Source of the DNA: Bacteroidota bacterium
Lineage (GTDB): Bacteria > Bacteroidota > Bacteroidia > Bacteroidales > WCHB1-69
Reading direction: 5' to 3'
Assembly: GCA_022708105.1 (NCBI GenBank)
Contig: JAKIZI010000003.1
Location: 14,544-78,543 of the forward strand
Length of the DNA: 64,000 nucleotides
The number at the start of each line of letters is the position of its first letter. Position 1 is the stretch's first letter. The notes under the pieces are model-generated. The model was given only the letters and a program-made list of their open reading frames with translations. It was not told the DNA's origin and did no database searches. Position numbers and translations under genes: made by a program. Positions 1 to 64,000 of the stretch are shown here, in pieces.

Positions 1-296
1 TTGTTTATTTCGTGGTGGAAATAATATTTTCTTTCAAATCTAACTGAATATGGAAACTTTTGATCCCATTTTTTCATATAAAAAAAAACTCTTCTCCTCC
101 CTTATTTCAACCATTTTATATATGTAATTTATTGTAATGCAATATGATAAATAGATTTATCCGTTGTTCTTTTTTACTCCAAATTTACATTTTAAAAAGC
201 CGACAAATATACAATTTTATTTTTATAATTCAATGTGGTTTTATAAAAAAAATATTTGATTATTCTTTTTTATCTGATCCAACTTATTCAGGAGGG

Positions 297-746
297 TTAA
301 AGTTGATCTTCATGATACCATTCCGCATAAGAATTATCGGTTTCTTGTAATAAAACTGAATGTAAATGAATGTGTTCGGGTAAAACGGTTTTAATTTTAT
401 TTACAAAATGAATCAGGAGGTTCTCTGTCGTCGGAGGAAAGGGACAAAGTGAAACTTTCTGTCCGATCTTCTCCATCTGTACTGCTACTTCCCGCCCTTC
501 GCCGGTATCTTCAATCACAAATTTGTGATCGTATGGAGTAATGATGGTATCCGTTATCAAATCTTTTAAGATCTTAAAATCAATAACCATGCCGGAATCT
601 TTGTCGGAAATTTTCCCAATTATGGTAACGCGCATCTTATACGAATGACCATGAATCTGACTGCATTTACCGGGATACCCCGTGATGGCATGGGCCATCT
701 CAAATGAAAACTTTTTTGTAATTCTCAACAAAGGGTGTTCTACCAT
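297..746 (-). CDS. queD: 6-carboxy-5,6,7,8-tetrahydropterin synthase (QueD/PTPS family)
   Basis: 149-aa ORF. PTPS-fold signatures FSFEMAHAI and CSQIHGHSYKM. Size typical of QueD. Confidence 0.8.
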   Translation of the reverse strand: MVEHPLLRITKKFSFEMAHAITGYPGKCSQIHGHSYKMRVTIIGKISDKDSGMVIDFKILKDLITDTIITPYDHKFVIEDTGEGREVAVQMEKIGQKVSLCPFPPTTENLLIHFVNKIKTVLPEHIHLHSVLLQETDNSYAEWYHEDQL

Positions 747-1825
747 ATAATGAATTTTTTTATTTCCTTTCTTTCTTTTTCCTCCAAGAAAAGGGTGTAT
801 ACTCCGGATGGAAGTCCTGAAATATTGATTGAAAATTCCGAAGTCCTTTCAATGGAACAGGTCATCACAACACGCCCAACCATGTCTGTAATATGAATTT
901 TTCCGTCTATTACATCTGTAAATAAAAGGGTGATTTTTTCATGCGCCGGATTGGGAAATATTTCCGTAATTCTCGGTTGATAATCGGTAATGTCACTAAC
1001 GATATACGGAGCAAAAATATTAGTTGTGTCGTTGCCCCATAAATAACTTGCCAATTCGGGGTAATCTATGAACGGATTTCGATTGTTCTGGATGGTATAT
1101 ATTTTCTCGTTTCTCGCTATCTCTTTTGCACTTACCGTATCGGCCAAATGCCATTCCATAAATAATGAAAGCGCCCAGGGATCTAAATCTGCTCCTGAAA
1201 AAACAGAAAGACTTGTTTGTCCTAAATTAATGTTTTTGTAACGAACACTCATATAAAAATAGGTTCTCGCTAAATCACCCTTATATTCATCGATGGGTTC
1301 AAAAACAGTCCCTGTATATCCAGGATAACTGCAAGCCCCTAACTTCGAGCCGTTTGTACTTGTCCAATTGGCATTGCTCACTTCTCCAAATGGGAAACTG
1401 CTCCTTTTATTGTTTACCCAACCGTCAGTAGGATAGAGGTGAAATAAATCTGAATACATCGGGTATTGTTCCCCGCCAAACCAACTGTTTGGAATGGAAT
1501 GTTCGCGATTAAAACAGTCGCCTTCCCCGGAATAGTTTCCACATTGGTTGATGGTGAAAAAGTATTCGTAGGCAGGGGTGCTATCCGGGATATCTGAGTA
1601 AATATCCCAAACTTTTCCGTTTGGTTTCGAATCAGTGAGAATAAAGTAGTTCCATAAAGCAGAATATTCCAATATAGTATTATTGTTTATAATCTCGTAC
1701 AATGCCGCTTTTAATTCTTCCCGTTGTTTTCCCACAGCATCATCATAATATCCTCCGTATGGAATTTGTGAGAATATCCATAAGGGAAGTAAACAGATGA
1801 TTAATGTAATAATATTTTTTTTCAT
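740..1825 (-). CDS. secreted endonuclease I family nuclease with T9SS C-terminal sorting domain
   Basis: 361 aa with an N-terminal signal peptide. Endonuclease I-like blocks FNREHSIPNSWF and NPFIDYPE. The last ~80 aa (FPNPAHEKITLLF...GVYTLFL...KKFIIW) look like a T9SS type A CTD. Confidence 0.7.
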   Translation of the reverse strand: MKKNIITLIICLLPLWIFSQIPYGGYYDDAVGKQREELKAALYEIINNNTILEYSALWNYFILTDSKPNGKVWDIYSDIPDSTPAYEYFFTINQCGNYSGEGDCFNREHSIPNSWFGGEQYPMYSDLFHLYPTDGWVNNKRSSFPFGEVSNANWTSTNGSKLGACSYPGYTGTVFEPIDEYKGDLARTYFYMSVRYKNINLGQTSLSVFSGADLDPWALSLFMEWHLADTVSAKEIARNEKIYTIQNNRNPFIDYPELASYLWGNDTTNIFAPYIVSDITDYQPRITEIFPNPAHEKITLLFTDVIDGKIHITDMVGRVVMTCSIERTSEFSINISGLPSGVYTLFLEEKERKEIKKFIIW

Positions 1826-1834
1826 AGTTGTTTT

Positions 1835-2662
1835 TTACTTATGGTGTAATTGATTGAAAATAGTAATGACTTCACGGGCCGCAGCAACATCATGTACTCT
1901 TAATATCGAAGCTCCGTTTTGAAGGGCAACGATATGTAAGGCCGTTGTGCCATTGAGCGACTCTTCGGGACTTATGTTTAGGAGTTTGTAGATCATCGAT
2001 TTCCTTGAAATTCCGACCAATATGGGTAGTCCTAGTGTTTGAAATGCATTTAAATTTTGAAGTAGATGATAGTTGTCTTCCAACGTTTTCCCAAACCCGA
2101 ATCCCGGATCGATGATGATATCGGCTACTCCCGAGTGTGTAAATTTTTCAATTTGTTTTCCAAAAAATTGAAGTAAGTCTGCAATAATATTTGAATAGGT
2201 GGTGTGTTGTTGCATGATTTCTGGTGGGGCAGAAGTGTGCATCATGCAATATGGTACTTGCAACTTGCCCATGGTGGTCGCCATTTCTTCATCGAAAGTG
2301 CTCCCCGAAATGTCGTTGATCATGGCGGCTCCTTCCCCAACGGCCATGTTAGCCACGGAAGCACGCCATGTGTCAACGGAAATCAAAGCTTCTGGAAACG
2401 CTTTTATAATCAGGTTGACAATATGTTTGATGCGTTCCATCTCCATCTCTTCATTCAGTGCCACTGCCCCAGGACGGGTGGACACAGCGCCTAAATCAAT
2501 GATGGTGCCCCCTTCCGTTAAAATTTGTTCCGTCCGTTTCAAAACAGCCCCGTCATCTGTAAATCTGCTGCCCGAATAAAATGAGTCTTCCGTGTAATTA
2601 AGAATTCCCATAATTATCGGTCTCTCTAATGATACTAATTTGCCTTTAAGGTTGAGGTACAT
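1835..2662 (-). CDS. folP: dihydropteroate synthase
   Basis: Pterin-binding motifs GILNYTEDSFYSG, DLGAVSTRPG and DPGFGFGKT. The ORF-track start at 2704 is a TTG that lies inside a TATCTTTG promoter box (2702-2709, minus strand), so ATG 2662 is preferred. Confidence 0.85.
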   Translation of the reverse strand: MYLNLKGKLVSLERPIIMGILNYTEDSFYSGSRFTDDGAVLKRTEQILTEGGTIIDLGAVSTRPGAVALNEEMEMERIKHIVNLIIKAFPEALISVDTWRASVANMAVGEGAAMINDISGSTFDEEMATTMGKLQVPYCMMHTSAPPEIMQQHTTYSNIIADLLQFFGKQIEKFTHSGVADIIIDPGFGFGKTLEDNYHLLQNLNAFQTLGLPILVGISRKSMIYKLLNISPEESLNGTTALHIVALQNGASILRVHDVAAAREVITIFNQLHHK

Positions 2663-2728
2663 TTCTTGAAAATTGAATCGAAAGGTTGATATTTGGAGTG
2701 GCAAAGATATAAAAAATACGCTCTCAGT

Positions 2729-3169
2729 TTATTGTTCCCCTGCCAATCGGGATTGTTTTAAATATATCCACCCATTTACGGCTTGCAGAATGCCAAAAAC
2801 AAAATAAAGCGTTGACATAAAATTCATCGGGAATATATAAAATTGAATGCTTATCCATAACATAAGTATTATTCCACATATCATTCCTGATAAAGCTCCA
2901 TATTTATTATTCTGGAATATTAAAAAAACCGATAATGTATTCGTTAATCCATTAACAATAAGCAAGGATATACCGGGAAATAAAAAATTCTGAAAGAGTA
3001 TTTCAGCAAATGGCAACTTTTGAAGACCAGGAAGCAATTCAACCATTCTAAAAGTAGTTCCTGTAGGTTCGAAAATCATCATAGAAGCACCAAAATAAGC
3101 ACCAATACCAATAAAAAGGCCCCAAAACAACTGTATTTTACGTAATCGTTTCAATGTTAATTGTATCAT
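2729..3169 (-). CDS. small integral membrane protein, function unknown
   Basis: 146 aa with about 4 hydrophobic segments. A TAACTTTG box lies at 3199-3206 (minus strand), 30 nt upstream. Confidence 0.5.
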   Translation of the reverse strand: MIQLTLKRLRKIQLFWGLFIGIGAYFGASMMIFEPTGTTFRMVELLPGLQKLPFAEILFQNFLFPGISLLIVNGLTNTLSVFLIFQNNKYGALSGMICGIILMLWISIQFYIFPMNFMSTLYFVFGILQAVNGWIYLKQSRLAGEQ

Positions 3170-3319
3170 TATCTTTTGTATTGTTAATTTTAATGTCGCA
3201 AAGTTAGAATTATTTTTCTAATCATGATTATCAGAAAAATTGGACTATTTTATTACAATTTTGAGAAAGGACTCTTTTTTTTATGTATTTTTGTCACTTA
3301 TTCTTTACTTTTTTTATCC

Positions 3320-3601
3320 ATGTCACAATATAATATTAATGAATTGATTCAGTCGTTTCTATCGAAAAATAACAAGACGACACTCTTTAAAGAACGAACT
3401 GTTGTGGAGATCTGGCATCATGTGATGGGCGATTTTATTGCCAAACAGACGCGCTCCGTATCAATGAAAAATGGAATTTTATATGTGAGTCTCACCAATG
3501 CCTCTTTGAGATTTGAATTGATGGGAATGCGAAGTGCCCTGATTGATAAGCTTAATGAGGAAGTGGGACTTCCCGTGGTAAAGGATATTATTGTTCGTTA
3601 A
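3320..3601 (+). CDS. DUF721 (DciA-like) family protein
   Basis: C-terminal 93 aa of the 3224..3601 ORF. A TATTTTTG box at 3286-3293 lies inside the longer ORF, so ATG 3320 is preferred. NGILYVSLTNASLRFELMGMR is typical of DUF721. Confidence 0.6.
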   Translation: MSQYNINELIQSFLSKNNKTTLFKERTVVEIWHHVMGDFIAKQTRSVSMKNGILYVSLTNASLRFELMGMRSALIDKLNEEVGLPVVKDIIVR

Positions 3602-3604
3602 TTT

Positions 3605-4672
3605 GTGATTATGAACCCATCTCAATATCCCGTTTTAGGAATGATGTCTGGAACATCGCTTGATGGACTGGACATGGCGTTGTGTCTTTTCAGTAAAGAA
3701 GACAACCGGTGGCACTATATGGTCGAAAAGGCGGAGACGGTTGCTTATCCAACGATTTTACGTTCGAAACTTTCCAGGGCAACCGAATTGTCGGGCTGGG
3801 AACTGACACGTCTCGACATTGATTTGGGAAACTTTATGGCCGATGCCGTGAATATCTTCTTGAAAACAACAACCTGCAAACCACTGTTGCTCGCCTCTCA
3901 CGGGCATACGGTGTTTCACCGCCCGGACTTGGGAATCACGACTCAGATTGGAAATGGTGCTGTATTGGCTGCCAAAACCGGAATCAGAACCGTTTGTGAT
4001 TTTAGATCTATGGATGTGGCACTTGGAGGACAAGGGGCGCCGTTGGTGCCGATTGGGGATCAATTGTTATTCGGAAATTACGACTTCTGTCTCAACCTTG
4101 GCGGTTTTTGTAATATCTCTTACAACGAAAACGGACAACGAAGGGCTTTCGATATTGCTCCGTGCAATATGGCGCTGAATACGCTGGCAGAACAGAAAGG
4201 GGCTCCGTATGATGCCGATGGCAAATGGGCTCGCATCGGAAACCGCCATGTTGCACTATGGAATGAACTCAATCAATTGGAATATTACAGAAAAGAGGGA
4301 ACGGCCAAATCATTGGGAAAAGAGTGGTATGATTCTCATTTTGCCCCTCTCTTGGAGAAAAATAACTGTTCCGAAGATGATAAATTGAGAACCGTAACCG
4401 AACATATTGCGTTTCAAATAGGAAAAGTGCTGGAGGTACATGCCGGAGCGCAGGTATTGCTCACCGGCGGCGGTGCCCTGAATACATTCCTTGTCGAATC
4501 TATTCAAAAAGAAACTTCTAAACAAGTGGTGGTACCCGACCTCGAAACCGTCAATTTTAAAGAGGCCATTATTTTTGCGTTTCTCGGGTTGCTTCGCCGA
4601 AACGATGAAATCAACGTGCTCCAATCGGTTACCGGAGCCCGCCAAGATTGCAGCAGCGGTGCTGTATATTAA
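3605..4672 (+). CDS. anmK: anhydro-N-acetylmuramic acid kinase
   Basis: N-terminal GMMSGTSLDGLD motif. 355 aa with ASKHA-fold glycine motifs (LTGGGALN). The start could be GTG 3605 or ATG 3611. Confidence 0.85.
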   Translation: MIMNPSQYPVLGMMSGTSLDGLDMALCLFSKEDNRWHYMVEKAETVAYPTILRSKLSRATELSGWELTRLDIDLGNFMADAVNIFLKTTTCKPLLLASHGHTVFHRPDLGITTQIGNGAVLAAKTGIRTVCDFRSMDVALGGQGAPLVPIGDQLLFGNYDFCLNLGGFCNISYNENGQRRAFDIAPCNMALNTLAEQKGAPYDADGKWARIGNRHVALWNELNQLEYYRKEGTAKSLGKEWYDSHFAPLLEKNNCSEDDKLRTVTEHIAFQIGKVLEVHAGAQVLLTGGGALNTFLVESIQKETSKQVVVPDLETVNFKEAIIFAFLGLLRRNDEINVLQSVTGARQDCSSGAVY

Positions 4673-4693
4673 TAAATAAAAACTTATTTTTGC

Positions 4694-6748
4694 TTATTTA
4701 CTCAATTGTTCCACGGCCTGATCTGTGGCCTGCAGCAACGGAGTGCAGGACAACTCACTGCCCACGGCTTTTTTCAACCAGAATTGAGGTGTTAATCTTC
4801 CCAAAGCAAAGATTCTCGCAACCTCTGTTCCGAAGTCTTTCCCTTTGAAATGATTATTCAATTGATAATGGATGAGATATCCTAAAGGATAGGCCGAAAG
4901 ATACAGCGGTGCATCAATGCTGTGGGAATAGATGGCCAATATGGTTTGGTCTTTAATGCCGAAAACCGGAGCATAATATTCATTCCAAATCTCTTTTGAA
5001 AGTTCAATCACGGCCTCTTTTAAATCGTTGGCGGTGGCGTTCGGATGGTCATACATCCATTGCCATACTTTCATATCCAACAGAGAAACGCCCATAATCT
5101 CATAACAACTCCAAAAAATATCCAATGTATTCAAATATTCCGAGGTTTTGTCTTCCTGTGTTAACCCTAAAAGTTCCAAATCCTTAGATTGAAAAATAAA
5201 GGCCAATGCTTCGGTAAATGCGGTATTTGGAACACCGGCAAGCATATAGTTGGGAACATTATGCAGCGAAATAGTTTGTTCTACGTTATGTCCGAATTCA
5301 TGAACCCCAATATTATAACCCTTATAATCCATGCCATTTTCCCCAATTCGGGTGCGCAACATAGCATTATCACTTTTCATCTTCGATTCCCACGCATGAC
5401 CTGCCCCGACAGAGGCATCAACAGTTACATGATCGGTGATAAATGCAGCTATTTCTTTTGTAAATCCAAGTTTTATAAGTATATTGGGCAAATCGGCTGC
5501 AAACGTTTCCTTCGTGGGATATTTCGTACTCACGATTCGGTCTAATTGCTCCGGCGCAATTTCACTCCGTCCCTTAAAGCCGTCATACCAGATATCAAAA
5601 GGTCTCAGTTTCCTTCCTAATCGTTGCTCAATAAGAGCACCGACTTTTTTTACCTGCGGCGATGACACCAACTCTTTAAACAGAGCTTCTGTCTCTTTTT
5701 GCGATATTTCAAACTCTTCATCAAATTTACGGGAAATATAGGTCGGATAGGTATAATAGTACTTATCGGCGGCCTTCATGGCTTTGTAAATGTTCAACAG
5801 ATGATGGTACCGGTTATTCTCTTCCGGAGTGCTTTTCTGAACCTGATGATTCAAGTAGAGTTTATTGGATACCGGCTCCCAGATATAACTGTTTTTGTCA
5901 ATCACTTCCGTGGGAATGGTTTGGTCTATGATACGTTGCATCACGGAGTAAATCAATTCCTGTTTGCGCAGTCCATTTGCCTTATCGGCATAGTTCGACT
6001 TCAGTTCATCGCGGAGTCCCCAATGCGAAATGAGCTTCATCTCTTTGGGAAACAGTGTGTCCATTTTTTCATTTACCAGCATCCCCATATGTATATTGTA
6101 ATTGGAAATATAATGGTCTGCAGCGGCAGTGGCATTATTGATTTCCTGAAGATATTGGGCAGGAACACGATCGGTAAAAAGGTCGCCGAGTCTTGCATAG
6201 CCCCATTCCAACTCGCTCCAGTTGTCGCTGTGTTGATTTTTCTCTTCCAAAGAATAAAACGGGAAATTAAGGGTAATGACAAAAGCAATTTTATTCGAAA
6301 ACATATCTTCCCCGAAATGAGACAATCCGTCGTACGCACCAAATTGTTCGTCAATGGGTAGGGTTTCGTAGCCCGTCACATGCAAAGGTCGCAACAACTC
6401 AATAGAGATGCGGTTGTGGTGTCCGAATATGGTCTCGAGGTGTGTGCTAATCCTCGTGAACAGCAACTCTTTTTCTTCTTGATTGGCACAAAAATTCTTT
6501 AAACAAAAAGCGGTGAACTCCTCTTTACTGCCATCCTCTTTTGTCCAAAGACCGGCTGTTCCGCGAACCCCGCGAACAATCAAATCCTGCTCCAGTTTTG
6601 TCGATTTCGCTATTTGGTCTATAGTATTTTGTATGGTAGTATTGTCAATATACGTGGGGGTAACATGCGAAGATTTACAGGCAATCATAAGGCAAATACT
6701 TAAAATAGATAATACAAACAGCGGGGATTTTTTCATGACAGAAAACAT
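4694..6748 (-). CDS. putative zinc metallopeptidase lipoprotein (HEFGH motif)
   Basis: 684 aa. Lipoprotein-type signal (LSICLMIACKSS). A single HExxH motif (GVHEFGHNVEQ). The family cannot be assigned by eye. Confidence 0.5.
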   Translation of the reverse strand: MFSVMKKSPLFVLSILSICLMIACKSSHVTPTYIDNTTIQNTIDQIAKSTKLEQDLIVRGVRGTAGLWTKEDGSKEEFTAFCLKNFCANQEEKELLFTRISTHLETIFGHHNRISIELLRPLHVTGYETLPIDEQFGAYDGLSHFGEDMFSNKIAFVITLNFPFYSLEEKNQHSDNWSELEWGYARLGDLFTDRVPAQYLQEINNATAAADHYISNYNIHMGMLVNEKMDTLFPKEMKLISHWGLRDELKSNYADKANGLRKQELIYSVMQRIIDQTIPTEVIDKNSYIWEPVSNKLYLNHQVQKSTPEENNRYHHLLNIYKAMKAADKYYYTYPTYISRKFDEEFEISQKETEALFKELVSSPQVKKVGALIEQRLGRKLRPFDIWYDGFKGRSEIAPEQLDRIVSTKYPTKETFAADLPNILIKLGFTKEIAAFITDHVTVDASVGAGHAWESKMKSDNAMLRTRIGENGMDYKGYNIGVHEFGHNVEQTISLHNVPNYMLAGVPNTAFTEALAFIFQSKDLELLGLTQEDKTSEYLNTLDIFWSCYEIMGVSLLDMKVWQWMYDHPNATANDLKEAVIELSKEIWNEYYAPVFGIKDQTILAIYSHSIDAPLYLSAYPLGYLIHYQLNNHFKGKDFGTEVARIFALGRLTPQFWLKKAVGSELSCTPLLQATDQAVEQLSK

Positions 6749-6934
6749 TTATTTGAGGTTCCATTAAAAATTTTTATTAAACTATAACATTGGTTTTCTG
6801 AATGTTATAACGCTAATTTCAGACCGGCGCAGTTATAATTATGGCGGCAAATATACAATATTATTTTATAAAGAGCTTTCACCTATCGCTTTTTCGCCCT
6901 GGGAAAAAACAGAGATGCTTTACAAACGAGACGT

Positions 6935-7627
6935 TTAATAATCAAATTTATAAGTAATTCCAAGATAATAGGCGTTATCCGGAGCCGCAGTCATTAATTC
7001 ATTGTCTGCCCTCAGATAAAAAATCAAACTATGTTTCTCCGCTACTTCATATTCAACGCCTAATTTGGTACGAATGGATTCGATTCCGTTTTTTTCGGGT
7101 TGGTTGAGGGTAAGAAAAAGATCTCCGGAAATAAACAAACTGAGCGGAACTTTTTCAAAGCTGTACGTAAGTTCTACTTTATTTCGGAACATCATTTCAG
7201 GGTTAGGAACAATTTCTTCCTTTTTTGGGAAAAAAGTGTTTTGATAACGTGCACGATAACTTATCTCAAATTGATTGATTTTCTCTTTATAGGTCAAATT
7301 TACATTTACACGATAGCGATTATCAAAAGTATTGTTTTCAGACATATCATTAATGAAATAAAATGCTCCTCCTATTTCCAGTCTCGGTTTCCAAAAAATA
7401 TATCCTATATCGACTTTAGTAGCCAAACGATCCAATCTTGTTCCGTATTGGTTAAGGCGAATCTCTTCTTTAAGCGAAAATTCCCATCGTTCCTTAACTT
7501 CAATCCCGGCTTCTCCCATGATAATAAATCCCATATCTGATGATTGTGCATATCCTTTATAAAAACTTATGAAGAATAGAAGGATAAAGATTCCGATTCG
7601 GTTGATGTTATGTATTCTTGTCTTCAT
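6935..7627 (-). CDS. outer-membrane beta-barrel-like protein (DUF2490-like)
   Basis: Signal peptide ending YAQ. Alternating beta-strand pattern with a C-terminal aromatic residue (YKFDY). ATG 7627 is preferred over the TTG at 7669. Confidence 0.45.
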   Translation of the reverse strand: MKTRIHNINRIGIFILLFFISFYKGYAQSSDMGFIIMGEAGIEVKERWEFSLKEEIRLNQYGTRLDRLATKVDIGYIFWKPRLEIGGAFYFINDMSENNTFDNRYRVNVNLTYKEKINQFEISYRARYQNTFFPKKEEIVPNPEMMFRNKVELTYSFEKVPLSLFISGDLFLTLNQPEKNGIESIRTKLGVEYEVAEKHSLIFYLRADNELMTAAPDNAYYLGITYKFDY

Positions 7628-7678
7628 TATTTTGTTATTAATTAGTTTTATAATGCAAAAAAACAACAAGAAACTGAA

Positions 7679-8320
7679 CTAAAACTGAAATTCTAAATGG
7701 AACCACTCTAAATAGTCTGTTAGAAATTGCAAACCGGATGCTTTTAATTCATGATAGATTGGATTTTCAAGATAGTTGGAATCAAAACAAAGAAGATAGA
7801 TATCTGTTAAACAATCCAATTTTTTAAGAAGTTGAAATTCTTGACAGATTACCTCCTCCGGTTCTCTTTTTTTTAAAAGGATTTCATTATAAATATATAG
7901 CGTATAACTATTTGCGGAAACAGATAAATCAGGCAGAAAATCAAATGGGTCTATTTCGTTATTTTGGGCATTTTGAATATTAAGGGTATCGGAAAGCAAC
8001 TTCTGAGTGTTTTGCTCTTCTGCAATCAGAGAGAGTTCATAGTACAATTTATCCACTTTTAATTTGTCTGTTGCCAGTACTCGTGCTCGATTGTATAGAA
8101 AAAGATAAATTTTAATCTTCTCCGGAAGTTTAAATGCTTGGACTATCTTTTGTTCTTGCCGATACAATGTAATCTGATATGATTCATCATAGATGGAGAA
8201 ATTTGCATTTTTTTGATGTTCAATCAATTGAAAATAATATGCCAATAAATTTCGAATACTATTTTGGTATAAAGACTCCATGCTTTTGGTTTGACGCTTG
8301 TAATACGCAAAAGGGAGCAA
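7679..8320 (-). CDS. hypothetical protein
   Basis: 213-aa ORF with AT-rich codon usage consistent with its neighbours. No recognisable motif. Start uncertain. Confidence 0.4.
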   Translation of the reverse strand: MLPFAYYKRQTKSMESLYQNSIRNLLAYYFQLIEHQKNANFSIYDESYQITLYRQEQKIVQAFKLPEKIKIYLFLYNRARVLATDKLKVDKLYYELSLIAEEQNTQKLLSDTLNIQNAQNNEIDPFDFLPDLSVSANSYTLYIYNEILLKKREPEEVICQEFQLLKKLDCLTDIYLLCFDSNYLENPIYHELKASGLQFLTDYLEWFHLEFQF

Positions 8321-8338
8321 AAAGTTACAGAAAAGAGA

Positions 8339-9250
8339 TTATTTTTTACTGGCAAAAAAGAGAAAATCTTTTTCTTCTTTGGAGAGCGCTTCGTAGCCGT
8401 ATTTGGAAATTTTGTCCAAAATGGTATCAATTTTCATTTCTTTTTCTTTTTTACGAGTATTGTATTCTTCATCGGAAATAGGTCTGTCTGAAGATGAGGT
8501 GTAGGAAGTATAAAATTTTTGTTTTTTCTTTTTCTTCTTTATTTTAGATGGTTGAAAAAGAAGCAATGAACTATATATAGCTCCATACATAGCCCCACCG
8601 AGATGGGCAATATGCCCGCCGGCATTTCCTCCTGGAATGCTTATTAAGTCTAAAAGAACAAAAATGAGCATAATCCATTGTAGTTTTATTTTGCCGATAA
8701 GGAAGAGAAATAATTCATGCCGGGGACGGTAAACAGTAATTGCGGCTAAAATAGCCATGATACTCCCCGAAGCTCCCATAGCCATCGAATCCGGTAATGC
8801 CTCTTGAAATACAGGAAATGTTTGATAAGCAATTTGATAAAGAAGATTACCGGCGATTCCACCTATAAGATAGGTGAGGATTAATTTTTTTTCGTTAAGA
8901 TATTGATTAAAAATTCTCCCCGCAACAACAAGCATAAGCATATTGAACAAAAGATGCCAAAAACTGATGTGGAAAAATAGAGATGTAACGATAGACCATG
9001 GTTGAGAAATAAAGGTTTCAAAGGATGCCGGAACCGACAAAAGCTGAATCACTCTGTTCATAACCACTTCATTAATATTGCTGTTCATCAGAAAAGCAAT
9101 CAAGGACATAATTCCACGGAAGAGAAGATCGCTTATATAAACGCCAATATTAATAATTACCAGTAAGTTAAGAGCAGAACGCCTCTGAAAGAACTCTTTC
9201 AGAATCATTCTAAAATTGGGCGTTTGAAAAAGAGGATTTCTGGCAAACAT
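8339..9250 (-). CDS. rhomboid family intramembrane serine protease
   Basis: Catalytic GASGSIMAIL and HLGGAMYG motifs. Multi-TM. Lys-rich linker and a C-terminal ILDKISKYGYEALSKEEKDFL tail. Confidence 0.8.
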   Translation of the reverse strand: MFARNPLFQTPNFRMILKEFFQRRSALNLLVIINIGVYISDLLFRGIMSLIAFLMNSNINEVVMNRVIQLLSVPASFETFISQPWSIVTSLFFHISFWHLLFNMLMLVVAGRIFNQYLNEKKLILTYLIGGIAGNLLYQIAYQTFPVFQEALPDSMAMGASGSIMAILAAITVYRPRHELFLFLIGKIKLQWIMLIFVLLDLISIPGGNAGGHIAHLGGAMYGAIYSSLLLFQPSKIKKKKKKQKFYTSYTSSSDRPISDEEYNTRKKEKEMKIDTILDKISKYGYEALSKEEKDFLFFASKK

Positions 9251-9261
9251 CTTAAAGAAAA

Positions 9262-10131
9262 TTAGTAATAGCGGTATTGATTGCGATTCAGACGATCATG
9301 TCTTCGCCATATCAAGATAAGGATGATCCCAAAGAGCATTCCTCCGAGATGCGCAAAATGGGCAACTCCATCTGCGGAACCGGTAACACCGTAAAAGAGT
9401 TCAAGTGCTCCGTAAGCAATGACAAACCATTTTGCCTTGATGGGGAAAAGAAAATAAAGGTAGATGCGGGAGTTGGGGAACATCATTCCAAAAGCCAATA
9501 ATAAGCCGAATACAGAGCCGGAAGCACCGATAACATTATAAGAATTTAAGTAATATTCTTTATATTCTGTGATGAATGAATGAGCATAATCTTGATATAC
9601 AGAATTTGCAGGATTGAGTTGCCAAAGTCTGAAATGTTCTTCAAAATTGAGAAATTGAGTGTATATTTCACCGGAATAAGGGGCAATATGAAACTGATGT
9701 TGATCTGTAAGCAGGATTAAATTTTGCAAGACGGGTTCATTCAGAAATTGATTGATTAATGTTAATTCACTACTGATTTGGAAAAAGATGATGATGTAAT
9801 GGATTAAAGCAGCTCCGATTCCGGTAATTAAATAATAGATTAAAAATCGTTTTCCTCCCCAAACATTCTCAATGGTCGAACCAAACATCCAAAGTGCAAA
9901 CATGTTAAAGAAAAGATGCCCAAAGTCCCCATGCATAAACATGTATGAGATGATTTGCCAAGGGTGAAAATCTCCGGCACCAAAATAATGTAATCCCAAT
10001 ATAGCATCCAAATCAATGCCCATATTAGCCAAAACAAATTTAGCCAAAAAAAATAACCCGTTAATAATCAATAGATTTTTTACAACAGGAGGAAGGATAT
10101 TAAAACGATTAACTCTGATTTCGTCGGACAT
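9262..10131 (-). CDS. rhomboid family intramembrane serine protease
   Basis: GASGSVFGLL and AHLGGMLFG catalytic motifs. Second rhomboid gene in tandem. Confidence 0.8.
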   Translation of the reverse strand: MSDEIRVNRFNILPPVVKNLLIINGLFFLAKFVLANMGIDLDAILGLHYFGAGDFHPWQIISYMFMHGDFGHLFFNMFALWMFGSTIENVWGGKRFLIYYLITGIGAALIHYIIIFFQISSELTLINQFLNEPVLQNLILLTDQHQFHIAPYSGEIYTQFLNFEEHFRLWQLNPANSVYQDYAHSFITEYKEYYLNSYNVIGASGSVFGLLLAFGMMFPNSRIYLYFLFPIKAKWFVIAYGALELFYGVTGSADGVAHFAHLGGMLFGIILILIWRRHDRLNRNQYRYY

Positions 10132-10182
10132 ATTATTGGTTTACAATTTGATGGAGATATATCATTTCATCAAAAAATGTCT

Positions 10183-10210
10183 AAAAAAAAACGCCGTTTG
10201 ATAGGCGTTT
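10183..10210 (-). terminator. rho-independent terminator after the tRNA cluster
   Basis: Stem aacgcc/ggcgtt (10190-10195 and 10204-10209), followed on the minus strand by a run of 8 T. Confidence 0.55.
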
Positions 10211-10212
10211 TG

Positions 10213-10285
10213 AGCGGAAGACGGGTCTCGAACCCGCTACCTACAGCTTGGAAGGCTGTCGCTCTACCAAATGAGCTACTTCCGC
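10213..10285 (-). tRNA. tRNA-Gly (anticodon UCC)
   Basis: The reverse complement folds as a cloverleaf: acceptor GCGGAAG/CTTCCGC, D arm GCTC..GAGC, anticodon loop CTTCCAA, T loop TTCGAGA. 73 nt. Confidence 0.9.
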
Positions 10286-10298
10286 TTAAGGAAGAATG

Positions 10299-10380
10299 TG
10301 GGAGGGGGAGGATTCGAACCTCCGAAGGCTTCGCCAACAGATTTACAGTCTGCCCCATTTGACCGCTCTGGTACCCTCCC
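10299..10380 (-). tRNA. tRNA-Tyr (anticodon GUA), long variable arm
   Basis: Reverse complement GGGAGGGTACCAGAGCGG...CTGTAAATC...GGAGGTTCGAATCCTCCCCCTCCCA. 82 nt, class II variable arm. Confidence 0.9.
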
Positions 10381-10386
10381 AACTAT

Positions 10387-10463
10387 TGGAGCCGGTAGAC
10401 GGATTCGAACCGCCGACCAGCTGATTACAAATCAGCTGCTCTGGCCAACTGAGCTACACCGGC
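10387..10463 (-). tRNA. tRNA-Thr (anticodon UGU), CCA encoded
   Basis: Reverse complement GCCGGTGTAGCTCAGTTGG...anticodon loop TTTGTAA...GGTTCGAATCC...TACCGGCTCCA. Confidence 0.9.
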
Positions 10464-10518
10464 TTGTAAAATAGTTCTTCAGTTTTCAAATAACGTGTTG
10501 AACTTGAAATTCAGGCTG

Positions 10519-10526
10519 CAAAAATA
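10519..10526 (-). promoter_or_regulatory. Bacteroidota -7 box TATTTTTG upstream of the tRNA cluster
   Basis: Plus-strand caaaaata is TATTTTTG on the minus strand, 56 nt upstream of the tRNA-Thr 5' end. The motif alone is short and common. Confidence 0.45.
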
Positions 10527-10603
10527 CTCTTTTTTTAAATAGAAATAATGGTCTATAGTATCTTTTTTTATAAAAAAAATGTAACTGTATGAATTTTAGA
10601 TTT

Positions 10604-11272
10604 TTATTTTTTGAAACATCGCGTGATTTCCCGTTTTCCGGGTGGCCCTTCTAAAGATTCTACCTCAAAACCGGCGGCTTTCATGTTCCTTTTAACACTC
10701 CCTTTGGCACAATAAGTGACCAGTATAGAATTTGAAGCCATTGCAGCATATAACTTGTCAAACACTTTCGCCGTCCATAGTTCCGGTTGTATCTCCGGAC
10801 CGAAGGCATCATAATATATAAGTTGATATCCACCCTCAAGTTCAGTATGTTCCATTGTATTGATGGTTTTAGTGAACTCGTATCCCTTGTCTATGCATAT
10901 TTTTTCTCCTGTCTGAACACTGTGCATCCTAAGAAATTCCGAATAATATTTATCTCCTATATATGTTTTATAATTGAGTAGTCCCACTTCCTCAAGAGTT
11001 AACGGATAAGCTTCTATCGTGTGGTAGTTAATAAGACGGTTTCCCTTGTTGCATAAAGTGAGCGCAGCATTTAATCCGGTGCCGAATCCCATTTCCAAAA
11101 TTTTAATCACGGCGAAATCCGGAAAGAAATGAAGCCCGGATTTGATATAAATGTGCATTGATTCTCTGTAGGCGCCATGCATTGAATGATAGTGTTCCGG
11201 TAGTTCATCCAAACGCAATGAGGCGGAACCGTCTTCGGTAATAAATGGAGTACGTTTTAAAAATTTACTCAT
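10604..11272 (-). CDS. mnmD: tRNA (mnm5s2U34) methyltransferase, MnmD / MnmC C-terminal-like SAM methyltransferase
   Basis: 222 aa. SAM-binding motif ILEMGFGTGLN and the YDAFGPEIQPELW block typical of this family. Confidence 0.65.
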   Translation of the reverse strand: MSKFLKRTPFITEDGSASLRLDELPEHYHSMHGAYRESMHIYIKSGLHFFPDFAVIKILEMGFGTGLNAALTLCNKGNRLINYHTIEAYPLTLEEVGLLNYKTYIGDKYYSEFLRMHSVQTGEKICIDKGYEFTKTINTMEHTELEGGYQLIYYDAFGPEIQPELWTAKVFDKLYAAMASNSILVTYCAKGSVKRNMKAAGFEVESLEGPPGKREITRCFKK

Positions 11273-12371
11273 GAAGGCGCTGCAATTTTTTGGTCTTGCG
11301 TTGTTTGGTCAGTTGAGATAATTCGTCAATATTGGCCGCAAAGGTAAAGTAGTTCGGGGTGGCTCCGGCGGCAAAATGTGCCCGCGAAAATCCGATCTGA
11401 ATGGAGGAGATGTTTACGGTAAATCCATAGGAAAAACCCGCTAAAGTTCTTTTCTGCGGGATTTTCATCTCTTGATGGCGATTATGATTGTAAGCTAATT
11501 GTAATGATAAATATTTAATCGGTATGATTTCAACTCCAAAAACGAAATGGCGAAAAAAATTGTCGAAAAACCGAGAGGCATCTGACGGATATTTGTATGC
11601 TCCGGTCATTCCGTCTTTTTCCAATAAGGGATCTTTTTCTCCGACGTATGCCATATTCCATTTGTATAATGAGTGTAATGAAATATGGTATCTGACGGGT
11701 AAATGTGCCAATCGTTGGGAAAATGCCAACTGTATGTCAAACGGGAGCGGCTCAAACCTTCCGGTTATATAAGGTTTTAATTGTGACCCTGCATTGCGAA
11801 CCAAAAGGGTAAGCGAAATTTGCTTGTCCGGATGATAATAGGTCCCTGCTACATCTACGGCCAATCCGAAAGAATTGTATGATTCGTATCCCGAATATAT
11901 CAATTTGAGTGCGGCTCCGATTGAAAAATTGCTGTCTAATTGGCGGCCCCAAGCGGTGGTCAGTGCATAATCACCGGCCGTAAATGAACCCAGCGTGTTC
12001 CCACTTTCATCTGTTTGCGTGAATGATCCATAACCCACTGTTTGCAGGGAAAACGCAAAAGAACCGGCTTTTTTGAAATGGTGCGCATACACAAATGATC
12101 CGTAACCGGCATTGGAAAAATAGTCAGTGAAGTTAGCCGCTAACGAAGTGTGAAAATCAGGAGAGAGCATGGAAGGATTGTACAAAGCAATGAACGGATC
12201 CGCATGGTGGACGGAAATCAAATTTCCTCCTAATGCGGCTTGCCTTGAGGAATTGCTGAATTTCAAAAAGTTATAGGTTTGATTTCCCCCAACCTGAGAT
12301 ACCGCTGGGGGGATAACCCCCAATACCAATCCGATGAAGAAAATTATGGTCCGTAAGCTCATGAAATTCAT
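11265..12371 (-). CDS. porQ: type IX secretion system beta-barrel protein PorQ-like
   Basis: 368 aa with a signal peptide. N-terminal GGNQTYNFLKFSNSSRQAALGG motif characteristic of PorQ-family proteins. Beta-barrel-like alternation. Confidence 0.65.
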   Translation of the reverse strand: MNFMSLRTIIFFIGLVLGVIPPAVSQVGGNQTYNFLKFSNSSRQAALGGNLISVHHADPFIALYNPSMLSPDFHTSLAANFTDYFSNAGYGSFVYAHHFKKAGSFAFSLQTVGYGSFTQTDESGNTLGSFTAGDYALTTAWGRQLDSNFSIGAALKLIYSGYESYNSFGLAVDVAGTYYHPDKQISLTLLVRNAGSQLKPYITGRFEPLPFDIQLAFSQRLAHLPVRYHISLHSLYKWNMAYVGEKDPLLEKDGMTGAYKYPSDASRFFDNFFRHFVFGVEIIPIKYLSLQLAYNHNRHQEMKIPQKRTLAGFSYGFTVNISSIQIGFSRAHFAAGATPNYFTFAANIDELSQLTKQRKTKKLQRLHE

Positions 12372-12507
12372 ATTTTTTGCAAAGTTACACCAATTTTTTT
12401 ATATACGATTTTCTTTATTCTATTCCTCTTTACAATAGAATATGTTACAAAACGATTTTATAAGCTCTTTTATTTTAAAGGAAAACCCACTTATGAAAAA
12501 ATAGTAT

Positions 12508-12515
12508 TATCTTTG
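12508..12515 (+). promoter_or_regulatory. -7 box TATCTTTG
   Basis: 29 nt upstream of ATG 12544. Confidence 0.5.
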
Positions 12516-12543
12516 CATTCATATCGTTCAATTACTCTTTTGT

Positions 12544-13158
12544 ATGGCATATATAGAGTTGGAAGTTTCGGATGTACAAAGTTCTCAAGCCCAGGGGGAA
12601 GCATTTGCCCTGATTTTGAAAGAGAAGAGTGGAGACAGATTTGTTCCTGTGATTATTGGCATCAGCGAAGCCAGAGCCGTCGTTTTTGAACTCAATAGAA
12701 TTAAACCCCATCGTCCCGGCCCTCACGACTTGTTTGCACAATTGGCAGACTATTGCCGGATGTTTCTTCAGAAAATTATTATTTGGAAGTTTGAAGCCGG
12801 AGTCTATTATGCCCATATAATCATGCAAAATCAAGAAGGAAATTCATTTGAAATTGATGCTCGTACTTCTGATGCCGTTACGCTTGCTCTTAAATTTTCA
12901 GCCCCGATTTTTATAGAAGAATCTATTTTTGAAACAGTGGGATTGGCCCCTTCAGCTTCTAAAAACGACCTTCCTTTCGATAAGGAAGAAGAGGTCGGAG
13001 AAGTCGAAGAGTATGATAAGTTTATTAAACAAAAATTAGAAGAAATGACCGTTCCTGAACTCGAAGATTTGCTTACAGGAGCCATCGAAAGTGAAGACTA
13101 TGAATTGGCATCCAAAATCCACGAGGAACTTAACCGCAGAGAACACTTTTCTTCATGA
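12544..13158 (+). CDS. bifunctional nuclease (DUF151) family protein with C-terminal UVR motif
   Basis: 204 aa. N-terminal BFN-like domain (FALILKEKSGDRFVPVIIG..EA). C-terminal LEDLLTGAIESEDYELASKIHEEL resembles a UvrB/UvrC motif. Confidence 0.7.
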   Translation: MAYIELEVSDVQSSQAQGEAFALILKEKSGDRFVPVIIGISEARAVVFELNRIKPHRPGPHDLFAQLADYCRMFLQKIIIWKFEAGVYYAHIIMQNQEGNSFEIDARTSDAVTLALKFSAPIFIEESIFETVGLAPSASKNDLPFDKEEEVGEVEEYDKFIKQKLEEMTVPELEDLLTGAIESEDYELASKIHEELNRREHFSS

Positions 13159-13168
13159 AAGGGGTCCC

Positions 13169-14566
13169 TTATTTTAAATTCCGGATATAATATTCAATTT
13201 CATTAATTAACAAATCTTTCTTTATTACGCGTTTGTCTTTGTCCACAAGAAAAAGATAAGGAATGGTCCTGAGGTCGAAAAGATTGTCTTGCTCTAAATT
13301 GTGCGTGTAATTCCAACCGTTGATATAACTCGGATTGGCGGCCTCTTTCAAATATTTTCTCCATAACGGTTCATTATCTTCAAAATAGATAGTCAACACT
13401 TTAACTTTCCCGTTATTCACGGCTTGGATTAAGGTGGGCATCTTCGCCATAGCTTCTCTTACGGAAATACAGGTCGGACAATCTGGATTTTGAAAATAGA
13501 TGATCATGTAATTACACTGAATTTTGTGAAGTGAGGTAATGCTGTCGTTTTCCAACATAATATCAAAATCAGGAAGTTGTGAACCTCTCCGGTTGATATT
13601 GATTAAGGATAATTCTCTTGTGTAACGTACTTTTCTCGCTTCTTCCAGCTCCGGAAGTGTGAGCGCATCTTGCAACATGATAATGTATAAATCTTCCGAG
13701 CGATAGGGAGAATAGATAGAGCCCAATACTTTTTCCAATTGATCGAAGAAAAGATAATAGGTTTTTGTAGAGATTCTCATTTTTTTAAGTAGCATTTTAA
13801 GATAGGGAGCACCGTCTTCGTTTTCAAACTCGTAGAGTAAACCTGCATATTCCCTAATTTTGTCCGAAGTCATCTGTGTATATAAAAGTCGTTCGTCTTC
13901 AAAAGGGTAGGAGTCAAAAGTATGTTCTGCAAAATAGCTGTATAGAAGCATCCGATTTTGATAGAAATTTTGTGGCGGAGGCGGAATTTCTAATCCTGCC
14001 TTGACGATAGAGGCCAATAGATTGCCTTCGTGGGTTTTGATAAGATCTTCCTGATAGGTTTTATGTGCCAGTTCGGTTGCCTGAGCTTTTCCCATGATGT
14101 TGTCCGCCATGTTTTGTTTCATATAGTCAGGCATAGTACTCTTTTGAAGATCCTGAAACTCTTTTTCATATTCTCCCATGATTTTCCGGTATTGATACAT
14201 CTCTTTGATGTATGCAACGTATGCAGTATTCTCGGGACTATTTTCAAAAACAATATCTTCGCCACTGACCGAAATGGACAAACGGTCTATCTTTTCAGAA
14301 CCGGAAATGATAATTTCAGCCAAGGTTACGGAATCTCCCGTGATTTGATACATGCCCGGTGTGAGCAACTCTTTGCCTTTGAATACCACAGCTGGACTAT
14401 TGGCAATCCGCTGTTGGGTTACAAAAGCGGTCCCATTGTATTTCTGAAAACAGAGAGAGTCATGCGCTGTCTTGTCGTGAGAAAAGTTGATTTTGTACCC
14501 TTGTCCCTGAACGAAAAGAGAAGTCAAGGTGAAAATCGTACATAGTAATAAAATATTATTCTTCAT
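13169..14566 (-). CDS. thioredoxin-fold (TlpA/AhpC-like) periplasmic protein with N-terminal extension
   Basis: Signal peptide from ATG 14566. CxxC motif NPDCPTC in the C-terminal thioredoxin-like domain. Confidence 0.6.
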   Translation of the reverse strand: MKNNILLLCTIFTLTSLFVQGQGYKINFSHDKTAHDSLCFQKYNGTAFVTQQRIANSPAVVFKGKELLTPGMYQITGDSVTLAEIIISGSEKIDRLSISVSGEDIVFENSPENTAYVAYIKEMYQYRKIMGEYEKEFQDLQKSTMPDYMKQNMADNIMGKAQATELAHKTYQEDLIKTHEGNLLASIVKAGLEIPPPPQNFYQNRMLLYSYFAEHTFDSYPFEDERLLYTQMTSDKIREYAGLLYEFENEDGAPYLKMLLKKMRISTKTYYLFFDQLEKVLGSIYSPYRSEDLYIIMLQDALTLPELEEARKVRYTRELSLININRRGSQLPDFDIMLENDSITSLHKIQCNYMIIYFQNPDCPTCISVREAMAKMPTLIQAVNNGKVKVLTIYFEDNEPLWRKYLKEAANPSYINGWNYTHNLEQDNLFDLRTIPYLFLVDKDKRVIKKDLLINEIEYYIRNLK

Positions 14567-16073
14567 GGCGTATGTAGTTAAAAGCGTTTCCAAAATTATC
14601 TATAATGTCCGAGGCAATAAGACTTTCCCATGATTGTTGTTCCAAAGCAAAATCTCCGGCCAATCCGTGAATATAGGTTCCTAAAACGGCTGCGGCCGAA
14701 CAAGAGTAGCCCTTCGCGGCCAGTGCCAAAAGAAGTCCGGTGAGCACATCTCCGCTGCCCGCCGTGGCCATCCCCGGATTGCCGGTGGTGTTGACCAGTA
14801 ATTTGCCGTCGGGAAGGGCAATCACACTGTAAGCCCCTTTCAAAATCATAATTACTCCGTATCGAACCGCGAATTGCTGTAACTTTTCCCAACGATGGAA
14901 GTCATGATCGGCTTTCCCGTTCAACTTTTCAAATTCTTTGAAGTGGGGCGTCAAAATGCTATTCTGCGGCAAATAGGCCAAGTAGGTCTTGTGTTCCGCT
15001 AAAATGTTGAGCGCATCCGCATCTAAAATAATAGGGGAGTGAATATCATCCAGCAGGTTTTTGAGACCGCTCACTGTTTTGGGGTGTCGGCCGATGCCCG
15101 GGCCAACCGCAATGCTGTGGTACGGACTGTCCGAAAGTTCTATTCCGGAAAAACATTGCTCCTCTCGGTCGGGACTCCAAATCGCTTCAGGAACGGCTCC
15201 GGCCAGAAGCAAAGTGTTTCGTTTAGCCGTATGGACAGTAACTTTCCCGATTCCGCCCCGCAGGGCACTTCGTGCGGCAAGGATAGCGGCTCCCGGCATT
15301 GTCTCCGAGCCCGCAATCAGCAAACCGTGTCCATTACTTCCCTTATGGTCAAAAAGATGGGGTGTGCGTAAAAATAAGGAGGCCGTCTCACGGTCAATCA
15401 GCTTGGCGATTGGTTTTGTCCCGTCGGGGAGTATCAACCCGATATCTACAATGGTGCATTTTCTTACAGAATGAGCATTTTCCGGCATCACGTAAGCTTG
15501 CTTGAGCCATTGAAAAGTTAAAGTTAAAGTGGCACGAACAACCGGATGGTGCTCCGGAGTATGGTTATCGGGAAAAAGACCGGAAGGCACATCAACTGCT
15601 ACTATGGTTGCGTTGAGGTGGTTTATAAAGTCTATTGCTTCTGCATAATAGCCCTTCGCGGGTTTCGAAATGCCGATTCCGAAAATGGCATCTATTATTA
15701 AAGGGTGTTGCGAAAGTTCAACAGAGCCCGAAAAAGACAACAAAGCGGCACGGCTGTTTCGGGAAGTCAATTCCTTGAAACGTTCCCGATTATGCGCACA
15801 ATCGGGACTGTGTTGCTCTTGCTCGCTAACGGAAATGGCTGTTACAGGCAACTGCTCCTCGGCTAAAAGCCGGGCAATGGCAAACCCATCCCCTCCGTTA
15901 TTGCCGGGACCGCAAAAAATAAAAATGCCATCATAATCATCCAATAGGAGTATTGATTTCAAGGTATCGGTAAATCGGGTAGCCGCGCGTTCCATGAGCG
16001 CAAGTGACGAAATTGCCTCCTGCTCCATCGTCCATTGTTCACTTGCCCGAATCTGTGCAACACTCAAAATCAT
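14556..16073 (-). CDS. nnr: bifunctional NAD(P)H-hydrate repair enzyme (epimerase/ADP-dependent dehydratase)
   Basis: 505 aa. YjeF_N motif CGPGNNGGDG. C-terminal kinase-like domain with GSGDVLTG. Confidence 0.85.
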   Translation of the reverse strand: MILSVAQIRASEQWTMEQEAISSLALMERAATRFTDTLKSILLLDDYDGIFIFCGPGNNGGDGFAIARLLAEEQLPVTAISVSEQEQHSPDCAHNRERFKELTSRNSRAALLSFSGSVELSQHPLIIDAIFGIGISKPAKGYYAEAIDFINHLNATIVAVDVPSGLFPDNHTPEHHPVVRATLTLTFQWLKQAYVMPENAHSVRKCTIVDIGLILPDGTKPIAKLIDRETASLFLRTPHLFDHKGSNGHGLLIAGSETMPGAAILAARSALRGGIGKVTVHTAKRNTLLLAGAVPEAIWSPDREEQCFSGIELSDSPYHSIAVGPGIGRHPKTVSGLKNLLDDIHSPIILDADALNILAEHKTYLAYLPQNSILTPHFKEFEKLNGKADHDFHRWEKLQQFAVRYGVIMILKGAYSVIALPDGKLLVNTTGNPGMATAGSGDVLTGLLLALAAKGYSCSAAAVLGTYIHGLAGDFALEQQSWESLIASDIIDNFGNAFNYIRHEE

Positions 16074-16175
16074 AATTACTTTAAATTTAGTACGTGCAAA
16101 AATACAAATAATTAAAAAGCTTTTTATCTTCTGATATAAAATTGGTGCAAAAGTTGGTTGCTTTCTTTTTTTTAT

Positions 16176-16183
16176 TAAATTTG
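16176..16183 (+). promoter_or_regulatory. -7 box TAAATTTG
   Basis: 53 nt upstream of ATG 16236. Confidence 0.4.
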
Positions 16184-16235
16184 CCGCTTAAAAAATCGAA
16201 CAAAACAATTATTTAATCATTAAAAACTAATTATT

Positions 16236-17765
16236 ATGTTTAAAAATCACCCAAAAGGATTGCTGGCAGCTGCACTTGCCAACATGGGCGAACGATTCGG
16301 TTTCTACACGATGATGGCGATTTTGTCTTTATTTCTCATGGCAAAATTTGGACTCACCGGTGGTGAAGCAGGATTGATCTACTCCATTTTTTACTTTTCT
16401 ATTTATGTGCTCGCTTTTGTCGGCGGCTTAATTGCCGATAAAACCAAGAATTTTAAAGGAACTATTTTGGTGGGACTTATTCTTATGGCAATAGGGTATT
16501 TTCTTATAGCCATCCCCACAGGAACTCCTGTGCCGGCAGATAAGTTTATATTCTTCCTCACCATGACCTGTCTGGGACTCTTCGTCATTGCCTTTGGTAA
16601 CGGCTTGTTTAAAGGGAACTTGCAAGCATTGGTAGGCCAAATGTACGACAATCCCAAATACTCTCAAATGAGAGATTCCGGTTTCCAATGGTTCTACATG
16701 TTTATCAATGTGGGTGCTATTTTTGCTCCGTTGGCTGCAGTAGGTGTTCGTAACTGGTGGGTAACTTCTCACGGTTTTCAATACAACCCCGACCTCCCGG
16801 CACTCTGTCACCAACATTTGGGTGGTACATTACAGGGCGAAGCCCTCGTTCGTTATCAAGAATTGGCAGTTAATGCCGGTGCTAAAGGCACAGACCTTAC
16901 CGTTTTTGCACACGATTATCTTAATGTATTTGCTACCGGTTTTCACTATGCCTTTGCCGTAGCTATTTTTGCGATGGCTATTTCTTTGGTAATCTACTTG
17001 GCCAATAAGAAAAAATTCCCCAATCCTGCCGATAAAAATAAAGCGGTTGGTGTTGCTGAAGGCGAAATGAGCGTTGCTGAAGTTAGACAACGTCTCTATG
17101 CTCTCTTTGCAGTTTTTGCAGTAGTGATTTTCTTCTGGTTTTCTTTCCATCAAAACGGATTAACCTTAACCTTCTTCGCCCGAGATTATACCGATTTAAG
17201 CCAAATTAGACTCAACCTTGGCTTTACAACCCTTGAAGGAGCAGAACTCTTCCAATCAATGAACCCATTCTTTGTGGTATTTCTGACACCCGTTATTATG
17301 GCTTTCTTTGGTTGGCTCCGTGCAAAAGGCAAAGAACCTTCCACCCCCAAGAAAATTGCTATCGGGATGTTGATTGCCGCTATTGCATACGTGGTAATGG
17401 CTATCGGCTCTATGGGACTTCCTGCTTTTACCTCTGTACAGGCACAAGGCGGTTTAAACGATCTCCAACGTATTACTCCGTTCTTGTTGATAGGAACCTA
17501 TTTTATCCTTACCGTGGCTGAATTATTTATCTCTCCCCTCGGCATCTCTTTTGTTTCTAAAGTAGCTCCTCCAAAATATCAGGGTATGATGCAAGGATTG
17601 TGGTTATGTGCTACTGCAGTTGGAAATCAGCTCCTTTTCATCGGTGCAATTCTTTATGAACACATCCCGATTTGGGCTACATGGACAGTCTTTGTTGTAG
17701 CTTGTCTTATCTCCATGAGCGTAATGCTCTTCATGTTAAGATGGCTCGAAAAAGTAGCTAAATAG
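16236..17765 (+). CDS. POT/PTR2 family di-/tripeptide:proton symporter
   Basis: 509 aa, polytopic. N-terminal signature GERFGFYTMMAIL and the FxxFYxxINxG-like block WFYMFINVGAIFAP. Confidence 0.8.
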   Translation: MFKNHPKGLLAAALANMGERFGFYTMMAILSLFLMAKFGLTGGEAGLIYSIFYFSIYVLAFVGGLIADKTKNFKGTILVGLILMAIGYFLIAIPTGTPVPADKFIFFLTMTCLGLFVIAFGNGLFKGNLQALVGQMYDNPKYSQMRDSGFQWFYMFINVGAIFAPLAAVGVRNWWVTSHGFQYNPDLPALCHQHLGGTLQGEALVRYQELAVNAGAKGTDLTVFAHDYLNVFATGFHYAFAVAIFAMAISLVIYLANKKKFPNPADKNKAVGVAEGEMSVAEVRQRLYALFAVFAVVIFFWFSFHQNGLTLTFFARDYTDLSQIRLNLGFTTLEGAELFQSMNPFFVVFLTPVIMAFFGWLRAKGKEPSTPKKIAIGMLIAAIAYVVMAIGSMGLPAFTSVQAQGGLNDLQRITPFLLIGTYFILTVAELFISPLGISFVSKVAPPKYQGMMQGLWLCATAVGNQLLFIGAILYEHIPIWATWTVFVVACLISMSVMLFMLRWLEKVAK

Positions 17766-17789
17766 TTCTAATATTTGAATTTATATATG

Positions 17790-17828
17790 AAACAGGATGT
17801 TTTTCGGAATATCCTGTTTTTTTTTCTT
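17790..17828 (+). terminator. rho-independent terminator of the POT gene
   Basis: Stem aaacaggat/atcctgttt (17790-17798 and 17811-17819), followed by a T-run. Confidence 0.65.
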
Positions 17829-18060
17829 TTGGGCGTGTCGGCTTCGCCGCCAGCGTCCGGTTCCAAGTCCGCAGCCGGTAGTCGTGTGTCCGCAAAGCTG
17901 CAAAAGGAGCTTCCTACGGTCGCTCTTTTGCAGCAGCGTCCACATCGCCTCCCGTCTTTGCGGGCTTTCCACCTACCGCTTCACGCGGGGGACGGCAAAA
18001 CCTTTGCGTCTTAGCGCCTTTGCGGTGATTTTTTCTACCGGGCTTTTCTCCCTGTCGGGA
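17829..18060. other. GC-rich non-coding block at the left edge of the island
   Basis: Compositionally distinct from its AT-rich surroundings. Only overlapping Arg/Pro/Cys-rich ORFs on both strands. Internal 10-bp inverted repeat gctgcaaaag/cttttgcagc (17897-17906 and 17925-17934). Confidence 0.5.
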
Positions 18061-18079
18061 CAATAACCTGCATTTTGGT

Positions 18080-18255
18080 TGCTTATGTGTCGCAGTGGGT
18101 TGCTTATTTGCCGAGGGTGCCTGCTTATTTGCCGAGGGTGCCTGCTTATTTGCCGAGAGTGTCTGCTTATCTGCCGAGAGTGCCTGCTTATTTGCCGAGA
18201 GTGTCTGCTTATCTGCCGAGAGCGGCTGCTTATTTGCCGAGGGTGTCTGCTTCGA
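18080..18255. repeat. tandem array A: 8 copies plus a partial copy of the 21-bp unit TGCTTATTTGCCGAGGGTGCC
   Basis: Counted directly. Copies start at 18080 (degenerate), 18101, 18122, 18143, 18164, 18185, 18206 and 18227. Variation is limited to a few unit positions. Confidence 0.95.
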
Positions 18256-18256
18256 C

Positions 18257-18477
18257 TTACATTTCTATTCCTACCGGTTACATTTCCATTCCTACCCGTT
18301 ACATTTGCGTTCCTACCGGTTACATTTCTATTCCTACCAGTTACATTTCTATTCCTACCCGTTACATTTGCATTCCTACCCGTTACATTTGCGTTCCTAC
18401 CGGTTACATTTGCGTTCCTACCGGTTACATTTCTATTCCTACCCGTTACATTTGCATTCCTACCGATTGTATTTCAG
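18257..18477. repeat. tandem array B: 10 copies plus a partial copy of the 21-bp unit TTACATTTCTATTCCTACCGG
   Basis: Counted directly. Copies start every 21 bp from 18257 to 18446. The array abuts array A with a 1-bp gap. Confidence 0.95.
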
Positions 18478-18562
18478 AATTGATTAAGTTGTTGAACATG
18501 CGACCCCGAAAGGACCGAACATTTCTTCCCGTCTTTGCGGACTTATAGCCGGACGCCGAGAC

Positions 18563-18897
18563 ACCCCCCAAAAATATTCAAAAAAATATTTTTTACTTAA
18601 CAAAAACCTCGTATATTTGTCCCCAATAACCCTCCGTGTTTCCCCAATGAAAAAACAACCAACCGTTGAAGCAAGAAGCAATCAAGCACTTCGGAACACC
18701 CCCGAAAACAGCCGCTACACCTTCAGCGGCAAGGAACGGGATAACGAAACGGGGTACTCCTACTTCGGCGCACGGTACTACAACTCGGATATAAGCATCT
18801 GGCTGAGTGTTGACCCCTTGAGTGACAAGTACCCGAACTTGACTCCGTATGCTTATTGTGCCAATAATCCTATTATTTTGGTGGACCCGGATGGGAG
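18563..18897 (+). repeat. cassette leader copy 1 (non-coding segment, promoter box, ATG, shortened Rhs-core fragment)
   Basis: Shares ...ACAAAAACCTCNTATATTTGTCCCCAATAACCC... and the Rhs-core coding sequence with copies at 20175, 22680 and 24395. Confidence 0.85.
18612..18619 (+). promoter_or_regulatory. -7 box TATATTTG in leader copy 1
   Basis: 28 nt upstream of ATG 18647. The same box is conserved at the same relative position in all four leaders. Confidence 0.5.
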
Positions 18898-19543
18898 GAA
18901 GATAGTGATTAAAGGAGATAATGGAGAATCTATAACGTATACCGCTAATATGGAGTATGAGGGTGATGATAAATTTATTAGTAAAAAAGTTGCAAACTAT
19001 AATAAAATTTATGCTTCTAAGGCAGGAGCAAAACTTCTTGACAGACTTATAGGTTCAAAGAAAACTTATACAATGGATAATAAGAGAGGAAAAACAGATG
19101 AGCCTCATGCACATTCGAGTGGAGTTCATTATAATGGCTATAATGAAATAAATTATGATATGCACGAGCTATTTCATAATTATCAGTATGATATGAATCA
19201 AGGAGGAGCTAGTATTGAAAATGAGGTAGAAGCATATCTGTTTGAGTCAATAGTTTGTAAAGAATTAGAATTACCTGGCGGGGCATTGTTAGGAATGGTT
19301 ACCCCTAAAAAAGATCCAAATTCAAAATCTTTTAATGAGATAAAAGACTCTTCTTTGGGTTTCTTGCTATGCACAGAAATGACAGAAGATGACTTCAATA
19401 AGAATTTTGATAATGTAGTAAAAGGTTTTAAATCTTATTCTGCAGTGAATAGAACGGGGATATACAATAAGTATCCTATTTCTTTACCTGGACGTAAAAA
19501 AAACTTAGTTAAAGATTTTTATCCAATCAAAAGCCATAAATAA
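18647..19543 (+). CDS. Rhs repeat-associated core fragment fused to an HExxH (zincin-like) C-terminal toxin domain; no Rhs shell
   Basis: Core motif YTFSGKERDNETGYSYFGARYYNSDISIWLSVDPLSDKYP...YCANNPIILVDPDGR. The C-terminal domain contains HELFH (19163-19177) with Glu residues about 18 aa downstream. ATG 18647 is preferred over the TTG at 18617. Confidence 0.75.
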   Translation: MKKQPTVEARSNQALRNTPENSRYTFSGKERDNETGYSYFGARYYNSDISIWLSVDPLSDKYPNLTPYAYCANNPIILVDPDGRKIVIKGDNGESITYTANMEYEGDDKFISKKVANYNKIYASKAGAKLLDRLIGSKKTYTMDNKRGKTDEPHAHSSGVHYNGYNEINYDMHELFHNYQYDMNQGGASIENEVEAYLFESIVCKELELPGGALLGMVTPKKDPNSKSFNEIKDSSLGFLLCTEMTEDDFNKNFDNVVKGFKSYSAVNRTGIYNKYPISLPGRKKNLVKDFYPIKSHK

Positions 19544-20010
19544 TGATGAAAAAATTACTTACAACCGTTTGTTTATTATTGATAATAAACATGACCTATA
19601 CTCAATCTGAGAGACTTAGAGATACATTCTATTACATTAGGCCTAATAGTTGTGGCTATTATTATACCTTCTCTGAAGATACATTATATACTAATCTGAT
19701 TGACAAAAAGATAAAAGCAGTAATACAAGTTGATTTGTATTACAAAAAAAAAACAGATGTATTGCTGAAAACAAAAGCGGAAATTTTGAAAATTTTTGAT
19801 TATGAGACAAATAAAATTCTTTATGATTTTATTTGGGAAACAGCAAAAGATACCTCGGAATATGCTAATCTTATACCTTTTCTGGATGAATATTCATATA
19901 AAAGAATGAGTCAAGCAACTATTATTAGAAAGCAAAAAAGAAGAAAAGAGTGTTCAATCCTCCCATCATACATTATTGTTCAAATTTTTCCATTGCATAA
20001 ATTACCATAG
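19543..20010 (+). CDS. candidate cognate immunity protein 1 (secreted)
   Basis: 155 aa. Start overlaps the toxin stop (TAATG). Signal peptide MMKKLLTTVCLLLIINMTYTQS. Function is inferred from position only. Confidence 0.5.
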   Translation: MMKKLLTTVCLLLIINMTYTQSERLRDTFYYIRPNSCGYYYTFSEDTLYTNLIDKKIKAVIQVDLYYKKKTDVLLKTKAEILKIFDYETNKILYDFIWETAKDTSEYANLIPFLDEYSYKRMSQATIIRKQKRRKECSILPSYIIVQIFPLHKLP

Positions 20011-20174
20011 ATTGTCTCGTCCTAAAATAGGTTTACACAAAACGCCCCAAATTATGGAAGAAAAAAGTGAATTTATTTTAGGATTTGTGCTAACAAGCAT
20101 CTATTGTTATAATGACCCCCTATTTTAGGATAACAAATAAAGAAAACTATCAACAAATAAAAATAGTCGCTTCC

Positions 20175-20613
20175 ATTTTTAACAAAAATCCCCTATATTT
20201 GTCCCCAATAACCCTCATATCCTCCAATGCAAAAACAAGCAACCATAGAAGCAAGAAGCACCCCAATTTTTCGGAACACCCCCGAACCCCTCCGCTACTT
20301 CTACCACCCCGACCATATAGGTTCTACTTCGTGGGTAACGGACAGTGCGAAGAACGGGATACAGTATTGCGAATATTTACCGTATGGCGAACCTTTCCTC
20401 GACCAGCGGAGTACCACGTGGAACAGCCGCTACACCTTCAGCGGCAAGGAACGGGATAACGAAACGGGCTACTCTTATTTCGGAGCGAGGTACTACAACT
20501 CGGATTTGAGCATTTGGCTGAGTGTTGACCCTTTGAGCGACAAGTCCCCTGGGTGGTCTCCATACAATTATTGTTATAATAATCCTATTAGAATTACTGA
20601 TCCGGATGGGCGG
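20175..20613 (+). repeat. cassette leader copy 2 (most complete Rhs-core fragment)
   Basis: Same non-coding segment and core as the other copies. Contains RYFYHPDHIGSTSWVTDSAKNGIQYCEYLPYGEPFLDQRSTTWNSRYTFSGKERD. Confidence 0.85.
20194..20201 (+). promoter_or_regulatory. -7 box TATATTTG in leader copy 2
   Basis: 26 nt upstream of ATG 20227. An in-frame TAA at 20209-20211 shows the ORF does not continue upstream. Confidence 0.5.
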
Positions 20614-21270
20614 GAAGGAGAAGATAATTTAGATTGGATTAAAAATATAAAAACAGGACAATACGAATGGAATGATAATGTTACTTCCGCTGAAAATACT
20701 CCCGTAGGATATAAATACATTGGTAAGAATGATAACGATATTTTAACAGATTTAAATCTTGACTCTCGCAATCAAAATCAGAGTGTGAAAAGATTTGCCG
20801 GTGGCTTTGCTGGTGATCATACTACAGGTAAAGCTGCTCCCATGTATGCAAAATCGGAAGTGACAGGGACATTGAATGTTTCAGCAGTTGTGTCTTATAA
20901 TCCTGAAAATAGAACGTCAACCAATGCAGCTGGAAAAACTTTTGAAGGGGTGAAGTTTGAGGCCTATTTGATAGCTCTAAATATGGGGACAAATGATGAT
21001 GCAAAATTGAATTATAAAGGAGCATTAGGAATAACTGTTGATGGGAAAACAACATATAGCCCGCTTAGAGCACCTACATCTTCATACTGTATTCCTGCAG
21101 GTTCAACTATCAGCTCTGCTTCTGTTATGTATCCGGCTAGTTCTATCACTTCAGGGATGAATTTTCAGACGGCAACTATTTCAACAGGAGCTCCAAATCC
21201 TAATTTACAATTTAATGCTCGTCCTATAAAAATAAATTTTAATCTAATGAAATATTCTCTTATAAAATAA
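20227..21270 (+). CDS. Rhs repeat-associated core fragment fused to a C-terminal domain of unknown type
   Basis: 347 aa. Core ends at NNPIRITDPDGRE. The ~215-aa C-terminal part is Ser/Thr/Asn/Gly-rich and has no catalytic motif I recognise. Confidence 0.7.
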   Translation: MQKQATIEARSTPIFRNTPEPLRYFYHPDHIGSTSWVTDSAKNGIQYCEYLPYGEPFLDQRSTTWNSRYTFSGKERDNETGYSYFGARYYNSDLSIWLSVDPLSDKSPGWSPYNYCYNNPIRITDPDGREGEDNLDWIKNIKTGQYEWNDNVTSAENTPVGYKYIGKNDNDILTDLNLDSRNQNQSVKRFAGGFAGDHTTGKAAPMYAKSEVTGTLNVSAVVSYNPENRTSTNAAGKTFEGVKFEAYLIALNMGTNDDAKLNYKGALGITVDGKTTYSPLRAPTSSYCIPAGSTISSASVMYPASSITSGMNFQTATISTGAPNPNLQFNARPIKINFNLMKYSLIK

Positions 21271-21275
21271 ATATA

Positions 21276-21935
21276 ATGAAAAACTATTTAATTATTATGT
21301 TTTGTATTTTGCTATTTTATAGTTCTTCTGCACAAGAGGATGCCTTTTGTGAGCAGTATAATACTATGAGCTCCGAATTAATTTTTGAATTTCAGATGTA
21401 TGGAGATACTGCTAAACTTGATTCAGCTCTATATTATATAGAAATTGCGATTCCCAAATGTCCCAAATATGAAGTATTACTAATAACACGCAAACTTGGC
21501 GTTTTATCTGTTAAGCATGATTATGATGCAGGAATAGCCTATATTCCTTCTATTAGCGATTCATTATTGGATTTTTATCCTTATTACAAGACAATCCTTT
21601 TGAAAAGGTTTTATGCTATGAAAAGTTTGTATGAAGGGGACTCTATTCAACGAGATCAATACGTATATTTTATTATAGAAGATATAGCTCCTTTTATTAT
21701 TGCGAACCAAAGCAGAATAGATACATTGTGTAAAAATGATAATATATCATTTATTTTACAGAATACATTATCTTTTGCATTAAGTCAATATTATTATTAC
21801 AGATCAATTATTGAAGATAAGACAACAATATTGAATGAAATGAAGTTATTGAAACAAAAAGGATATAATGCTGAATATATAGAATTGATAGAAGCAATAT
21901 GTGAAGAAGATTTTTTAATTTTTCAGTTATTTTAA
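21276..21935 (+). CDS. candidate cognate immunity protein 2 (secreted)
   Basis: 219 aa, 5 nt after the toxin stop. Signal peptide MKNYLIIMFCILLFYSSSAQ. Helical, repeat-like composition. Confidence 0.5.
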   Translation: MKNYLIIMFCILLFYSSSAQEDAFCEQYNTMSSELIFEFQMYGDTAKLDSALYYIEIAIPKCPKYEVLLITRKLGVLSVKHDYDAGIAYIPSISDSLLDFYPYYKTILLKRFYAMKSLYEGDSIQRDQYVYFIIEDIAPFIIANQSRIDTLCKNDNISFILQNTLSFALSQYYYYRSIIEDKTTILNEMKLLKQKGYNAEYIELIEAICEEDFLIFQLF

Positions 21936-22086
21936 ATCATTCACGGGGACATTTTCCTTGCAAAGTATAATAGTTCCTCAAAATAGGACAACAAAATAAA
22001 CATTTTAACCAACCACAGAATCCAACAAAATATGAAATAAAAAGTTTATCTAATAAACCGATTTATTAATTTAATATTAAAGCATT

Positions 22087-22467
22087 ATGTCAGTTAAGTA
22101 TGTAGTAACAGCGAAAGGGAACCCAAGTAATCCCGAAGCACCCAAGAAGTTTTATGCACAATGCAAAAGTGTAGGCGAAATCACGTTAAAGGCATTGGGC
22201 AAAGAAATCTCACAACGCAGCACGGTAAATACAGCCGATACGCTGGCGGTTTTGGAATCGTTAACACAGTTAATGTCAGAGCGTTTGGCAGAAGGCCAAA
22301 TTGTACGCTTCGGCGATTTTGGTTCTTTCCAAATCAGCGTAAGCAGCGAGGGTGCCGAAACAGCAGATAAGTTTCATTCAGGTATGATAAAGAGCAAAAA
22401 AATCACATTCCGTCCGGGAATTGATTTGCGGGAAATGCTCAATAATTTACGATTTGAGAGGATGTAA
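22087..22467 (+). CDS. HU-family (Bacteroidales-type) DNA-binding protein
   Basis: 126 aa. N-terminal KYVVTAKGNPSNPEAPKKFYAQ and the GQIVRFGDFGSFQISV beta-arm region are typical of the ~125-aa HU-like proteins found in Bacteroidales variable regions. Confidence 0.7.
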   Translation: MSVKYVVTAKGNPSNPEAPKKFYAQCKSVGEITLKALGKEISQRSTVNTADTLAVLESLTQLMSERLAEGQIVRFGDFGSFQISVSSEGAETADKFHSGMIKSKKITFRPGIDLREMLNNLRFERM

Positions 22468-22480
22468 AATAGGGGTTATA

Positions 22481-22568
22481 AAAACGTTTAGACGATTTGT
22501 TGAAAACGTTTAGACGATTTGTTGAAAACGTTTAGACGATTTGCTGAAAACGTTTAGACGATTTAGTG
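22481..22568. repeat. four tandem 22-bp repeats AAAACGTTTAGACGATTTGYTG (iteron-like)
   Basis: Copies at 22481, 22503, 22525 and 22547. Each contains the palindrome AAACGTTT. A related sequence, TTTACGATTTGAG, forms the last codons of the HU gene. Confidence 0.95.
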
Positions 22569-22679
22569 GTTTTCTGAAATCCTTTATTCTCAAAGGGTTG
22601 CAAAGGTAAAAAAAAGAGAAAAACAGAGAACCGAAAAAGAAGGAGTTTGTCCGTTTTTCTGCGTGATGTGAAGCCTGCA

Positions 22680-23226
22680 CACCCAAAAAATATTCAAAAA
22701 AATATGTTCACATAACCAAAAAAACTTATATTTGTCTCCAAAATTCCCTCATATCCTTCAATGAAACAACAAGCAACAGTCAAAAAGAGAAGCAACCCCA
22801 TTTCCATGAACACCGCCGAAACCCTCCGCTACTTCTACCACCCCGACCATATAGGTTCGACTTCGTGGGTAACGGACAGTGCGAAGAACGGAATACAGTA
22901 TTGCGAATATCTTCCAGCTAAAAAGCTTCGCTTTTTTTCCTCCTTGGCGTTCGGTAATGAAAAACAGGTTTTTCATCACGCTCACTGCCTGCGTCGGTTC
23001 GGCGAACCTTTCTTAGACCAGCGGAGCACCACGTGGAACAGCCGCTACACCTTCAGCGGCAAGGAACGGGATGGCGAAACGGGCTACTCTTACTTTGGCG
23101 CACGCTACTACAACTCGGATATAAGCATCTGGCTATCTGTTGACCCTTTGAGCGACAAATACCCGAATCAATCGAATTATGTATATTGTAGCAATAACCC
23201 AATAATGAGGATTGACCCGAATGGTG
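22680..23226 (+). repeat. cassette leader copy 3 (with an internal 85-bp insertion)
   Basis: The upstream CACCCAAAAAATATTCAAAAAAATAT segment is shared with copy 1. Rhs-core sequence is shared with copy 2 except for 22916-23000. Confidence 0.85.
22727..22734 (+). promoter_or_regulatory. -7 box TATATTTG in leader copy 3
   Basis: 27 nt upstream of ATG 22761. Confidence 0.5.
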
Positions 23227-23801
23227 AGGATGATTATTTTAATGAAAATGGGGTGTATTTAGGATCAGATTTTTCTAAAACAGACTTTGTGAGAGTCATG
23301 TCTCAAGAAAATTGGGATAATACAAAAATGATCTTTAATGAAAATTCAGAAGATGAATTTGAAACCATTAATCAAGATTTAGGAATTTTATTTTCTAATG
23401 TTGTTTCAGAATCAAATATATCTGATGAGGTAGCATTGAAAATTTATGGACACTATAATACAACAGATTGTAAATTACAAGCTATGAACAAGGCTGAAGA
23501 TAATGGAGAAAGCGGTGGAATGAGAATTAATGCAACTGGTAATACACCCACTCATATAGAAATAAAAATAGAAGGGAATAAAAGAACCAAAGTATCAGAT
23601 CATTTTAATGAAATAGTAAACATGTTTTCACATGAAGAACAGCATGAAAAAGATATTAAATCAGGTAACATAGGTAACGAAAATAAAACAGAAGAAAGAG
23701 CTATAAATGCTCAAAAAGAACATTCTTCTTTTTCTAAGACACGTCCTGAATATCAAAAAGGGGTTAAAAAGTATGGAATAAAATATGGCCTAAACTTTTA
23801 A
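22761..23801 (+). CDS. Rhs repeat-associated core fragment (interrupted by an in-frame 27-codon net insertion) fused to an HExxH-containing C-terminal domain
   Basis: 346 aa. Core ends at NNPIMRIDPNGED. The C-terminal domain contains HEEQH (23631-23645). Confidence 0.7.
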   Translation: MKQQATVKKRSNPISMNTAETLRYFYHPDHIGSTSWVTDSAKNGIQYCEYLPAKKLRFFSSLAFGNEKQVFHHAHCLRRFGEPFLDQRSTTWNSRYTFSGKERDGETGYSYFGARYYNSDISIWLSVDPLSDKYPNQSNYVYCSNNPIMRIDPNGEDDYFNENGVYLGSDFSKTDFVRVMSQENWDNTKMIFNENSEDEFETINQDLGILFSNVVSESNISDEVALKIYGHYNTTDCKLQAMNKAEDNGESGGMRINATGNTPTHIEIKIEGNKRTKVSDHFNEIVNMFSHEEQHEKDIKSGNIGNENKTEERAINAQKEHSSFSKTRPEYQKGVKKYGIKYGLNF

Positions 23802-23810
23802 AATTATCTA

Positions 23811-24413
23811 ATGAAAAAAATTCTTTTAACTGTTTTTGTCTTATTTATTGGACTTAGAACGTTCGCTCAACTGAAAATAGAGATAGATACTTTAGTAATA
23901 AGTAATATATCATGTATTTTGGCTAAAGATTTTTCTAAAAGACATTTTGACTCTTTTTTAGACACAGGCCCCGATGGTAAATTCTACATTTCAATCACCA
24001 ATGAGAGTAATACATTTCAATTAATAGAATATAGAGAATGGGAATTTGGATATATTTTTTGTTATGATAATAAGTTTTATACTTTTCAATTTATTTCTTT
24101 GATAGATCCATTCACAAGAGTACTTTTAAAGCCTCAAGAAAAATTTTCTTTTAGTTTTTACTGTGAAATATTATTGTGTTCTGATTTTTTTAAAAATAAT
24201 GATACAAATTTTTCAAATGAAATGATAGAGATAATCCCTACTATAAGGGTTTATGGCATTTCAAAGAATAAAAATTTGTTTTTTTCAAATATCTTTAGAA
24301 ATCTTAGGATTAATAAAAAACCCAATACGGATGAGTATCAAGACAATTTAAATACAAAAAGATTTCTGAGAAAATTATCAAAAAAAATGGGAAAAAACAT
24401 TTTTTACTTTTAA
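23811..24413 (+). CDS. candidate cognate immunity protein 3 (secreted)
   Basis: 200 aa, 9 nt after the toxin stop. Signal peptide MKKILLTVFVLFIGLRTFAQ. Confidence 0.5.
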   Translation: MKKILLTVFVLFIGLRTFAQLKIEIDTLVISNISCILAKDFSKRHFDSFLDTGPDGKFYISITNESNTFQLIEYREWEFGYIFCYDNKFYTFQFISLIDPFTRVLLKPQEKFSFSFYCEILLCSDFFKNNDTNFSNEMIEIIPTIRVYGISKNKNLFFSNIFRNLRINKKPNTDEYQDNLNTKRFLRKLSKKMGKNIFYF

Positions 24414-24425
24414 CAAAAAACCTCC

Positions 24426-24433
24426 TATATTTG
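24426..24433 (+). promoter_or_regulatory. -7 box TATATTTG in leader copy 4
   Basis: 24 nt upstream of ATG 24457. Confidence 0.4.
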
Positions 24434-24456
24434 TCCCCAATAACCCCATGCTCCCA

Positions 24457-24670
24457 ATGCAAAAACAACCATCCATCGAAGAGAGAAGCACCCCAATTTT
24501 TCGGAACACCCCCGAAAAGCTCCGCTACTTCTACCACCCCGACCATATAGGTTCTACTTCGTGGGTAACGGACAGTGCGAAGAACGGGATACTCTTACTT
24601 CGGCGCACGCTACTACAACTCGGATATAAGCATTTGGCTGAGTGTTGACCCTTTGAGCGACAATTATTGA
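24457..24670 (+). pseudogene. terminal Rhs-core stub (leader copy 4) with internal deletion and frameshift; no toxin domain
   Basis: MQKQPSIEERSTPIFRNTPEKLRYFYHPDHIGSTSWVTDSAKNGI, after which the frame is lost. The shifted frame reads YSYFGARYYNSDISIWLSVDPLSDNY-stop (TGA 24668-24670). Confidence 0.8.
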
Positions 24671-24690
24671 AGTTTCTCTGATGTAATTGG

Positions 24691-27600
24691 TTATTGTACC
24701 ACAATCTTTTGAACTAGTTTGCCTTTGCAGGTACTCATTTCCATTAAGTAAATTCCTGTTTCAAGTTGTCCTGCATTAATTTCCATGCTTTGAATCCCCC
24801 CGTTTAAGTAACAAGGTTGCCGATAAACCATTCTCCCGGTAATGTCGGAAATAAGAATAAGTCCCTCTTCTGCTTCAGAAGTTTCAATATTGAGGATAAA
24901 TTTTCCATTATTAGGATTCGGATAGATATATCCGCTATAAGTTACGCCCGATTGATAACAGGGGATGTTTACGCTGTTCCAGAGGGCAATATTATCAATA
25001 TATACATTGTCCAATATGAAATTCTGGAAATAATAGGTCATATTTGCAGCCAGGCATTTAGATTGGAAGGTAAGCATAAACACATCTCCTGTGTAAGGAG
25101 TAAGATCTATCACCTTTTGTTGAAATGGATCAGTTGATGCAAGATTCGGAATAAAAGTTTCACTGATGGGCTCATTATCAACTAATAATCTCAACATGCT
25201 TGAATAGCTCAAATCATAAGAATCCGGTATTGACCCTCCAAGCAACATAGCATAGGTGTCTTTTCCTGAAGTTTGTTTTAAATTAAATGCCAATGCCAAC
25301 TCCTGATAATCCGTTGCATCAATACAAAAATGAGCTTCACTGTCCATCTCTTTGTTATATTCCCAAATGTCATCATCTGAAGGAAATTCTAAACTATTCA
25401 TATATCCCATAGGATCTCCTTTGGCTGTCATTTTGAGTACTCTTCTGTCGGAATAGTCGGGTAGAGTATAGGCATAAGCATTGGAGTATTTATTGGTATC
25501 AACATAAAAATAATCCTGATCTCCCGTTTGATCAAAAGTGACGGATGAGATTTGATTAAGGAATTTTGGTTTATAGACCTCCTTGGTGACGTTATTATTG
25601 GCAGTATTCAAATCATTGCTGTTTTCGGTGAATACACGAAGTGTATTTTGAGCTGCTAAGGTAAAATTTCCCCCTTGTGTGAATGTATATTCAAGCGTAT
25701 CTGACGATGTCATGGCTTCGGTGAGCTCAATAACTTCGGTGATTTTATTGGCTCCGTTGATGGTAAAAGAAATTACTACCGTATCACCAGGTTCCGTCTG
25801 GTCACAAACATTGAAAATGATATTTGCAATTACAGGAGTTTGTTCATCCAAATGGCAGGAAGAAGTTGGAGCAATAATTTCAGATACCCCGAAATCACTG
25901 TTCTGATATACGCGGTTGGTAAAACGATAATTGGTATATGTTGAGGTATACACATCACTATTTAATCCCAAAGAAAGATCAAGTCGGTACTCTCCGGGAA
26001 CAGAAAAATCATAACCGCTGGGCAATGTTACTGTAAATGGTCCGGGAGCAACATCCTGGTTTAATACGAGCGTATCAAAAATGTCTAATGATTGATTTAC
26101 CTGAACTTTAAAAAAGAGTTTTGTGCCGACACGAAGCGTGTCATTGCAACTATTATAAAGCAGATCAAGGGTAATCGATTCCTCATTTTGCAGGGCGCAA
26201 TCAGTTACCGGTGTTACAACGGAAGTGATGTGAATGACAGAGTCGCTGAAAGGATAGCCGAGTCCGACCGCGGCCCATGCTTGTGCCACAGCATATTGTT
26301 CCATAGAGCATGTGCCGAACAGGTCTTCTGCCACTTCCAAAGAATATAAACAGGCTTCTTGATAATCGGAATAAGGTGTTAAATATTCGGTTAAAAGGCT
26401 GTACGCAATTAATTCGCTTTTTTCAGGAGTGATTCCGGTTACTTCGTATGAAGTTCCCATATCATTAACTCCACTTCCGCCAACGGTCAGCAAGTAAAAC
26501 CAATAATTGCCGACACCGCTGTTGGTATGAACTCCGCCGTAATCTTCTGTGCCGGAGACCCAATAGTTTCCAAGGTATGTATCCGGATTTTCAAATCGAT
26601 TGGGATCAGACAAATCGCGGAAAGGACTATTCAATTCTTCTCCGATAGTCCATTGCAGTTGTCCGGTAGCGTAGCGATGAACCATCACTCCAAAAATATC
26701 GCTGAATGATTCATTGAGCGCTCCGGGCTCATCTTGGTACACCAAATTGGCAGAGTATTCCGTAACGCCATGCGTGATTTCATGTCCACAAACTGATATG
26801 AAAGTAAAGGGGTAATTATTTACTCCGTCTCCATAAAACATCGCAGTTCCGTTCCAAAATGCATTTTGCATATTCTGTCCCGTATGTACGTAACTTAAAA
26901 GCTGAGTCCCTTGATTGTTATAACTATTCCGACCATGAGTGTAATAATAGTAATCATAAGTTATTTCTGCTCCGTAATGGGCAGAATTGGCGATTACATC
27001 ACTGTCAAAATAAGCATCGGCTTCATATAAATCAATGGCATTTTCAAGCGGAACATAAATCAAATCTCCTTCATTGTTCATTGATTTGGTAAGGATTCCG
27101 TCTCCGGCTCCGCGGGAGTTGCTGCGAAACATATAAAGATTACTTGCCAATGAGTCAACTGTGATGGTTTGTTCTCCGTTATATCGGGTAACTGCTTGAA
27201 CTTCGATGTTGGCTGAAGCCTTTTTTGTGAAATGATGCACAATTTCTCCATTATTGGCATCTACATAATAAATTTCGGTACAAATTTCAGGTGCAATGAC
27301 AGATAAAGTGATTTTATAGACCAAACGATAGTTTTTGGCCATAAAAGAATGTTCTTTGTCATAAATTTCTAAAGTGGGAGTAGGGTAGTAGGTGGCCGTT
27401 GTGTCTTTGCGAATGATTTTGAGGTCGGCTTCCATAGATGGAGACTGCCAAGCATAACGATCTGCTTTGGAGTTGTTTAATGCAATAATAATTACTTCTT
27501 CTTTTGTAAGATTTGGAGTTACATTAAGCGATAATCCCGATACAATAGCTCCGGTTACCCGATACACTTTTGCATTTTTTTCATGTAAAATAAGTTGAGC

Positions 27601-27894
27601 TCCGTCAACGGGAATTTGGTCAAAATACTGTTGTAAACGATGATGCGCTTTTCCGTTTCGAGTTGGTGAAACATATATTTCTCTCATCTCATCATAATTC
27701 CCCAATCCAAAATAGAGTTGATATTTTTCAAAAAAATGAGCTGCCGGAATTTGATAATCCGTTTTGATATTAATAATAGCACCTTCTCCTTTCAGAACTG
27801 CAATTTTTTGCAAAGTTTCGGGATAATGATGAGACTGTCCGTAGATGATATTTCCTAAAAGGATAATCACCCATAGTAGAATAATTTTTTTCAT
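24691..27894 (-). CDS. M4 (thermolysin-like) zinc metalloprotease with large C-terminal extension and T9SS sorting domain
   Basis: 1067 aa with a signal peptide. Active-site VCGHEITHGVTEY and GALNESFSDIFG motifs. The last ~80 aa (YIYPNPNNGKFIL...GIYLMEM...KIVVQ) resemble a T9SS CTD. Confidence 0.85.
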   Translation of the reverse strand: MKKIILLWVIILLGNIIYGQSHHYPETLQKIAVLKGEGAIINIKTDYQIPAAHFFEKYQLYFGLGNYDEMREIYVSPTRNGKAHHRLQQYFDQIPVDGAQLILHEKNAKVYRVTGAIVSGLSLNVTPNLTKEEVIIIALNNSKADRYAWQSPSMEADLKIIRKDTTATYYPTPTLEIYDKEHSFMAKNYRLVYKITLSVIAPEICTEIYYVDANNGEIVHHFTKKASANIEVQAVTRYNGEQTITVDSLASNLYMFRSNSRGAGDGILTKSMNNEGDLIYVPLENAIDLYEADAYFDSDVIANSAHYGAEITYDYYYYTHGRNSYNNQGTQLLSYVHTGQNMQNAFWNGTAMFYGDGVNNYPFTFISVCGHEITHGVTEYSANLVYQDEPGALNESFSDIFGVMVHRYATGQLQWTIGEELNSPFRDLSDPNRFENPDTYLGNYWVSGTEDYGGVHTNSGVGNYWFYLLTVGGSGVNDMGTSYEVTGITPEKSELIAYSLLTEYLTPYSDYQEACLYSLEVAEDLFGTCSMEQYAVAQAWAAVGLGYPFSDSVIHITSVVTPVTDCALQNEESITLDLLYNSCNDTLRVGTKLFFKVQVNQSLDIFDTLVLNQDVAPGPFTVTLPSGYDFSVPGEYRLDLSLGLNSDVYTSTYTNYRFTNRVYQNSDFGVSEIIAPTSSCHLDEQTPVIANIIFNVCDQTEPGDTVVISFTINGANKITEVIELTEAMTSSDTLEYTFTQGGNFTLAAQNTLRVFTENSNDLNTANNNVTKEVYKPKFLNQISSVTFDQTGDQDYFYVDTNKYSNAYAYTLPDYSDRRVLKMTAKGDPMGYMNSLEFPSDDDIWEYNKEMDSEAHFCIDATDYQELALAFNLKQTSGKDTYAMLLGGSIPDSYDLSYSSMLRLLVDNEPISETFIPNLASTDPFQQKVIDLTPYTGDVFMLTFQSKCLAANMTYYFQNFILDNVYIDNIALWNSVNIPCYQSGVTYSGYIYPNPNNGKFILNIETSEAEEGLILISDITGRMVYRQPCYLNGGIQSMEINAGQLETGIYLMEMSTCKGKLVQKIVVQ

Positions 27895-27978
27895 TTTTTA
27901 AATTTTAAGTTGCAAAGATAATTAATATAATATGTTAAGTGTAAAATCTTAAAAAAAATATTTATTAAAAAATATTGG

Positions 27979-28396
27979 TGTCCGGTAAAAAATAATTGTC
28001 CCCAAAAATAATGTACGACCTCGCGGAAGGCTTGCGACCAAAAGTTCCTAAAAGAATTATCGAAATTTTCTTTTTTCTCTTTCGTACTTTTGTCTTGATA
28101 CAAAAGGACCAAAAAATCAAGGTAAAAAGAATGCCGCCCGCTCTGCCAAGCAGCTTAGCGGTTCTAACAAAACAAGGAAACGACAAGCGGTTTTGCAAGA
28201 ACCGCTAAGCTGTTTGTCATTCACAGCACCGCCGCCTCTGCTTTTTGCCGGGCCGACGCGCGTGCTTCGTGGCAAATTATATTGTGACCACCAGAGCTAA
28301 CTCTTTTTGATTAGGGGGCTTGCTTTTTGAAAAACAAAATCGTGCACTTGATTATCAAGTACTTTTGTTTGATTTTTCTCTGTTTTTTACCGGACA
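27979..28396. repeat. 418-bp MITE-like non-coding element bounded by perfect 14-bp terminal inverted repeats
   Basis: TGTCCGGTAAAAAA at 27979-27992 and its exact reverse complement at 28383-28396. GC-rich core with a perfect 15-bp stem (28151-28165 and 28198-28212). Only short junk ORFs inside. Confidence 0.6.
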
Positions 28397-28521
28397 ACAA
28401 TAAATTTGATAATATTATTTTTTTGGCGTGCCGGTTTCCCCGTGTTTATCTCCTTGATTGTATATTATATATGAATTATGAATAATTGTTTTATTTTTTA
28501 TTGAGAGTAAAAAAAAAGATG

Positions 28522-28529
28522 TATCTTTG
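28522..28529 (+). promoter_or_regulatory. -7 box TATCTTTG upstream of rpsU
   Basis: 48 nt upstream of ATG 28577. Confidence 0.5.
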
Positions 28530-28576
28530 CACCCTGTAATTTAAAATATTAATTTAACAAAGAAAGAGGTATTTTT

Positions 28577-28771
28577 ATGATCGTTGTTCCCGTTAAAGAA
28601 GGCGAAACCGTAGATCGGGCCCTTAAAAAATTAAAAAGAAAATTTGAAAAAACCGGTGTTGTAAAAGAGTTGAGAAATCGTCAGAAATTTACAAAACCAA
28701 GTATTATCAAAAGGGAGCAAAAATTAAAAGCGATTTATATTCAGCAGTTATTAAACAAACAAGAAGAATAA
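28577..28771 (+). CDS. rpsU: 30S ribosomal protein S21
   Basis: 64 aa. MIVVPVKEGETVDRALKKLKRKFEKTGVVKELRNRQKFTKPS is a typical S21 sequence. Confidence 0.9.
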   Translation: MIVVPVKEGETVDRALKKLKRKFEKTGVVKELRNRQKFTKPSIIKREQKLKAIYIQQLLNKQEE

Positions 28772-28793
28772 TAGCCCGAAAATAAATTTGCAG

Positions 28794-28829
28794 AAAAAAA
28801 GTTATCCAAATACGGATAACTTTTTTTTT
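28794..28829 (+). terminator. rho-independent terminator after rpsU
   Basis: Stem gttatcc/ggataac (28801-28807 and 28814-28820), flanked by an A-run and a 9-T run. Confidence 0.7.
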
Positions 28830-28845
28830 ATTATCTAAATTTTAC

Positions 28846-28853
28846 TATATTTG
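28846..28853 (+). promoter_or_regulatory. -7 box TATATTTG
   Basis: 21 nt upstream of ATG 28874. Confidence 0.45.
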
Positions 28854-28873
28854 CTTGTTGATTAAGTTGAAGT

Positions 28874-29815
28874 ATGGATGTAATCACGAAATTTCTCAAT
28901 TATTTAGAATTCGAAAAGCGTGTTTCCCCACACACGATAACTTCTTATGGCAATGATTTAAAGCAGTTTTTTACTTATTATATTTTTATTCTTTTTCCGG
29001 AAATTGCTGAAAATCCCGATCCCGAAATTATTGGAGAAAAATTGAAAAATATTGATATTTCTTCCATAGAAGCACCATTAATTCGTATATGGATGGTAGA
29101 TTTATTAGAAAATAATATTGATGAAAGGAGCGTAAATCGTAAAATTAGTGCCCTGAAATCCTTTTATAATTATCATCTCAAAATAGGAACAGTAGAGAAA
29201 AATCCTATGCTGCAAATTCGATGTTTAAAAGTGCAAAAACGTCTTCCCGTTTATATAGAAGAAGAAGAAGTATCCTTTCTTTTTTCCCGGGATTTATTTC
29301 CTGATAGTTTTGAAGGAATCAGAGACAGAACCATTTTGGAACTCTTTTATGCGACCGGAATGCGTCTTTCTGAATTAATCAATCTCAAACATTCGGATAT
29401 TGATTTGTATGAAAGTACGGTTAAAGTCTTAGGAAAACGAGATAAAGAGCGAATCATTCCCTTTGGAAAAACGATGAAAGAACTTTTAGTTTTTTATATT
29501 GCCCAAAAAGAAGATTTTTTTGACGGATTAAACCAAAAGGATTATTTATTTGTTACAAATATATCCAATAAAATGTACCCTAAAGCCGTTTATAGGATAG
29601 TAAACAAATATCTTGACATGGTTACGAATTTGAGTAAGAAGAGTCCGCACATTATTCGCCACACCTTTGCAACGCACATGTTGAACAGAGGCGCAGATAT
29701 CAATGCCATTAAAGAACTTTTAGGTCATTCAAGTTTGGCTGCGACCCAAGTATATACCCATAACTCTATTGAAAAATTAAAATCAATCTATAAACAAGCC
29801 CATCCGCGGGCATAA
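28874..29815 (+). CDS. tyrosine recombinase, XerC/XerD family (housekeeping context)
   Basis: 313 aa. N-terminal SAM-like core-binding domain. Catalytic-domain motifs ATGMRLSEL, HIIRHTFATH and LLGHSSLAATQVYTH. Sits in the conserved rpsU-xer-hpf arrangement. Confidence 0.8.
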   Translation: MDVITKFLNYLEFEKRVSPHTITSYGNDLKQFFTYYIFILFPEIAENPDPEIIGEKLKNIDISSIEAPLIRIWMVDLLENNIDERSVNRKISALKSFYNYHLKIGTVEKNPMLQIRCLKVQKRLPVYIEEEEVSFLFSRDLFPDSFEGIRDRTILELFYATGMRLSELINLKHSDIDLYESTVKVLGKRDKERIIPFGKTMKELLVFYIAQKEDFFDGLNQKDYLFVTNISNKMYPKAVYRIVNKYLDMVTNLSKKSPHIIRHTFATHMLNRGADINAIKELLGHSSLAATQVYTHNSIEKLKSIYKQAHPRA

Positions 29816-29830
29816 AAAAAGGAGGTTTTT

Positions 29831-30130
29831 ATGAATGTAAACATTTCGTCCGTACACTTTAAATCAGATCAAAAATTGGAGAATTTTATTACCGAGAAAG
29901 TAGAAAAATTGTTTAAACTTTATGATGGAATTATCGGTGCTGATGTAACTTTAAAACTCGAAAATACGGAAAAACCCGAAAATAAAATTGTTGAAATCCG
30001 TTTGAAAATCAGAGGATATGACGCAATTTCGGGAAAAACGGCCAAAACCTTTGAAGAAGCTGCAGACAATGCAGTAGATGCCCTTAAACGGCAATTAAAA
30101 AAAATTAAAGATAAAGAACGGGGAAATTAA
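29831..30130 (+). CDS. hpf: ribosome hibernation/translation inhibition factor (HPF/RaiA, short form)
   Basis: 99 aa. MNVNISSVHFKSDQKLENFITEKVEKL is the typical sigma-54-modulation/S30EA family N-terminus. Confidence 0.8.
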   Translation: MNVNISSVHFKSDQKLENFITEKVEKLFKLYDGIIGADVTLKLENTEKPENKIVEIRLKIRGYDAISGKTAKTFEEAADNAVDALKRQLKKIKDKERGN

Positions 30131-30143
30131 TTGAAGCTATTGA

Positions 30144-30758
30144 ATGCCAAAAATTATTAAAACCCATGTTGACTCTTTCGCCTCTCTATGTGTGTGGCAC
30201 ATTACAGAGACGGAAGAGTCTCTTTTTAAAGAACTTCCTCTCTCTGCAACGGAAGAAACAGAAATTCGCTCCATGAAACTTCTTAAACGAAGATTGGAGA
30301 AATTGGGTTGTCGATGCGCCTTGTCTCAACTATTGAACTCCTACGAGGAAGTCGTCTATTCTCCCAATGGATCCCCGAAAATTTCAACTCATAACCTTTC
30401 ATTTGCTCATACAGCTTCGTATGCCGCTGCCGCTATCTCTGAAAACTATAAAATTGGAGTGGATATCGAAAAAATTACGCCTAAAATTAAAACTCTGTAT
30501 CATAAGTTTTTAAATTCTTTTGAAATCAATCACTTTGATGTATGTGATGAGGAGCAAGTACATATTCTTTGGGGGGCTAAAGAAGCGGCCTATAAGTTGT
30601 ATGAAGTTAAAAATTTGGATTTTGCCCAACAAATTAATATTCACGAACTTTCTGAGGGAAAAGGAAAAGGAGTAATTAAAACGGAGACGGAAGAACTCTC
30701 TTTTCAGTTTTTTTATCAAACAGTTAAAGATATGATGCTTGTTCTTGCAATCGGATAA
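30144..30758 (+). CDS. 4'-phosphopantetheinyl transferase (Sfp-type)
   Basis: 204 aa. Motifs GVDIEKI and WGAKEAAYK. Confidence 0.7.
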   Translation: MPKIIKTHVDSFASLCVWHITETEESLFKELPLSATEETEIRSMKLLKRRLEKLGCRCALSQLLNSYEEVVYSPNGSPKISTHNLSFAHTASYAAAAISENYKIGVDIEKITPKIKTLYHKFLNSFEINHFDVCDEEQVHILWGAKEAAYKLYEVKNLDFAQQINIHELSEGKGKGVIKTETEELSFQFFYQTVKDMMLVLAIG

Positions 30759-30805
30759 AGTCCTGTATTGTTCTCTTCTCCCTTTTTTTGATTTACTTTT
30801 TTATG

Positions 30806-30813
30806 TATTTTTG
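30806..30813 (+). promoter_or_regulatory. -7 box TATTTTTG
   Basis: 45 nt upstream of ATG 30858. Confidence 0.45.
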
Positions 30814-30857
30814 TATTCTTTAAATCCCTCTTTAAATTTATCTTTAATTCAAAAATT

Positions 30858-31193
30858 ATGGACTCGACACGACAACAAAAAATAGCCAAATTAATTCAAA
30901 AAGAGTTGGCAGATATTTTTAGACAAGATGGATTGCCTGTTTACGGATGTATGATTACGGTTACCAAAGCAACGGTAACCAAAGATCTTTCCATTGCCAG
31001 AGCTTATTTAAGTATATTTAATTCCGATGATCATGATGCCGTCATGAAGGCCGTGCGAATCAATACGAAGGATATTCGTTTTCGCTTAGGACAGAAAGTA
31101 AAAAATCAACTACGAATCATCCCGCAATTGGAGTTTTTTGTTGATGATTCTCTTGATTATATTGAAAATATTGAAAAACTGTTGAAATCATAA
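30858..31193 (+). CDS. rbfA: ribosome-binding factor A
   Basis: 111 aa. RQQKIAKLIQKELADIF...ITVTKATVTKDLSIARAYLS is the typical RbfA pattern. Confidence 0.85.
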   Translation: MDSTRQQKIAKLIQKELADIFRQDGLPVYGCMITVTKATVTKDLSIARAYLSIFNSDDHDAVMKAVRINTKDIRFRLGQKVKNQLRIIPQLEFFVDDSLDYIENIEKLLKS

Positions 31194-31197
31194 TTAA

Positions 31198-32433
31198 TTG
31201 AAAAAGTTTCAATTTAAAACAGCAATTTTTATAGCATTGCGATATTTGTTTTCGAGGAAGAAACATAATATGGTAAATATTATTTCCATTATTTCTTCGG
31301 TGGGAATTATGGCCGGTACCACAGCATTAATTATTGTTCTGTCTGTTTTTAACGGTATGGAAAAGTTGATAACCGGCAGTGTGAATAGTTTCAATCCTGA
31401 TTTACAAATCTCATTGAAAGAGGGGAAATCATTCTCCATAGATTATGCTTTGGTAAAACAAGTTTCTGAACTTGAGGAGGTGGTTGCAGTTCATGAAGTG
31501 GTGTCTGATATGGTCCTTTTAAACTATGGAGACCGTCAATCTTTAGTACGTCTGAAAGGAGTGAGCGTTGATTATCCGGATGTGTTACAGTTAGATTCGT
31601 TATTGATAGATGGTAATTTTACGCTTCAAACCAATCAAATTGATTATGCAGTTTTGGGGGCTGGGGTAGCAGGCGTATTACAGGTAAACCTGAATAGTTC
31701 TCAAATGATGAAATGTTACTATCCTCGTAGAACCAAAAAACACTTAATAAATCCTACGGAAGCTTTTAATACTCGTTTTCTGGTCCCATCAGGAGTTTTC
31801 GCATCCTATTCTCATTATGATGAGGAATTTTTGTTCTGTTCTCTTGGATTTGCGAGAAGTCTGATGGAATATGAAGGTGAAGTTACCTCTCTTGAAGTTA
31901 AACTGGTTGACAAAGCAAATATACCACGAGTAAAAAATAAGATTGCACAATTTGCAGGTCCCCGTTTTCATGTAAAAGATCAGTATGAACAAGAAGAAAT
32001 TCTTTTTAAAACCATTAAAAATGAAAAATTGGTTGTCTTTTTAATCCTTTCATTCATCTTATTGATGGCGGCTTTTAATATAGTGGGCACTTTAGGAATG
32101 CTTATTATTGAAAAGAAAGAAGATGTTGAAGTATTGAAAATATTGGGAGCTTCCGATAAGTTTATTTACAGAATCTTCGTAATGGAAGGAATGTTTGTCT
32201 CTTTTGTGGGTGGAGTCTTAGGAATGCTCCTTGGATTTATCGTTTGTTTCATTCAACAAACGTTTCATCTTATTAAAATCGGAGGGGGCACAGGAAACTA
32301 TATAATAAATTACTACCCTGTGCAAATGTCAGGCATAGACTTCCTGATTGTTTTGCTCACGGTAGTAATTATAAGCTATTTGGCTTCGCGATTACCTTCC
32401 GGTAAAGTTACCAGATTGATATCGGCAAAATAA
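31198..32433 (+). CDS. ABC transporter permease, FtsX/LolCE-like
   Basis: 411 aa. TM1, a large periplasmic domain, and a C-terminal 3-TM FtsX domain. The rbfA-adjacent position is conserved in Bacteroidota. Confidence 0.7.
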   Translation: MKKFQFKTAIFIALRYLFSRKKHNMVNIISIISSVGIMAGTTALIIVLSVFNGMEKLITGSVNSFNPDLQISLKEGKSFSIDYALVKQVSELEEVVAVHEVVSDMVLLNYGDRQSLVRLKGVSVDYPDVLQLDSLLIDGNFTLQTNQIDYAVLGAGVAGVLQVNLNSSQMMKCYYPRRTKKHLINPTEAFNTRFLVPSGVFASYSHYDEEFLFCSLGFARSLMEYEGEVTSLEVKLVDKANIPRVKNKIAQFAGPRFHVKDQYEQEEILFKTIKNEKLVVFLILSFILLMAAFNIVGTLGMLIIEKKEDVEVLKILGASDKFIYRIFVMEGMFVSFVGGVLGMLLGFIVCFIQQTFHLIKIGGGTGNYIINYYPVQMSGIDFLIVLLTVVIISYLASRLPSGKVTRLISAK

Positions 32434-32442
32434 TCTTAAAAA

Positions 32443-32757
32443 TCACACTTTAATTTCTACATCAACGCCACTCGGTAATTCGAGTTTCATTAATGCATCA
32501 ATCGTTTTAGAAGTGGTTCCGTAAATGTCCAATAATCTTTTGTAAGTAGAGAGTTCAAATTGCTCTCTGGATTTTTTATTTACAAAAGTGGAACGGTTAA
32601 CGGTAAAAATCTTTTTATGTGTAGGAAGTGGAATAGGTCCTACTAACATTACTTTATCATCCTTAACGGCATTCACGGTTTTTACGATTTTTTCCGCCGA
32701 TTTGTCAACCAAAGTATGGTCGAATGATTTTAATTTAATTCTGATTCTTTGACTCAC
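32443..32757 (-). CDS. rpsJ: 30S ribosomal protein S10
   Basis: 104 aa. [14 protein letters not shown]...IV and the C-terminal [15 protein letters not shown] are typical of S10. Confidence 0.9.
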
Positions 32758-32826
32758 GTTTTATTAATTTAGGGTTTTATTACTTTTTTTATTATGTATG
32801 TTTTTTTATTACAATTTTTTTAAAAA

Positions 32827-34920
32827 TCAAAGAGCATATCTTCCCACATTGAGAATATAAGTTTGAATATCGGATGGAACAGGAGCATAATTTAGAAATT
32901 CCATGCTATAGCTGGCTCTTCCGGATGAGATAGAGCGAAGTGTTGTGACATATCCGAACATTTCAGCAAGTGGTGCATGTGCTTTGATAATTTGAAAGCC
33001 AATTTTTGCATCAATCTCATCTAAAACGGCTCTACGTCTGTTCAAATCTGCTGTTACATTACCGATGTATTCATCAGGGGTATGTATTTCTAGTGACATA
33101 ATTGGTTCCAAAATAATAGAAGATATTTTTCTGCTTGCTTCTCGAAAACCAACTTTGGCACAAATTTCAAACGAAAGAGAATCGGAATCCACACTATGAG
33201 CATTTCCGTCCAAAAGCGTGATTTGAAGACCTTCAAGAGGAAATCCGAATTTTCCGTTAGACATAGCTGTTTTAAAACCTTTTTCAATGGCTGGAATATA
33301 TTCTTTAGGAATTGCTCCACCTTTCATTTGATTGGTAAATTTAAGTCCTTTTTCACCTTCGGCAGCAGGGGCAATCACAAATTCAATTTCTGCATAAGAA
33401 CCTCTTCCTCCGGTTTGACGTTTATAGGTCTCCTTATGAGTGAGCGTTTGTGTAATTGCTTCCTTATATGCTACTCTCGGTTTCCCGTGATTACATGACA
33501 CATTAAATTCTCTTCTTAGTCGGTCGAGTAAAATATCGAGGTGAAGTTCTCCCATGCCACTTATCAGCGTTTGTCCGGCCTCTTCATCTATTTTTACCGC
33601 AAATGTAGGATCCTCTTCTGCCAACTTATAGAGTGCAGCCATCAATTTATCTTCGTCGTCTTTAGTTTTTGGTTCAATGGCAATTTGAATTACAGGATCG
33701 GGAAACTCAATATTTTCCAAAAGGATTGGGTGTTTTTCTTCGGTAAGCGTATCTCCTGTGTGAATATCTTTCATTCCTACAAGGGCAGCAATATTCCCGG
33801 CTGAAATAGACTCCAATTGAGTTTGTTTATTAGAGTGCATTTGCAGTATTTTGGATACCCGTTCTCGTTTTCCTGTAGATACATTGTATACAATCTCTCC
33901 TGATTTCAGCGTGCCGGAATATACCTTTATAAAGGTAAGTCTTCCAACATACGAATCGGTAGCAATCTTGAATGCTAAAGCTGCAAAAGGTGCTTTCTCA
34001 TCCGGATATACAGGCTCTGCTTTTTCGGTTTTAGGATTTATTCCTTGAATAGCAGGGACATCCATTGGCGAGGGGAGATATTTGATAATGGCATCAATTA
34101 ATATTTGTACACCTTTATTTTTAAATGATGAACCACATAATATAGGTGTAATTGCTTGTGATAGTGTTGCTTTTCGTACTGCTGCAATCAATTCATCCGA
34201 AGTTATAGCTTCGGGAGTATCAAAATACTTTTCCATCAATAGATCATCAAACTCTGATAACTTCTCGAGAAGAATTTGACGATATTCATCAACTTCATCT
34301 TTCATAAAAGTCGGAATCGGAATTTCATGATAGGTAATTCCTTGATTTTCTTCATCCCATTCGTAAGCTTTTTCTTCTATCAAATCTACAATACCGCTGA
34401 ATGAATCTTCAGCACCGATAGGGAGTTGAAGAGCAAGAGGAGATGTTTTAAGTTTTCCTGCGATTTGTTTCACCACAGAAAAGAAATCTGCTCCCGTACG
34501 ATCCATTTTATTAACGTAACAAATTCGGGGCACATGATACTTATTAGCTTGTCTCCATACCGTCTCCGATTGTGGTTCTACGCCTCCTACTGCACAAAAC
34601 AAGGCGACTGCTCCATCCAATATTCTCAAAGAACGTTCAACTTCAACAGTAAAATCAACATGTCCCGGTGTATCGATAATGTTGATTTTGTATTCGTTAT
34701 TTCGGTATTTCCAATTGACTGTTGTTGCTGCGCTGGTAATGGTGATTCCTCTTTCTTGTTCTTGAATCATCCAGTCCATTGTGGCTGTACCTTCGTCAAC
34801 TTCTCCGATTTTGTAGTTTTTTCCGGTATAAAAAAGTATTCGTTCGGTGGTAGTTGTTTTTCCGGCATCAATGTGTGCCATAATCCCAATATTTCGGATT
34901 TTAAGTAACTCCTCAGACAT
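32827..34920 (-). CDS. fusA: elongation factor G
   Basis: 697 aa. G1 [10 protein letters not shown]3 [12 protein letters not shown]. Located in the str operon. Confidence 0.9.
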
Positions 34921-34967
34921 GAATACTCCTTTCTGCCATTCTCTTCAATTCTGCTTTTCTAGTATTG

Positions 34968-35435
34968 TTAAAATCTGAAGTGTGAGAACGCTTTATTAGC
35001 TTCAGCCATTCTGTGAGTATCTTCTTTACGTTTGAATGCTGCTCCTTCTTCTTTGAATGCAGCCATAATTTCAGCAGCCAATTTAGCAGCCATTGTCTTT
35101 TCGTGACGTTTTCTCGAAAAATTGATTAAGTTTTTCATCCCTACAGATTGTTTTCTTTCAGGACGTAATTCGGTCGGAATTTGGAAAGTAGCTCCTCCGA
35201 TACGGCGGCTTTTCACCTCCAATGCCGGAGTTACATTTGCCAATGCTTGTTTCCATATTTCAAGACCATTTTCTTTGGTCTTTTCTTCAATAATATCTAT
35301 CGCATCATAAAAAATCTTGAATGCAGTAGATTTTTTTCCTTCCAACATAATATTATTGACAAATTTTGTCACCATAATATCATTAAATTTTGGATCCGGA
35401 AGGATAATCCGTTTTTTTGGTTTTGATTTTCTCAT
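34968..35435 (-). CDS. rpsG: 30S ribosomal protein S7
   Basis: 155 aa. Typical S7 sequence ([21 protein letters not shown]). Confidence 0.9.
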
Positions 35436-35556
35436 GTTATTGTATCTTCAATAAATAATTTATTTACTCTCGAGACACCCATTTTAGTGCTCCATTTACT
35501 TTTTAGACGGACTATTCAAAGATTAGAAATTCTAATCTGAATGGGGTTTTGCGGGA

Positions 35557-35937
35557 TTAAGCTTTTTTCTTAGGTCTCTTTGACCCATATTTGCTTCTAC
35601 CCTGTAATCTTCCTTCCACACCAGCAGAATCCAATGCTCCACGAACAATATGATATCTAACACCCGGAAGGTCTTTTACACGGCCACCTCTTACCAATAC
35701 GATAGAGTGTTCCTGCAAATTGTGTCCTTCGCCCGGAATATAAGCATTTACTTCTTTTCCATTGGTCATACGAACTCTCGCTACTTTACGCATGGCTGAA
35801 TTCGGTTTCTTAGGAGTCGTTGTATATACTCTTAAACAAACACCGCGCTTTTGCGGACATGAATCTAATGCTTTCGACTTGCTCTGTGAAGTCATTTTCT
35901 TTCTTCCTTTTCTAACTAACTGTTGTATTGTCGGCAT
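35557..35937 (-). CDS. rpsL: 30S ribosomal protein S12
   Basis: 126 aa. [12 protein letters not shown]...[15 protein letters not shown]...[19 protein letters not shown]. Confidence 0.95.
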
Positions 35938-36011
35938 ACTATTAAAAAATTTTAATCTATTTTATTTTAAGTTTTTAGTATTCAATAAAAAAGTCCCTTT
36001 TTTTGGGACTG

Positions 36012-36019
36012 CAAAAATA
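36012..36019 (-). promoter_or_regulatory. -7 box TATTTTTG upstream of rpsL
   Basis: Plus-strand caaaaata. 75 nt upstream of the rpsL ATG on the minus strand. Confidence 0.45.
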
Positions 36020-36091
36020 CGATTTTTTTTTAATTAAAATTACTAAATGACAAATATTTTTTACACTCACTTTTTTTCTTTCGATCAAAGA

Positions 36092-36772
36092 TTATTCTAT
36101 ATCTTTAATACAGCGGATACTGTAACCATTAGAGGTACTTCCTGCAGCAATCGTAACCCCGGTTGTATTGGCGGCAACTTCTCTGGTCGACATATCACTG
36201 GTCCAATAATGGGCACTTGATCGATAACCCAAACAATTTCCGTTGTTTGAGAATCCACTGCCGTATGCATTAAATTTGCTCGAATTAGTTGCTCCAACAT
36301 TGTTTACCCAATAGGCATTGTTATCCGTCGATTTGAGTTTCCCACCTGCAACTGCAGTGCCCCCCAACGAATTGATCATGCTGTTCCATTCCGAAGAACT
36401 TGGTATGCGCCATCCCTCCGGACACGGATTTTTTTTCATTGCTTCAGAATTGTATAATAACCCGCAATCTTGATAATAGGTATAAGTGGAGTTATATGCA
36501 TACCAACTGCAACATGCAGTGGTTGTACTCCATTGAACGGGAGAAGTGGCAATAGTAATCGAAGAACCGCTTGATGTTTTGGTTGATTTTAAATTTTCTG
36601 CCATCCAATATTTTTCGTCGAGAACAATAACTTTGTAAGAATTCCCATTTCTATCTGTTACACTCGTGATGGGGTCATCTTGTTGCTCTTTCTTACAAGA
36701 TGTGCCTGCAATGAGAATTGAAACAAACAATATAATCAGTAAGTTACGGGTGATTGATGTTCTGCTTTTCAT
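36092..36772 (-). CDS. FISUMP (Fibrobacter succinogenes major paralogous) domain lipoprotein
   Basis: Lipoprotein signal (IAGTSCKK). TDRNGNSYKVIVLDEKYWMAENLK and GWRIPSSSEWNSM motifs. ATG 36772 is preferred over the GTG at 36796. Confidence 0.7.
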   Translation of the reverse strand: MKSRTSITRNLLIILFVSILIAGTSCKKEQQDDPITSVTDRNGNSYKVIVLDEKYWMAENLKSTKTSSGSSITIATSPVQWSTTTACCSWYAYNSTYTYYQDCGLLYNSEAMKKNPCPEGWRIPSSSEWNSMINSLGGTAVAGGKLKSTDNNAYWVNNVGATNSSKFNAYGSGFSNNGNCLGYRSSAHYWTSDMSTREVAANTTGVTIAAGSTSNGYSIRCIKDIE

Positions 36773-36920
36773 TTTTTTTAATTTTTTGATTAACACTTTA
36801 AGAATTTAATTTTTTTAAGTTGGCAAAAATACTAAAAAAGCATTTATTCTCCATTCATGATGAAGAATAAATTTATTTTTTATGATTTTTTTTTAGAAAA
36901 CAAAGGAGTCAATCCACTTT

Positions 36921-37799
36921 TTATCCATTAAGCGCTTCTGCACCACTTACAATTTCAATCAATTCAGTCGTAATCGCAGTTTGACGCGCATTGTTGTATT
37001 TTAATTTCAATGCTCTCAGAATTTCAGTGGCATTGTCTGTAGCTTTATGCATTGCGGTCATTCTTGCCCCATGTTCAGAAGCAATAGAATCAATGATGGT
37101 TTTATGAAATTGTAATTTTAATATTTTGGGAATCAACTCTTCTAAAATAGTCTCTTTGCTCGGTTCGAAGATATAATCCGAATTCGTATTGTTTTTAGAA
37201 TTTCGAGTGGTTTGGGTTACCGGTAAAAAAGATTCTGTTACCAAGGTCTGCGTGGCCGGGTTAATAAATCGATTGTAAATAATTTCTACTTTGTCCAATT
37301 TCTTGTTCAGAAATTCATTTATGAGATAGGTTGCAATTTCTGAAGATTTATAAAAGGTCGGTGCATCTATCAACTCTTCGTGGGATTGAAGAATCTGATA
37401 TTTTTTTGATAATTGTTCTTTTCCTTTTTTGCCGATGCAGATAATCTGAACGTTTCCTTTAGCAGCTTGTTGTGCATATTTCTCTTCGATTACTCTATGG
37501 ACTTCTTTAGTAACATTTACATTAAAACTTCCGCACAATCCCCGGTTTGAAGTAAGAACTACTAAAAGGACATGCTCAATCGGACGTTCCTCAAAAAGAG
37601 ATAATTCATCAGATGCAATAGTATTATCTGATACCCGTTGTAAAATTTCATTCAGCTTATTCGAATACGGACGAAGACTGATAATTGCATTTTGTGCTTT
37701 ACGCAATTTAGCCGCTGAAACCATTTTCATGGCTCCCGTAATTTTTTGAGTTGATTGAACAGAGGCAATTCTGACTCTGATTTCCTTAAGACTTCCCAT
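36921..37799 (-). CDS. atpG: F0F1 ATP synthase subunit gamma
   Basis: 292 aa. N-terminal LKEIRVRIASVQSTQKITGAMKMVSAAKLRKAQ and C-terminal ITTELIEIVSGAEAL. Confidence 0.9.
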   Translation of the reverse strand: MGSLKEIRVRIASVQSTQKITGAMKMVSAAKLRKAQNAIISLRPYSNKLNEILQRVSDNTIASDELSLFEERPIEHVLLVVLTSNRGLCGSFNVNVTKEVHRVIEEKYAQQAAKGNVQIICIGKKGKEQLSKKYQILQSHEELIDAPTFYKSSEIATYLINEFLNKKLDKVEIIYNRFINPATQTLVTESFLPVTQTTRNSKNNTNSDYIFEPSKETILEELIPKILKLQFHKTIIDSIASEHGARMTAMHKATDNATEILRALKLKYNNARQTAITTELIEIVSGAEALNG

Positions 37800-37804
37800 A
37801 AATG

Positions 37805-39394
37805 TTAGATTTCATATTTTTTGGCCACTGCTTTGCAAACAGTTTCTAATTCGCCACTAATTTGATCATTAAATTCTCCGGCTTTCAGTTTATTTAATAA
37901 TTCTTGATGATGCTCATGCAAGGTCTCAATATAATCTTTTTCAAAATTAGTAATTCTGCCCACCGGTACTTTTTGTAATAATGCTTTAACCCCGCAAAAG
38001 ATAATGGCAATTTGTTCTTCTACTTTCAAGGGGGAGTATTGGCGTTGTTTCAGTATCTCTACGTTGCGGGCTCCTTTTTCCAATACATTTTTTGTGGCAG
38101 CATCTACATCCGAACCGAATTTTGTAAAGGCTTCCAATTCACGATATTGAGCTTGATCGAGTTTTAAGGTCCCGGCGACTTTTTTCATTGATTTGATTTG
38201 TGCATTTCCTCCTACACGTGATACTGAAATCCCAACATTGATGGCAGGACGAATCCCTGCATTGAACAAATTAGTCTCTAAGAAAATCTGTCCATCCGTA
38301 ATGGAAATAACATTGGTAGGAATGTATGCCGATACATCTCCTGCCTGGGTTTCGATAATTGGCAGAGCTGTTAACGAACCACCTCCCTTTACAAGGGGTT
38401 TTAGTACTTCCGGCAAATCATTCATGTTTGCTGCAATTTCATCCGATTCGATAATTTTAGCCGCTCTTTCCAATAATCTGGAGTGCAAGTAAAATACGTC
38501 TCCCGGATATGCTTCACGTCCCGGCGGACGACGTAATAATAAGGATACTTCACGATAAGCAACTGCTTGTTTTGAAAGGTCATCATAGATAATGAGGGCA
38601 GGACGTCCCGAATCACGAAAATATTCACCGATGGCAGCACCGGCAAAAGGAGCGTAAAACTGCATGGCTGCGGCATCCGAAGCGGTGGCTGCTACAATGG
38701 TAGTGTAAGACATTGCTCCATTTTCGGAAAGCGTTTTTACAATGTTTGCAACTGTTGACCCTTTTTGACCAATGGCGACATAAATACAATATACAGGTTC
38801 CCCTTTTTCGTAAAATTCTTTTTGATTAATGATGGTATCAATGGCAATAGCGGTTTTTCCGGTTTGGCGGTCCCCGATAATCAACTCACGTTGTCCGCGT
38901 CCGATAGGAATCATTGCATCTACGGCCTTTAAACCCGTCTGTAATGGTTCCTTTACGGGTTGACGAAAGATAACCCCCGGAGCTTTACGCTCAATGGGCA
39001 TCTCATAAAGGTCTCCCTCAATATGACCTTTACCGTCTATCGGTTCCCCTAAAGTGTTGATAACTCTTCCCAATAATCCTTCTCCTACTTTTATGGAGGC
39101 AATTCGCCCTGTTCTCTTACATAAATCTCCTTCTTTTAAGGTTTTGGAATCTCCGAGAAGAACTACTCCGACATTATCCTCTTCAAGATTTAAAACAATC
39201 CCGGTGATTGTCGTATCGGCTTTTTCAAAAGCGACTAACTCTCCGGATTGTGCATTATGGAGTCCATATACACGAGCAATCCCGTCTCCTACAACCAAAA
39301 CAGTTCCTGTTTCGTCTAAACTGGCTTTTGAGTCGAAATTTTGTAATTGCTGACGCAAAATAGCGGTTACTTCTGATGGTTTTATCTGTGACAT
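37805..39394 (-). CDS. atpA: F0F1 ATP synthase subunit alpha
   Basis: 529 aa. Walker A GDRQTGKT. Typical alpha-subunit sequence throughout. Confidence 0.95.
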
Positions 39395-39451
39395 TTCTAT
39401 TTATTTATAGTTTTTTTTATTTTTTTATTTTTATGTGATGTGAAAGTACTC

Positions 39452-40012
39452 TTAAAAACCTGCCTGATAAATATTTTTGGAAAATTCCATTTTTAATTTG
39501 TTTATTTTTCCAAGCAGACTGGCATCAAGGAGTTTATCTTCAATTTTGATTACAAATCCTCCCAAAATGGAAGAATCTACCTGAATTCTCATATCAATCG
39601 TCGATTTTGTTTGCTCTTCCAATAGGGATTTGAGTTTTTGCTGCAATTTTTCATCCGGCTCCGTCGCAGTCGTTATGGTCGCAATCTTGATGTTATGCTC
39701 TGCGTAATAATGCATAATATAGGCATCAAAAATCAATATTAATGACGGTTCGCGCCTTTTTTTGATAATTAATGAAAGAAAACCGAATGTGATAGGAGAA
39801 ATATCATCCTTGAATATTTGAGAGAAAATCTCATTCTTTTTCTCTGGTTCGATGACCGGACTTTCAATAATAACACGAAGTTCTTTGTTATCGTGAAATG
39901 TGTTTTTTAGAAGCACAATATCTTGATAAGTTTTCTCTGATTGATTTTCAAGCATTGAAAATTCAAACAATGCATTGGCATATCTATTAGCTAATTTAGG
40001 ACTTTTTTTCAT
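39452..40012 (-). CDS. atpH: F0F1 ATP synthase subunit delta (OSCP)
   Basis: 186 aa. Position between atpF and atpA. N-terminal RYANALFEF pattern. Confidence 0.8.
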   Translation of the reverse strand: MKKSPKLANRYANALFEFSMLENQSEKTYQDIVLLKNTFHDNKELRVIIESPVIEPEKKNEIFSQIFKDDISPITFGFLSLIIKKRREPSLILIFDAYIMHYYAEHNIKIATITTATEPDEKLQQKLKSLLEEQTKSTIDMRIQVDSSILGGFVIKIEDKLLDASLLGKINKLKMEFSKNIYQAGF

Positions 40013-40042
40013 GAATTTCTGGCTTAACTGTAAAACAAAAGA

Positions 40043-40537
40043 TTAATTAAAGTTCAACTCTTTAATCCATTCATTTACAAGTTTTTCTTGTTGTGTTTTG
40101 TCCGATAACTCTTTTTGCAGAACCTTTTCTGCAATCTCAATCGACATATTGGCAATTTCATTCTTTATTTCAGTCATGGCTTTCATTTTTTCAAAATGAA
40201 TGGCATTGCGGGCTTCTTCTACAATGAGTTGTGCTTCTTGGTAAGCTTTTTCTTTAGACTCTTCATAAAGTTTGTCCCTAATTTTTCTTGCGTCTGCCAA
40301 AATTTGATCACGTTCATCTTTGGCTTGAATCAAAAGTGCCTGGTGTTCTGATTTTAAATTTTTCATCTCTTCGCGAGCCTTTGCAGCTTCCGAAAGCTGA
40401 TTTTCAATTTTACGCTCTCTTTCGGAGATGGATTTCGTGATGATCGGCCATGCATATTTTGCCAAAATGAAAAACAGTATTCCAAAGCCGATGAGCATCC
40501 AAAATATGAGTCCTATTGACGGGGTTAGTAAGTCCAT
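40043..40537 (-). CDS. atpF: F0F1 ATP synthase subunit b
   Basis: 164 aa. A single N-terminal TM helix followed by a long charged helix. Confidence 0.8.
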   Translation of the reverse strand: MDLLTPSIGLIFWMLIGFGILFFILAKYAWPIITKSISERERKIENQLSEAAKAREEMKNLKSEHQALLIQAKDERDQILADARKIRDKLYEESKEKAYQEAQLIVEEARNAIHFEKMKAMTEIKNEIANMSIEIAEKVLQKELSDKTQQEKLVNEWIKELNFN

Positions 40538-40611
40538 AGTTTTTTTTTGTTAATGTTTTATATATCTTAAAGCACAGAATTTTATCTGTACATTATAAAA
40601 TCAAATAAAAG

Positions 40612-40634
40612 TCTTCCCACCCATCGTGGGAAGA
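40612..40634 (-). promoter_or_regulatory. GC-rich 9-bp stem-loop between atpE and atpF
   Basis: tcttcccac / gtgggaaga with a 5-nt loop. On the minus strand it is followed by T-rich sequence. Possible intra-operon attenuator or mRNA-stability element. Confidence 0.4.
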
Positions 40635-40647
40635 ACATTTTAAGTCA

Positions 40648-40908
<261 letters not shown>

Positions 40909-40959
40909 TTAATAATTTAAGTGAATAATTAGGTTTTTTGAATTTATTTTTTATTGTGT

Positions 40960-42126
40960 TTATTCTTTTTCAATGGACATGGGGGCATGGTGTTCTTCAT
41001 GTGCTTCTTCATGGCCTTCTTCCATTGCCAACCCAATGTACAAGGATGTTAACAGCGTAAATACAAATGCTTGTACAAATGCAACGATTAATTCCAATAA
41101 GCCCATGAACAGATAGAAAAATATTGATACTGCAGATACGCCGTATCCTAAAGCCGGAGACATTCCCCCGAAAATAAATACCAAACAAATGAAACCGAGT
41201 ATGATAATGTGTCCTGCTGATATGTTGGCAAATAAACGGACCATCAATACAAATGGTTTTGTGAAAATTCCAATGATTTCTACCAACGGCATCAACGGAA
41301 TGGGAATCTTTAACCACCATGGAACTCCGGGTGTGTTGAAGATGTGTTTCCAGTAATTTTTATTTGATGAAAAGGAGGTGATGAAGAAGGTGATAATCGC
41401 CAATATTCCCGTTATGGTTATGTTCCCAGTTAAATTGGCACCTCCGGGAAATACCGGAATTAAGCCCATCATGTTGTTGATGAGAATAAAGAAAAATAAG
41501 GTTAATAAATAGGGGAGAAATTTCTCATATTTTTTCTCTCCTATGGAGGGAATAACTACTTCATCACGAATAAATAAAATAACCGGTTCTAAAAGTGATT
41601 GCAATCCCTTCGGAGCCATGCCATCGCGACGTTTATATTGTTTTGCTACACTTAAGAATATAAAAATCAACAAAATGATAGAAATGAAAAGAGAGCATAC
41701 ATTCTTCGTAATTGAGAAGTCAATTAGGGATGCGTTCGTGTCAATTTCGTAGGAAGTTCCCTCTTCCAGCGTTCCTGTATAGCCGCTATGTGTACCTCCT
41801 AATTTTACGATTTTCCCTTTGGTTTCAGGAGTGAAACCTAAAGCATAGCCCTTATATGCCGCATGTCCGTGATGAAATTTTCCGGACATGAATACTACCG
41901 GAGTCCCATTGTCTATCAATATGATAGGCAACGATATCCCTATTGCATGCTCGCCTTCTCCCGCAATATGCCACCCATATGAATCCGTGATGTGCTCAAT
42001 AATAAATTGTCCCGGCTCAAACTTTTTGCCCTCCTCGGAGGAGGCTTGAACGAAAATAGGAGAAAAAAGGGTGATTAAAACAATCGAGAGACAAATAAAT
42101 GGAGTTTTAATTCTATCGTAAGTCAT
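40960..42126 (-). CDS. atpB: F0F1 ATP synthase subunit a (with long N-terminal extension)
   Basis: 388 aa. C-terminal conserved LMVRLFANISAGH motif. First gene of the operon. Confidence 0.85.
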   Translation of the reverse strand: MTYDRIKTPFICLSIVLITLFSPIFVQASSEEGKKFEPGQFIIEHITDSYGWHIAGEGEHAIGISLPIILIDNGTPVVFMSGKFHHGHAAYKGYALGFTPETKGKIVKLGGTHSGYTGTLEEGTSYEIDTNASLIDFSITKNVCSLFISIILLIFIFLSVAKQYKRRDGMAPKGLQSLLEPVILFIRDEVVIPSIGEKKYEKFLPYLLTLFFFILINNMMGLIPVFPGGANLTGNITITGILAIITFFITSFSSNKNYWKHIFNTPGVPWWLKIPIPLMPLVEIIGIFTKPFVLMVRLFANISAGHIIILGFICLVFIFGGMSPALGYGVSAVSIFFYLFMGLLELIVAFVQAFVFTLLTSLYIGLAMEEGHEEAHEEHHAPMSIEKE

Positions 42127-42585
42127 TTTATGTCAATTTATTAGAATGATTATAACCTTCAATTTTTATTCATTAAAAAGTCGTGCAATATACAAAAATT
42201 GTTTGACTATTTTGCGTTTTTTGAGAAATATTATTTATTTTAAATTTAGTATAAATGCCTATTTATGTATAAAAATCTTCTTTTCTTCGCCCAAATAATA
42301 CAATCCCATAATGTATCAAAAAGTATTGGAAACAGAAACTCAATCTTGCCTTTGAATAAAGACGAAACTTTCCCTAATTTTTGTTATCTTTGCATCTTCA
42401 AAAGTTAAGATGAAGCGTTATGAAAAAAAGGGTTTTCAATCTTTTTTTAATTGCCCGTGAGCGTTATTTTTTGTGTGAAATGAAGCTGACAGAATCATAT
42501 ATTCTTACTTTTTCGAGGTAATCTGCAACGCTTTTGTCTCAAAATTTCAATTTTTTATGTTCCATTTTATAAACCGTGGATAATC

Positions 42586-43704
42586 ATGCTTGGAAATATC
42601 TGTCTTAAAGAAACCAATGATTTAAATCGTACCCCCATTGTGCAACAAACCGCTTTTTGGTCTGATGTGAAAACGAAGCTGGGCGACGAAGCTTTGGCGA
42701 TGGCCTTCTCTGTGCCTTCCGATGCTCTGTTTAAAGAGAGCAGCCGCTCCCAAAAGATGGATCTCGACGTACTCGTGATGTTGAAACCGCTTAACAAAAA
42801 TTCTTCGATCGCCTATGTGCCTTATGGTCCCGAAATTGAACCCGATGAAGAGGTACAGGGTGCTTTTTTAGAAGAACTTTCAGAATGCTTGCGTCCATTT
42901 TTGCCCGCAGGGTGTGTTATGATTCGCTATGATTTGTGCTGGGAATCTTATTGGACCAAACAACATCATGCAGAAGAAAATCTATGGCAGGAAGAACCCG
43001 AAAAACGCACCCAAGAATTTCGATTCAATTTCAGTACCGTGAACTGGAATTTCAGAAAAGCCCACTACAATATTTTGCCTGCTCATACCATCTATTTAGA
43101 TCTCACTCAATCACTTCCCCTAATTTTGGAACGCATGAAACCAAAAACGCGTTACAATATAGGACTGGCTAAACGCAAAGGAGTTACTGTGCGTCATGCA
43201 GGGCATGAAAGTTTGCCGGTTTGGTATGATTTATATCGGGAAACTGCATTACGGAACCGAATTTTGGTAAATGAACTTAAATACTTTGAGGCCATCTTAA
43301 CGGCTCGTGTGGAGCACTCTTCGTCGCCCGCAGAAGTGCAGCTTTTGATTGCCGAATGGGACGGAATTCCGCTTGCCGCCATGTTCCTCGTGATGTCCGA
43401 TCATCGTGCTTTCTATCTCTACGGGGCATCGTCTTCACAACATCGAAATTTGATGGCTACTTACGCACTCCAATGGGAAGCTATTTCGATTGCCAAATCT
43501 AAAGGTTGTACGGAGTATGATATGTTCGGAACCGCTCCCTCTCCCGATGAATCGCATCCGCTTTATGGATTGTATAAGTTTAAAAGTGGTTTCGGCGGAT
43601 CTCTCTACCATCGGTTGGGGTGCTGGGATTATCCGCTTGATCCCGTAAACTATGACTTTTTTCGCAACGAAGAGTTATTGTCGCAAGGATTTCATCTGAA
43701 ATAA
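42586..43704 (+). CDS. FemAB-family peptidoglycan aminoacyltransferase-like protein
   Basis: 372 aa. GNAT-like duplicated fold with the C-terminal YKFKSGFGG motif typical of the FemAB/lipid II peptidyltransferase family. Confidence 0.65.
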   Translation: MLGNICLKETNDLNRTPIVQQTAFWSDVKTKLGDEALAMAFSVPSDALFKESSRSQKMDLDVLVMLKPLNKNSSIAYVPYGPEIEPDEEVQGAFLEELSECLRPFLPAGCVMIRYDLCWESYWTKQHHAEENLWQEEPEKRTQEFRFNFSTVNWNFRKAHYNILPAHTIYLDLTQSLPLILERMKPKTRYNIGLAKRKGVTVRHAGHESLPVWYDLYRETALRNRILVNELKYFEAILTARVEHSSSPAEVQLLIAEWDGIPLAAMFLVMSDHRAFYLYGASSSQHRNLMATYALQWEAISIAKSKGCTEYDMFGTAPSPDESHPLYGLYKFKSGFGGSLYHRLGCWDYPLDPVNYDFFRNEELLSQGFHLK

Positions 43705-43714
43705 GATAATTTAA

Positions 43715-44551
43715 TTAATTTGAAATCTTTTTTTGAGCAATCGCCTCCTGGTACAATTGGTCAATCTTTTTTCGAATGTATTTGTTTTTCTTTTGTTGCT
43801 GAATCATAGAACGCACATTGTCGTATTCGCTCGGTGAGAGTTCGTGCGTCGTTTGCTTTTCCCGATAATCAAGCAAAACAATGAGATAATAATATTGTTT
43901 GTCTTTTGTTTCGATGTATCGGTTTTCGTCGGTTATAGACCCTTTTTCGTTTAAATGAAGAGGAATTTCTATTTCGATATCATCTAAATAGAGCCACTTT
44001 TCGTCTTCAATAAAATATTCAATGGAATCTCCGCAAAGTTTTTCAATCGTCTTCTTCTCCGAAACTCTCTTTGTTTCATCGAATAGAATACTTTTAATTT
44101 GGGGAATTAACTTGGAGTTGAGCGACAATTTCACATAATTTAACTTCACAATCTCTTTTTCGGTATCTTCATTCATTCCGTATAATTCCATAAAATTTCG
44201 GATTTCCGCTTTCGTTACGGGAAACAGAGATGTGTCTTCGGTTATTTTTTCGTAGTATGCATTAATCAACAATTGCGTTTTCAATCGATTCAACTCTTCG
44301 GTAAAATTTTTTTCCGAAAGCGATAAGGTTTTTGCAGCTTCGTGAAGGACGATTTTTTCCGTGCTCCACTGTTGAATGTAGCGATCAATAAAATCAACAC
44401 TATCTTGATGGTTAAGTCCTTTCGGCATCACTTCCACTGCTTCCGACAAATAGAGTTTGTTGCCAAAAGCTTCGGCAATCACAATATCATCACTTTTTTT
44501 GCAGGAAAAAAAGAGGGGCAATAGAAGTAAAAAAAACAAGGAACGTTTCAA
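43715..44551 (-). CDS. lipoprotein, SurA-N/chaperone-like, function unknown
   Basis: 278 aa. Lipoprotein signal (LPLFFSCKKS). Located downstream of a parvulin PPIase in the same operon. Confidence 0.45.
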   Translation of the reverse strand: MKRSLFFLLLLPLFFSCKKSDDIVIAEAFGNKLYLSEAVEVMPKGLNHQDSVDFIDRYIQQWSTEKIVLHEAAKTLSLSEKNFTEELNRLKTQLLINAYYEKITEDTSLFPVTKAEIRNFMELYGMNEDTEKEIVKLNYVKLSLNSKLIPQIKSILFDETKRVSEKKTIEKLCGDSIEYFIEDEKWLYLDDIEIEIPLHLNEKGSITDENRYIETKDKQYYYLIVLLDYREKQTTHELSPSEYDNVRSMIQQQKKNKYIRKKIDQLYQEAIAQKKISN

Positions 44552-44558
44552 AATGTCT

Positions 44559-46289
44559 CTATTTTATGGTTGAAAATAACGCTTCATTGATATAAACAGG
44601 GTATTTTTCACGCAATCTGGCAATCCAATTTTCTTCGAGGTAGGTCTGATATTCGTTGATGATCGAAGCTTTTACTTCTTCAAATGGCTTTGGCGTATTT
44701 GCAACGTCTGAAGGATATTTGTGTTTTACGGTTTCGTAATAATTGCGAAGTCCTGTGGTGTCTTGTACCGCTTTCATCCATACTTCGGCAGAATTGATTT
44801 CATATAAAATCATTCCTTCGTGGTATTCAGTAAAAAGGTTTTTAAATTCCGGATACTTCTCGGTAAGGTGCTCATTTTCATATTTCAGCATCGTTTCTGA
44901 TACGAAGGAGGGATATTTGTCTTCTAAGAAGGCTTCAATTCCTCCGTCCGGTGCCAACCCCTGGAATCGGGAAATGAATTTGGCATACTCTTGCACCGAA
45001 ACTTTCCGGTCTGCAAAAGTGAAAAGAGGTTTTAACGAATTGATGCCGGGAAGTTCTTCAATATTGATATCCGTAGATTGGAAATAGTTGCTTGGAATAT
45101 TTTTGGTTAAAAATGCAAAGCCTGCCTTTTTGCCTTTTTCTTCGAATTGGTATTCTTTTTTAAGTTTTTTCACCAACGATTCTTTGCTCTTGTAAGACCT
45201 CATATCTCTGGCAATTTTATTTTTGAGCGCATACTTGGAATCTTCATCGGCTTTGATGTAGTCAATGGAAATGAGTTTAATTATGTGCCATCCGGTAGAA
45301 GAGGGAATGGGCTCGGAGTAATTGCCGGGTTTGAGTGAGATACACGCTTTTACGAAATCGCCCGGGCGACGTTGTGGTGAAAAGGGCTCTAAGCGGCCGC
45401 CTTTTCCAATGGTTCCTTTATCTTCCGAATATTCAGAAACCAGATCTTCAAAGGGAACCCCTTTTTTGAGTTTTTCTTGGATGAAATCAATTTTTGCTTT
45501 CGTAACCGGTGTCATTTTTCCGTCTTTGGCCATTGTATCGGTAATGAAAATATGAGAAACCGTAATTTTGTCGATGGCCGTAACTTTGTCGGTAACATAA
45601 ATAAGGTGATAGCCGACGCTGCTTTTTACCGGCATGGAGATACTTCCTACCGGAGTTTTATAGGCACCTACTTCAAAAGGATAGATAAGGTTGAATACGG
45701 TGAAATAGCCGAGATCGCCCTTGTTGCCGGGTTGTAAGCGATTATTTTGAGGGTTAACTCTGTCTTGGGCAGAGGGATCTTCGGAATAGGTGACAGCTGC
45801 TTCCGCGAAGCTGAGCCCACCCAATATTTTATTTCGGATATTGATTATTTTTCTGTATGCTGCTAAGGTGTCTTTGGGTAAATCCGAAGGACATTTGATT
45901 AAAATGTGCGATGCTCTTAAAATATACTTTGAGTGCTCAAATGCTTCATCGATTAATGCTTCCGTAACTTCTTTATCTATCAGGTATTGTTGGGCAGATT
46001 GATTCCGGTAAGATTGTAATTCACGCTGAAAGGCAGCCGAAGTATCCACCTTCATTGCTTTACCTTCATTGACTTTAAGTTTGAAATTGATGAACAAGTT
46101 TAAGTAATCACGTAAATCTTGTTGTGTAGCATTCTCTAAGGCGTTATTCTTGCTGTATGTGGCAATGAATTGTTCTTTGGTGACCGTATCAACTCCTACA
46201 ATCAACAAGACTTCTTGCTGTTGTGCTAGAAGAGAATTAAAAATAAAAAGTACCAGACAAATGATGATGATGCGAAGGTTAGTTTTCAT
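44559..46289 (-). CDS. peptidylprolyl isomerase (parvulin; SurA/PpiD-like periplasmic chaperone)
   Basis: 576 aa with a signal peptide. Parvulin-domain signatures LRASHILIK and GDLGYFTVFNLIYPFE. Confidence 0.75.
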   Translation of the reverse strand: MKTNLRIIIICLVLFIFNSLLAQQQEVLLIVGVDTVTKEQFIATYSKNNALENATQQDLRDYLNLFINFKLKVNEGKAMKVDTSAAFQRELQSYRNQSAQQYLIDKEVTEALIDEAFEHSKYILRASHILIKCPSDLPKDTLAAYRKIINIRNKILGGLSFAEAAVTYSEDPSAQDRVNPQNNRLQPGNKGDLGYFTVFNLIYPFEVGAYKTPVGSISMPVKSSVGYHLIYVTDKVTAIDKITVSHIFITDTMAKDGKMTPVTKAKIDFIQEKLKKGVPFEDLVSEYSEDKGTIGKGGRLEPFSPQRRPGDFVKACISLKPGNYSEPIPSSTGWHIIKLISIDYIKADEDSKYALKNKIARDMRSYKSKESLVKKLKKEYQFEEKGKKAGFAFLTKNIPSNYFQSTDINIEELPGINSLKPLFTFADRKVSVQEYAKFISRFQGLAPDGGIEAFLEDKYPSFVSETMLKYENEHLTEKYPEFKNLFTEYHEGMILYEINSAEVWMKAVQDTTGLRNYYETVKHKYPSDVANTPKPFEEVKASIINEYQTYLEENWIARLREKYPVYINEALFSTIK

Positions 46290-46364
46290 ACCTATTAATT
46301 TGTGATTTATGCAATTTCTTTATAAAATTAAAGATAAGAACAGATAATTTAATAATAAGAGTTG

Positions 46365-46372
46365 CAAAAATA
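46365..46372 (-). promoter_or_regulatory. -7 box TATTTTTG upstream of the PPIase operon
   Basis: Plus-strand caaaaata. 76 nt upstream of ATG 46289 on the minus strand. Confidence 0.4.
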
Positions 46373-46511
46373 CAAAAAAATAGTAATATCTTTTATTAAG
46401 ATGCTCGGAGAAAACGATACTATTTTTTTTTGAGAACTTTAATTATAAAGTATAAGGCAAAACTCGTAACAAGAGTCATTACCGAAATCATAAGAATAAG
46501 TGCTTGGAAAT

Positions 46512-48347
46512 TCATGATTTTACTTTTTTGTATTTTTTCCTTGCGGCAATATAAACTGCAAATGAAATGCCGACAAATAATAGAATTAAGAAATAGCGGG
46601 CTAAAGAAATGTAAAAAATCGGATTAATAAAAGACCCTGCCATAATAGGTGTTCCGATGGAAACAATGGTATCTTTACAAACAAGATTTTGGGATTTCTC
46701 TTTCAAAGGATATGATTTCACGTAGCCATTCATGAGGCAATTTTCATTGAGACAGGCAATGTCAAGGTAATGACCATCTTCTTTTTGAACAATGCCTATG
46801 ACACGCCCATGCACATCCGAATAGAGCGTATCTGCAAACCATTGATTGTTTGGACCGACATCCTTTCCTTTTATTTTTCCTAAAATACTTGTTTTATCCA
46901 CTTCCCAACCCCGAAGACTAATGGCAGACCAGTCATCCTGAGCCGGTTTGAAAAAGGCGGTCAAAAAGATAACAATTAGCAGAATAGGAGTGATGTATAG
47001 TAGAATATATTTAAAGATTAACGGCACGCGAATGTCGGCGGCACGCGTAAACTCTTTCCAACTTTTTCGAATACCGAAAACCCACGAGAAAAGGATTACT
47101 TGCATCATGGCAAAGAAAAAGAGTGAAGCGGTTCCCGCCCAATAATCATATTCATCAAAAACGCCCTCTTTAAAAAAGAGTATTGTAGGAATTCCGCATA
47201 TCAATACTGCTGTGCCGGTGATGAGCGCAGCTTTTTTCTTTTGAACATTATAATCATCCTGCAAAAAACTGACAATGGGCGTACACATTGCGAGAGAAGA
47301 GGTGATGCCGGCTATAAAGAGTAGTCCAAAAAATGCTACCCCCATAAATGCTCCGAGCCATGGTCCCCATTTTTGAAAAAGAAACGGGAGTGTCTGGAAA
47401 GCAATTCCGAATCCTCCTTCTTCGGTAACCATTGATTGAACCGTTTCTAACCCGAAAAAACCTACGGATATGGAGATCAGGATTGTCCCGCCCAACACGA
47501 TTTCCACAAATTCATTCATAAAACCTGTCGCTAAAGAGCTGAGGGCAATGTCTTGGTTTTGACGGATATATGATGCATAACATTGAATGCATCCCATCCC
47601 GACGGAAAGGGTGAAAAACATTTGGCCGGCCGCGGCAAACCAAACTTTGGGATCCCATAACGATTCATAATGCGGCGTCCATAAAAAATTCAAACCTTCC
47701 AGTCCGTTGACTACTGCACCGTGTTCGCCTTCTTGAATTGATACTCCTTTAATGGCTAAAATGATGCCCAATATAATCAACAGAGGGACGCCCCAAATGG
47801 CGACTTTTTCAATTCCCCCTCTTAAGCCTTTACTTAATATATATATGTTAATAGTTAAACATAAAAGATAGAAAAGAATATTCTCGTAAGGAATTCCCGA
47901 TAATGTAGTATTTGTGTTGTGGTAATCATTAAACAAAGCAGCGACTTCATGTTGCGACAAATCACGGAAAGTGCCAATGATGGAATGATAGACATAGGAT
48001 AGTGTCCAGCTCTCAATATAACAATAGTATGATGCAATTACCAAATTGGAAAAAATGCCAAAAACCCCAATATATCGCCATATTACTTTTCGTCCCATTT
48101 TATTCATGATAAAAGGCGTGGAATGAAATCCGAATTTTCCTCCGTATCTGCCAATCGTCCATTCAACAAAAAGCAACGGAATGCCCATCAAAACAAAACA
48201 AACCAAATAGGGGATAATAAATGCACCTCCGCCATTTTCAATGGCCTGAATTGGAAAACGCAAAAAATTGCCGAATCCTATGGCATTTCCGGCCATTGCC
48301 AAAACTAATCCGATTTTACTCCCCCAATTCTCTTTTTTAACGGACAT
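46512..48347 (-). CDS. sodium-dependent transporter, SNF (neurotransmitter:sodium symporter) family
   Basis: 611 aa. N-terminal signature NWGSKIGLVLAMAGNAIGFGNFLRFP. Polytopic. Confidence 0.85.
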   Translation of the reverse strand: MSVKKENWGSKIGLVLAMAGNAIGFGNFLRFPIQAIENGGGAFIIPYLVCFVLMGIPLLFVEWTIGRYGGKFGFHSTPFIMNKMGRKVIWRYIGVFGIFSNLVIASYYCYIESWTLSYVYHSIIGTFRDLSQHEVAALFNDYHNTNTTLSGIPYENILFYLLCLTINIYILSKGLRGGIEKVAIWGVPLLIILGIILAIKGVSIQEGEHGAVVNGLEGLNFLWTPHYESLWDPKVWFAAAGQMFFTLSVGMGCIQCYASYIRQNQDIALSSLATGFMNEFVEIVLGGTILISISVGFFGLETVQSMVTEEGGFGIAFQTLPFLFQKWGPWLGAFMGVAFFGLLFIAGITSSLAMCTPIVSFLQDDYNVQKKKAALITGTAVLICGIPTILFFKEGVFDEYDYWAGTASLFFFAMMQVILFSWVFGIRKSWKEFTRAADIRVPLIFKYILLYITPILLIVIFLTAFFKPAQDDWSAISLRGWEVDKTSILGKIKGKDVGPNNQWFADTLYSDVHGRVIGIVQKEDGHYLDIACLNENCLMNGYVKSYPLKEKSQNLVCKDTIVSIGTPIMAGSFINPIFYISLARYFLILLFVGISFAVYIAARKKYKKVKS

Positions 48348-48442
48348 AAATGAGGATATTTAACAATTAATCTGTTTATGATGATGCAAATTTAATTTTT
48401 TTTTTAATTGTTGTTCTGAAAAAAATAAAAAAATAAAAAAAT

Positions 48443-48545
48443 GGTGTCTGAGCCGGGGAAAATACTATATTTTTGTTCCAATACAGGTGTATTTTTCCTT
48501 TCTTATTCGTGTATTCGGAGTCCGACGGCGTAGCCGGCATGCCCT
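48443..48545. repeat. GC-rich intergenic repeat, probable relative of the 27979-28396 element
   Basis: Starts with GGTGTCTGAGCCGGGGAAAATAC (compare GGTGTCCGGTAAAAAATAA at 27977 and GGTGCCCGGGGGAAATAAG on the minus strand near 52170). Ends with the GC-rich GAGTCCGACGGCGTAGCCGGCATGCCC. Confidence 0.4.
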
Positions 48546-48631
48546 AATCATGATTATACAAATATTATAATGATAGGCAATAATAGAAAAGATGCGAAGT
48601 TATATTATGAAAAAAAATATATCTTTGCAAC

Positions 48632-49591
48632 ATGGAAAAAATGAGCATAAATATTGCTAAATATTTGATAATTAGTGTCATATTAGTTGCTTTTGCTTTT
48701 GATTCACAAGCAAAAGTTGCTTTTTTGTGCCATTCTACCTATACAATTCCGGGCATTGAAGAGGGGAACGGGGTTCAGGATTCTATTCCTCAGGAGTTAA
48801 AAAAGAAAAAAGAGAAAGCTCCTAAGACAAAGAAAAATAATAAAAACAGGGTTTCATTTGAAACTTTTGATTATAACTATGAAAGGGCACTGAAATTTTA
48901 TCAAAACAGTCAGTATCTTTCTGCGGCAAAGATTTTAGAAGAACTCTATCCCCTCTCATTGGGAACCACCAAGGCGGATACAATATTATTTATGTTTGCC
49001 GATTGTTATTATCAGAATAAAGATTATGAGATGGCTGCATTTCATTACAAGGATTATGTAAGACGTTATCCTCGTAGTGAACGTGCCGAATTGGCCTATG
49101 TGATGTCTGTGAAAGCCGTTTATAATATATCTCCCTATTTTGCTTTGGATCAGGCAGAAACAATTTATGCTATAGAAGAGTTGAATATGTTTATTGCGAT
49201 GTATCCGAACAGTAAATATATGGATGAGTGTAATGAAATGCTCGATGTGTTACGAAATAAGTTGGCTAAAAAAGATTTTGAGATTGTGAAACTTTATTTT
49301 GAAACAGAAAATTATAAAGCAACCCAAATTGCCATCACGAACTTTCTGAAAATCTATTCATATTCTAATTATGCGGCTGAAGCTGCCTTTATTTTAGTAA
49401 AGAATAATTTTCAATATGCTAAAAAAAGTGTTGAAAAGAAGAAAGTTGAGCGTTTTCGTGATTGTTTAGACGCATATCAGAGTTTTCGCAACAACTTTCC
49501 CGATTCTCCGTGGCTGACGGAAGCTGCAAAATATGCGGATGAAGCCACCAAACAAATCGAAAAAAAACAAAAAAGTAGAACCAATATTTAA
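48632..49591 (+). CDS. bamD: outer membrane protein assembly factor BamD-like TPR protein
   Basis: 319 aa with TPR-like repeats. Conserved position upstream of rpoZ-coaBC. A TATCTTTG box at 48620-48627 lies only 4 nt from ATG 48632, so ATG 48641 may be the real start. Confidence 0.6.
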   Translation: MEKMSINIAKYLIISVILVAFAFDSQAKVAFLCHSTYTIPGIEEGNGVQDSIPQELKKKKEKAPKTKKNNKNRVSFETFDYNYERALKFYQNSQYLSAAKILEELYPLSLGTTKADTILFMFADCYYQNKDYEMAAFHYKDYVRRYPRSERAELAYVMSVKAVYNISPYFALDQAETIYAIEELNMFIAMYPNSKYMDECNEMLDVLRNKLAKKDFEIVKLYFETENYKATQIAITNFLKIYSYSNYAAEAAFILVKNNFQYAKKSVEKKKVERFRDCLDAYQSFRNNFPDSPWLTEAAKYADEATKQIEKKQKSRTNI

Positions 49592-49601
49592 TCATAGTAA
49601 G

Positions 49602-49937
49602 ATGAAAGCAGAGTACAAAAACATTAAAGCGGAATACGAAGCCGTAACCAGAAATATTCGTGAATTCGATAAAGAAACAGGGAATATTTATGAATCTGTA
49701 TTTATTATTTCGAAAAGAGCGAATCAAGTTGCCGCTGAAATTAAGGATGAGTTGATGCAAAAGATGAAAGAGTTTACATCCGGAACTGATACTTTGGATG
49801 AAATTTATGAGAATCGCGATCAGATAGAATGTGCAAAATATTATGAACAGATTCCGAAACCAACCTTATTGGCTATTAAAGAGTTTGAAGACGGTCAAAT
49901 TTATTATAAACGAAATTTAGAAGAAGATTTATTATAA
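49602..49937 (+). CDS. rpoZ: DNA-directed RNA polymerase subunit omega (Bacteroidota long form)
   Basis: 111 aa from ATG 49602. NIYESVFIISKRANQVAAEI resembles the RpoZ core. The longer ORF-track start overlaps bamD. Confidence 0.6.
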   Translation: MKAEYKNIKAEYEAVTRNIREFDKETGNIYESVFIISKRANQVAAEIKDELMQKMKEFTSGTDTLDEIYENRDQIECAKYYEQIPKPTLLAIKEFEDGQIYYKRNLEEDLL

Positions 49938-49941
49938 TATC

Positions 49942-51147
49942 ATGGCAGTTTCACAAATGCAACGTGTGATTATAGGGATTACAGGGGGGATAGCAGCTTA
50001 TAAGTCGCTATCCCTTATTCGCTTATTCAAAGCACATGGTTGTGAGGTACGCGTTGTGGCAACAACGAATGCGCTTCAATTTGTTACTCCGTTAAGTATT
50101 GAAACTTTATCGCAAAACAGACTTTATGTCAATCAGTTTGAACATAATTTTTCTTATGAGGTAGATCATATCTCATTGGCAGATTGGGCTGATGTGATGG
50201 TGGTTGCCCCTGCCACGGCCAATATTATCGGGAAATATGCCCATGGAATTGCGGATGATTTCTTATCAACATTACTTCTCGCAATTCGAAAACCGCTTTT
50301 TTTTGCTCCGGCAATGAATGATAAGATGTATGCACATCCGGCTGTACAGCAAAATATTCAACTCCTTAAGGAACGTGGTTGTCGAATGATTGATCCCACT
50401 TCAGGAGATTTAGCTTGTGGAACTTACGGCATCGGAAGGATGGAAGATCCTGATATTATTTTTAAATCTGTCTGCGATTTTTTTAATGCTCATAAACCGT
50501 TGATCGGTAAAAAAGCATTGGTTACTGCCGGGCCGACTTATGAACCCATAGACCCGGTTCGTTTTATCGGTAATTATTCTTCCGGCATGATGGGGTTTGA
50601 ATTGGCTAAAGTGTTGTCCGATAAAGGCGCTGAGGTCACCCTGATAACAGGCCCCACCGCATTGCAGCTCTCCACAAAGTCTATTCAACGTATTGATGTA
50701 ATGACGGCCGCCGAAATGAGAACTGCCGTTATGCAAAAATTCTCCGAAGTAGATATCGCTATCATGGCTGCGGCTGTGGCTGATTATACTCCCGAAAATC
50801 CCGAAACTCACAAAATTAAAAAAGTACAAAACCAATGGCAACTTCCCCTGACTAAAACAGTAGATATTCTTGCAGAAATGGGGAAAAGTAAACGTCCGGA
50901 TCAAGTATTGGTCGGTTTTGCCCTTGAAACAGATCGTGAATTGGAACATGCTTTTTCTAAACTCGAAAATAAAAATGCAGATTTTATCGTTCTTAATTCA
51001 TTAAATGATGAAGGAGCAGGGTTTAAATGCAAAACAAATCGAGTTACGATAATCAATAAACATAAAGATATTATTCGAGGGGAACTGAAAGATAAAGCCC
51101 AAGTGGCCGCCGATATTGTGGATGTTATTACGACTGCCCTTGCTTAA
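49942..51147 (+). CDS. coaBC: bifunctional phosphopantothenoylcysteine decarboxylase / phosphopantothenate-cysteine ligase
   Basis: 401 aa. N-terminal flavoprotein motif IGITGGIAAYK. C-terminal CoaB domain (VTAGPTYEPIDPVRFIGNYSSG). Confidence 0.9.
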   Translation: MAVSQMQRVIIGITGGIAAYKSLSLIRLFKAHGCEVRVVATTNALQFVTPLSIETLSQNRLYVNQFEHNFSYEVDHISLADWADVMVVAPATANIIGKYAHGIADDFLSTLLLAIRKPLFFAPAMNDKMYAHPAVQQNIQLLKERGCRMIDPTSGDLACGTYGIGRMEDPDIIFKSVCDFFNAHKPLIGKKALVTAGPTYEPIDPVRFIGNYSSGMMGFELAKVLSDKGAEVTLITGPTALQLSTKSIQRIDVMTAAEMRTAVMQKFSEVDIAIMAAAVADYTPENPETHKIKKVQNQWQLPLTKTVDILAEMGKSKRPDQVLVGFALETDRELEHAFSKLENKNADFIVLNSLNDEGAGFKCKTNRVTIINKHKDIIRGELKDKAQVAADIVDVITTALA

Positions 51148-51164
51148 TAATAAAATAGAAAGTT

Positions 51165-52064
51165 ATGAATTGGAAAACTAAATGGATTCTTTTGTTTTGC
51201 ACGCTGTTGACCTTGACTGCTACAGCTCAAGATTTTCAATGCCAGCTTTCCGTGAATTCCTCTAAAATTTCAGGATCGAATAAAGAACGATATAATAAAT
51301 TGCAACAAGAGTTGTATAATTTTGTGAATGACCGTAAATGGTGTCAGTATAATTTTAAAGTGAATGAACGGATTGAGTGTGCTATGCTGATTACTCTTGA
51401 TGCAGTGGCAGGAGATGTGATAACGGCTTCTATGACCATTCAATTGCAACGGCCTATATTTGGCACTAATTATAAATCAACGGTACTCAATTTTCAGGAT
51501 AAAGATGTGAAGTTTACCTACGAAGAAGGTCAACCGCTTGAATATGTAGATAATGCCAATCTTAATCAACTTACTTCCTTGATGGCGTTTTATCTTAATC
51601 TATTTTTGGCTATGGATTTCGATACTTTTTCACTGAATGGGGGAGCTCCGTATTATACGAAATGTCAATCCATTGTCAGTTTGAATCAAAATGCCGCCGA
51701 ACCGGGTTGGAAAGTTTATGAAACCGGACAAAAAAACAGGTATTGGTTAATGGAGAATCTTACTAATGGGGCCTATTCCAAAATTCATGATTTTTTGTAC
51801 AGCTATCATCGTTTGGGATTGGATGTAATGGCTGAATCTCCCGATGTGGGTAGAGCTTCTATCCTTGAAAGTTTAAAATTGCTTCAAGATGTGAATAAGC
51901 AAAAGTCTAATTTGTATATTATTCAACTTGTTGTTTTGGCAAAATCCCAAGAAATTATCAATATCTTTAAAGAAGGAACTGCAACTGAAAAAACAACGGT
52001 TATTGCAATTATGAAGCAGTTAGATCCTGCCAATCAATCAAAATATGCCGCAATTAATAATTAA
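51165..52064 (+). CDS. DUF4835 family protein
   Basis: 299 aa with a signal peptide. Conserved placement after coaBC in Bacteroidota. The N-terminal pattern (FQCQLSVNSSKI...ERIEC) matches my recollection of DUF4835. Confidence 0.55.
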   Translation: MNWKTKWILLFCTLLTLTATAQDFQCQLSVNSSKISGSNKERYNKLQQELYNFVNDRKWCQYNFKVNERIECAMLITLDAVAGDVITASMTIQLQRPIFGTNYKSTVLNFQDKDVKFTYEEGQPLEYVDNANLNQLTSLMAFYLNLFLAMDFDTFSLNGGAPYYTKCQSIVSLNQNAAEPGWKVYETGQKNRYWLMENLTNGAYSKIHDFLYSYHRLGLDVMAESPDVGRASILESLKLLQDVNKQKSNLYIIQLVVLAKSQEIINIFKEGTATEKTTVIAIMKQLDPANQSKYAAINN

Positions 52065-52070
52065 TTTTTG

Positions 52071-52170
52071 TTAGCGCTGCTACGAAGTGCGTGCATAGGT
52101 CGGGCAAAAAGGAGAGACGGGGAGGATTCTTTTTGCTTTGATTTTTTCAACACTTATTTCCCCCGGGCAC
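52071..52170. repeat. short inverted copy of the GC-rich intergenic repeat family
   Basis: The reverse complement aligns in two blocks with the 28.1 kb element: AAAAAATCAAAGCAAAAAGAAT versus AAAAAATCAAGGTAAAAAGAAT, and CTTTTTGCCCGACCTATGCACGCACTTCGTAGCA versus CTTTTTGCCGGGCCGACGCGCGTGCTTCGTGGCA. It lacks the central hairpin. Confidence 0.6.
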
Positions 52171-52204
52171 CAATAATTTTTTTATTTTTGTTGAAAAATA
52201 TATA

Positions 52205-52906
52205 ATGAATCAAAAGATCAATTATACATATCGGTATCCTCGTCCGGCAGTGACAACGGATTGTGTTGTTTATAGATTTGATAGAGAAGAGTTACAAGTT
52301 TTGCTCATTCAACGGGCAAATGAACCATTTAGAGGGAAATGGGCGTTCCCGGGAGGTTTTTTGGAAATGGAGGAGACTACTCGTCAGGGAGCCCTTAGGG
52401 AACTGAGCGAAGAGACTGGAATAGTTCCAGATTATTTGGAACAATTTTACACATTTAGTGCTATTGACCGAGATCCGCGAGAGCGGGTGATTTCGGTCGC
52501 TTATATAGGATTGGTAAATGGGGTAAAAGAACCTTTTCCCGGAGATGATGCTGCAAAAGCAAGATGGTATCCGATAAGTAAACTTCCTTCATTGGCATTT
52601 GATCATGCTCAATTGTTTGAGTTTTCGTTGCGGTATCTAAAACAGCAAATCCATTTTCATCCTATTTGTTTTATACTCTTAGGAAAAGAATTTACTTTAA
52701 GAGATTTGCAAAAACTTTATGAATCTATTCTAGGGAAAGAATTTGACAAACGTAATTTTTGTCGTAAAATTAATGGATGGGGTATTTTGAAACCTGCTGA
52801 AATGAAATCTGTAGAAAAAAACTCTTGTCGAAAAGGTCGTCTGTTTACTTTTGATGAAAAAAAATACTTCAGTATCAAAGAAGAAGGCTTTAGAATCGAA
52901 TTTTAA
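52205..52906 (+). CDS. NUDIX hydrolase with C-terminal winged-helix-like domain (NrtR-like architecture)
   Basis: 233 aa. Nudix box GGFLEMEETTRQGALRELSEETG. About 90-aa C-terminal extension. Confidence 0.7.
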   Translation: MNQKINYTYRYPRPAVTTDCVVYRFDREELQVLLIQRANEPFRGKWAFPGGFLEMEETTRQGALRELSEETGIVPDYLEQFYTFSAIDRDPRERVISVAYIGLVNGVKEPFPGDDAAKARWYPISKLPSLAFDHAQLFEFSLRYLKQQIHFHPICFILLGKEFTLRDLQKLYESILGKEFDKRNFCRKINGWGILKPAEMKSVEKNSCRKGRLFTFDEKKYFSIKEEGFRIEF

Positions 52907-52911
52907 TAAAG

Positions 52912-53442
52912 TTATTTTTGTTTAACATAAATCAGTTTAGAAACATCATAACCTCTTGTTTTTGCTTTTTCTAAAAGGAAGTTTAGATTTTCCTGCGAAA
53001 GTTGGGGGGTACGTGAAAGAATCCATAAGTAATTATCTTTGATGCTTCCAACTAAAGCAAATTGATAATTTGTATCCAATTCCAATACCTTATAATCGGA
53101 ATAGAAATTTAGAAAAAAGGAAACTTTTAGTTCTCCCGGTTTACTTGCATCGGGGCGTTTAGCTTTGCCGATAGTCTCTTTGTATTTTCCGTTAAATCCA
53201 TGTTTATACCCTGCATTGACAACTTTTAGAGAACCATCTTCTTTTAAAGAATAATTTGCTGTAACCCCAACTAAATTTCGCTCGAAACGATGATCAAATC
53301 GCGCTATTTCGTACCATCTTCCTAAGTATTGATTCAAATCCAGTTCTTTTACAGTTGTTTTGTCAATCTTACTGCTGTCGGGGGAACAACCGGATATACC
53401 CATAATAATTCCGACAAATACGGAAAGGTAAAGTGTTTTCAT
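52912..53442 (-). CDS. blc: bacterial lipocalin (Blc-like outer membrane lipoprotein)
   Basis: 176 aa. Lipoprotein signal (MGISGCSP). Lipocalin motif YLGRWYEIARFDHRFE. Confidence 0.8.
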   Translation of the reverse strand: MKTLYLSVFVGIIMGISGCSPDSSKIDKTTVKELDLNQYLGRWYEIARFDHRFERNLVGVTANYSLKEDGSLKVVNAGYKHGFNGKYKETIGKAKRPDASKPGELKVSFFLNFYSDYKVLELDTNYQFALVGSIKDNYLWILSRTPQLSQENLNFLLEKAKTRGYDVSKLIYVKQK

Positions 53443-53660
53443 AATAAATATTTTAATCTTTTATAATAACAATTTTCCTTTATATATGTTGCTCAAACAA
53501 AACTATTTATTATAAATATTAGTTTTTTTAGGATCGAATTATTTTAGAAAAATAAAGGATCTTAAGTATGGGAAGATCTCATTTTTTTAATAATTTTTTT
53601 TTCTAAAAAGAATAAATGAAGAAAAAATAAAAGAAGGCAGGATTATATTATAATTTTTTG

Positions 53661-53668
53661 TATTTTTG
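53661..53668 (+). promoter_or_regulatory. -7 box TATTTTTG upstream of rpmG
   Basis: 43 nt upstream of ATG 53711. Confidence 0.5.
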
Positions 53669-53710
53669 CACTCCGAAAATGAAATAAAAAAAGTTTAAAC
53701 AGATCTTGTT

Positions 53711-53899
53711 ATGGCAAAGAAAAATAAAGAAGCTCGTCAGCAGGTTATTTTGGAATGTACAGAGCAAAAAGCGAGTGGAGTTCCTGGAATGTCCCGTTAT
53801 ATTTCTACAAAAAACAGAAAGAATACAACGGAAAGATTAGAGTTGAAAAAGTACAATCCTTACTTAAAAAAAGTTACTGTTCATAAAGAAATCAAATAA
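53711..53899 (+). CDS. rpmG: 50S ribosomal protein L33
   Basis: 62 aa. Typical L33 pattern (ILECTE...[29 protein letters not shown]). Confidence 0.9.
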
Positions 53900-53912
53900 A
53901 AACATATAAACT

Positions 53913-54068
53913 ATGGCAAAGAAAGTTGTTGCAACGTTAAAAAAAGAGGGAGGGATTAATTTTACCCGTGTGGTGAAAATGCAACGTTCTCCCAAAACTG
54001 GCGCCTATACATTTAAGGAAGCTATTGTTGAGTCCGGAAATATTAAAGACTTTTTAGCGAAAAAGTAA
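53913..54068 (+). CDS. DUF4295 family small protein (51 aa; below the ORF-track cutoff)
   Basis: Hand translation gives MAKKVVATLKKEGGINFTRVVKMQRSPKTGAYTFKEAIVESGNIKDFLAKK. Lys-rich small protein in the conserved slot between rpmG and ftsY. Followed by a terminator. Confidence 0.65.
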   Translation: MAKKVVATLKKEGGINFTRVVKMQRSPKTGAYTFKEAIVESGNIKDFLAKK

Positions 54069-54090
54069 TATTTTTGTTTCATGATGAAGA

Positions 54091-54124
54091 AAAGCTGAAA
54101 TGATTTTTCATTTCAGCTTTTTTC
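54091..54124 (+). terminator. rho-independent terminator after the rpmG-DUF4295 operon
   Basis: 13-bp stem aaagctgaaatga/tcatttcagcttt with a tttt loop, followed by T residues. Confidence 0.75.
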
Positions 54125-54150
54125 TTATTTTTGCATTAAAAATTAAAAAG

Positions 54151-55104
54151 ATGAGCTTTTTTTCCATTTTCTCCAAAGAAAAAAAAGAAGAATTAAATAA
54201 AGGTTTAGAAAAATCAAAAGAGAATTTTTTTGCCAAACTGGCGAAGTCAGTGGCCGGAAAATCAAAAGTAGATGATGAAGTTCTAGATGAACTTGAAGAG
54301 ACTTTGGTTACTTCTGATGTTGGAGTAACTACTACTTTGAAAATTATTGATCGGATTGAACAGCGTGTTTCCCGAGATAAATATTTGGGAACAACTCAAT
54401 TAAATCTTATTTTACGGGAAGAAATCACTGCTCTCTTGTTGGAAAATGAGCACGAGCATCTTGCTGATTTCGAATTGCCTCAAAGAGAGCATCCGTATGT
54501 GATTATGGTCGTTGGCGTTAACGGAGTCGGAAAGACAACCACGATTGGCAAATTGGCCTATCAGTTCAAGCAAAAAGGATATTCGGTAATGATGGGAGCT
54601 GCCGATACTTTTAGAGCAGCGGCTGTTGACCAACTTGAAGTGTGGGCAGAACGTGCCGGTGTTCCGATAGTTGTACAAGCAATGGGTGCTGACCCCGCGG
54701 CTGTAGCTTACGATACGGTTGCCTCCGCAATTGCAAAAAATGTAGATGTCGTTCTTATAGATACGGCAGGTCGATTGCATAACAAAACCGGATTAATGAA
54801 AGAATTAACCAAAATTAAAAATGTTATTCAAAAATTGATTCCGGAAGGTCCCGATGAAGTGCTATTAGTGTTGGACGGAACGACAGGGCAAAATGCCATT
54901 GAACAAGCCAAACAATTTACTGCGGCCACAGAAGTGAATGCACTTGCCATTACCAAATTGGACGGTACCGCAAAAGGAGGAGTGGTAATAGGTATTTCTG
55001 ACCAATTCAGTATTCCTGTGAAATATATAGGAGTAGGAGAGAAGATTCATCAATTACAAGTGTTTAATCGTCGTGAATTTGTAGATTCACTCTTTCCTGA
55101 ATAA
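54151..55104 (+). CDS. ftsY: signal recognition particle receptor FtsY
   Basis: 317 aa from ATG 54151. The upstream part of the ORF-track frame overlaps the terminator and a TATTTTTG box at 54127-54134. SRP GTPase motifs GVNGVGKTTTIGKLA, DTAGRL and TKLDGTAKGG. Confidence 0.9.
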   Translation: MSFFSIFSKEKKEELNKGLEKSKENFFAKLAKSVAGKSKVDDEVLDELEETLVTSDVGVTTTLKIIDRIEQRVSRDKYLGTTQLNLILREEITALLLENEHEHLADFELPQREHPYVIMVVGVNGVGKTTTIGKLAYQFKQKGYSVMMGAADTFRAAAVDQLEVWAERAGVPIVVQAMGADPAAVAYDTVASAIAKNVDVVLIDTAGRLHNKTGLMKELTKIKNVIQKLIPEGPDEVLLVLDGTTGQNAIEQAKQFTAATEVNALAITKLDGTAKGGVVIGISDQFSIPVKYIGVGEKIHQLQVFNRREFVDSLFPE

Positions 55105-55109
55105 TAAAT

Positions 55110-56270
55110 CTATTTTTTTGTTTTTAAATAATCTGTAATCTTGAGATATAAATCTGTAAAGATAAGAGATGAATTTCCATTTCTTTCAATATGATATATT
55201 GCTTGATTGCAGGCTTCCATAATAGAAGAAATATTCTGTAATCGGATATAGGGACTGCACAATTGAATCACCTTTTTTTCATCGGTAGTTGCTTTTATTA
55301 AGGCGGAATTATTCGTATTTAATAAAAGGATATTACGAAACATACGAATCATATATCGAATAAAACTCTTTTGTCCTTCTCTTTCTTGTGAAATAATTGT
55401 ATTAAAGAGATCCAATAATTCAATGAATTTTACCTTTTCTAAATCATTATTAATATTGGCAATAGAACTATCCATAAAAAAATGAAATTGACGAAGCATC
55501 TCTTTCAGTTCTCCGTTATCTTGATAAATTTTTTGGGCATTAATGTAATTCCCGTCAGCGATTTCCGCAATATCAGCAGCCATTTCTTCACTGATATTAT
55601 ACTTCTTAGCCAATTGAGACTGGATTGTATCTTTGTTGAGTACGGGTATTTTTACCAATTGTGTTCTGGAAAGAATGGTCGGTAATATATTGTCCGAATT
55701 TTCTGCTATGAGTATGAAAAGGGTTTTGTTTTCAGGTTCTTCAAGTGTTTTGAGCAATTTAGGAGCTGCAGAAGGATATAATTTTTCTACCATCCACAAC
55801 AAGTAAATTTTGTATCCACCGGAATAGGAACGAATGCTATTTTGAGCAATGATATTCGAACAATCTCGCGCATTAATAAAGGTTTGCTTATTTTCTCCTC
55901 CCAGTAATGCATTCCAATCATTCAGGTCAATTTGATAATCTTGTTGTAAGATAAAATCGATAAATTCGCTTGTAAATTGTTTGTAGTCAGGGTCTTTTTT
56001 TACTTTTTTTGTAACACAATTCGGGAAAATAAGATGAAAGTCAGGATGAGACAATTTAGAGAATTGGACACAAGAGGGGCACACCCCACAGGAGTCATCA
56101 TCACCTCTGTTTTCACAGCAGAGATATTGGGCATAAGCAACAGCCAAAGCAAATTTGTGCGAGCCGGGAGGACCCAAAAACAGTTGTGCGTGACTAATTC
56201 TGTTTTCTTTGACCAAATTGATTAACTGCCGTTTGAGGCTTTCTTCAACCAATACATCTTTAAATAGCAT
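55110..56270 (-). CDS. holB: DNA polymerase III subunit delta' (clamp-loader AAA+)
   Basis: 386 aa. N-terminal ISHAQLFLGPPGSHK and the zinc module CGVCPSCVQ. The SRTQ sensor motif is in ILSRTQLV. Confidence 0.75.
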   Translation of the reverse strand: MLFKDVLVEESLKRQLINLVKENRISHAQLFLGPPGSHKFALAVAYAQYLCCENRGDDDSCGVCPSCVQFSKLSHPDFHLIFPNCVTKKVKKDPDYKQFTSEFIDFILQQDYQIDLNDWNALLGGENKQTFINARDCSNIIAQNSIRSYSGGYKIYLLWMVEKLYPSAAPKLLKTLEEPENKTLFILIAENSDNILPTILSRTQLVKIPVLNKDTIQSQLAKKYNISEEMAADIAEIADGNYINAQKIYQDNGELKEMLRQFHFFMDSSIANINNDLEKVKFIELLDLFNTIISQEREGQKSFIRYMIRMFRNILLLNTNNSALIKATTDEKKVIQLCSPYIRLQNISSIMEACNQAIYHIERNGNSSLIFTDLYLKITDYLKTKK

Positions 56271-56284
56271 CTCTTGTTTTTCCT

Positions 56285-57103
56285 TTAGTTTGTTATCACA
56301 ATTTTGCCGAGATAGGCTCCTTTATTTTTTGCTTGAACAATCCTAACTCCATTAATTATTTGGGGTTCTGATAAACTGGTATGGGTATGTCCTCCAATGA
56401 TTAAGTCGATACCACTCACTTGTTCGGCCAAAAGAGCATCGCATATAACTTGCGTGGGTTTTTCGGGTTGAAAACCCAAATGAGACAGACAAATAATCAG
56501 GTCGCAATTTGCTTCTTGGAGTTTGGCAACCATAATTTTGGCTGTTTCTATAGGGTCATTAAAAATAATATTGTTTGTTACTTCCGGGGAAGCAAGCCCT
56601 TTTAAATCTGGAGATAATCCAAAAATGCCGATTTTAGCACCATTTCTTTCCAGAATTACGTATGGTTTAATAAGAAAACGTAGCGGCTTAAACTTAAATT
56701 TGTAGTTGGCACATACAATTTGAAAATCTGCTTTCCGAAGTTGTTCCCACATAGCTTTGATGCCGTTGTCAAATTCGTGATTGCCAAGAGTTACGACATC
56801 ATAGCCCATCATATTCATTAAGGTGATCTCTGCTTCTCCCTTGAAAATATTGAAATAAGGGGTCCCTTGGAAAAAATCACCGGCATCTAACAATAGTAAA
56901 TTAGAATCTTTAAGTCGTTCTTGTTCAATAATTTCATTGCGTCTCAGAACGCCTCCAATATTTCCCAATTTTTTGTCTTGAAAAGGATCAATTTGACTAT
57001 GAGTATCATTGGTGTGAAGAATAGTAACTTGATATTCTTGTCCGGAGATGGAAATGAGAAAACTAAATAGAAAGAAACCGAGAAAAGTAATTTTTTTATA
57101 CAT
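56285..57103 (-). CDS. metallophosphoesterase (5'-nucleotidase/UshA N-terminal-domain type)
   Basis: 272 aa with a signal peptide. Calcineurin-like motifs HTNDTHS, DAGDFFQG, GNHEFD and GGHTH. Confidence 0.75.
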   Translation of the reverse strand: MYKKITFLGFFLFSFLISISGQEYQVTILHTNDTHSQIDPFQDKKLGNIGGVLRRNEIIEQERLKDSNLLLLDAGDFFQGTPYFNIFKGEAEITLMNMMGYDVVTLGNHEFDNGIKAMWEQLRKADFQIVCANYKFKFKPLRFLIKPYVILERNGAKIGIFGLSPDLKGLASPEVTNNIIFNDPIETAKIMVAKLQEANCDLIICLSHLGFQPEKPTQVICDALLAEQVSGIDLIIGGHTHTSLSEPQIINGVRIVQAKNKGAYLGKIVITN

Positions 57104-57134
57104 TTTATATATGAATATTCTTGATAAAGATTTT

Positions 57135-57875
57135 TTATTGAATTATAATTCGATCATCAAGGCGAGGGGAAATCTGTTTTCTCTCTTTAATAAAATTAAT
57201 AATGACATCTCTGAAGACCTTTCCGGTTGGATAGATTTGATCGATTTTCAGTCCGGTAAGAATATTATCGCCTCCATCTGCAATGAAATTTAAGGTTGCG
57301 ATTCTATAAATTTGATCATTTTCAATAGCTTTTCCATTTACGGTCACAGAAGCAATTTTACCACCTTGATATAACACTTGAGCATTAGAGTATGGTTGAT
57401 TTTCGGAAGGGGTAAATTTTTTAAACATTTTTTTTAATTCTGTTCCCTGAAGGGAGACAATAACCAATGTGTTTTCAAAAGGGGAGATAATATAAATATC
57501 TCCGACCGTAATATTCCCTTGTGCAATGAGATGGTCTCTGATTCCTCCAAAGTTAAGAAGGGACATATCTATCGGAACACCAACTTCTTGTAATGAAATA
57601 TTATTTCCAACTTCAAAGACAATATCAGTCAAAAGATTAGATAATTCACTTTGAGGTGTTTTTACCTGTAATGGAACATCTGTAATTCCAATAACCTGGT
57701 CCATCTCTTGTTGAAAGATTTGTTTTAAACTATCGATATAAAGACTCATTTCAGAAGAGGAGGATGGTTCATATACAGAGTCAACCAATATGTATGAATA
57801 TTGATAATTTTGTGCATTTCCAATGGTTAATACAAAAACTAAAATAGAGAGGAGTAAACTGATTTTACGTCTCAT
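57135..57875 (-). CDS. 5'-nucleotidase C-terminal domain protein
   Basis: 246 aa with its own signal peptide. The FGGIRD and NFIADGGD blocks are typical of the 5'-nucleotidase substrate-binding domain. Confidence 0.7.
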   Translation of the reverse strand: MRRKISLLLSILVFVLTIGNAQNYQYSYILVDSVYEPSSSSEMSLYIDSLKQIFQQEMDQVIGITDVPLQVKTPQSELSNLLTDIVFEVGNNISLQEVGVPIDMSLLNFGGIRDHLIAQGNITVGDIYIISPFENTLVIVSLQGTELKKMFKKFTPSENQPYSNAQVLYQGGKIASVTVNGKAIENDQIYRIATLNFIADGGDNILTGLKIDQIYPTGKVFRDVIINFIKERKQISPRLDDRIIIQ

Positions 57876-57907
57876 AGTGAATGTTTATTAATGAGCAAAA
57901 GTTGAAT

Positions 57908-58531
57908 TTATTTCGGAAACCCTACCGGCTGACCAAGAATAGCTTTTCCGTTAAATCCGATTAATTCTTTGATTTTATCTCTATTAATCATTCCGATAGC
58001 AACTGTATGTAATTCTTCCGATGCACAATAGAGATAGACATTTTGACTAACGTTTCCGCAATCGGTAGCGCCATAAAAAGCTCTTCCTTCATCATCGTAT
58101 GCAGTCATTTTATCGTAATTTGCCACATAAATCAATAGGATAGGAGCTTCTGCAGCGAAATCTTGTTTAGCAGCATCTTTTCTATAATCACCGGAGCGAA
58201 TTAATTTAAGATAGTGTTTTTGAGGTTCATAAAGAAAAATGCCTTTTTCAGTAAAAACGTAAACATCAATTTCTTGACAATTACGAGCTGACGGGGCAGT
58301 TCGTTTTCCATTATCTTCTCTATTAATTCCGTTAGCGGCCCAGAGTAAATTGCTGAGTTGTTGTTCTGACAAATATTGGGGAGAATAAGCGCGATTGGAT
58401 TGTCTTGCTGCCAATACTTCCATTAACGGTTTGCCTCCTTTTTTCTCCGGTTTGGGCAGAGTGATATCTTGAGCGTTACTTGTTACACACATCATGATTA
58501 GAATTAAAAAAAACAATTGAATCTGTTTCAT
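57908..58531 (-). CDS. nitroreductase-fold (SagB-type) family protein with signal peptide
   Basis: 207 aa. RQSNRAY motif and overall nitroreductase-like pattern. Confidence 0.55.
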   Translation of the reverse strand: MKQIQLFFLILIMMCVTSNAQDITLPKPEKKGGKPLMEVLAARQSNRAYSPQYLSEQQLSNLLWAANGINREDNGKRTAPSARNCQEIDVYVFTEKGIFLYEPQKHYLKLIRSGDYRKDAAKQDFAAEAPILLIYVANYDKMTAYDDEGRAFYGATDCGNVSQNVYLYCASEELHTVAIGMINRDKIKELIGFNGKAILGQPVGFPK

Positions 58532-58559
58532 AATAATATCCCAATTTAATTATTCTGTA

Positions 58560-59537
58560 TTATTTTTGTTTGGTTTGGGTTTGGCCTCCTTTGCCGATTG
58601 TATCGCGCATTTGAGTGTCCGCTTTAATGTTTTCTAATTTATAATAATCAAAAACCCCTAAGTTTCCTTCTTTAAAAGCTTGAGCCAATGCAAGTGGAAT
58701 TTCAGCTTCAGCTTCAATAACTTTAGCGCGCGCTTCTTGAGTTTTGGCTTTCATTTCTTGTTCTAATGCGATAGCCATAGCACGGCGTTCTTCCGCTCTG
58801 GCTTGTGCAATATTCTTATCGGCATTGGCTTGGTCCATTTGCAAGATGGCTCCAATGTTCTTACCTACATCAACATCTGCAATATCAATGGAAAGGATTT
58901 CGAAAGCTGTTCCGGAATCAAGCCCTTTATTTAATACTAATTTAGAAATGGAATCCGGATTTTCCAAAACCAGTTTATGTGTTGAGGCAGATCCGATAGC
59001 AGTAACGATTCCTTCGCCAACACGGGCAATAATTGTTTCTTCTCCGGCACCACCTACCAACTGTTTAATATTGGTTCTAACAGTTACACGGGCACGGGCA
59101 ATTAATTGAATCCCATCCTTTGCCACGGCAGCTACCGGCGGCGTATCAATAACTTTAGGAATAACGGAGGTGTTAATGGCTTCTAATACATTACGACCGG
59201 CCAAATCTATAGCAGTAGCAGCTTTGAAATCTAAAGGAATATTTGCTTTTCCGGCAGAAATTAAGGCATTTACTACAGGAATTACATGTCCTCCCGCAAG
59301 ATAATGGGCTTCTAATTGATTCCGGTTTAGTGGAATATCCGCTTTTGTTCCCATAATCAATGCATTTACGATAACTTCTCTCTTAACTTTTCTCCAAGGC
59401 ATAAGAACAAGCTGTAAAAGAGATACTCTCACTCCTGATAGTAAGGCTGAAAACCATAATCCGAGCGGGACAATCCATAAGAATAAGATTAATAGGAATA
59501 AACATCCGATAAAAATGATAATTGTTGTAGCATTCAT
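58560..59537 (-). CDS. floA: flotillin-like protein FloA (UPF0365, SPFH superfamily)
   Basis: 325 aa. N-terminal TM, an SPFH-like core, and a C-terminal Ala/Glu-rich coiled coil ([22 protein letters not shown]). Confidence 0.75.
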
Positions 59538-59546
59538 ACGATAATT

Positions 59547-60017
59547 TTATTTTAATTTAACAATAATTTTATTTCCTTCTATTTTTGAAATAATAATTTC
59601 CTGACCAACATCAATAAATCCATGTGCAGAATGCACCTCTTCAACTTCGGTTCCAAATTTTCCTTTTCCGGCAGGTGCAAGGCGGGAAACTGCGATTCCA
59701 CTCATTCCTTCTTGAAGTTTATCCATATCAATTTCATTCATCTTTCCGGTTACGTTTTCATGCAACATTACCTTACGCCATGATTTGTTTCGGAAGATTA
59801 AAATCATAATAATAACCACCGCAATCAAAGTCCCCGCTAAGGTTATTGAACCGCCGACAGCTCCATATTCAAAATAGGATATAACAATTCCTGCACCAAC
59901 AAACAAAGCGCCAATTATGCCGACTACTCCTCCGGGTAATACTAAGAACTCCAATAATAGAGCCACTAAGCCCAATATAATTATTAATACAATTCCCAAC
60001 CAATTCATTGATGCCAA
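59547..60017 (-). CDS. NfeD family membrane protein
   Basis: 156 aa. N-terminal TM helices plus a C-terminal OB-fold-like soluble domain. Paired with floA. Confidence 0.7.
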   Translation of the reverse strand: MASMNWLGIVLIIILGLVALLLEFLVLPGGVVGIIGALFVGAGIVISYFEYGAVGGSITLAGTLIAVVIIMILIFRNKSWRKVMLHENVTGKMNEIDMDKLQEGMSGIAVSRLAPAGKGKFGTEVEEVHSAHGFIDVGQEIIISKIEGNKIIVKLK

Positions 60018-60248
60018 TTTTTTAGCAAAGATACATTTTTTTTATTTTGGTTTTATTATTTGGAGTACTTTATTAGAATTTTTTATTAATGTTTTTTTAT
60101 GGAAGTAAAATAGAGATTCAACTAAGAATTAAATCAATTTATTCTTTTTATGTTTCTATAAAACAATATATTAAAAATATTATTTAGACTAAAAATGATA
60201 AAATAGAAGTTTCACTTTGAAAAGAGAGCCCGATTAAACTATTTTTTG

Positions 60249-60256
60249 TACCTTTG
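60249..60256 (+). promoter_or_regulatory. -7 box TACCTTTG, probable native nifJ promoter
   Basis: 54 nt upstream of the first (truncated) copy of the nifJ start codon at 60311. Confidence 0.5.
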
Positions 60257-60301
60257 CATCTGTTTTGAAAACAATGTGAAAATAAATATATCACTAAAGA
60301 A

Positions 60302-60365
60302 CAAAAAGTTATGGCAGAAAAAAAATTTATGACTTGCGACGGTAACTATGCAGCAGCACATGTCG
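60302..60365 (+). repeat. direct repeat copy 1: duplicated nifJ 5' end (leader plus first 18 codons)
   Basis: 63 of 64 positions are identical to 61694-61757. The single difference is TAT versus TGT. It continues into a 50-codon ORF that diverges after AAAHV. Confidence 0.95.
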
Positions 60366-60469
60366 GACAGATTTTTTTGATGTCGTTGTTAGATGAAAGT
60401 AATGATAAAAATAAATTATTCTTTTATGCCTGTAACGCTATCTATAATAAAGATATAGATTAAAAATAA

Positions 60470-61654
60470 GTGAACATGGGAAGCGAGTTATCCAATATTT
60501 TAAATCTTGTCAACCAGATTGATACAACTAATCATGTGTTGCAACAGCGGGCTGTCTTGTCGGTCAATCGTTGTCTCACTTTTCGTAATTGGTTGATTGG
60601 ATATTACATCGCTGAATATGAAATGCAGGGAGTTGATAGAGCAGCATACGGTAGCAATCTGATAAAAGAGATTGCTAAACGAGTAAAACATATTAAAGGA
60701 TTGACAAGTAGTCAACTTTATACCTGCAAAAAATTTTATGATACCTATCCCTATTTTTTAGAACCTATTGTTTCATCACTCAAAGAAAGCGAAAAACAAC
60801 AAATTTCAATTTTACGGACACTGTCCGTAAAATTACAAAGCAATAATAATGAGAATGATACAATTTTCCGGTCAGTGACCGAAAAATCTTCGGAGCTTAT
60901 GGAAGTCAATAATGAAGTGGGCTTTTCTATGCCTCCCCAAATAATTTTTTCTCGATTATCATATTCACATTTTTTGGAATTATTACGAGTAGAAGATCCG
61001 CTCAAACGTATGTTTTATGAAGTAGAATCCGTAAAAAATTGCTGGAGTGTTCGACAATTGGAAAAGGCGATTGATACGTTACTTTGCGAAAGGACCCAAT
61101 TATCTATAAAGAAAGAATCCCTCATTGCAAAAATCAAAAATTTACCACCCAAAAGCAATCTCGAAATCATTCGCGACCCACTTAATTTGGAATTTTTAGG
61201 ATTAGAAGGGCTTACAGAATATTCCGAAAGCGATTTAGAGGCAGCAATTATCAATCATTTGCAAAAATTTTTAATAGAATTAGGACGTGGGTTTTGTTTT
61301 GAAGCAAGACAAAAACGGATTTCATTTGATAACACTTATTACTATATTGACTTGGTCTTTTATCATCGCATTTTAAAATGTAATATTTTAATAGACTTAA
61401 AAGTAGGAACATTTACACATGCCGATTCAGGACAGATGCAAATGTACTTGAATTATTATCAAATGGAGGAAATGAGTGAAGGAGATAATCCTCCTGTTGG
61501 CATTATTCTTTGTGCCGACAAAAAAGATTCACTAGTCAAGTATGCAACCGCTCACATCAATGAACAATTGTTTGTAAGCAAGTATCTTGTAGAACTTCCC
61601 AATAAAAAACAATTAGAAGAATTTATCAATAATGAAATGATAAAATATCAATAA
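60470..61654 (+). CDS. DUF1016 / YhcG-type PD-(D/E)xK nuclease family protein
   Basis: 394 aa. C-terminal nuclease core with YYIDLVFYHRILKCNILIDLKVG (D...D/ExK pattern). N-terminal helical domain typical of DUF1016. The start may be ATG 60476. Confidence 0.7.
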   Translation: MNMGSELSNILNLVNQIDTTNHVLQQRAVLSVNRCLTFRNWLIGYYIAEYEMQGVDRAAYGSNLIKEIAKRVKHIKGLTSSQLYTCKKFYDTYPYFLEPIVSSLKESEKQQISILRTLSVKLQSNNNENDTIFRSVTEKSSELMEVNNEVGFSMPPQIIFSRLSYSHFLELLRVEDPLKRMFYEVESVKNCWSVRQLEKAIDTLLCERTQLSIKKESLIAKIKNLPPKSNLEIIRDPLNLEFLGLEGLTEYSESDLEAAIINHLQKFLIELGRGFCFEARQKRISFDNTYYYIDLVFYHRILKCNILIDLKVGTFTHADSGQMQMYLNYYQMEEMSEGDNPPVGIILCADKKDSLVKYATAHINEQLFVSKYLVELPNKKQLEEFINNEMIKYQ

Positions 61655-61672
61655 TGATAAAATATCAATTAA

Positions 61673-64000
<2,328 letters not shown>

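Follow-up and report, generated by a model that had tools for sequence, protein, structure and literature searches.

Layout of the array

The window analysed here is a 64-kb stretch of a Bacteroidota chromosome. It carries an island of Rhs C-terminal (CT) toxin-tip and immunity genes, whose features are as follows.

about 18560-24670, + strand: orphan Rhs array (the island), three toxin-tip/immunity pairs and a stub
17827..18039, + strand: GC-rich element X with a long hairpin, at the island's left edge; also adjoins rhs loci in relatives
18059..18508, + strand: 21-bp tandem repeats of two families, lying between X and leader 1; TAnnTTTG boxes in the second family
18562..18694, + strand: leader 1, type A upstream part; -7 box 18612-18619, ATG 18647, 16 non-Rhs codons
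18695..19543, + strand: cassette 1 ORF continued; core tip 18695-18895, CT1 18896-19540; TIGR03696, E 1.7e-18
19543..20010, + strand: putative immunity gene 1, 155 aa; signal-peptide-like N-terminus, start overlapping the toxin stop (TAATG)
20107..20274, + strand: leader 2, type B upstream motif TTAGGAYAAYAAA; -7 box 20194-20201, in-frame TAA 20209-20211, ATG 20227
20275..21270, + strand: cassette 2 ORF continued; complete core tip 20275-20610, CT2 20611-21267; TIGR03696, E 4.6e-19
21276..21935, + strand: putative immunity gene 2, 219 aa; signal peptide
22087..22467, + strand: HU-HIG family DNA-binding protein gene inside the array, between cassettes 2 and 3; PF18291, E 1.3e-34; TIGR01201
22459..22564, + strand: 22-bp tandem repeat AAAACGTTTAGACGATTTGYTG, four copies, between cassettes 2 and 3
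22678..22808, + strand: leader 3, type A; -7 box 22727-22734, ATG 22761
22809..23801, + strand: cassette 3 ORF continued; CT3 23226-23798; TIGR03696, E 5.5e-18
23811..24413, + strand: putative immunity gene 3, 200 aa; signal peptide, 3' end overlapping the start of leader 4
24371..24666, + strand: leader 4 and stub; -7 box 24426-24433, ATG 24457, core from 24505
28874-29815: XerC-like gene between rpsU and hpf, 4.2 kb downstream of the island

Repeat finding and alignment resolved four direct repeats, each a non-coding segment of about 60 nt followed by a coding segment of about 76 nt, starting at about 18563, 20150, 22680 and 24380. A 21-mer, TATATTTGTCYCCAAWAWYCC, occurs exactly four times in the window, always on the + strand (18612, 20194, 22727 and 24426), and was not found in 100 shuffles; the four leader copies described by the sequence-only reading are therefore real. 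Each comprises a Bacteroidota -7 box (TAnnTTTG), a spacer of about 25 nt and an ATG (18647, 20227, 22761 and 24457), and leads into the last approximately 105 codons of an Rhs core. The ATG lies 23-27 nt 3' of the box, close to the 24-28 nt of that reading, and the TAA it had placed at 20209-20211 shares its reading frame with the ATG of copy 2 (20227). A remnant of a type B leader is present at 21976-21997, 3' of immunity gene 2. The fourth copy was correctly described as a stub. Its reading frame is shifted by a 110-nt deletion, and its homology runs no further than 24666, which is 24 nt short of the stop codon of an M4 peptidase gene. A conspecific locus, L005, has this stub too, with the same junction.

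The three full ORFs match the Rhs-associated core model (TIGR03696 Rhs_assc_core; E 5e-19 to 6e-18). The core was found in all copies, but not to the uniform extent proposed earlier, as an in-frame deletion of 135 nt between two CCGCTAC repeats has removed RYFYHPDHIGS...TTW from copy 1, and the core tip of copy 3 has an 81-nt in-frame insertion (22916-22996). The GC content is about 42-44% in leader and core and 25-32% in the CT and immunity segments.

By BLASTP, no significant mutual similarity was detected among the three CT domains, or among the three ORFs downstream of them (19543-20010, 21276-21935 and 23811-24413). All three downstream ORFs open with a hydrophobic, signal-peptide-like N-terminus ending in ...TQ/AQ, as read from the sequence, so that the description of unrelated tips each followed by a small secreted ORF holds. 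The toxin stop codon shares 1 nt with the start of the immunity gene or lies 5 or 9 nt from it, and overlaps of 4 nt occur in L005 and in two loci from relatives, L025 and L053. CT1 bears a HELFH motif (HExxH) and has a weak Peptidase_M91 match (E 0.063), and cassette 1 is 62% identical to an M91-annotated L053 orphan over the core and the first approximately 50 CT residues; CT1 is thus a probable zincin/M91-like metallopeptidase toxin. CT3 carries HEEQH, also an HExxH motif. CT2 belongs to no recognisable family: the search returned no homologue except itself, and its AF2 model (pLDDT 31) was unusable. Short contigs from six or more other samples repeat the order CT2, immunity gene 2, HU-HIG gene. 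No Pfam family matched immunity gene 1. The toxin and immunity assignments are putative, being based on position, the HExxH motifs and the single weak M91 match.

Element X is 88.8% identical to L053 25346-25133, where it lies inverted at the right end of the array, and about 80% identical to positions 11-117 of locus L054, upstream of DUF8202-rhs. Its consensus fold (-55.8 kcal/mol) has four compensatory pairs among four sequences, two of them identical, and no Rfam family matched it. The neighbouring 21-bp tandem repeats are also found in the conspecific loci L005 and L006 with differing copy numbers, and are bracketed by a 21-nt inverted repeat (17853-17873 and 18536-18556, 86% complementary).

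The leader and its predicted promoter

In all copies, homology between orphans and the main rhs gene begins exactly at AACACCCCCGAA (N-T-P-E, codon 17). The 120 nt upstream of this junction in the main rhs gene of L053 showed no leader similarity beyond that of shuffled sequence (local alignment score 16; shuffles 14.3-15.0 +/- 2.0-2.3). The repeated unit thus extends past the Rhs homology, as had been claimed, and its non-coding part does not lie in frame within this full-length gene. In an exhaustive HMMER search, full-length proteins aligned only from query residue 11-23 onward, and residues 1-10 of the leader peptide aligned only where they were N-terminal. As judged from these alignments, the predicted promoter, the ATG and the first 16 codons are orphan-specific rather than Rhs-derived.

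Core and leader differ in their pattern of variation. Variable sites at the first, second and third codon positions number 1/2/9 in core codons 23-45 and 16/11/13 in leader codons 1-22; divergence among the leader codons is about 25% at each of the positions, a pattern that points to no constraint at the amino-acid level. The ATG is invariant and is followed by exactly 22 codons without a stop in 10/10 distinct copies, although the UTR contains indels. A perfect TAnnTTTG is seen in 10 of the 14 leader copies, which come from at least five sources; the motif is one base off in the leaders of the first L025 orphan and the second L053 orphan, and absent from those of the third L025 orphan and of locus L012, which retain the ATG and the leader codons. 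The same box is found 14-55 nt 5' of many first genes in the window.

These features would also have to be accounted for if the cassettes were silent displaced orphans, that is, unexpressed recombination substrates or decaying remnants in which the leader owes its conservation to gene conversion and recent duplication, the box and ATG being incidental. Orphan arrays classically lie 3' of rhs genes, as they do in the relatives, the cores are 80-98% identical between copies, which makes gene conversion plausible, the box is imperfect or missing in four of the 14 leaders, and copy 4 is clearly decaying. Similarity between copies could indeed stem partly from recent duplication or gene conversion rather than selection. 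However, the divergence of the leader codons indicates that the copies are not recent, the start codon and open frame persist despite the UTR indels, the three ORFs of about 300 codons are all intact and tightly coupled to immunity genes, and the distance from box to ATG is typical of this genome's promoters. We therefore regard silent orphans as unlikely. The predicted promoter is supported by the consensus match and by conservation, and the comparative evidence, including the tight toxin-immunity spacing, favours the self-contained expression suggested earlier. Promoter activity, translation from the leader ATG, and the toxin and immunity functions are what we infer from this pattern. No intrinsic terminators were detected 3' of the immunity genes, so transcripts begun at leader 1 could run on through the array, leaving no need for the internal promoters.

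Main rhs gene and cassette exchange

L053 matches window positions 9718-17842 at 94.5% identity. Directly after the same POT transporter gene it carries a DUF8202/T9SS gene, a gene for a 2985-aa SpvB/Rhs protein with the same core as the window orphans, an immunity gene, and three leader-bearing orphans. L025, from a more distant organism, encodes a 2960-aa SpvB/FG-GAP/TcdB/RHS protein followed by leader-bearing orphans of the same kind. Cassette 2 is 87.7% identical to the L053 main rhs gene at the nucleotide level from 20274, and the L025 main gene and its first orphan have only a 121-nt core segment in common (91.7%). Both the main rhs gene and the DUF8202/T9SS gene that precedes it are absent from the window, and tblastn with a full-length Rhs protein found no shell remnants anywhere in it. 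The reported lack of a full-length rhs gene accordingly stands for the 64 kb, but a relative has one at the equivalent site, and one may lie elsewhere in this genome. Because relatives carry a full-length rhs gene together with similar orphans, the window cassettes are best seen as orphans of an ordinary rhs locus without its main gene; any direction assigned to this difference, gain or loss, would be inferred.

A comparison of strains did reveal cassette replacement. In L005, leader 1 and the stub are shared with the window, but they enclose a single, different cassette. There are no mismatches to the window over 18500-18743; divergence sets in at 18744, inside the core, and dense mismatches continue up to 24490, inside leader 4, after which identity is about 98%. 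Crossovers within core and leader indicate, at the level of sequence, that cassettes are exchanged by homologous recombination.

The sequence-only reading had raised instead an attC-like boundary, and we considered whether the leader or the TTAGGAYAAYAAA motif is a site, integron-like or rAID-like, for a site-specific recombinase encoded elsewhere. The repetitive intergenic sequence and co-oriented small low-GC genes recall rAID-1 (10.1101/471110), all orphans have one fixed leader::core junction, a short motif lies about 80 nt 5' of the box with a further remnant after immunity gene 2, and another Bacteroidales contig has a tyrosine integrase near a short, unrelated Rhs tip. Against this, the fixed junction is accounted for by common descent, and the strain breakpoints fall at differing places within core and leader. 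The leader alignment yields no conserved hairpin (-1.3 kcal/mol, three trivial pairs). The island itself has no recombinase, as stated earlier, and none was called in L005, in 14.8 kb of L025 or within 10 kb of the L053 locus; that statement needs widening for the surroundings, where the sole tyrosine recombinase is the XerC-like gene, part of the rpsU-hpf housekeeping cluster beyond an opposite-strand gene. A site-specific boundary is, in our estimation, very improbable, and homologous recombination is the preferred reading.

Comparison with known systems and proposed function

The island closely resembles the orphan rhs-CT/rhsI and cdiA-CT/cdiI modules of enterobacteria (Poole et al. 2011, PMC3150448; Koskiniemi et al. 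2014, PMC3967940). Both have a 5'-truncated core that keeps the pre-CT region, a variable toxin with its cognate immunity gene, and tandem arrays, and in both, homologous recombination in the core mobilises or deletes cassettes; in L025 and L053 the cassettes also lie directly 3' of a full-length rhs gene. Unlike the enterobacterial orphans, those of the island add a non-rhs leader (promoter motif, ATG and 16 codons) at one fixed joint, and the main gene is missing at the locus. The Rhs protein here is of the SpvB/TcB-TcC type, in Bacteroidota and with a T9SS-tagged neighbour, rather than a PAAR/VgrG-linked T6SS effector.

Self-expressed cassettes are less new than had been assumed, since internal promoters of main and orphan rhs genes express Rhs-CT/immunity in Salmonella (Starsta et al. 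2020, PMC7043789). There too, a promoter (P2) and internal start 5' of the CT boundary yield CT and immunity protein without the delivery part, and the promoter is conserved before many different CTs. P2, however, lies inside conserved rhs coding sequence of main and orphan genes, whereas the predicted island motif lies in a non-coding, orphan-only leader.

The Salmonella modules act as type II toxin-antitoxin modules (PMC7043789), which raises the question of whether the island cassettes are selfish elements of this type, with truncated cytoplasmic toxins neutralised by immunity proteins and the cell addicted to each cassette. Each ORF is intact and has a start codon of its own, and the cassettes seem to have outlived the main gene, if its absence reflects loss. 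Yet all three immunity proteins have N-terminal signal peptides, as read from the sequence, and would be expected to act in the periplasm without contact with a cytoplasmic toxin; the truncated toxins carry no export signal. Such a role is doubtful, and we rate it below silent orphans but above a recombinase boundary.

Bacteroidales rAID-1 clusters (Ross et al. 2019, 10.1101/471110; PMC12247911) are likewise co-oriented low-GC arrays of small genes in Bacteroidota with repetitive intergenic sequences, and hold orphan immunity genes with a probable defensive role. In contrast to them, the island has no 5' XerD-like recombinase, keeps complete toxin domains, and bears a homologous-recombination signature of cassette exchange. 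Effector-displacement immunity arrays of the Vibrio cholerae T6SS (PMC5361080) and tandem T7SS immunity paralogues (PMC9484751) are similarly strain-variable, subject to homologous recombination and adjoined by a polymorphic toxin gene, but they keep mainly immunity genes, whereas the island has intact toxin-tip ORFs and a leader per unit.

We consider it likely that the island is an array of orphan Rhs C-terminal toxin/immunity cassettes, each with a portable expression leader. Such a leader, of about 130-170 nt, would consist of a Bacteroidota-type promoter (-7 TAnnTTTG), a 5'UTR of approximately 25 nt, the ATG and 16 non-Rhs codons, fused in frame at one fixed point, before NTPE (...NTPE.LRYFYHPDH...), to the last approximately 105 core codons; the variable toxin domain and the tightly coupled gene for a putative periplasmic immunity protein would follow. 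The promoter would drive each cassette without need of a main rhs gene, and the ATG would hold ribosomes on the truncated toxin frame of about 300 codons, so that polarity is avoided and translational coupling allows the downstream immunity gene to be expressed. The truncated toxin, with neither shell nor export signal, is probably an undelivered by-product kept in reserve.

The arrangement is a modest variation on the well-known orphan Rhs layout. Leader and core together (about 450 nt, 80-98% identical) would serve as a homology arm for RecA-type recombination, by which cassettes may be deleted, duplicated or swapped and, where a main gene is present, a new CT could be joined to the main rhs gene.

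Organization of the array

Four leader copies were located by repeat finding and alignment, all in direct orientation within 18560-24670. Each comprises approximately 60 nt of conserved non-coding sequence, followed by an ATG and a conserved coding stretch. Within the 64 kb, the leader 21-mer TATATTTGTCYCCAAWAWYCC was found solely at 18612, 20194, 22727 and 24426 (0 occurrences in 100 shuffles), in agreement with the sequence-only reading of four direct copies bearing a -7 box and an ATG. The array genes are co-directional, with the leaders repeated between them.

Features of the array and its flanks (window positions)
16236-17765, POT/MFS transporter, last of the upstream housekeeping genes, followed by a terminator
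17827-18039, GC-rich element X
18059-18508, two families of 21-bp tandem repeats
18647-19543, cassette 1 ORF (leader ATG 18647)
19543-20010, small ORF after CT1, signal-peptide-like N-terminus
20227-21270, cassette 2 ORF (leader ATG 20227)
21276-21935, small ORF after CT2, signal-peptide-like N-terminus
22761-23801, cassette 3 ORF (leader ATG 22761)
23811-24413, small ORF after CT3, signal-peptide-like N-terminus
24448-24648, copy 4 ORF, a 66-codon frameshifted stub (leader ATG 24457)
24691-27894, opposite strand, M4 metallopeptidase with a T9SS sorting domain, its end 24 nt beyond the stub
28874-29815, XerC-like recombinase between rpsU and hpf, 4.2 kb downstream of the array

The three long ORFs matched TIGR03696, the Rhs repeat-associated core (E values of 1.7e-18, 4.6e-19 and 5.5e-18), and a tblastn search of the whole window with a 2960-aa Rhs query matched only query residues 2640-2752, at four tips. 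As in known orphan C-terminal toxin (CT)/immunity arrays, the ORFs start with the distal Rhs core, without a shell, and in alignment the boundary motif NNPI..DP(D/N)G is followed by mutually unrelated CT domains. Pairwise comparison of CT1, CT2 and CT3 gave no BLASTP match with E below 2, consistent with the earlier description of core tips followed by three unrelated domains. Because tblastn found the four tips only, and from the annotated neighbors, we concluded that the window holds no Rhs shell, T6SS gene or island-associated recombinase. The island itself had been said to lack a recombinase, and the nearest is indeed the XerC-like gene. We infer that this gene is housekeeping, since it belongs to a ribosome-related cluster and an opposite-strand gene separates it from the array. 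Searches of plasmids, phages and viral contigs gave no match to the array and thus no sign of a mobile-element origin, and a search of Rfam over 17000-29000 returned nothing credible.

The sequence-only reading had outlined the copies but missed a 135-nt in-frame deletion in the copy 1 core tip, bounded by two CCGCTAC repeats, an 81-nt in-frame insertion in that of copy 3, an HU-HIG gene and a set of 22-bp repeats. The stub carries a 110-nt frameshifting deletion bounded by AACGGG(A/C)TAC repeats. As the deletions in copy 1 (18695-18720) and the stub (24580-24600) are both flanked by short direct repeats, they point to slippage or microhomology-mediated deletion. The copy 3 insertion (22916-22996) lies in frame between YLP and GEPF of the core and contains two hairpins. 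It is also found in the related loci L004, L013 and L033, in the first and second orphans of L025 and in the first orphan of L053. In the first orphans of L025 and L053 it is 78 nt long and its second hairpin differs in sequence, yet is a perfect inverted repeat. The ORF remains open in every copy, and folding z-scores were weak (-0.5 and -2.0).

An HELFH motif is present in CT1, which matched Peptidase_M91 weakly (E = 0.063) and nothing among PDB sequences; CT3 carries an HEEQH motif. CT2 (20611-21267, 219 aa) has no Pfam match, found only itself among 5.8 billion protein clusters and appears beta-rich; its single-sequence AlphaFold model was unusable (pLDDT 31). It may represent a new toxin family. 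The small ORFs had no family match, and exact look-ups of the second and third recovered only contigs of 1-2 kb, broken at the repeats. Their position directly after the CT, their sequence diversity and their tight coupling, with toxin stop and next ATG overlapping by 1 nt (TAATG) or standing 5 or 9 nt apart, fit putative cognate immunity genes. The toxin and immunity activities of the array are putative throughout.

Within the array, cassettes 2 and 3 are separated by a stand-alone gene for an HU-HIG (PF18291) DNA-binding protein, with four copies of a 22-bp tandem repeat 3' of it (block 22087-22564). The order CT2, putative immunity gene 2, HU-HIG recurs in two short metagenome contigs (L039 and L040), and a third contig, L043, has a cut-off ORF at the matching position. 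The remnant of a type-B leader at 21976-21997, upstream of the block, suggests that the block interrupted a leader.

Several repeats adjoin the array on its left. Element X, a non-coding sequence of approximately 210 nt without an Rfam family match, neighbors rhs loci of at least three organisms, in one orientation or the other (also L005 ~11590-11805, L053 25133-25346, inverted, and L054 11-117). It folds into an extended, imperfect hairpin with a consensus energy of -55.8 kcal/mol, and the 4 sequences compared, few as they are, show 4 compensatory pair changes. A structured RNA, a MITE-like element and a palindromic repeat are all candidates for what X is. The 21-bp tandem repeats vary in copy number among conspecific contigs, and the second family, just upstream of leader 1, carries five TAnnTTTG boxes. 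The tandem-repeat block is bracketed by a 21-nt inverted repeat (17853-17873 / 18536-18556, 86%) whose arms are the two halves of a GC-rich palindrome. This palindrome is intact in L053, directly after the POT terminator (GGGCGTGCCGGC-GACGAA-GCCGGCACACCC), and the block is possibly an invertible or insertion-derived segment.

Related loci and the origin of the leader

Related loci came from several assemblies, recovered by scanning metagenomes for a pattern across the leader/core junction and by exact-protein look-ups. A scan of the genome collection with the exact leader 21-mer returned only 3 chance matches, in unrelated taxa and without Rhs context, so the window species with its leader sequence is not represented there. 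T9SS sorting domains, HU-HIG, the type of promoter and the names given to homologues place the organism, by inference, in the Bacteroidota/Bacteroidales.

The 64-kb window contains no full-length rhs gene or shell remnant, as the sequence-only reading had held for the island. That absence does not extend to the relatives: a full-length rhs gene sharing the core stands upstream of the array both in L053, at the same chromosomal site, and in the more distant organism L025. L053 (ERZ18242344 NODE_424, 84 kb) matches window positions 9718-17842 over its first 8130 nt with 94.5% identity. In L053 the POT gene common to both is directly followed by a DUF8202/T9SS-tagged gene, the gene for a 2985-aa Rhs (P0309), an immunity gene and three orphans with leaders, whose CTs include one Peptidase_M91 and one Toxin-JAB1. 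The 10 kb to each side of this locus contain no recombinase. L025 has the canonical layout: behind the gene for a 2960-aa SpvB/FG-GAP/TcdB_midN/RHS protein and its immunity gene come two orphans, each with a leader and an immunity gene, and then a third leader. The window array thus occupies a chromosomal site at which a close relative has a complete rhs locus, and the main gene was either lost in the window organism or gained in L053. The right flanks differ, with an M4 peptidase in the window and an S9 peptidase in L053. Element X is inverted in L053 and on the opposite side of the array relative to the window; a simple inversion was rejected as the cause, as it would flip the array as well.

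A gene for a DUF8202 protein that bears a C-terminal sorting domain of the T9SS type neighbors a giant gene in three loci (L053 8477-9982, L054 619-2130 and L048 3873-5387). In L048 it adjoins an unannotated 2388-aa gene, and in both L053 and L054 the SpvB-type rhs gene follows directly downstream; this association may hint at a link between SpvB-type Rhs toxins and type IX secretion.

The L053 main Rhs belongs to the same core lineage as the window tips (...RSRMNLSLLKSL/NTPETLRYFYHPDHIGSTSWVTDSAKNGIQYCEYLPYGEPF...). Window copies 2, 3 and 4 share nucleotide homology with it (88-98%) that begins at L053 18048-18050, exactly at AACACCCCCGAA, which is codon 17 of the leader ORF. Over the 120 nt upstream of this point, the main gene resembled the leaders only to the extent that shuffled sequence did. 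The repeated unit therefore extends beyond Rhs homology, as first proposed, and the complete leader does not lie inside this full-length gene, where its presence would have counted against the proposal. In L025, the main gene and orphan 1 have only a 121-nt distal core segment in common (91.7%). An exhaustive HMMER search aligned full-length proteins from query residue 11-23 onward, and residues 1-10 of the leader peptide aligned only in proteins where they are N-terminal. The unrelated upstream sequence of the main gene and the HMMER pattern indicate that the leader is a non-rhs module of promoter motif, UTR, ATG and 16 codons. Its derivation from diverged rhs coding sequence was also considered, as MAFFT paired CCAATAA and AATGAA of the main gene with the leader, and was rejected because local alignment scored the same as shuffles.

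Leader DNA is available from five independent sources (the window species, L025, L031, L038 and L053), and in every copy from all of them the leader/core junction falls at one fixed point. A second conserved N-terminal leader, MPPFLTFYYLCHINPEKIMELL (-RYFYHPDH), is fused at the same place, RYFYHPDHLGSSSW, before many different CTs in other Bacteroidales metagenome contigs (P0130, P0133, P0145, P0154, P0177 and P0007). From this family, orphan-specific leaders may be a general feature of Bacteroidales Rhs cassettes.

The leader as a possible expression signal

TAnnTTTG is the promoter motif of this genome; in the window it precedes many first genes by 14-55 nt, and the leaders place it 23-27 nt ahead of the ATG. 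Among 14 leader copies it was perfect in 10, one base off in 2 and absent in 2. The most informative result on this question was the distribution of variable sites by codon position. Core codons 23-45 had 1/2/9 variable sites at positions 1/2/3, as expected of strong protein-level constraint, whereas leader codons 1-22 had 16/11/13 and hence no sign of amino-acid constraint. All 10 distinct copies nevertheless retained the ATG and an open frame of exactly 22 codons ahead of RYFYH, while the adjacent UTR varied in length. The constraint on the leader thus appears to be on starting translation in frame and not on the peptide.

We propose that the leader promoter would transcribe each cassette, that the leader ATG would keep the long truncated ORF translated, avoiding polarity and allowing coupling, and that the immunity gene would be expressed as a result. 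The leader conservation pattern and the tight stop/start coupling support this three-part model. Scanning for sigma-70 promoters and for terminators, which is uninformative for Bacteroidota, detected no terminator behind any immunity gene.

Cassette turnover and comparison with known systems

The conspecific contigs L005 and L006 encode an identical POT protein and have flanks approximately 97% identical to the window, but carry a single, different cassette (a 283-aa tip and an 84-aa ORF), flanked by the same leader 1 and the same stub. Such strain differences had been suggested as a check on the array, and replacement is what was found. Base-by-base comparison of the window with L005 showed 0 mismatches over 18500-18743 and divergence from 18744, inside the core; on the right, mismatches were dense to 24490, inside leader 4, with approximately 98% identity beyond. 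Exchange thus affected a segment that starts in the middle of the core and ends in the middle of a leader, which is the signature of homologous recombination between repeats and not of a site-specific boundary. The sequence-only reading had suggested an attC-like boundary. These breakpoints speak against it, as does the leader alignment, which showed no conserved secondary structure (-1.3 kcal/mol). Integrons combine an IntI integrase and attI with cassettes bounded by imperfect attC hairpins, whereas this array has no integrase and no fixed boundary of that type.

The rAID-1 clusters are defined by a 5' XerD-like recombinase (10.1101/471110, PMC12247911), a tyrosine recombinase at least 44% identical to BF9343_RS08045, immediately 5' and co-oriented. 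Here the POT transporter, X and tandem repeats stand upstream instead, and the only recombinase near the array is XerC-like and downstream. rAID-1 also calls for at least 2 co-directional downstream genes, GC of at most 41% and repetitive intergenic motifs. The array has repeated leaders and co-directional genes, and its CT/immunity segments have 25-32% GC by one reading and 25-38% by another, but leader and core have 42-44%.

Orphan rhs-CT/rhsI arrays and recombination among them are classical (PMC3150448, PMC3967940), and in Salmonella both main and orphan rhs genes have a conserved internal promoter that drives autonomous expression of Rhs-CT and immunity (PMC7043789). The Salmonella promoter lies within rhs coding sequence common to both kinds of gene, whereas the motif described here belongs to the leader, which the full-length gene of this core lineage lacks. 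Orphan arrays and internal expression being known, what appears new is the placement of a promoter motif in an appended, orphan-specific leader. A TA-like role for the cassettes is doubtful, because signal peptides on the putative immunity proteins argue against a cytoplasmic toxin-immunity complex.

The general picture of polymorphic toxin loci is unchanged by this array. We advance only tentatively, as the less probable case, that the leader is a dedicated, portable adaptor of a self-propagating cassette family, spread and kept by homologous recombination alone and expressing immunity autonomously: a recombinase-free, RecA-driven counterpart of the immunity islands of rAID or integron type that would survive loss of the delivery gene. 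The second leader family before many CTs means that such a design could be general in Bacteroidota. The fixed leader::core junction offers a simple signature for finding cassettes in metagenomes, where assemblies usually break at repeats, and constraint on the ATG and open frame without amino-acid constraint gives a testable prediction on anti-polarity and translational coupling. Should the leaders prove active, the orphan Rhs cassettes of Bacteroidota would be no silent reservoir but units expressed independently, and a set of periplasmic immunity proteins would stay on even after loss of the delivery gene. If true, this would explain how arrays of this kind persist and would link 'orphan toxin' arrays to acquired interbacterial defense.
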